Positions 1 through 36,273 of a DNA stretch of 36,273 nt are shown one piece after another. The notes beneath the pieces were generated by a model. It worked only from the letters and a program-made list of their open reading frames with translations. It made no database searches and was not told the origin of the DNA. The stretch lies in the NCBI GenBank assembly GCA_002269645.1, contig NIVC01004747.1:1-36273 (forward strand), written 5' to 3'. This stretch comes from Macrostomum lignano. Lineage: Eukaryota. Numbering within the stretch: the first letter of the stretch is position 1; every line of letters starts with the position of its first letter. A program made the translations under genes and the position numbers.

Positions 1-39
1 TAGAGATTGAGCTGAAAAAGATGTATGACAACATCTATA

Positions 40-420
40 CTTTCGATACATATCGGCTAGCCTGAACTATTTTCTTAGATTCGACTATTTTGACGGTAAA
101 AAATCTATCGTACTACTTGAACTTGTAGCATAATATTACAGGATATTTTATTGTTTCTAGTACGATTCTACAATTAAAATGAATTTTCGATACATATCGG
201 CTAAGAATACTTTCTTAGATTCAAGATTTCAACAGTAAAAATCTATTATACTATACTGAAATTTTGAAGCAGTAATACAACTAGGATAATCGATCGTTTC
301 TTGTATGATTCAGCAGGTAAACGTAATTTTCGATACATATCGACTAGTTTGTTTCCGTATGTTTTTTACATCTCGTTGAATTGAAATAGCTAAAATACAA
401 AATTTTATTCTAAAAAATAT
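40..420. repeat. Degenerate ~143-nt tandem repeat (about 2.5 units) in an IQGAP intron
   Basis: TTTCGATACATATCG(G/A)CTA recurs at about 41, 186 and 328, followed in the first two units by similar TTCTTAGATTC...GTAAAAA..TCTAT text. Confidence 0.6.
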
Positions 421-430
421 AAAATCGTAC

Positions 431-884
431 CTGTTCTTTGTAAGCCCGCCTGGCGATAACCATTCTCGCCTCGCAGCCTGCATTTGAACAATAACAGACA
501 AATAGCAATTGTAACGCGCTAGTCGCCTCTCCAGTTGTCGATCGCGTTTGACAACGACGCCACCAAACGCTGGATGGCCACAATCTGGTCTAAGCTGTTT
601 GAGTACAGCTGTCGACGTTCTCGAAGACGCCGTCGAACTAAGAAACCGCGCATAGCAGCTTGCAGGGTGATAATAAACGGTAAGCTAGTCTCGCGAATTC
701 GACTCTTTCTAAACTCTTCGTTTTCCCGTCTGACAGCCTCTTCGGCTTCCTCGCGAGTTAGCAGCGGCGCCGGCGGCAGGGCCGGAGGTCGGTCGGACCA
801 GACCAGGCGGCGCTGGGGCAACAGCACATAGAATGGCCGGGTTGGCCAGCGGACAACTAGCACGCTGGGCTGCAGCAGGTGCGA
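431..884 (-). CDS. IQGAP: IQGAP-family exon: degenerate WW domain plus IQ motifs 1-3 (contains apparent frameshifts at 470-567)
   Basis: Acceptor ttccag|TCG (884), phase 0, matching the upstream donor. Encodes LLTREEAEEAV...LQAAMRGFLVRRRL (IQ1), corresponding to IQGAP LSREEIQ...LQARCRGYLVRQ. Continues in other frames as WWRRCQTR, RQLERRLARYNCYLSVIVQMQAA and ARMVIARRAYKEQ, then donor CAG|GTACGA at 430. Confidence 0.8.
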
Positions 885-1023
885 CTGGAATGCGTTGATG
901 GGAAGAACGAATTCAGTTAATGACAGCTGCTACTAGGCTTATAAAATCATTTAACTACATTGGACTTCAGGGACCGTTTTTTATAAACTCATTGATGTTA
1001 GCCTCAGGAACCGCTATCATAAT

Positions 1024-3085
1024 GTGACTGATACTTCAGGAACCGCTCCTAAAACACCCACCGATACTTCAGGAACCGCTCCTACAACCGCACCGATACT
1101 TCAGGAACCGCTCCACAACCCCACCGATACTTCAGGAACCGCTCCCACAACCCCACCGATACTTCAGGAACCGCTCCTACAACCCCACCGATACTTCAGG
1201 AACCGCTCCCACAACCCCACCGATACTTCAGGAACCGCTCCACAACCCCACCGATACTTCAGGAACCGCTCCTACAACCCCACCGATACTTCAGGAACCG
1301 CTCCTACAACCGCACCGATACTTCAGGAACCGCTCCCACAACCCCACCGATACTTCAGGAACCGCTCCTACAACCCACCGATACTTCAGGAACCGCTCCC
1401 ACAACCCCACCGATACTTCAGGAACCGCTCCTACAACCCCACCGATACTTCAGGAACCGCTCCTACAACACCTCACCGATGCTTCAAGAACCGCTCCTAC
1501 AACCCCTCACCGATACTTCAGGAACCGCTCCTACAACACCTCACCGATGCTTCAAGAACCGCTCCTACAACCCCTCACCGATACTTCAGGAACCGCTCCT
1601 ACAACCGCACCGATACTTCAGGAACCGCTCCTACAACACCTCACCGATGCTTCAGGAACCGCTCCTACAACCCTCACCGTTACTTCAGGAACCGCTCCTA
1701 CAACACCTCACCGATACTTCAGGAACCGCTCCTACAACCCCACCGATACTTCAGGAACCGCTCCCACAACCCCACCGATACTTCAGGAACCGCTCCTACA
1801 ACCCCACCGATGCTTCAAGAACCGCTCCTACAACCCCTCACCGATACTTCAGGAACCGCTCCTACAACCCCTCACCGATACTTCAGGAACCGCTCCTACA
1901 ACCCCTCACCGATACTTCAGGAACCGCTCCCACAACCCAGCGATACTTCAGGAACCGCTCCTACAACCCCTCACCGATACTTCAGGAACCGCTCCTACAA
2001 CCCCTCACCGTTACTTCAGGAACCGCTCCTACAACACCTCACCGATGCTTCAAGAACCGCACCTACAACCCCTCACCGATACTTCAGGAACCGCTCCTAC
2101 AACCCCTCACCGATACTTCAGGAACCGCTCCTACAACCCCACCGATGCTTCAAGAACCGCTCCTACAACCCCTCACCGATACTTCAGGAACCGCTCCTAC
2201 AACCCCACCGATGCTTCAAGAACCGCTCCTACAACACCTCACCGATACTTCAGGAACCGCTCCTACAACCCCTCACCGATACTTCAGGAACCGCTCCTAC
2301 AACCCCTCACCGATACTTCAGGAACCGCTCCTACAACCCTCACCGATACTTCAGGAACCGCTCCCACAACCCAGCGATACTTCAGGAACCGCTCCTACAA
2401 CCCCTCACCGTTACTTCAGGAACCGCTCCTACAACCCCTCACCGTTACTTCAGGAACCGCTCCTACAACCCTCACCGATGCTTCAGGAACCGCTCCTACA
2501 ACCCTCACCGATACTTCAGGAACCGCTCCTACAACCCTCACCGATACTTCAGGAACCGCTCCTACAACCCCACCGACTTCAGAACCGCTCCTACAACACC
2601 TCACCGATACTTCAGGAACCGCTCCTACAACCCCACCGATACTTCAGGAACCGCTCCCACAACCCCACCGATACTTCAGGAACCGCTCCTACAACCCCAC
2701 CGTTACTTCAGGAACCGCTCCTACAACCCTCACCGTTACTTCAGGAACCGCTCCTACAACACCTCACCGATGCTTCAAGAACCGCTCCTACAACCCCTCA
2801 CCGATACTTCAGGAACCGCTCCTACAACCCCTCACCGATACTTCAGGAACCGCTCCTACAACCCACCGATGCTTCAAGAACCGCTCCTACAACACCTCAC
2901 CGATACTTCAGGAACCGCTCCTACAACCCCTCACCGATACTTCAGGAACCGCTCCCACAACCCAGCGATACTTCAGGAACCGCTCCTACAACCCCTCACC
3001 GATACTTCAGGAACCGCTCCCACAACCCCAGCGATACTTCAGGAACCGCTCCTACAACACCTCACCGATACCTCAAGAACCGCTA
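1024..3085. repeat. Intronic minisatellite, 31-34-nt unit CCGATACTTCAGGAACCGCTCCTACAACCCC(T)CA, roughly 60 copies
   Basis: Direct inspection. Unit lengths are mixed and mostly not multiples of 3. Lies in the IQGAP intron 885-3154. Confidence 0.97.
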
Positions 3086-3154
3086 ATTAGAACGTTATGG
3101 AAACTACAGTGGCTGCTCCTATTCAACTTCATCAATAGTCACTAATCCGCTCAC

Positions 3155-3982
3155 CCCATCAAGCCGGCCCGCAAAGCCCAATTCATCAGCTTTGAATCCT
3201 CGCAGCGACATCAGCCGATCTAGGTAAGTCCCAGCCAGAGCTTTCAACACTGGCACGCCCAACCGTAGCCTAGGATCGGCTAGCACGCTAACAACGCCGC
3301 TAGCGTCTATAATACTCGTATCGGCGTCTTGGTCGGCGCAGTCGGCTAGCGCCGCTTCCAGTCGCCACAGGCAGTCGACAAGATCGCGAGCCTCGCCTAG
3401 GAGACGGCCGGCCTCGCGTCGGCAGTCTTGCAGATCCTGCAGCCAGAGGTCGCGATCCAGTTGGACGCAGGAGCGATCGCGTAGCAGAGCTAAGCAGAGC
3501 TCGCTCAGCTCAGACTCGAGAGACTCAACCTGAAGTCCCGAGGCCAGCAGACCGGCAAGCCGAGACGCTTCGTCAACGGAGATTTCGTTGCCATCCGATT
3601 CGAATTCGATAGCAGCTCGAAGACGCGAGTTGAGCTCACGTATAGCGCGCAATTGACGCGCTTCGCGTTGTTCAGCATCTGCATTTGCGCGCTTCAGCTG
3701 CTGCTGCCGCTGCTGTTGCTGCTGCCGACGCGCCCGATTGACTTGGACAAGACAGTGGGCAATCTCGCGATGGGTCAACCAGCGACCGTTGTCATGGCAA
3801 CCGTCATCGGCATTGGAGAAGCCGGTAGACTCGGCAATTAATTGTTGAGCATATTGGCTGATAGCTTCGGCCGATACTGAGTCGAAATTGAGCTCGGGCT
3901 CGCGCAGAGCTGCCAGCAGCCGCTCGGAGCCACCGTCACCATGGCGACAGTACCGACCGAGTGCATCGTTGACGGCGCCGAC
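3155..3982 (-). CDS. IQGAP: IQGAP-family exon, IQGAP-specific coiled-coil repeats
   Basis: Acceptor ctgtgtcgcag|GTC (3982) and donor GGG|GTGAGC (3154), both phase 0, 276 codons. VGAVNDAL..LLAALREPEL..Y..LTHREIAHCLVQVN follows the IQGAP repeat pattern. Confidence 0.85.
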
Positions 3983-4227
3983 CTGCGACACAGGGAGAGA
4001 GAATCGAAAAGAGAACCGGCGTTATTTGGTGATGTTGCGAGGTTATAGACTGAAGAAAGTGAATGGAAGCTTGAAGACTGAAGAACGCAATTAGATTGCC
4101 CGAGCCCGAAGCGCCCAAGGATCACCTGAGACATCTGATAAAAAACCTAAAGCCAAACCTGCAACTGAAAGCCTAAGCAACAAAATTTATATTCTAAGAT
4201 TAAAGAGAATAGCCTGGAAATTAAACG

Positions 4228-4790
4228 CATTTGCCTAATGATCAAACGTACGACTCGTATTTGTCTGTAGATCAAGGGGATTTGCCTAATGATCAAACGG
4301 AATAGTCTGTAGGTCAAACGGATTAGCCTAATGATCAAACGGATTAGTCTGTAGATAAAATGGATTTGCCTAACTATCGAACAGTTTAGTCTAATGATCA
4401 AAACGGATTAGCCTAAAGATCAAACGGATTTGCCTAACTATCGAACAGTTTAGTCTAATGATCAAAACGGATTAGCCTAAAGATCAAACGGATTAGCCTA
4501 AAGATCAAACGGATTAGCCTAACTATCAAACAGTTTAGTCTAATGATCAAACGGATTTGCCTAACTATCGAACAGTTTAGTCTAATGATCAAACGGATTA
4601 GCCTAAAGATCAAACGGATTAGCCTAAGTATCGAACGGATTAGTCTAATGATCAAAACGGATTAGCTTAATGATTAAACGGATTAGCCTAATAATCAATT
4701 GAATTAGTCTAATGATCAATCGGATTAGCCTAAAAATCAAATAGATTAGCCTAAAGATTAAACGGATTAGCCTAAAGAAGATCGAACAGA
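4228..4790. repeat. Intronic minisatellite, ~21-nt unit GATTAGCCTAATGATCAAACG
   Basis: Direct inspection; lies in the IQGAP intron 3983-4909. Confidence 0.93.
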
Positions 4791-4909
4791 TCAGACTAAA
4801 AACCCTAAACCCATGCATAAGCCAATAGAAACCATAGTCAGACAAGCAGAGAGAGGACTAGCTGACAAGATGCATTACACACATATACATCCGCACACTA
4901 TACACAAAC

Positions 4910-5250
4910 CTTGTTAACAATAAACACGAGCAGCTCGAGCTCCTCTCTAGTAAGATCGGCCCCCTTCTCCAGCCGAGCGGAGCGCAATTCGCTTCTGTAC
5001 ACGCGTCTACCACGCGGATCCTCCGACCAGAGCAGCGTCGGCAAACCGGCGGATCGACGCGACAATAGCGACGCCGTTAAATTGTCGGCCTCAACAGCGG
5101 CGTCTGTATCAACATCGTCAGCGGAAGGATTCAATAGGGACGCGTTGATAGCGTCAATGGATTGGATAGTTTCGCGTTCGCGTTCCCAGCTGCGGTTGCC
5201 CTTGACAACGCAGCTAGTCAGAGCGGCCATGTCCAACGATTTGGGGGCCG
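4910..5250 (-). CDS. IQGAP: IQGAP-family exon, IQGAP repeat
   Basis: Encodes LDMAALTSCVVKGN...SIDAINASL...YRSELRSARLEKGADLTREELELLVFIVNK. Donor AAG|GTTTGT (4909), phase 0, joins VGAVN of the next exon. Acceptor cctcgccag at 5251. Confidence 0.8.
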
Positions 5251-5289
5251 CTGGCGAGGCAGGCGATCGAGGCGATTGGGGAGGCTTAC

Positions 5290-5344
5290 CGTGATGCTGA
5301 CGCTGCCGCTTGAATGCCTGTCGTATTGGGAAGTATTGGATACG
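5290..5344 (-). CDS. IQGAP: IQGAP-family short exon (RIQYFPIRQAFKRQRQHH); 5' boundary uncertain
   Basis: Same frame as the 4910-5250 exon; strong donor G|GTAAGC (5289). In-frame phase-0 acceptors are possible at 5344 (aag) or 5317 (cag); an in-frame TAA at 5351-5353 lies upstream. Confidence 0.5.
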
Positions 5345-5400
5345 CTTGCATTATATATTTAAATCTGAAATTATCAGACGATCTAAAGAACTAAAAAAGG

Positions 5401-6620
5401 GCAGCCTGAAGAATCGATGGGGAAGCCTAAAAATCGATGGGACAGCCTGAAGAATCGGTGGAACATCCTGGAACATCCTGAAGAATCGGTGGAATAGCCT
5501 GAAGAATCGGTGGGGCAGCCTGAAGAATCGGTGGAACAGCCTGAAGAATCGGTGGAACATCCAGAAGAATCGGTGGAACAGCCTGAAGAATCGGTGGAAC
5601 AGCCTGAAGAATCGGTGGAACAGCCTGAAGAATCGGTGGGACAGCCTGAAGAATCGGTGGGGCAGCCTGAAGAATCGGTGGAACAGCCTGAAGAATCGGT
5701 GGGACAGCCTGAAGAATCGGTAACAGCCTGAAGAATCGGTGGGGCAGCCTGAAGAATCGGTGGGACAGCCTGAAGAATCGGTGGGGCAGCCTGAAGAATC
5801 GGTGGGACAGCCTGAAGAATCGGTGGGGCAGCCTGAAGAATCGGTAACAGCCTGAAGAATCGGTGGGCAGCCTGAAGAATCGGTGGGACAGCCTGAAGAA
5901 TCGGTGGGGCAGCCTGAAGAATCGGTGGGACAGCCTGAAGAATCGGTGGAACAGCCTGAAGAATCGGTGAAGAATCGGTGGGACAGCCTGAAGAATCGGT
6001 GGGACAGCCTGAAGAATCGGTGGGGCAGCCTGAAGAATCGGTGAACAGCCTGAAGAATCGGTGGGACAGCCTGAAGAATCGGTGGACAGCCTGAAGAATC
6101 GGTGGGGCAGCCTGAAGAATCGGTGGGGCAGCCTGAAGAATCGGTGGGGCAGCCTGAAGAATCGGTGGGGCAGCCTGAAGAATCGGTGGGGCAGCCTGAA
6201 GAATCGGTGGAACAGCCTGAAGAATCGGTGGGGCAGCCTGAAGAATCGGTGGGGCAGCCTGAAGAATCGGTGGGACAGCCTGAAGAATCGGTGGGGCAGC
6301 CTGAAGAATCGGTGGAACAGCCTGAAGAATCGGTGGAACAGCCTGAAGAATCGGTGGGACAGCCTGAAGAATCGGTGGGGCAGCCTGAAGAATCGGTGGA
6401 CAGCCTGAAGAATCGGTGGGACAGCCTGAAGAATCGGTGGGACAGCCTGAAGAATCGGTGGGGCAGCCTGAAGAATCGGTGGGCAGCCTGAAGAATCGGT
6501 GGAACAGCCTGAAGAATCGGTGGGGCAGCCTGAAGAATCGGTGGGGCAGCCTGAAGAATCGGTGACAGCAGAAGAATCGTGCTGGCAGCCTGAAGAATCG
6601 GTGGGCAGCCGAAGAATCGG
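5401..6620. repeat. Intronic minisatellite, 21-nt unit (plus strand CAGCCTGAAGAATCGGTGGGG/A), roughly 58 copies
   Basis: Direct inspection. Occasional 20-nt units shift the frame. Begins immediately at the donor of IQGAP exon 2. Confidence 0.97.
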
Positions 6621-6624
6621 TAAC

Positions 6625-6771
6625 CAACAGGTGTACAGTCGGTCGGTGGCCTCGCTGAACGGCCTCTTCGATGGCTTTGAAGTCGACCTGGGAGACGTTG
6701 CTATCCGATGGCATGTTCTCTTTGTTCTCTTCACCAAGGATGTCATCGCCAATGCTGCGGAATTTGCTCAT
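6625..6771 (-). CDS. IQGAP: IQGAP-family exon 2
   Basis: Acceptor ctgctccag|ATG, phase 0. MSKFRSIGDDIL...AIEEAVQRG corresponds to IQGAP1 MPAFSKIGGIL...AINEAIDR. The donor TTG|GTTACC is weak, so the 3' end is less certain. Confidence 0.72.
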
Positions 6772-6844
6772 CTGGAGCAGCGGGTTTTATTGGAGAACGT
6801 TTATAAGGTTTATAAGGAGAAGCTCATACAAAATTATTGAGTCA

Positions 6845-7960
6845 TATAAGCATTGCCATTGAGTCATAACGCAATCATTGAGGTAGAGTCATACAGCAAT
6901 GATTGAGGTTGAGTCATACAGCAATCATTGAGGTTGAGTCATACAGCAATCATTGAGCTTGAGTCATACAGCAATCATTGAGGTTGAGTCATACAGCAGT
7001 AATTTTTTGGTAGGGTCATACAGTATTCACTGAGTCATACAGAAATCATGGTCATTGGGTCATACAGCATCTATTGAGTCACACAGCATCCATTGAGTCA
7101 CACAAAAATCATGGTCATTGGGTCATACAGCATCTATTGAGTAACACAAAAATCATGGTCATTGGGTCATACAGCATCTATTGAGTCACACAAAAATCAT
7201 GGTCATTGGGTCATACAGCATCTATTGAGTCACACAAAAATCATGGTCATTGGGTCATACAGCATCTATTGAGTCACACAGCATCCATTGAGTCACACAA
7301 AAATCATGGTCATTGGGTCATACAGCATCTATTGAGTCACACAAAAATCATGGTCATTGGGTCATACAGCATCTATTGAGTCACACAAAAATCATGGTCA
7401 TTGGGTCATACAGCATCCATTGAGTCACACAAAAATCATGGTCATTGGGTCATACAGCATCTATTGAGTCACACAAAAATCATGGTCATTGGGTCATACA
7501 GCATCTATTGAGTCACACGAAAATCATGGTCATTGGGTCATACAGCATCCATTGAGTCACACAAAAATCATGGTCATTGGGTCATACAGCATCCATTGAG
7601 TCACACAAAAATCATGGTCATTGGGTCATACAGCATCCATTGAGTCACACAAAAATCATGGTCATTGGGTCATACAGCATCTATTGAGTCACACAAAAAT
7701 CATGGTCATTGGGTCATACAGCATCTATTGAGTCACACAAAAATCATGGTCATTGGGTCATACAGCATCTATTGAGTCACACAAAATCATGGTCATTGGG
7801 TCATACAGCATCCATTGAGTCACACAAAAATCATGGTCATTGGGTCATACAGCATCCATTGGGTCACACAAAAATCATGGTCATTGGGTCATACAGCATC
7901 CATTGAGTCACACAAAAATCATGGTCATTGGGTCATACAGCATCTATCGAGTCATACAGA
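6845..7960. repeat. Intronic minisatellite: ~25-nt units grading into a 44-nt higher-order unit (TTGAGTCACACAAAAATCATGGTCA + TTGGGTCATACAGCATCTA)
   Basis: GGTCATTGGG at 7201 and 7245 gives a period of 44. Both subunits share TTG(A/G)GTCA(C/T)AC. Confidence 0.93.
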
Positions 7961-8046
7961 AACCATGGTAATTCGGTCATAACTCAATCATTGGCTTGCT
8001 GTCACTGGGTCAAACAGCAATAATTACAAACTATTATAACCCTCAC

Positions 8047-8655
8047 CTGATCCGCATTGATACTCTTAGTCACGGCGCTCAACTCAGCCTCAGTAAAGGT
8101 GACTTTCCCATACAGATCTTCAATTCGAGCTGCTCGACCGCTTCTAAACAGAAAAGCGCCCAAAGCGTGCAAGCAATAAACCAGCTTAGGCATATTTCTT
8201 CCATCGTAAATATCCGTAGTCTCAGGCCAATAATTCCTTGGCAATCCAATATGCTGCAGAGCCTTTAGAAAATGATTAATATTATCGGTATGCCGGAAGT
8301 CCAGTCCTCTAGCTAGAAACCGGTCCTGACGCGGATCGAATATAGATTTTATAGGCACTAGGCGAGGCGCGAACGCGTTAGCCAGCTTAGCTAATGCTAC
8401 GCCATTCTGCAGACAGGCTTCCAGCTGTTCGCCAGCTGGCGGCAGGCTCTCACTGATGCAGGCCTCTAGCCAGACTCGGGCCTCCTCTAGCCGGCACAGA
8501 TACTGATAAGCCAGCTGAGATCGGCGCCGTTCGTCCATCTCTTCGGCTGATAGGCGAACGCCTGCGGAAGACAGTTCGTTAGCTAACTGGGCGGTGGCAT
8601 TAGCATTAGCCGTGGCCATTGCCTGAGTAGCAGCCGATGCTTTTGGCGTGTCCAT
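8047..8655 (-). CDS. IQGAP: IQGAP-family scaffold protein, first coding exon (calponin-homology domain)
   Basis: EEMDERRRSQLAYQYLCRLEEARVWLEAC...LQNGVALAKL...FRHTDNINHFL...PETTDIYDGRNMPKLVYCLHAL...DLYGKVTFTEAE closely matches the IQGAP N-terminal CH region. ATG at 8655 with an in-frame TAA just upstream; donor CAG|GTGAGG at 8046. Confidence 0.93.
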
Positions 8656-8789
8656 CAGTTATTAATTTGCAATTTATCTTTTTTGTTTCAATAATAAATT
8701 AATTGGGGTGGACAAGCTCATGAATCGATTTTGTTAGCAGAGGTAGTTAGTTTATTACAGTGCAATATGCTACCCGAATGAGCATGCAC

Positions 8790-9010
8790 GAGGTTGCAGC
8801 CTAGTGGTCAGAGCATCGGACTCGTGACTTGAAGGTCGGGGGTTCGATTCCAGATCCCGCTGGAAAAAAATTGTCCTTGAGCAAGACGCTCAACTCTGCA
8901 TTGCTTCAGTTCACCCAGCTGTAAAATTGGCACCAGGATTAGCTGGGGTACTTGGACTGAACTTAACAGCTACATACAGCCATCAGATGTGCGACACAAT
9001 AACTGTAGTA
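8790..9010 (+). mobile_element. tRNA-derived SINE with CORE (MIR-like) domain
   Basis: Box A-like CAGCCTAGTGG and box B GGTTCGATTCC, followed by TGTCCTTGAGCAAGACGCTCAAC...CTTCAGTTCACCCAGCTGTAAAATTGG, which resembles the MIR/CORE consensus. A second copy lies at 33062-33283. Confidence 0.8.
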
Positions 9011-10858
9011 GATCTACATGCAAGCATACACTTCACTAGAATGTCAACTATTCTAATCATGATTCTAAAAAGTAAATCAAACTTGATTGTGACATTGGCT
9101 TTGCAAACTGATTTTGTATATTTTGGTTGGATACATTGAATCATTGAATATATTTTTTATTGTTTGATCTATTTAGGCCAGGGCTAGGGTTTAGCTAACT
9201 TTGGCCTCTATATCAAGCTTTTCGGATTTTTTAAGCTTCACAATAGCAATCCAGCCTAGTTAAGCTTTGTTGTTTCTTCTTAGTTCTTTTCTCTCCAATC
9301 TGCTTTCTTTTTGCTCTCATATGCTTTTAGCTCTCCTTCTTTCCTCTTCTCTTCCTTCCTTCTTCTCTTTTCTATGTAATATTTTTCCTTGTCTTTTTTT
9401 TTCTCTTTATTCCTTTGCTTCCTTTCTCTCTGCCTTTTCTCCTTTTCACTGGCCCCTAGTCAAATGCAAATCTGGCCTATAAGATAAAAAAGTTTGCCAA
9501 CCTTTGATTTAAACCAACATGCAAGTCAACAACAACAAAGTCTATATTAGATATTTGAAATAATGACTATTAAAATCTTGTTACAACATTGGCTGATTTA
9601 GTTTGAATGTTCTTTCAAAGTTAGCACATAGTAAAAAAGTTAATTCTATATAATAAAAAGTATCTTTAAAAAGGTATTTAATTTATTAGTTGATAATACT
9701 TTCTTCTTGACTTTAAAATAGGCAGCTATCTAATAGCTTTGTATCTAAAAAAGGCTTTAAAGTTGAAGAATAATAATCCAGTTTTTATTGGGGGCCTATA
9801 AAAAACTATCAAGCTTAGGCCTTAGATGAATTAGAAAGCTTGGTAATGCAATAAAAAATAGACAAATAGCCTGACAATATCAATCTAGCTTGGTGAAAAA
9901 CAAAAAGCAATCTAACACTTTAATGATTAGGGCCTATTGGCAAACAAATTGGATTTCATTTCAAGATGGTATATATAAAAAAGATAGAAAAATTCCTTTG
10001 TTATTTTGTTTTTCTAGAAAAACCTAAAAGAAACAAGGTCTACTATTTTTCAAATATTATATAGTAGGCCTAGGCCCTAGGGCTAGGCCTATATCTCACA
10101 TTGTATATTATCATTTTATAAAGATTTAATCTTTCAACATAATAATTAAGCTTTGTATATTCCTATGTCAATCTAATTTTCTGAATCATTAATGCCAATA
10201 ATAGAATTTAATATTACTTGAATAATAGTAACCATTTTGTAATAGTAATAGCCACTTTTAATAATAACCAATGGCAATAGGTATCTGCAAAAACTAGCTT
10301 AGGCCTAGCCTTAGGTAGGCTTAAAATGAATGGGGATTGCAAAAAATATTCTAGTTATTTTTCTATAGCCAATGCTTTTTTATTTTTTATAGTAAATATA
10401 ATTTAATATTATATTGTATTATTAAATAAATAAAACAAATAGTTTCTGAAAAGGAGCCATAGCCCATAGTTTGGGAGATGACATATATTGCTAGTGTTTT
10501 TTTATACAGTAACTGGAAATATACCTTATAAATAGTTATCTTATCAAAGACTGCTCAATATTTGTTGCTATATCTTTTATTTTCATAATGATTTTAAACT
10601 AACTAAAGTGAGCAGATAGAATTTAGGTGTGATTTATATATGTTTATAGCCTAGCATTTTTTATTAGCTTATAGTATTAGTACTATAATTAATAGAGTAT
10701 TGAAGTGTGTTTCAAAATAAACAAATGAGAATATGACATTTGCCTTCAAAAAGATATTTGTGGTCAAATGTAACTGGAAAATAACTATAAGTACTATACA
10801 ATAGATAAAAGATAATAAAACTAGTCTTTATTTTTGTTACTGTGTAAATAACAATATT

Positions 10859-10908
10859 CCTAAAGGGTCCTAAAGTGTCCTAAAGTGTCCTAAAGTGTCC
10901 TAAAGGGT
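10859..10908. repeat. 10-nt tandem repeat CCTAAAG(T/G)GT x5
   Basis: Direct inspection. Confidence 0.85.
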
Positions 10909-10989
10909 TAAAAGTTGGACCAAAAGTAAATTTCGTATTAATTTCAGTCCAAAATCGAACCAACAGCTTGCAAAATGTCGGCGTTGCGT

Positions 10990-11336
10990 CCCAGCGGGAT
11001 TTAATCCGGTATTTGATCCAGTTAGATCCGTCTCAAACAGTGGAGAAACGAGTGGAAGAAATACTAGATTAATTTCCAGACGAAAAAAACTACTCTTGTC
11101 CAGGGGTCATCCGAATTATGCTCCGGGTTTTGTCCAATTTTTGTTAGAAAATCGACCGGATAAATTTCCAGGTGAAAAACTGGACAAAAGACGTTTGCAA
11201 AAAACTTTTTATCCGGTTTTGGTCCGGAGGATCCTCCGAATTTTGATCTGGACTGTACAACCAGATAAAATCCGGATGAAATTTAGCTTGATCCGGAAAA
11301 ACCGCTAAAACCGGACAATTCCGGACCAAAACTGGG
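10990..11336. repeat. CCGG-rich segment with an internal inverted repeat; possible MITE remnant
   Basis: About 9 CCGG words. CCGGTTTTGGTCCGGA (~11213) is inverted to TCCGGACCAAAACTGG (~11321), 15/16. No TSD found. Confidence 0.35.
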
Positions 11337-12678
11337 TGTTTGGGCCAGGCGGGGAAGGCCTGCTATTTATTTGGTAATGTGCAAATAACGATTTGCCTAT
11401 ATCTATACACCAAGACAAACCAAGCATTTAGTAAGGCCAAGGGTAGGCCTACTTGCCATTTTAGCATATATATGAGGTCTTATACTTTTTCCCTCACCAG
11501 ACCTAGCATATGCTAATACATGATCCAAATCCAAACTATATAAAGGGAGCAATGTGTTTTAATAGCTTGGGAGATATCCAAAAATGCTAAAATTAGCTTT
11601 TTATATAGAGAAGTATGAAAACAATATCTAGTAAAATGTAGAATCTGTAGCAGAAACAGAAAAGAATAGCACAACAACATGCATAGGCCTAATCCACAGT
11701 AGAATGGTAAATTGCAGAATCAACTGCAAAATCTACTAGCTTGAAATAAAATACAAATAGCAAATTATATAAATATAGGAATCAAAATTTATCATTTTAA
11801 AGCTTTAAAGCTTTAGAGCATTTTAAAGCTATGTCTATAGCAGTGTAACCATATGAAAAGATATATAGACCTAAGAAATTTTAGTATGATTCTATATAAG
11901 ACAAACTGAACTAGAAATAGCAATATCTATTAGGCCTAGGTCTACTCAAAATAGTAAATATAGGTTCTCTTGTGAATAATAATATGGCTAATACTGAAGT
12001 GTTAAATTTTAAAGGCTTTATAGTTATAAGATGTGGAAAATGTGGAATTGGAATGGAATAGCTCAGTAAAAAGCAGAATCTATAGCAAAATGGTAAAATG
12101 CAGAATGAACTATGGATTCCACTAACTTTAAGTAAAATGCGAATGCAGGGTAGCTAAAGTGCAGTATGAATTAGGCCTATATATATAATCTTAGGCAATG
12201 CTTATCCCTAAGGTACCGTAGGAATAATTTCTGTCTTATTCCAATGGTACTGTGGGAATAATTTTCTGCTTATTGACATAGCACACTGATGACTTGCTGC
12301 TCCTTTCTTCTATATATATGCCTCACAGAATAATTTAGTTTGTAATTTCTGTAATTTCTGTCTTATTCCAATGGTACTATGGGATTAATTTTCTGCTTAT
12401 CCATATAGCACACTAATGAGTTGCTGCTCCTATCTTCTATACATAGGTTCTTGGACACTTCGTCATCTAACAACTTTATCATCTTGATGACGAAGTGACC
12501 ATGGTTTTTGGGTGCTTTGTCATATCAAATTTTTTTAGTAAATCTAGATGACGAAGTGACTAAATTTTGAGGACACTTTGTCATCCCAAGATTTAGCAAT
12601 GCTATAAATTGATATTTGATTGTTATTGTTATAAATTGTTACTCAATCAATTTAGTCTATAAAATATAGGATTGAATA

Positions 12679-13985
12679 TGAGGGGCATTCAATAAGTTTC
12701 TGGACCATAAGAGCCAGCGTACTCTAGGCTGCTCAAAATGTACTCACATGAAAAATGTACATCTCCTGAGATTTGACATAAAATATAAAGGGTACACAAT
12801 AAACCTGAATCTCACAACTTCACTTCAAATTCACCTATCACCTCCAACTTCAAGTATCTATTATGGAACTATCATGCATCCACTGGAGAGTGATGATTTT
12901 TTACAATTACAAATGTGGTCTGAACCAGTCCCAAAGCTTAGAACAGCTTTGCCTAGCCTTTGGGATACTGCACCCTTGAGAACAACCATCTTTGACTAGT
13001 TTGCGGAATTTTGTCGGGGCCAAGTATTGCTCAAAGACGAGGCTCGCGAAGGACGACCTCCCGAGTTTGACCATTCAGGAAGCAGTGGCTGCAGTGCAGG
13101 CCCTGGTTGAGGAAGACCTGCAATTGATAGTGCAACAGCTAGCCACTGCTGTGGGCATTTCATTGGGAAGCACCTCAACCATCCTACATGAAAGGCTTGG
13201 CCTCAGCAAGGTGTCCGCATGCTAGATGCCTCATCACCTGACCCAAGAGCAAAAACAGGCCCGGATCGATTGGTGCCATTTAATGCTCAAAACATTCGAC
13301 GATGGAAGATCAACAAGCTCCTGGGACATCATCAGTGGTGATGAAACCTAGGTGTACTGTTTTGACCCGGAGAGCAAGTAGCAGTCGGCCCAGTGGACCC
13401 CCATTGGCAGCCCGCCACCTTCAAAGCTGGTGCCGTCGCGAAGCGTCGCCAAGTAGATGGTGGCTGTTTTTGTGGCTTGCAGTGGTCCCATAGCCATGAT
13501 TCCGCTGGTAACACAGCGGATAGTGACTGCAGGCTATTATGTAACTGATTGTATGCCCCAGGTGCTGCAATCCATCACTGAGAAGCACCCAAGGACTCGC
13601 CATCGCGGGTTGCTACTCCATTAGGACAACACCCTGGCTCACACTGCAACTAACTGTGGAGTTCATGGAGCAGAATCGCGTCCAACTGCTTCAGCACCCA
13701 CCCTACAGCCCCAACTTAGCACTATGTGACTTCTTTGTGTTCCCACAATTCAAGCGCCTGCTTAAGGGAGTCCAATTTGCATTGCCAGAACAGGCTGTCG
13801 AGGCCTTCCAAAGTCACCTATTTGACATCCCTCAGTCAGAGTGGGCTGGCTGCTTTGCTACTTGGTTTGAAAGGATGAGAAAGTGCAATGAAGCTGCTAG
13901 AGAATACTTCAAAAAGGCCTGACATTTATCTTCCCTCTGACGCTTTTCATTTCTGTGCATCCAGAAACTTATTGAACGCCCCTCA
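12679..13985 (+). mobile_element. Full-length (1307 bp) Tc1/mariner element, inactive
   Basis: 26-nt TIRs TGAGGGGC(A/G)TTCAATAAGTTTCTGGA (25/26), TA TSD on both sides, degenerate DD34D transposase inside. Confidence 0.95.
12900..13922 (+). pseudogene. Mariner transposase pseudogene
   Basis: Motifs EGRP, (W)MPHHLT, SGDET(W), H(Q)DN and HPPYSPNLALCDF. Six in-frame TAG stops and about three frameshifts. Confidence 0.92.
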
Positions 13986-15121
13986 TACACACTTAGAGAT
14001 TCAACTTGTCGCTATAATTGGCATTCAATGTACACAATATATATGTAGTTTGCATATGCATGCTTCAATGTACAAGTACATAAATGTAGATACTAATGCT
14101 CATTTTAATTTTACTTTATGTTTAACCTTGCCAAGCTCTAATAATTATTTTTGCTTCCTTGCTAAAGCCTAAAATTGGCATTATCACTTCTATAACCCAG
14201 GGGAGGCAACAAAGTATATGGCCATGGATTTCTCCTTGCTCTACCTGCAGGGACTTAACCAACCGTTGAATCATAACCCCATACAATCTAAGCTAGAGCC
14301 GCCAGCCGTCCAGCCGCAAGCCATCCAGTAGCAGGTAGAGCTGGTTGCAAAGCTTATCCTAGCTAAATTGTACACTATTGACGCAGGCCCCTTTGAAGAG
14401 CCACAATGGCTGCAAGAGTGTGAGCTCAACCTGCTAAGGCCTGAGCCCTATCAGTTTCTGACCGAGCTTCAAGGAGAGATGTTTCACCGCATTACAAGTG
14501 CCACAAATGGAGTTGCTGCACAAGGAAGCCAAGCTTGTGCCAGTTTAAGCCTCCCTGGTACGTGAGCAAGGAGCCCAAGAGTGTTAGTGCAAGTTGTGTT
14601 ACTAGCAGCTGCAGGAGTCTGCAGAGTGCAACTGGGCTAAATATTGAGCTGGTGAACTCTCCTTTCACAGCTTCCTGCTTAGCTGCTTTCACCTAGGTCA
14701 CATCCTTGGTTTGGCGGTCAAGTACAAAGCCATCAGTGAGTATATATTAAATGTATGTAAGTTCTTGCTTGATTTTAAAAATCAGCCATGGAATTATTCT
14801 GTTTAGAAAAAATCATACTTGCAATTGTGCAACTTTGAAATTTTACTTAGCTACATTTTTTGCTTAATACTAGCTGGTACTATTAATTCTGCAGTAATTT
14901 AAATGTATAGGTATTAATGCTATTCTCTTTGTGCTTTGTGAACTTTGTGATTTTTGTGCCTACATATAGCTACAAATTACAGTATTAAATGACTATCTTT
15001 ATGGGTCGTAACTCTGCCATTGTCTGATCCCAAGCCCAGAATGTGAAAGGAGGAAGGCGCCTAAATTTAGATACATATACATGTATAATGTTTAGTCTTT
15101 ATCTTTATATAGTTATATAGT

Positions 15122-15418
15122 CATACAAGCGCAACCTCCAAAATTTGGTCAGCCATGCAACTTAGTTTTAACAAAAAATGCGACGTAGTTTTTGGCCAAA
15201 AATGTGACTTACCTGTGAAAAAACCCTATAGCAAAATTAACGCAACTTTGGGTAAACGGCAGGAGTAACTATGACTGTCTTTTAAAGGGTTAAATGCCTT
15301 GTCATCTAATTTGTACTACGTCTGTAATCTTTGGGTGGGCATTTTTGCAACTTACCTTGGTTGGCTGCCAAATCGATCAACCGGATTGGCCAACTCAGCT
15401 GACTGTTGCGCATGTATG
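15122..15418 (+). mobile_element. MITE copy 1 (297 bp), 14-nt TIR CATAC(A)TGCGCAAC, 8-bp TSD; P- or hAT-type
   Basis: Perfect TSD TATATAGT at 15114-15121 and 15419-15426. Collinear with the copies at 16762 and 23540. Confidence 0.92.
15250..15311 (+). other. 28S rRNA-derived fragment inside MITE copy 1 (not an rRNA gene)
   Basis: GGGTAAACGGCAGGAGTAACTATGACTGTCTT matches the canonical eukaryotic 28S GGGTAAACGGCGGGAGTAACTATGACTCTCTT at 30/32; then AAATGCCTTGTCATCTAATT vs AAATGCCTCGTCATCTAATT. Confidence 0.88.
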
Positions 15419-15498
15419 TATATAGTTATGTAGTTGCATGTACCAGTATTCATGTTACATATAGCAAAGTTTTTTATACAAAAAGTGGATAACAAAGT

Positions 15499-16199
15499 GG
15501 GTCCATGAGAATTACCCACAGACAAATTGCCTGCCGAGATTTGCCCGCAGGAGATTTGCCAGTAGAGATTTGCCCACCAAGCTTTTCCCGTGGAGATTTG
15601 CCTGCAGTGCATTTTGCCTGTGAGCAAATTGCCCATGGAGATTTGCCTGCCAAGATTTACCCGCAGTGCAATTTGCCTGCAAGTGAATTGCCCGCAAGCG
15701 AATTGCCCGCCGAGTTTTTTCCCGCCGAGGTTTGCCCGCAATGCTTTTTTTCTGCAGCGCATTTAGCAACGCAGCAGATTTTGTCTGCATTGCCTTTCCA
15801 ATGCTTAGTACGTGTTAATCTCAATAGAGATTTACACGATCAAAACGTTTTGATAGTAACTATATATCAAATGCATATTTTTTTTGGAGGGAGGGGGCAA
15901 TGTAGACAGAATCTAGCTGCCAAATGTGCTGCAGGAAAAAAGCATTGAGGGCAAACCTTGGCGGGAAAAAACTTGGCGGGCAACTTGCTTGTGGGCAAAT
16001 TGCACTGCGGGCAAATCTTGGCAGACAATTCTCGGCGGGCAAATCTCCACGGGCAATTTGCTCACGGGCAAAATGCACTACGGGCAAATCTCCGCAGGAA
16101 AAGCTTGGCAGGCAAATCTCCATGGGCAAATCTCGGCAGGCAAATCTCCATGGGCAAATCTCGGCAGACAATTCATCTGTGGACATTTCTTGTGCTCCC
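15499..16199. mobile_element. Foldback / Mutator-like element (701 bp) with ~290-nt TIRs built from ~15-nt subrepeats
   Basis: GGG...CCC termini; perfect 9-bp TSD TAACAAAGT at 15490-15498 and 16200-16208. GAGATTTGCCCG-type units on the left are mirrored by GGGCAAATCTC on the right. Confidence 0.88.
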
Positions 16200-16761
16200 T
16201 AACAAAGTGTCTAGGGAGTAGATGATAAAGTGTCCACATTAGTTTTATGGATAACAAAGCAGTAAGATGACAGTGTCCAATAATAAGAGTGGATAATGAA
16301 GTGGTTAGATGACAAAGTGTCTAGGAACCTTATATATATACCTCACAGAATAATTTAGTTTATTACTTATGATTTGAGTACAGTAGGCCTATAACAAAAT
16401 AACTTTGTTTGATATTTTGTATTTATAGGCTTTTTATTTTGACGAACTTTTAGGAGCTTTAAAATCTTAGGAGAAGAAGGATTTATAGGAGCAACTATCT
16501 TGTCAGTGTGTCATGCAGATAAGAAGAAAATTATTCCCATGGCATATAAAGAAGATAAGAGCAGCTGTTTTGTCAGTGTGCCATGCAGATAAGCAGAAAA
16601 TTATTCCCTTATCTGATCTGCATAATACTGTTGGAATAAGACAAAAATTATTCCTATGGTACTATAGGGATAAGCACAGCCTAAGATTATATATCTTTAG
16701 GGTATCTATGCGAAATTCAATATCAATTTCCAGGTTTTTCCAGGTTAAAATAAGTAAAGCT

Positions 16762-17060
16762 CATACATGCGCAACCTCCAAAATTCGGTCGGCCGTGCGA
16801 CTTAGTTTTAACAAAAATGCGACATAGTTTTTGGCCAGAAATGCGACTTACATGTAAAAAAAACCCTAAAGCAAAATTAACGCAACTTTGGGTAAACGGC
16901 AGGAGTAACTATGACTGTCTTATTAACCCAAAATGCCTCGTCAGCTACTTAGTACTACTACTTAGGTATTTTTTTGGGTGGGCATTTTTGCGACTTCCTT
17001 GGTTGGTCACCAAATCAGTCGGCCGGATCGGCCGACTCGGCCGACTGTTGCGCATGTATG
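16762..17060 (+). mobile_element. MITE copy 2 (299 bp)
   Basis: Perfect 14-nt TIR CATACATGCGCAAC; perfect 8-bp TSD GTAAAGCT. Confidence 0.94.
16890..16953 (+). other. 28S rRNA-derived fragment inside MITE copy 2
   Basis: GGGTAAACGGCAGGAGTAACTATGACTGTCTT-attaaccca-AAATGCCTCGTCAGCTACTTAGT. Confidence 0.88.
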
Positions 17061-19747
17061 GTAAAGCTCCAGGTTGTTACCTGGTGGAGCTTTATAAAAT
17101 GAAATATATGTATGCAGCAATGTTTCTTGATTTAATGTTTCCTACTACGAACTATATATTATATATTTCATAGATTATTTAGATTAGGCCCTATTTATTT
17201 CTTGTATTATACTAACTGAAGAACAAAATTAAAAGTATAAAATAAAAGACTTTTGCTATAAATATACTACTTAATAAGAATATAACGATACAGGAGAGAT
17301 TGTATTTGTAACATACTGACATGGTAGGCCTAGCAACATTTTTTAATACCAATGTTTCTATCCCATCATATAGCATTATGGCATGCATTACTAAATTATA
17401 GTATATTTCCAGTTTCACATTACACAGATCATGGGAAGAATGATAATTCCAGGTTTCCCCTCCCAAATTGGTCCATTTCCAGGTTTTTTCTTTTGTTTTG
17501 GGGCGTTTCCAGGTTTTCCCAGTTTTTTGAATTTTAAGTTGCGGACACCCTGTTAATATATTATATTATAGGGTCTAGGCCTCTAGCCTAGGCTTTTATA
17601 TTAGAATTTTATTTTACTTCAGGTCTTGAAGTTGAGGCGACTAATCAAGCCTTCACAGAATCACAAAAAATCCTAACTTGAACAAAATTCGAGCGTGATC
17701 AGCGTGATCGAGCGTCACGTTTTGACTATTCGATTTAAAATCAATAATCTGAATGTTTTGAAATTCTGCGCTTTTGTTGTTAAAGCTTAGACTTCTAAAG
17801 ACCTTTTTATTTAAGACTATGCACCTTGTGAGTCTTATATTTTTTTACTGAAGCTTGACTGTATTTTGACAGAATTTGACAGAATTTTTTCAGACATTTT
17901 GTTATTTCTGACATTTTTTCAAACTGTAAAAACCAGCGCCAAGCATTGAATAAATTAAGCTGACTGACGCTCATCTGACAGTGAGTAATGGTGGGCCTTC
18001 CTTGTCTCCTCACCGATCTATTTTAAGAATGGAGTTAGGCTTATTCTGTATTCTGCTTGGCTGTTGTGTTACAATTACATAGTTTTAATTCTGCTGTTCA
18101 GGTTGTGTCAAAACTATCAATGTCGTTTTGACTCGTTTCTTTGCATTTCTTTGCATTTTTGGATTTCATAGTTTTAGGCCTAACTGCGAAGCCAAAAACT
18201 TTAACATTTTTACTTTTACTTAAGAAAAAATTGATTTGGAAATGGAAATTGGTCAAACATCAAATAAGCCTAGGGTCTATTAAAAAACAATGTTTTTTAA
18301 TTCTTTCAATGGGCCATTGTTAAATATTGAATTTTAAACTTTAAAGGCTTAATACAATAATATGTTAGGCCTAGGTCTACTATTGTACTAAGGTCTAGCC
18401 TAGTCTAACTTCTAAATTTGTTTCTTTTAAGTTTTTGTCATTAAATTTTGTGTACCTACCTTTTTATATAATATATTTTTATTGCGATTGTGTTATTGTT
18501 AGTAATTAGTTAGTAGGAGGGGCCTAGGCTAAAAAAATAAAGTAAAAAATTTTAACTTTTGATTTTTTATTCTACGCCCCTATCTAAAAGTAAAAATCAT
18601 CTTTGATTTTAATTAAAAATCTATTTGGATCTATTTCTATTTAGCATAGGCCCTGGTTTAAAAAAAATTGCTGATTATAAGCCTAGGCCCTAAAATTATA
18701 AAATGTGATTTGCAAATAAATTTTGTCTTGTCTTTTTGTATGCTAATAGAATAATGAACTAATCTTAAACTATTTGAATTTTTTTAATTTTGAATTTAGG
18801 AAGTCTTTTATCTTTGGTAAACCTATTATAACATTTTGAAATTAATAGTTGCTATTGAAGAAAAAGGTTTCTAAAATGGAAAATTTTTATAGACACATTT
18901 TTATTTGTTGCTATAATATATTATATTGTCATAGTTATATTGATAAAACAATTATATTATAAGCCTAATCAAATATAAAAACAGAATTCAAAATAAATCA
19001 AATGATAGTATTTTAAAATATGAATAATTAATTCACATATTTTGACATTAATTAAATGTTTTCTAAATAAGATTCTTAAGAACATTAAAAAGTATATAAA
19101 GTATACTAAATTAATTTTTGCTTATATATTATTCACTATTACTAGAGCCATTTCTATATGGCGAAATCCAAAAACGTGGGATAAAACGGTAAAACAAATC
19201 TGCGGACATTCAATGGAAAGTAGTGTATCTAAAAAAGGTTTTTGAAAGATAGATAGGTCTTTAGAAAATAGTTCTGGATAAAAACTATTGTTTTCATGTT
19301 TTATATTATTGAATAAATAAGAAAAAACCACAAAAAAGCATTTTGAAAGTCTGAGTTGACCGATTTGCAATTTTTTGTTTCACTTTTTTTCATTATTAAA
19401 CAATTAATTTTAAGACTTGTAGGCCTTAGAGAAGGCTAATTTTTTTACTACTTACAAAACAGAAAGTAATCTGTGTTTTATTTTTTATTCTATTCAAAAA
19501 GATTAAGTATTTCTAAGGATTTCAAAGTTTTTCTAAAACCATATAAACTTGCGAAACTTCATACTAATATAAAGTGCAAAGTTTGCCAGCAAACATCTTT
19601 TTCTAAAAGTAAATATATCGCTAATTCCTCGTTGCAAAATAATCTTTAAGTTGTTTTCTTTCATTTAAATATCAACTTGCATAGTATTAGTATTTGTAAT
19701 ATGCCTATATTTAGACTTAAAAATTTTGGGTAAAAAATGGTACCACA

Positions 19748-20280
19748 CAATGTGAACCCGGCATCCAAATCAGATGCTTACTGTATGCTCATTAAGCGAC
19801 GAAGAACAATGAAATTACACTAAAACATGTATCATTGCGGCGTGTATGCAGGAAAAAAGGAATTTTTCAAATCGTTTTAGTAGAAGCTGAGTAAAATGCA
19901 ATTTTCTAATCCTTATGGGAATTCCAATGTGTTACCCGGCTTCCAAATCAGATGCTTACTGTATGCTCATTAAGCAACGAAGAACAATGAAATTACACTA
20001 AAACATATATCATCGCGGCATGTATGCAGGAAAAAAAGAATTTTCCAAATCGTTTTAGTAGAAGCTGAGTAAAATGCAATTTTACAATCCTTATGAGAAT
20101 TCCCATGTGTTACCCGGCTTCCAAATCAGATGCTTACTGTATGCTCATTAAGCGACGAAGAACAATGAAATTACACTAAAACATGTATCATTGCGGTGTG
20201 TATGCAGGAAAAAAAGAATTTTCCAAATCGTTTTAGTAGAAGCTGAGTAAAATGCAATTTTCCGATTCTTACGGGAATTT
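19748..20280. repeat. Three tandem copies of a 177-178-nt unit
   Basis: Units start at 19748, 19925 and 20103 and are highly similar (CCAAATCAGATGCTTACTGTATGCTCATTAAGC...). Confidence 0.93.
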
Positions 20281-20955
20281 GTATGTTTAAATAATAAACT
20301 TACGTTGAATACAATTTATTGCAAACAAACTCTACAAAATACACGTTGTCAAGAGTAACGAAAGTGATAAACAAATAAACCCTTGAATATAATGTTAAAT
20401 ATGTTGTAGAATTATAGAGTGTAACATTATAAGATAGTTAAAGTTAATAAAATACATTATTATAGCTTTTCTATCATTTTCATTAGACTCATTTTAGGTC
20501 GTAATTAAACTTACCGTTTTAACAAATCATTTTATTAAAAATAAAGCTATACAAAAATAATTTGTGCTTTAATAGACTTTTTTACCTTTTAAAAACTTGA
20601 ATAAATTTATTTTATAGCTTTATTGCTTTCAAATTGCCAAAAAACGAATTTTCATAAAACTTGCCCCCGATTTTTGGATTTCACCATATATAGTATACTA
20701 TATTAGAAAAATGGCATTTTTCTTTTAGTTTCATGTTGGACATGTTGCCATTTGTTTATAATTCTATGTATATCTTTGGGTTTTAATTATCATAATTACA
20801 AATTTATCTAAGCAAAAGTCTAAATATTAATATCATAGGGCTTCTTATATTCTTATGATACATACATGCGCAACTTCTGAAATTACGCTGGCTGTGTGAC
20901 TTAGTTTTTGATAAAAAATGCAACTTACCTATGAAAGAGCCAAGCAAAAACTTTA

Positions 20956-21027
20956 GGTAAACGGCAGGAGTAACTATGACCATATTTTTAAAGCTAAATG
21001 CCTCGCCAGCTAATTAGTGCTGCGTGC
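20956..21027 (+). other. 28S rRNA-derived fragment inside the long copy
   Basis: GGTAAACGGCAGGAGTAACTATGAC-catattttta aagct-AAATGCCTCGCCAGCTAATTAGTG. Confidence 0.85.
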
Positions 21028-21445
21028 AGATTCCGCGTTTTTATAACAGCTAATCAGTATGTCATCTAGTGGCGGCATGAAGCAATTAGTAAATTGTCAG
21101 TACAGTGTAGTGAGCACACTACAAAAGTCATGATTCATGAATGTCCAGAAGTAAGTGAAGTAAATACAGTGTGACCTATAGCTCAAGAACGATTTGCTAG
21201 ACGATTTGGCATTGAAGATGAGAGCCCTGATTCAGATGGCTCATCAGATGCGGAATACGAATCCAGTAGAGATACAAGCTGTGAAAACCCACAGATTTTT
21301 AAACCACTGAATTCTAATTCCCGGAACTATTTTTGCATAGATTCTAAATTTGAAGTCATGCTCAAACAAAAACTTGTTAACAGTTAGGAAAAAGGCAAAG
21401 ATGGGAGTAATGCATGTTAAACTAAGATTTGAGGCCTTTGCAAAT

Positions 21446-22115
21446 TCTCTCCATTCCTCAATCTTCTCATCCTCTTTCTTTTCTCTCTCATCCCTTATCC
21501 CTTCTCTCTTTCCTCTCCTCTCTCCTCTCCTCTCTTTCCTCTCCTCTCCTATCTCTTCTGTCTCCTCTACATTCTTATCTCTCCTCTTGTCTCTCTCCAT
21601 TCCACTCTACTCTCTCATCTTATCTTCCCTCTCGTCTCTCTCCACTCTACTCTCTCATCTTATCTCTCCTCTCTTTTCTACTCTCTCATCTCTCCTCTCT
21701 TCACTCTCCTCTCATCTCCTCTATCCTCTCTTCTCTCATCTACTCTCTCCTCTTTCTTCTTTCCTCTCTTCTGATCTCATCCATCATCTTTTCTTTCCTC
21801 TTTCCTCTCATCTCCTCTTCTCTCTCATCTCTTTTTCCTCCCTCAGCTTTTCTCTCCTCTTCTATCTTTTCTACCATCGCATCACTCGCCTCTCCTCGTT
21901 TGCTTATCTCTAATCTTCTATTCCCTCTACTTTGAAGTAAGAAAATATGCACATATTTTTGTTGAAGATAAGAGGAGAGAAGAGGGCATTGAGGAGAAAG
22001 GGTAGAGAGAAAAGGGGAGAAGAGAGGAGAGTAAAAATGAGAGGAGAGAGAAGAGGGAAAAGGGGGGAGAGAGAGAAGAGGGGAGGCAAGGTAGAGAAGA
22101 AGAGAGAGATGAGAG
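21446..22115. repeat. CT-rich low-complexity tract followed by a GA-rich tract (opposite polarity)
   Basis: Polypyrimidine ~21446-21935, polypurine ~21968-22115. Confidence 0.85.
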
Positions 22116-22389
22116 TTGAAGAGACACCAACCTTGCTACAAGTAGTTAGTAAGTTAGGAAGTTTCAAAGAACCCAAGGGGCGAGGGCCAGATAGAGGGGC
22201 TTCGCGAGCCGGAGTTTGCCAACCCCTGCTCCAGAGTTTAAGAAATCAATGGGAAACTGTTGACGCGGGCTTCTGATTTCAAAGATCTTGTCTGTTGTTG
22301 AAGGCTTCTATTCTGTTTTTGCTCTCCTGCCACACTTGCACCTACTACCCCCTGATTGCCTCTGATTGTGACTTACTTCCCTCTTATTG

Positions 22390-22745
22390 CGACTTAGTTG
22401 CTTCTTTTTGCGACTTACCTAATCCTTTTGCAACTTACCTAACCCTTTTGCGACTTACCTAATCCTTTTTGCGACTTAATCCTTTTTGCGACTTACCTAA
22501 TCCTTTTTGCGACTTACCTAATCCTTTTGCAACTTACCTAACCCTTTTGCGACTTACCTAATCCTTTTGCGACTTAGCTGATCCTTTTGCAACTTACCTG
22601 ATTATTTTTGCAACTTACCTGATCCTTTTTGGGACTTACCTAATCCTTTTTGAGACTTACCTAATCCTTTTTGCGACTTACCTAATCCTTTTTGGGACTT
22701 ACCTAATCCTTTTTGTGACTTACCTGATTATTTTTACAACTTAGT
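22390..22745. repeat. 20-21-nt minisatellite GCGACTTACCTAATCCTTTT(T)
   Basis: Direct inspection. The GC(G/A)ACTTA core is the same motif repeated in the MITE subterminal regions. Confidence 0.9.
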
Positions 22746-23539
22746 TTGCTTCTTTTGCGAATTGTTTTTCTTTTGCTTCACCATTTTCCCTGAACTGCTC
22801 TTTCTTTCACTTTCCTCTTGCCTTTCTTGGTTCTTGTGTTTTTCTGTTTTTGGTTGACTCAATTTTGCGACTTACCCCTGGTCAGCCACGATTTACGGTG
22901 GCCAGATCGGCCAGGTCGGCCAGCAGTTGCGCATGTATGTTATGATATCTTATTGCTTAGTCACCAAAATTGTTGTAGGGGTTATTTCTATCCCTAATAT
23001 AATCTTTACAAACTGCTACCAAGTTGTAACAGGGGTTAATTCTATCCTGTTGTTACCAAATTTTGTACTAGGCCTAGGGTTATTTCTTACTACTTGATTT
23101 TATTGGTTATTTCCTATACTTGTATATTTACTGATAGCATATGTACTTTTATTGGTAGCATATATACTTTTAGCCTGAGCAGTCTAATGGCACTATATTT
23201 CTAATTCTATATATCCCCCAGTTTTCTCCTCTAAGAGGGTTTCTCTCAGTCCAGGCATTACTGGGATCAGAGGGTCATAGCTTTTTTGCTGGGTATTCTA
23301 CCCTAGGCCTAAGGTAGGTTTCTTAGACTCTAAGTCTAGATCTCTCTATTACCCTGTGGTAGGATTTCTGCCTTTTAAAGGCAAATTCTCCTGTTCTGAA
23401 TCTGGATGTCTTGTTCTTTGAAAATAATTTGAATTCTCCCAGTCTTGGGGTTTCTAGTGCTTCTAAATAACTAAGTCAAAAAGTATTGATCAAGCTTCAA
23501 TTCGAGATACTAAAATAGACTATAAACCCAAAGCAAGTG

Positions 23540-23836
23540 CACACATGCGCAACAGTCGGCCGAGTCGGCCGATCCGGCCGACCGATTTGGCGGCCAACCA
23601 AGAAAGTCGCAAAAATGCCTACCCGAAAAAATAACAAAGTAGTAGTACTAAGTAGCTGACGAGGCATTTTGGCGTTATAAGACAGTCATAGTTACTCCTG
23701 CCGTTTACCCAAAGTTGCGTTAATTTTGTTTTAGGTTTTTTTGCATGTAAATCGCATTTTTGGCCAAAAACTATGTCGCATTTTTGTTAAAACTAAGTCG
23801 CATGGCCGACCGAATTTCGGAGGTTGCGCATGTATG
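23540..23836 (-). mobile_element. MITE copy 4 (297 bp), inverted orientation
   Basis: TIRs CACACATGCGCAAC / GTTGCGCATGTATG; perfect 8-bp TSD AGCAAGTG. Confidence 0.93.
23648..23710 (-). other. 28S rRNA-derived fragment inside MITE copy 4
   Basis: Reverse complement reads GGGTAAACGGCAGGAGTAACTATGACTGTCTT-ataacgcca-AAATGCCTCGTCAGCTACTTAGT. Confidence 0.88.
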
Positions 23837-24209
23837 AGCAAGTGGCAAGTTGTTTCTTCTCTTGCTAACAGCTCGTGTATTTATATTCCTTTTCAGTAAG
23901 TTTTAAAACAAATAAAATTTTGTAATATTTATAATATTTACAATATTTTTGATATTATACTCATTAAAACAAAATAGCCTAATTTCAAATGCAATACTTT
24001 CTAGGATAATGACAAAGCCTATTTCATTAAGAAGACAAAAGTATTCTTAGAATTTTTTTGTGCACAAAAGCAAAATTTTGGCATAATCTGGTTAAAGCCA
24101 AAGATTCAAATTATCCAATGTGCCAATTATATTAGTAAAGGCAATCTGAACTTGGGTTTTTATTGCACCTATGCTTTTATTGCTTATATATAGGATTGTT
24201 GTATACATG

Positions 24210-24925
24210 CATAGGTCACTGGTCAGATTGTCATATTCTATTTCGTCATATTGGATGACAAAGTGATTGTTACAGGTTTGTACTAAACACTGGGCTTAAT
24301 GCCCTGAATATGTGCCGTAGTACCTTACCTTTGGCCTTCTTTTGCCAATGTCTGCTTGGCACCATTTAAACTTTATATTTATTTTACTTATTTCCAAGCG
24401 GTTTGCCTTTAGTTAGGCTCTTGTGCTCAATACAGGCAAATGAAATAGTCTATGATCATATTTCAGTTAAAAATAAACTTTAATCTGCTCGGGCAAAAGC
24501 CAGCCTGCAGCAGTAATCAAAAGCAAAGTAGCTTGAAAAATAATATGACAAAGTGACCAAATATTTATTTATGCTGGATACTTCGTCATCAACCAACGCA
24601 ATCTGTGTGGGATTTGAGTTTGTGTAAACTATTTTTTGTTTAATAACAATAAGTTGTGGCAAGCAGAATCGATCGACAGGTTTTATCAGATGACATATTA
24701 GATGACATTAGATGACAAAATGACTGGGATCATTAGGATTCCAAGATATGTTTGATTGTTACATTAATTCACTTGAAGTTGGAACTAATATGATCAGTAG
24801 ATGACGAAATGACTCTCTTCAGGTAGTGCATGTTAATTAAGATGACAAAGTGACCATAGTTAAGGTGAGCACCCCAGACACCCAGATGACAAAATGACAG
24901 ATGACGAAATGACTAGGAACCCATG
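24210..24925. mobile_element. TIR element C, same family as element A
   Basis: Imperfect TIRs CATAGGTCACTGGTCA / reverse complement CATGGGTTCCTAGTCA; many GATGAC(A/G)AA(A/G)TG subrepeats; CATG flanks both ends (possible 4-bp TSD). Confidence 0.6.
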
Positions 24926-25294
24926 CATGCATAGCACTTGGTTAAAAATCTCTATAGTCCATCTGTCTTTAATTTAACTTCACAAGTTAAATGCTTTAAC
25001 TATTAGTGTATATTATTATATAAATTCATACATAACATCTGGCTAATTTGGCTAAATTTTTCTGGTTTTATTTTTCACAAGTGACTAAAATTAATGATTG
25101 TCTAAGGCAACACCATATGCAAAAGTACATTGTCATCTCATAAATCTATTTTTATTCTTTAGCCCTGAATAAGTTTACAGTTAATTTCCATCCTTTGTAA
25201 ACTTGAATAAGCAGCAAACTCCTGCCATAGCACCTGCATACCCTAAGACAATCCAATGCTTGCATGTTGTTAACCAGTCAGCCATAGTCAATTG

Positions 25295-25642
25295 ATGCCG
25301 CCAAAAAATCAGAAGCCCGACCCGAAAAAGTCGGCGCCAGCTAAGAAGAAAGATGCCGGATCCAGCGGCGGCAAGGCTAAGAAAAAGAAGTGGTCCAAAG
25401 GAAAGGTTCGCGACAAGCTCAATAATATGTGCCTGTTTGATCAGGCCACATATGACAAGCTCTACAAGGAGGTGCCAGCCTACAAGCTGATCACTCCGTC
25501 TGTGGTTAGCGAGCGATTGAAAATCCGGGTGAGCCTGGCCAGAGCTTCCCTGCTCGAGCTGGAGCGCAAAGGGCTTATTAAGCCCGTGTCTAAGCACCAT
25601 GCCCAGTTCATCTACACCAAGACTACTAAGACCGAGGCCTGA
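25295..25642 (+). CDS. RPS25: 40S ribosomal protein S25 (eS25)
   Basis: MPPK...[72 protein letters not shown] is the canonical eS25 sequence; uninterrupted 115-aa ORF. Confidence 0.97.
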
Positions 25643-25727
25643 GCATCTTAAAGATAGGTTGAGTTAAACATCTGGACTGAATTATTGTTAAGGAAATTTG
25701 TCTGTATTGAATTGGAATCTATGATTA

Positions 25728-25733
25728 AATAAA
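25728..25733 (+). terminator. Putative polyadenylation signal of RPS25
   Basis: AATAAA 86 nt after the stop codon, followed by GT/T-rich sequence. Confidence 0.6.
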
Positions 25734-25901
25734 ATGTAAAAGCACTTGATTGTGGCTGTTGCTTAAGTGGAATTCTGTGACTTTTTCATGTCTGCTTCCT
25801 TTTATTTTATATAAAAATAATGTATAGAATAGACCCACTCACTAAGCTTGGATCTCAGTATCTTTCAGATTTTTATAATTCTGGGCTTGTACTAATTGCT
25901 T

Positions 25902-26570
25902 CAGATCCTCAGGTAGGGTGACAAGTACTGACAACTATTCTCCCAGATTCTCAGGTAGGGTGGCAGCTATTCTCCCAGATCCTCAGGTAAGGTGGCAGCT
26001 ATTCTCCCAGATCCTCAGGTAGGGTGACAACTATTCTCCCAGATCCTCAGGTAGGATGACAACTATTCTCCCAGATCCTCAGGTAGGGTGGCAGCTAGTC
26101 TCCCAGATCCTCAGGTAGGGAGACAACTATTCTCCCAGATCCTCAGTTAGGGTGGCAGCTATTCTCCCAGATTCTCAGGTAGGGTGACAACTATTCTCCC
26201 AGATCCTTAGGTAGGGTGGCAGCTATTCTCCCAGATCCTCAGTTAGGGTGGCAGCTATTCTCCCAGATTCTCAGGTAGGGTGACAACTATTCTCCCAGAT
26301 CCTTAGGTAGGGTGGCAGCTATTCTCCCAGATCCTCAGTTAGGGTGACAAATATTCTCCCAGATCCTTAGGTAGGGTGACAAATATTCTCCCAGATCCTC
26401 AGGTAGAGGGACAACTATTCTCTCAGATCCTCAGGTAGAGGGACAACTATTCTCCCAGATCCTCAGGTAGAGGGACAACTATTCTCCCAGATCCTCAGGT
26501 AGAGGGACAACTATTCTCCCATATTCCCAGGTAGGGTGACATTTACATATTCGCCGAAATCCTCAGGTCC
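25902..26570. repeat. 32-nt minisatellite CTATTCTCCCAGATCCTCAGGTAGGGTGACAA, about 20 copies
   Basis: ATTCTCCC at 26001 and 26033 gives a period of 32. Confidence 0.95.
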
Positions 26571-26728
26571 CAGTAATTACGTAGATTATTCTGTTTATCA
26601 CTGACGTGCCTAATAATTGAAAGGATTTTATTAATTGTTTTTACTAATTGAAGACTCTTGACAAATTAAACTGACTCCTCTACTTGATAAATTTATGATC
26701 AGCCAATTGAGCTCACACTCGCACAGTC

Positions 26729-26995
26729 ATGGCCTACATGCACCTCAGCATTACAATACCAATAATCTTCTGTATTCTAGTGGGCCAATTTAGTAACCTG
26801 GCATCGGCCGTCACACTGAAACAGGGCCAAGACGATCCTAGCGTGTACATTCATTACGATACTAGCCTGTTTCATATTGGCCTGCACTGCGGCGTCTCCT
26901 TGATGATTTGCTACGCTATACTGTGCTCAATGTGGCTAATAGTACAAGGCGTTATCTACGTCAGTGGGACTAAACGAATCCAGCGTCATAGCTAA
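26729..26995 (+). CDS. Hypothetical small membrane protein (88 aa; signal peptide plus one TM helix)
   Basis: ATG-to-TAG ORF in a locally GC-richer island. Hydrophobic N-terminus ending ...LASA|VTL, second hydrophobic stretch GVSLMICYAILCSMWLIVQGVIYV, basic tail KRIQRHS. No family recognised. Confidence 0.5.
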   Translation: MAYMHLSITIPIIFCILVGQFSNLASAVTLKQGQDDPSVYIHYDTSLFHIGLHCGVSLMICYAILCSMWLIVQGVIYVSGTKRIQRHS

Positions 26996-27845
26996 CTTTG
27001 AGTATCTGGAGATTTAAATAAACAGTAATATAACTTATTGCTAAGAACTTTATGTTAGCAACGCGTATATTGACTGCCCGACAAAAAATTAATGTGCCAT
27101 ACTTTGTGCAGTGCTCAGAAGTGCTCAGAAAAGAAACACTCTCAGCTCAGTAGTAAAACTGGTCTGACTCTGGCACGAGTTCGCATTCATTTTATAGGGC
27201 TTGTGTACGAAAAATTGCACCAGGGAAATCATTCCTCAATATTATAATTTGTTGTAAATAGATACGCAGATGCTTTAGCGTTTAAATTATTAATATTGGG
27301 CAGAATTAAAATTATTAATAAAATTTTTATCCGTAGGACACTGGCTATTTTTTGTTGGGCAAGAAATCCTTGAAAAATAGGAGTGCTTAGATCATTTCTA
27401 GGATTTTTCCTTTTCTTATAATTAGTTTTTTATTTCTACAAGAAGCAAAGCGACTATATCAATCTGCATTCAGGCTTGTTTGATTATCGCTCTGCTTCCA
27501 TTTAGTGTATTATACACTCGCGTTTTATAGTCAGTACTAGTAGTAGTGCGTATTTAAAATTTTTTTATTTTCTAGTACGTGTCCTAGCTAACCTCTGTTC
27601 CTTAGTGCGTTCTAGTCTTTTTACTCTAGTGCGAACTTTTGAATCAGATTTTTATGATTAGTGCGAATAATTTTTGTTCTGATTTCACGTGTTTTTTTAC
27701 CATTTTTCCTTCCAAAGTATACAACGCGCGTTCTTTTCTACTTGTAGGTTTATAATAAATAGTAGTATAACTTGAGTGTCTCACTCTTCGAAGGTCGCTC
27801 AGTCGGTATCACATAGACCTAATTTTCATATCACTATAAGTTGCA

Positions 27846-29272
27846 AGCATCAAAGCATCACTTCCTTATCAGCATCACTTCCTCATCAGCATCACTTCAC
27901 TACCAGAATCACTTCACCATCAGCATCACTTGCCCATCAGCATCACTTGCCCATCAGCATCACTTCCTCATCAGTATCACAATTCCTCATCAGCATCACT
28001 TCACTACCAGAATCACTTCACCATCAGCATCACTTGCCCATCAGCATCACAATTCCTCATCAGTATCACAATTCCTCATCAGCATCACAATTCCTCATCA
28101 GCATCACAATTCCTCATCAGTATCACAATTCCTCATCAGCATCACAATTCCTCATCAGTATCACAATTCCTCATCAGCATCACTTGCCCATCAGCATCAC
28201 AATTCCTCATCAGTATCACAATTCCTCATCAGCATCACAATTCCTCATCAGTATCACAATTCCTCATCAGCATCACTTGCCCATCAGCATCACAATTCCT
28301 CATCAGTATCACAATTCCTCATCAGCATCACAATTCCTCATCAGTATCACAATTCCTCATCAGCATCACTTGCCCATCAGCATCACAATTCCTCATCAGC
28401 ATCACTTGCCCATCAGCATCACTTTCCCATCAGCATCACAATTCCTCATCAGTATCACAATTCCTCATCAGCATCACAATTCCTCATCAGTATCACAATT
28501 CCTCATCAGCATCACTTGCCCATCAGCATCACAATTCCTCATCAGCATCACTTCCTCATCAGCATCACTTGCCCATCAGCATCACTTCCTCATCAGCATC
28601 AATTCCTCATCAGCATCACTTCCTCATCAGCATCACTTCCTCATCAGCATCACTTCCTCATCAGTATCACAATTCCTCATCAGCATCACAATTCCTCATC
28701 AGTATCACAATTCCTCATCAGCATCACTTGCCCATCAGCATCACAATTCCTCATCAGTATCACAATTCCTCATCAGCATCACAATTCCTCATCAGTATCA
28801 CAATTCCTCATCAGCATCACTTGCCCATCAGCATCACAATTCCTCATCAGTATCACAATTCCTCATCAGCATCACTTGCCCATCAGCATCACAATTCCTC
28901 ATCAGTATCACAATTCCTCATCAGCATCACAATTCCTCATCAGCATCACTTGCCCATCAGCATCACTTTCCCATCAGCATCACAATTCCTCATCAGTATC
29001 ACAATTCCTCATCAGCATCATCACAGTATTCCTCATCAGCATCACTTGCCCATCAGCATCACAATTCCTCATCAGCATCACTTCCTCATCAGCATCACTT
29101 GCCCATCAGCATCACTTCCTCATCAGCATCAATTCCTCATCAGCATCACTTCCTCATCAGCATCACTTCCTCATCAGCATCACTTCCTCATCAGTATCAC
29201 AATTCCTCATCAGCATCAATTCCTCATCAGCATCAATTCCTCATCAGCATCACTTGCCCGTCAGCATCATTT
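27846..29272. repeat. Minisatellite of mixed 17- and 19-nt units (CCTCATCAG(C/T)ATCACAATT; GCCCATCAGCATCACTT)
   Basis: Direct inspection; unit lengths are not multiples of 3. Confidence 0.96.
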
Positions 29273-29657
29273 CCCTTAGCTACAAAACACTGCTGCTTAT
29301 CGGTCTGAATTTTCTATATTAAACATCGTCGCAGTGAGATACGAGTGCTCGTATTTTGGTCTTAAAAATTAGGTCTTGTGATGAGAATATTTACTGTATT
29401 AACTGCCTTTTGCGACAACAATATTTAGCTTTTGTTTCTCACTTTTTATGGCTATACTTTAGTTATTAGCTTATTTAATTAAATATATAGATATAGAATT
29501 TATGGAGCTTCTCCTTGACAGAGTTTGCCGCAATAAAAAAATCCATTTATATGTGAATCTTTGCGACTAACTGCTTGAAAGTAACAAGTCAGTTGCTAAT
29601 ATTTAAGTGAACTTAAAGATCGCCATTCACCGCTAATCTTGAACGTAGACTCGTCAA

Positions 29658-31498
29658 TCACGTCGAAGAAGACGGCAAAGAAGTTCCTTCTGCTCGTTGA
29701 CGCCTGCGCAGACGCTGCTCCGGTCTCTGCCATCCGGTCTCCAATTTAATTTGCTCGTAGTTGCATTGCGTAGCGCATTCTCGGAACTCTCGTTGGTCAT
29801 CAGATGCAACAGCCGTTGGTTGCATCGTCGCAGGCGCTGTCGATTTCTCCGCTTCCTCATGCCAGCCAGCAAAGTCGTCAAACACGGTGTCTTGTCGCAT
29901 CAGCGCCGAGCTGCGCACTGAGCCGCTTGTTGTTGACGACTTGCGTGCCGATTGTTGCGGCTGCTGCTGAACTGCTGAAACTTGTGATGGATGCAGAATT
30001 TGAAGTGCTCGATGATCTTGTGTGAGCTCATCATATACTTGCGAATTCTGGTGCACGGGTGACTCTTTCTGAATTATTGGTGGTGGCTGTGTCCAAGGTG
30101 GAATATCAACATTCGGCTCTCGTTGGTTTAGAGGCTTCCAGAACTCTAGATCATGTTGACCTTCTGATGTTTTTCTAACATCATCTGGCTCTTGTTGAAT
30201 TTGAGGAGGATTCCTATTTTTTGTCTCTTTATGATATATTTGATCTTCGGGCGGCTTCCAAATTTCCGGCTCTTGTTGATCTTGAGCTTGAGGAGGCCTC
30301 CAAATTTCCGGCTCTTGTTGACCTTGAGCTTGAGGAGGCCTCAAAATTTCCGACTCTTGATCTTGAGCTTGAGGAGGCCTCCAAATTTCCGGCTCTTGTT
30401 GACCTTGAGCTTGAGGAGGCCTCAAAATTTCCGACTCTTGTTGATCTTGAGCTTGAGGAGGCCTCCAAATTTCCGGCTCTTGTTGATCTTGAGCTTGGGG
30501 AGGTCTCCAAATTTCCGGCTCTTGTTGACCTCGAGCTTGAGGAGGCCTCCAAAGTTCCGGCTCTTGTTGACCTTGAGCTTGAGGAGGCCTCCAAATTTCC
30601 GGCTCTTGTTGACCTTGAGCTTGAGGAGGCCTCAAAATTTCCGACTCTTGATCTTGAGCTTGAGGAGGCCTCCAAATTTCCGGCTCTTGTTGACCTTGAG
30701 CTTGAGGAGGCCTCAAAATTTCCGACTCTTGTTGATCTTGAGCTTGAGGAGGCCTCCAAATTTCCGGCTCTTGTTGATCTTGAGCTTGGGGAGGTCTCCA
30801 AATTTCCGGCTCTTGTTGACCTTGAGCTTGAGGAGGCCTCCAAAGTTCCGGCTCTTGTTGACCTTGAGCTTGAGGAGGCCTCAAAATTTCCGGCTCTTGT
30901 TGATCTTGAGCTTGAAGAGGCCTCCAAATTTCCGGCTCTTGTTGATCTTGAGCTTGGGGAGGTCTCCAAATTTCCGGCTCTTGTTGATCTTGAGCTTGGG
31001 GAGGTCTCCAAATTTCCGGCTCTTGTTGACCTTGAGCTTGAGGAGGCCTCCGAATTTCTGGCTCTTGTTGACCTCGAGCTTGAGGAGGCCTAAAAATTTC
31101 CGGCTCTTGTTGACCTTGAGGTGGCTTCCAAATCTTTGGTTTCTGGTGAATCTGTGTAACTATGCAAATCTCTGGCTGTTTTTTATTCTCTAGTGCTCGC
31201 TGAGAGTGTTCAGGCTGCTGCTGCTGTTGCTGCTCTTGCACCTGAACATCGAGTTTGTGACCGCAGCTTACTTCTACTGGTACGAAGTCAATTTTACGCA
31301 GTCTCTCCTGTTCTTGAAACACAGCAGAGGCATCTGATAAGCAGAAACTGGTAGTGGCAGCTTCACTTGGTACGGGGATGGAGAGCGTCGAACCACCTGC
31401 ACAAGCCCCATAGTGCGTCGCTGCTGCTGTGGCTGCGATGAATTTGTGCCGGCCTGTGCCGACAAAGTCTTGTTCCTACTCTGTGACAGCATACGGTC
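29658..31498 (-). CDS. CH/filamin-repeat protein, last exon (low-complexity tail with 14-aa repeats); needs one frame change between ~31322 and 31470
   Basis: Phase-0 acceptor tatccaacag|GAC (31498). The entry frame stops at 31274, but an overlapping frame stays open to 29658 (554+ aa) and includes the PPQAQGQQEPEIWR repeats. Confidence 0.6.
30255..31135 (-). repeat. Coding tandem repeat, 42-nt unit (some 39 nt), about 21 copies
   Basis: Plus-strand unit CCAAATTTCCGGCTCTTGTTGA(T/C)CTTGAGCTTGAGGAGGCCT; all length variants are multiples of 3. Confidence 0.93.
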
Positions 31499-31614
31499 CT
31501 GTTGGATATAGTGAATGAAAATCAGATCTGATAAGTTTTAGGCCCAGTAGTAAACTCCCGACTCCTAACTCCACCTTTCTTATTGTCGCTATAAAATTTA
31601 TATAATAAACTCAC

Positions 31615-32039
31615 ATTTGCTACTCCCGTCGGACCGAACTGCTTCCATTGCTTCTGCTGCTGTTGCTTTCGCCCCGTCGACGTTGACCCTGATGACTTAG
31701 AATTCGACGTCGTAGACGATAGTGACGGCTCAGTGAGACATTGCTGCCGGCGGATTCTCGGAGGGCAGCCAGAAACAGTCATGCTGCAGCTGCTTTTGCC
31801 ATAGCCAAAGTCGCTAGTATCGTCGCGGCCCCAGGACAGCAGGGCGAGTTTGCTGCGCAGTTGGCGCAGCTTGTCAATATTAGCGCTGCCGAGGCCTTCG
31901 TCTAACAAACGGAGATCGTTAAGCTGCGAGAGCGGATCCGCTGAGCGGGCGTACACGGTGAACGGACTGCCGTTGACGTGGTTGCCCTGGTAGCAAACAG
32001 ACACCTCGTGAACGCCGTCGGTGCTGGGTACCACACGAT
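31615..32039 (-). CDS. CH/filamin-repeat protein exon (C-terminal half of the filamin Ig repeat plus S/Q-rich region); apparent 1-nt deletion near 32026-32028
   Basis: Acceptor cttacctcaag|ATC; GVHEVSVCYQGNHVNGSPFTV is the filamin-repeat signature; donor AAT|GTGAGT (31614). Confidence 0.78.
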
Positions 32040-32252
32040 CTTGAGGTAAGCAGGGGAAACAAGAAAAATATCAGTTTGAAGTCTTGCACTCTATTTCCAC
32101 CAAAGCCTTTCGAATCAGTCGCTTATTATGAATGTACGAGCTATTTACCAAATTTTAGCAAATTATAGAACCAATCAATATCATTTGCTGTCAATAATTG
32201 CAAGCTGAAGAGTTGGAGAATTATTTTTCACTTGTAAGGTAAAGACGCTTAC

Positions 32253-32867
32253 CTGAATCCGGTCGCTGCTCAAGTACAGCATATTCACTGTCAGGTTGTT
32301 GCCCGGCTCATCTTGGCCAATCGGAGCAGCAGCGACGCTGTTACCGGCTGTTTGCGCGCCTTTCCATCTGCTGCTCGGACTCCGATAGGCCGGCAGGCGG
32401 TTCAACCGGAACGCCGACGCCTGCGGGCCGCGGATCTCTAGTCGGACGGAGCAGCCGCTGATTTGTCCACGACCTGACGCGCCATCGGGGCCACATGGGC
32501 TCACCGTCGGCAGCTGGATCGTGAACTTGGCCGGCCGACCGACCACCGCTGATTGCAAGCCGATGCCGTGGGCCGAGCACTGGCGCACCAACTGGCGGAT
32601 CGCCCGATAGCCTAACGCATCGTCGTCGTCATCTTCGTTATCATCGGAGTTGTCTCGATCTTTGCTGTCGTTGTGCCTGGCGTTATTGACTCTCTGTTCG
32701 CCGAAGGCTCTCCTGCGTTGATGATGCTCTTGCTGTTGCTGCAGCTGCTGTAGTGACAGCAAGTCCGGTGATCGGACATTTTCAGCTTGGTGGCGGATCA
32801 TCAGCACCAGCTGGTAGACTTTGAAGTCGCTGGCTGACTGGGACATCTCCGTCGGCGTCACCACGCC
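32253..32867 (-). CDS. CH/filamin-repeat protein exon (end of CH domain, poly-Q/acidic linker, N-terminal half of the filamin repeat)
   Basis: Acceptor ttcctaaag|GGC and donor CAG|GTAAGC, both phase 0. VVTPTEM corresponds to filamin VITPEEI; CSAHGIGLQSAVVGRPAKFTIQ...IRGP is a filamin-repeat start. Confidence 0.82.
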
Positions 32868-33061
32868 CTTTAGGAATGGAAACAGGATCAAATTTTTAAA
32901 GGACGGTCTTCACTCGAACTGTGTTTAGGTTTTATTGAAAAGCCGCATCTTTGGCTGCTGTAAGGAGGTGCCAAAACCTTTTAAAAAGGGCGTGACATAC
33001 TTTTGCCTGTGTCTTTAAACATTATAATTCAAATAAATTGTTTACACCCGCTCTAATTGGG

Positions 33062-33283
33062 CCAGATGTGCAACCGACAGCTCAGCCGCAGCTATTGCGC
33101 AGCACATCTGAAGGATCCGTACGGCTGGTCATTCTGAGGACTGGGGGTCGCCACAGACCCTCAATTACCCCAGTTAATGCTGGCACCCATTTTACAGCTG
33201 GGTGAACGGAAGCAATGCAGAATAAAGTGTCTTGCTCAAGGACACAACTTGTTCCAGTGGGATCGGGAATCGCTGCAACCCCC
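33062..33283 (-). mobile_element. Second copy of the CORE-type SINE, with an internally deleted tRNA head, in an intron
   Basis: Reverse complement GGGGTTGCAGC|GATTCCCGATCCCACTGG...TGTCCTTGAGCAAGACAC...CTGCATTGCTTCCGTTCACCCAGCTGTAAAATGGG aligns to 8790-8950 except for a missing 45 nt. Confidence 0.8.
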
Positions 33284-33326
33284 TATAAAACAAAATATGT
33301 GCAAATAATTGAATCTGCTCCCACAC

Positions 33327-33688
33327 CTGAGGCAGCCGCAGGTGCTTGCAGGCGAGCCGCAGCCCGAGCTCGCAGTTGGTCACCCGCTGCGAAGGCTTTA
33401 GTGAGGTGTAGGGCGGGCAGCAGCCAGGCCGGAGGGCCTCCATCAGGGCGCACAGGGTGATGCCGTCAGCCCAGCAGGTAGAAAAATTGTGCACAGTGAA
33501 GTAAGGCAACTGGGCCTGAGCCCACTCCAGTAGCTGAGCCCGCTGCTGCCGTTCTGCAGTAGATTTCGACAGACAGGTATTGACGCGGCAGCATTGAATT
33601 GGTACCTCCCTTTTTAGAAAATGGGCAACCTTTTTGTAAGATTTTCTTTGTTTCTTGGAAAATAGTTGATCGACGAAGGCTTGCAATT
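33327..33688 (-). CDS. CH/filamin-repeat protein exon (calponin-homology domain); 5' boundary uncertain
   Basis: LLEWAQAQLPYFTVHNFSTCWADGITLCALMEALRPGCCP...NCELGLRLACKHLRLPQ resembles the filamin CH2 domain. Donor CAG|GTGTGG (33326); candidate acceptor gttaaaaaag|AA (33688). Confidence 0.82.
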
Positions 33689-35377
33689 CTTTTTTAACAA
33701 AGAAATAGAGCAGGAAAGATTTATAGCTACGGAGCGGAAGTCTTATAACAAAGAATTTAAGTTGTGCTAGCGCAGACACTTGACACATGATTTTATTGAT
33801 ACGCGTTGATCTGTCAGATTAGATTTTTTTATTTGGTAAGATACTACTTAATTATAGAAAATTCTTGTACACTACTTCTCTACTTTGTACTCGTAAGCTC
33901 GAAACTTTACAAGCGGTCGTATCGTTGAAAAGTCTTCTGTGTCCGTTCATCCATCCATCCAAAATGTGCTAAGATCTGAACATTGGACGAATTCACAAAC
34001 TGGAAATTTAGAATTTAGAGATTTCTGTAAGTGTAACGTGCCGTGGCTAAGGAGTTGTAAGGATTAAAATATTCCGAAAACATGCTTTTTCGCAAAGAGA
34101 AATTCTAAGCAGAACTTTTGACTATAAATGCACTACGAACCATTTTGTTTTGATGATTACATCATAAGGCAGTGTCAGTAAATTAGCTTTTAATTAATTG
34201 CATAACCATATTAACGCAGCGTGGCAGCATATCACAAGACTCCATTGCACCTTAGACTTGATTTATATTGTGCAACATGCATATTTTGAACTGTAATGGA
34301 AAACGATACTGACTAAGAAATTGATTACGTCATAACTGCTTCCTGTGATTTTACTCTAACCGACTTGATGTGAGACCTAATTTATGAGTGCTGCCCGCAA
34401 TGCATAATCATGAATTGACTGAAAGCTAGCCTAGGTGTAAACAGGTTGAGTTCACAGCAGACATAACGAAAGGGAAGAAAGGAAGCGTCATGTCAACCAT
34501 AAAATATGTATGTCAACTTTAAAAGAATCAACTACATGTTCATCTCTTGGGTTAGGGTTCAACCATTGAATCGCCCTGTCTAAAATGAAGCAATCATGGG
34601 GGAGCTGCTCAAATTCCAATGCTAATTGGGGGGGGGGGTTGCTGAAATGTCAAGACTCATGGGAAATTGCTGAGATATCAAGGGCCGAAGCTAGGGGTGC
34701 TGATATCTTAGGCTAGTAGATCGGAGGATGCTTTTTGCTTTAAACATCATTTTCGTTAAGAAACTAACGATAAAAGGTGAAAAACTTCAAGTAGCTAGTT
34801 TATTAAAAATAATTCCTTTCTTCTTTGCCTCCCCCAGATTGCTAGTCACTTTTTATAGCTCAAAAATTCTCTAATGCTCACTTTTACCGTAGCTAGTATC
34901 AAAGTTCCAAAGCCACTCTAGCTATGAAGTTTTTCATTTTTAAAAATAAAAAGAACTTGTTATGGTCAAGCACGCATTGAGTGGCAGATAGCCCCAGACA
35001 GGTTGACCTCCTCGACTGTCCTTGGGAGCTCGGATCAACGAACCCTTCCCCAACATGGTCCGAGCGATCAACTTCATCGATCGCTTTTCGTTCCCGGTTG
35101 GTATTTTTTTCTGAAGCATAGGCGAACGTAGCAAGCTAACTAAAGGCAAGTAGAGCACGAAGATTGGCGTTTGACGACATTGCTGTGGACCATAAAGTTT
35201 GAGCTTTAGCTTTTCTGCTTGTGGCTGGGTAATCATAAAAACAAACTTCTATTATATTGCGGTGCATTGCTGGTGAGGCAAACCAGCACCAGACAGAGTG
35301 ACCTCTGAGTTATTGCATTTTTTATTGTGGAATTTTCCATAGCTAGTGGATAAGGATACACTGCGTGCAAAAACCAA

Positions 35378-35944
35378 TGAGATGCAGCCCTCAAAATGGA
35401 TGAGATGCAGACCTCAAAATGAGATGCGGATGAGATGCCCACCTCAAAACGGATGAGATGCAGACCTCAAAACGGATGAGATGCAGACCTCAAAACGGAT
35501 GAGATGCAGACCTCAAAACGGACGAGATGCCCACCTCAAAACGGACGAGATGCCCACCTCAAAACGGACGAGATGCCCACCTCAAAACGGATGAGATGCA
35601 GACCTCAAAACGGACGAGATGCCCACCTCAAAACGGACGAGATGCCCACCTCAAAACGGACGAGATGCCCACCTCAAAACGGACGAGATGCCCACCTCAA
35701 AACGGATGAGATGCCCACCTCAAAACGGATGAGATGCCCACCTCAAAACGGATGAGATGCAGACCTCAAAACGGACGAGATGCCCACCTCAAAACGGATG
35801 AGATGCCCACCTCAAAACGGATGAGATGCCCACCTCAAAACGGATGAGATGCCCAACTCAAAACGGATGAGATGCCCACCTCAAAACGGATGAGATGCAG
35901 ACCTCAAAACGGATGAGATGCCCACCTCAAAACGGACGAGATGC
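35378..35944. repeat. 23-nt minisatellite GA(T/C)GAGATGC(CC/AG)ACCTCAAAACG, about 24 copies
   Basis: Direct inspection. Confidence 0.95.
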
Positions 35945-36273
35945 GTAACTCAAAAAAGTGGATGCATTTGTCCGAAACAGACAGCAAGCTCTACTAAATC
36001 AGCTTGTCTAAAGCTTTTAGTGATTCTGCATTTTTATTCACTGAAAAAACACTCAACACTGAATTATCAGCCTGGATCTTCGGATAGTTTGCCAGCTAAT
36101 TGCCTCTCAGTCATTTCCGATTCCGTACTATGCAAAAGTTTTGTTCTCCAAGACAAACTGTGAAAAGCACTAGCTGGACAGCTAGTGTTTTAGACCTCTG
36201 GGCCAATCGGCAGAGTCGTTTCGCAACGCTCACTTATTGAGCGGAGACCTTTCTCGATGATAATGCACCTGCT

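Follow-up and report, generated by a model that had tools for sequence, protein, structure and literature searches.

Non-autonomous DNA transposons capture gene fragments, whether by transduplication of the Pack-MULE type or as filler DNA in the deletion derivatives of hAT and P elements. Transposable elements (TEs) also gain pieces of ribosomal DNA (rDNA), by ‘modular reshuffling’; the intergenic spacer (IGS) repeats of Pokey, SINE28 and Cassandra are documented cases (PMC10946416). Pokey/mPok, a piggyBac system of Daphnia, is a DNA transposon that has MITE derivatives and whose internal 5' region includes sequence derived from rDNA (PMC3849761; PMC10946416), and the mammalian SINE28 is a mobile element whose body includes sequence derived from 28S rDNA (PMC10946416). 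A 2024 review table of rDNA-derived TE modules names Pokey (IGS) as the only DNA transposon and SINE28 as the 28S case, and none of its entries is a TIR element that contains part of the 28S coding sequence (PMC10946416), which is consistent with the statement, made in a first-pass annotation of the locus described here, that no described MITE is known to have such a cargo. The hAT elements Hermes, Tol2 and Ac/Ds, finally, make 8-bp duplications and have short TIRs and many short directional subterminal repeats that are commoner at one end; their cis requirements reach 150–200 bp inward, and their target preference is nTnnnnAn (PMC10368747).

The family that we describe here, from Macrostomum lignano, resembles each of these systems in part. 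It lies in contig NIVC01004747.1 of assembly GCA_002269645.1 (Mlig_3_7), the whole of which, 36,273 nt, we refer to as ‘the window’. Four elements of the family are present there. Three, of 297–299 nt, are MITEs, and the fourth is a 2.1-kb non-autonomous relative that, at 2,079 nt, is too long to be called a MITE; together they form a family of class II TIR cut-and-paste transposons. Judged by sequence similarity, all four clearly carry a decayed 65–80-nt piece of the 28S rRNA gene, from helix 69–71. We put a probability of roughly 0.7 on the reading that the family is moved in trans, that the 28S piece is carried passively, and that no targeting of rDNA is involved.

The elements sit in ordinary AT-rich intergenic DNA, between an IQGAP-like gene (CH-domain exon at 8002–8655, minus strand) and RPS25 (25295–25642). 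Their ends read CATACATGCGCAAC...GTTGCGCATGTATG. Searching the window for the 14-nt inverted terminus CATACATGCGCAAC with up to two mismatches gave eight matches against 0.2 expected, precisely at the eight ends of the elements; six are perfect and two have a single mismatch. Each element is bracketed by a perfect 8-bp direct repeat, and all four repeats differ. E1 (15122–15418, plus strand), a MITE of 297 nt, has one mismatch in its left terminus (CATACAAGCGCAAC) and the duplication TATATAGT at 15114–15121 and 15419–15426. E2 (16762–17060, plus strand; 299 nt) has perfect termini and the duplication GTAAAGCT at 16754–16761 and 17061–17068. E3 (20861–22939, plus strand), the long relative, has the same 14-nt termini and is flanked by TTATGATA at 20853–20860 and 22940–22947. 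E4 (23540–23836; 297 nt) is a MITE in reverse orientation, on the minus strand, between copies of AGCAAGTG at 23532–23539 and 23837–23844. Among the short copies, E2 and E4 are 93.3% identical, and E1 is 84% identical to each of them; E3 matches the short copies at ~74% identity over its left 139 nt and at 73% over its right 93 nt. No additional copies, whole or fragmentary, appeared when the elements were compared with the window by BLASTN. These termini and fixed 8-bp duplications set the family apart from SINE28, which is retrotransposed and has no inverted termini.

A near-identical, collinear sister contig, NIVC01001500.1, has flanks 98.8–100% identical to those of the window and includes E3, but lacks E4: a single AGCAAGTG (L002 4489–4496) marks the exact empty site. 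The family has therefore moved very recently in M. lignano. The first-pass annotation had described four elements with a common TIR and individual perfect 8-bp duplications, and had treated them as independent transposition events; the terminus count and direct reading of the repeats bear out the first point, and the distinct duplications and the exact empty site the second. The IQGAP-like exon, used as a query for sister loci of E1 and E2, returned only matches of ≤60% identity, from other animals and from metagenome and run assemblies, with no close M. lignano paralogue among them.

The superfamily may be hAT, P or another type that makes 8-bp duplications. Termini of hAT elements take the form YARNG, and the P superfamily is marked by 8-bp duplications and by termini that begin with CA; a hAT transposase would combine a BED finger, a DDE core and a hAT dimerisation domain, whereas that of P elements has a THAP domain. 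The family shares the 8-bp duplication with hAT, and the short TIRs and directional subterminal repeats, commoner at one end, as well, but its terminus, CATAC, does not fit YARNG, and none of the four duplications has both T2 and A7 of nTnnnnAn on either strand, although with n = 4 this is weak evidence; nor is a hAT transposase linked to the family. The duplications and the CATAC start agree with P, without being diagnostic of it. Of the earlier ‘P- or hAT-type’ assignment, then, cut-and-paste transposition with 8-bp duplications stands, and the superfamily label derives only from the 8-bp length. No Pfam domain occurs in any reading frame of the four elements, the window contains neither a transposase nor an autonomous partner with the same termini, and no protein homologue was found for the MITE frame or for E3's only long open stretch. 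The latter, 70 codons at 21175–21384, was considered as a transposase relic and rejected: it has no word-sharing relative, no Pfam domain and no match among 1.84 billion representatives. The fully open frame of E2, queried as a ‘protein’ to gather more copies, likewise matched nothing. The subterminal motif GCRACTTA is characteristic of the family, 20 of its 22 occurrences in the window falling within the four elements, all in the same orientation relative to the element. In E3 it recurs in a tandem array (22383–22743, plus strand) of 17.7 copies of the 21-nt unit CTTTTTGCGACTTACCTAATC, every one of which holds it.

The 28S-derived segment lies in the left part of each element. Its hallmark is a 25-mer, GGTAAACGGCAGGAGTAACTATGAC, that occurs once per element and nowhere else in the window (0 expected), starting 96 nt from the left end in E3 and 128–130 nt from it in E1, E2 and E4. 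In E1 the segment spans 15234–15314 (plus strand), with a clear core from 15251, the first 17 nt being a weaker BLASTN extension; in E2 it spans 16874–16953 (plus strand), with a core from 16891; in E4, on the minus strand, it occupies 23647–23727, with the 25-mer at 23685–23709. The segment of E3 (20956–21024, plus strand) corresponds to positions of about 2245–2313 of the Rfam model LSU_rRNA_eukarya, and its 3' end keeps TAATTAGTG..GCG. Local alignment to the consensus of that model (positions about 2243–2313) scored 41–42 where dinucleotide shuffles scored 8.2 ± 1.3 (z about 26), and BLASTN against genuine 28S contigs extended up to 82 nt at 80–82% identity, with E about 1e-15; the proposed origin of the segment in eukaryotic 28S helix 69–71 thus holds.

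Covariance-model matches of the elements to LSU_rRNA_eukarya are weak (E about 1) owing to the shortness and the decayed structure of the piece, and an Rfam scan of the whole window gave no LSU match; we therefore relied on the sequence-level statistics. The weak E-value is also what could be said for supposing that the 28S likeness is due to chance, or that the ‘elements’ are not transposons at all but scattered fragments of rDNA pseudogenes, or artefacts of assembly. We regard this as very improbable, and indeed refuted: the shuffle z and BLASTN scores speak for 28S, every copy has termini and its own perfect 8-bp duplication, the second contig has a clean empty site, and E3 occurs in both contigs.

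All copies have AACTTTRGGTAAACGG at their left junction and 2 nt inserted after GAC, which points to a single capture of the fragment. The first-pass annotation had reached the same conclusion from a GGCGGG>GGCAGG change common to all. Single capture is retained, on the strength of the junction and the insertion, but the change itself need not have followed capture: the 25-mer is found unaltered in 42 metagenomic contigs of 28S, 30 of them with a compensating GACTCTTTTAAGG (C>T), and E1 fits this GGCAGG...TCTTTT variant, so that GGCAGG is a natural 28S variant and no post-capture mutation is needed. The metagenome scan with the 25-mer otherwise returned mostly genuine 28S, some of it interrupted at the hot spot, together with a few odd fragments; nothing in it was related to the MITEs, had matching termini or resembled the elements beyond the 28S part. 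The supplement of the flatworm R2 survey does not show the flatworm upstream 28S flank.

Helix 69–71 includes the site attacked by R2, I-PpoI and Pokey, and the elements had been thought to carry this site. They do not. Mutation has left the core, CTCTTAAGGTAGCC, unrecognizable in each of the four copies, only its flanks survive, and the elements are therefore without an intact target. Pokey's own 28S TTAA lies inside the captured stretch (TTAAGGTAGCCAAATG), but the parallel with Pokey goes little further: Pokey duplicates TTAA where this family duplicates 8 bp; Pokey's cargo consists of 200-bp IGS repeats in concerted evolution with rDNA, that of M. lignano of a short, decayed fragment of the 28S coding region; and Pokey inserts into 28S, whereas the four target sites here (TATATAGT, GTAAAGCT, TTATGATA and AGCAAGTG) do not obviously resemble the 28S segment. 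All four copies lie outside rDNA: no 28S flanks them, and the 28S-like piece runs unbroken within the element. The elements show no link to rDNA, and they give no evidence of an rDNA-targeting system. Suggestions that they act as decoys or as a source of small RNAs, or are relics of an rDNA-associated partner, find no support in the available data, the elements being in intergenic DNA and not in rDNA.

The manner in which the core was lost does invite another thought—that the segment mimics the rDNA target, that an R2 or homing enzyme cuts it repeatedly at AAGG/TAGCC, and that imprecise repair scars each lineage differently while the flanking recognition sequences persist. The lesions of GGTAGCC do differ from lineage to lineage (E1 GGGTT, E2 CCC, E4 CGCC and E3 AGCT), each a separate small deletion or substitution that keeps different original bases. 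When E1, E2 and E4 are aligned, only one 16-nt window of the MITE is more variable than the cleavage core, with its 8 of 16 variable columns, and E2 and E4 differ there at 3–4 positions within about 8 nt, as against 6.7% overall. Flatworms, moreover, do have R2 elements (PMC13188248). The most variable window, however, lies outside the core, immediately 3' of the 28S-like part; very few copies were compared, and the core aligns ambiguously; AT-rich slippage accounts for the pattern equally well; and present copies have no cleavable core. R2 is not documented for Macrostomum in those parts of the flatworm R2 literature on which we draw (PMC13188248). We consider such mimicry improbable. Were it true, thousands of genomic copies would amount to a natural record of cuts made by R2-type enzymes outside rDNA.

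Passive capture remains the best explanation, a real but fairly ordinary pickup of host DNA. A transposase encoded elsewhere in the genome would, to judge from the anatomy of the elements, mobilize them in trans, recognizing the 14-nt termini and probably also the directional subterminal GCRACTTA repeats, and integrating them across an 8-bp staggered cut. About 70–80 nt of 28S (helix 69–71) would have joined the left subterminal region in the common ancestor of both element types, most likely as filler DNA copied during excision-gap repair, and would have been carried passively ever since. Like fragment-capture transposons, the family would then hold a short host sequence between its ends that was captured once, has spread by transposition and shows no evidence of function. 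Unlike those cases, the piece is a universally conserved rRNA core, is subterminal rather than central, and is the best-conserved internal block.

This last property is what sits least easily with passive carriage. E1, E2 and E4 do not vary evenly along their length: their longest invariant run measures 50 nt (permutation p = 0.0005) and falls entirely inside the 28S-derived segment, in copies that are otherwise 84–93% identical. The same 25-mer is unchanged in the diverged E3 lineage, though the arms of E3 are only ~74% identical to the short copies. And although E4 inserted very recently, it differs from E2 by 6.7%, so that most of the differences go back to the source copies, on which selection for mobility can act. 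Together, and within comparisons of n = 4 copies, these observations hint that the block may be constrained and not purely passive.

The 5' part of the segment might, for example, be a cis-acting element, akin to a subterminal site for the transposase or a host factor, that selection has kept in mobile copies. We think this unlikely, but several features are in keeping with it besides the invariant run and the 25-mer. Over its first 17 nt the run has diverged from 28S, and yet the copies are identical there, and hence it is the element's own sequence that is conserved, not its likeness to 28S. The block lies 113–193 nt from the left end, within the range over which the hAT elements Tol2 and Hermes depend on sequence internal to the TIR (PMC10368747). 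The youth of E4, too, means that the inter-copy differences mostly mirror different source copies. Against these must be set that only three or four sequences were compared and that the region was picked after the data had been seen; that mutation rate may vary along the element, the variable stretches being AT-rich and slippage-prone; that the block contains no clear copy of GCRACTTA; and that the family has no known transposase. That the helix-69 block is not inert in one way or the other, either co-opted as a cis element for mobility or still attracting an rDNA-specific endonuclease that scars the AAGG/TAGCC core, strikes us as rather doubtful.

Carried passively or not, a TIR transposon with a 28S coding fragment is an addition to the short list of TEs with rDNA-derived modules. 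Apart from that cargo, its recent activity and its effect on annotation, the family is an ordinary MITE. M. lignano has been described as the only flatworm with stable transgenesis (PMC8717057), and a native, active transposase whose ends are known could be practically useful in this animal. Genome annotation will label the dispersed copies of this perfectly conserved 25-nt stretch of rRNA as fragments of rRNA, and these copies can draw multi-mapping small-RNA reads derived from rRNA, matters of relevance to the annotation of M. lignano. Matches to mir-980 and to MIR7533 may be set aside as low-complexity or weak noise. The spurious MIR7533 match stems from two low-complexity tracts of E3 (21465–22082, plus strand), one CT-rich (21465–21832) and the other AG-rich (21971–22082), that form a non-coding, imperfect inverted repeat.

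Allowing up to two mismatches, the 14-mer CATACATGCGCAAC occurs eight times in the window (0.2 expected), six times perfectly and twice with one mismatch, and these matches fall exactly on the eight element ends proposed in the first-pass annotation. Each element also has, as proposed, its own perfect 8-bp duplication; the four, read from the flanks, are all different (TATATAGT, GTAAAGCT, TTATGATA and AGCAAGTG). Three of the elements, E1 (15122-15418), E2 (16762-17060) and E4 (23540-23836, reversed), are short copies of a 297-299 nt class; the fourth, E3 (20861-22939), is longer and ends in the same termini. Identity is 93.3% between E2 and E4, and 84% between E1 and either of them. The left arm of E3 matches the short copies at ~74% identity over 139 nt, and the right arm at ~73% over 93 nt. 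BLASTN of the window with the elements found no further copies or fragments. The elements are without recognizable coding capacity: none of their ORFs contains a Pfam domain, and protein searches with the frame of E2 that is open throughout and with the sole long open stretch of E3 gave no relatives. Most likely, this is a family of non-autonomous cut-and-paste transposons, mobilized in trans, whose left subterminal region holds a 28S rRNA gene fragment, captured once and now decaying.

The recent mobility of the family can be read from a second contig. RPS25 protein is encoded on exactly two contigs of GCA_002269645.1 (Mlig_3_7, in papers the genome of Macrostomum lignano, a neopolyploid and free-living flatworm), NIVC01004747.1 (36,273 bp), the window, and NIVC01001500.1, a near-identical sister copy that is either allelic or homeologous. 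The gene is one uninterrupted ORF on both (25295-25642, plus strand, in the window; 5942-6289 in the sister), and the proteins are identical. The sister is collinear with window positions 19097-35498 and includes E3. E4 is absent from it: two alignment blocks share exactly 8 nt, AGCAAGTG, at sister positions 4489-4496, the exact empty site of E4. In the unique sequence that borders E4, the two contigs show 100% identity across the upstream 600 nt and 98.8% across the downstream 664 nt. Hence, E4 inserted very recently, at a time when a working transposase must have been available. Despite its youth, E4 is 6.7% different from E2; most inter-copy differences therefore predate the insertion and arose between source copies.

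Of the 22 GCRACTTA motifs in the window (2.6 expected), 20 lie inside the four elements, in constant orientation relative to the element and with more copies on the left side than on the right. In E3 the motif is amplified as a 21-nt unit (17.7 copies, 22383-22743). The sister contigs appear to have this array at different lengths, the alignment there being offset (window 22371-23539, sister 3327-4496). E3 also holds a low-complexity CT-rich/AG-rich inverted repeat, which accounts for a spurious match to MIR7533. The predicted fold of E2 is a long hairpin (z = -5.7), typical of TIR elements. Duplications of 8 bp, the basis of the earlier assignment to a P- or hAT-type family, are made by P and a few other superfamilies as well as by hAT. 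Like Hermes and other hAT elements (PMC10368747), the family combines such duplications with short TIRs and directional, asymmetric subterminal repeats; unlike them, it has a CATAC terminus, and this and its four duplications depart from hAT patterns.

Each element has one occurrence of the 25-mer GGTAAACGGCAGGAGTAACTATGAC, and the rest of the window has none. The segment around this 25-mer aligns to positions about 2245-2313 of Rfam LSU_rRNA_eukarya, with model-level E-values of only ~1. Local alignment to the LSU_rRNA_eukarya consensus scores 41-42, against 8.2 +/- 1.3 for dinucleotide shuffles, and in BLASTN against genuine 28S contigs 82 nt align at 80-82% identity (E ~1e-15), which bears out the 28S origin. 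The region spans helices 69-71 of domain IV and takes in CTCTTAAGGTAGCC, the stretch cut by R2 and I-PpoI. All copies have in common AACTTTRGGTAAACGG at the left junction and, following GAC, an insertion of 2 nt; the piece was thus captured a single time, prior to the divergence of the E3 and MITE lineages, in keeping with the single capture proposed earlier. The observation is borne out, and its core claim, that a transposon family is spreading a 28S-derived piece, stands. Two metagenome contigs also have pieces of this region outside normal rDNA: L033 (135-159, minus strand), with ~45 nt amid GC-rich CCGA repeats, and L027 (2062-2086, plus strand), where a 28S piece that ends in TAAGGTA is repeated in tandem. 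Neither resembles the flatworm element outside the 28S part.

The exact 25-mer was found in 42 metagenome contigs, the majority plainly genuine 28S genes; judged from these, GGCAGG is a natural 28S variant. In 30 of the 42, GACTCTTTTAAGG follows in place of GACTCTCTTAAGG. The Rfam structure line pairs the altered G with the altered C, so in the helix-69 stem an A-U pair takes the place of a G-C pair, a compensated change. E1, which reads GAC[TG]TCTTTTAA[A]GG, is fewer changes from the A-U type than from the canonical type. Given this and the natural variant, the G-to-A difference was probably inherited from the source gene; GGCGGG>GGCAGG does not have to be a change made after capture.

Pokey uses the TTAA of the same 28S stretch, and its preferred downstream bases, including AAATG, match the site (PMC3849761). 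Of the target site, the elements keep only the flanks. Between GAC and AAATGCC, E1 has TGTCTTTTAAAGGGTT, E2 TGTCTTATTAACCCA, E4 TGTCTTATAACGCCA and E3 CATATTTTTAAAGCT; with the core altered in each copy, an intact hot spot is unsupported, and the claim that the elements carry the R2/I-PpoI/Pokey target falls. That the segment mimics the rDNA target and attracts cutting, with imprecise repair at the cleavage core, is very unlikely. Among 16-nt windows, the core ranks second in variability, and each lineage has its own small GGTAGCC lesion, as repeated cutting and repair would produce, but the copies number four, the region was picked post hoc, and the sequence is AT-rich and slippage-prone. All four copies lie in AT-rich intergenic DNA, E1 and E2 6.5-8.4 kb upstream of an IQGAP-like CH-domain exon, and E3 and E4 2.4 kb and 1.46 kb, respectively, upstream of RPS25. 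No link of the family to rDNA was found, and the suggested decoy and rDNA-relic readings are unsupported. Nine metagenome 28S genes (L003, L005, L007, L013, L015, L018, L028, L040 and L043) are interrupted directly at the hot spot or next to it, following TAAGG, TTAAG, TCTCTTA or GAC, consistent with R2-like elements or introns of eukaryotes; in L028 and L043, TGACTCTCTTA is duplicated at the junction.

Variation among E1, E2 and E4 (58 of 302 alignment columns) is unevenly spread. The longest invariant run, 50 nt (CAAAATTAACGCAACTTTGGGTAAACGGCAGGAGTAACTATGACTGTCTT; permutation p = 0.0005), lies wholly inside the 28S-derived part, and the 25-mer is intact in E3 too. The first 17 nt of the run have diverged from 28S but are the same among copies. 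Because the inter-copy differences are mostly source-copy divergence, this block may mark a cis requirement of the transposon; its distance from the left end is 113-193 nt, and hAT elements require 150-200 bp of each end (PMC10368747). We consider such a role rather unlikely, the same small sample of four, post hoc choice of region and slippage-prone sequence applying here. The invariant block and the scarred core fit poorly with pure passivity; each is only a lead.

DNA transposons commonly capture short host sequences. A 2024 review regards rDNA pieces in transposable elements as an outcome of modular reshuffling, and no TIR element bearing a fragment of 28S coding sequence appears in its table of rDNA-derived sequences (PMC10946416). 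Closest in spirit is Pokey/mPok, likewise a DNA transposon that has MITEs and internal sequence derived from rDNA; Pokey, however, is a piggyBac element with TTAA duplications and intergenic-spacer repeats, and truly inserts into 28S (PMC10946416, PMC3849761). SINE28 also carries 28S sequence, but is a retroelement (PMC10946416).

The window has several other features. Sixty nucleotides upstream of E1 (15005-15061, plus strand) is a sub-threshold match to the twister-P1 ribozyme (RF03160; 29.5 bits, gathering score 67.2, E = 0.016), the sole copy in the window; the conserved UCCCAAGCCC and AAAGGAGG stretches are present, one hairpin is missing, and the fold is no better than shuffles. Tandem arrays with short units (17-44 nt, repeated 13-46 times) are unusually dense, at 1027-3094, 4198-4785, 5343-6502, 6823-8093, 25801-26637, 27808-29252, 30200-31117 and 35312-36070. 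Several lie within or beside IQGAP-like and filamin-like genes, and one or more of them (29658-31322, minus strand) form an in-frame PPQAQGQQEPEIWR-type repeat inside a long ORF. Between E1 and E2, a large foldback of 14-nt GGGCAAATCTC-type repeats (15499-16199), with arms of up to 108 nt that are 87% complementary, may be a further non-autonomous element. Two inverted dispersed pairs, 8872-8954 with 33162-33244 (83 nt, 87%) and 12181-12254 with 16621-16694 (74 nt, 86%), probably belong to other interspersed repeat families.
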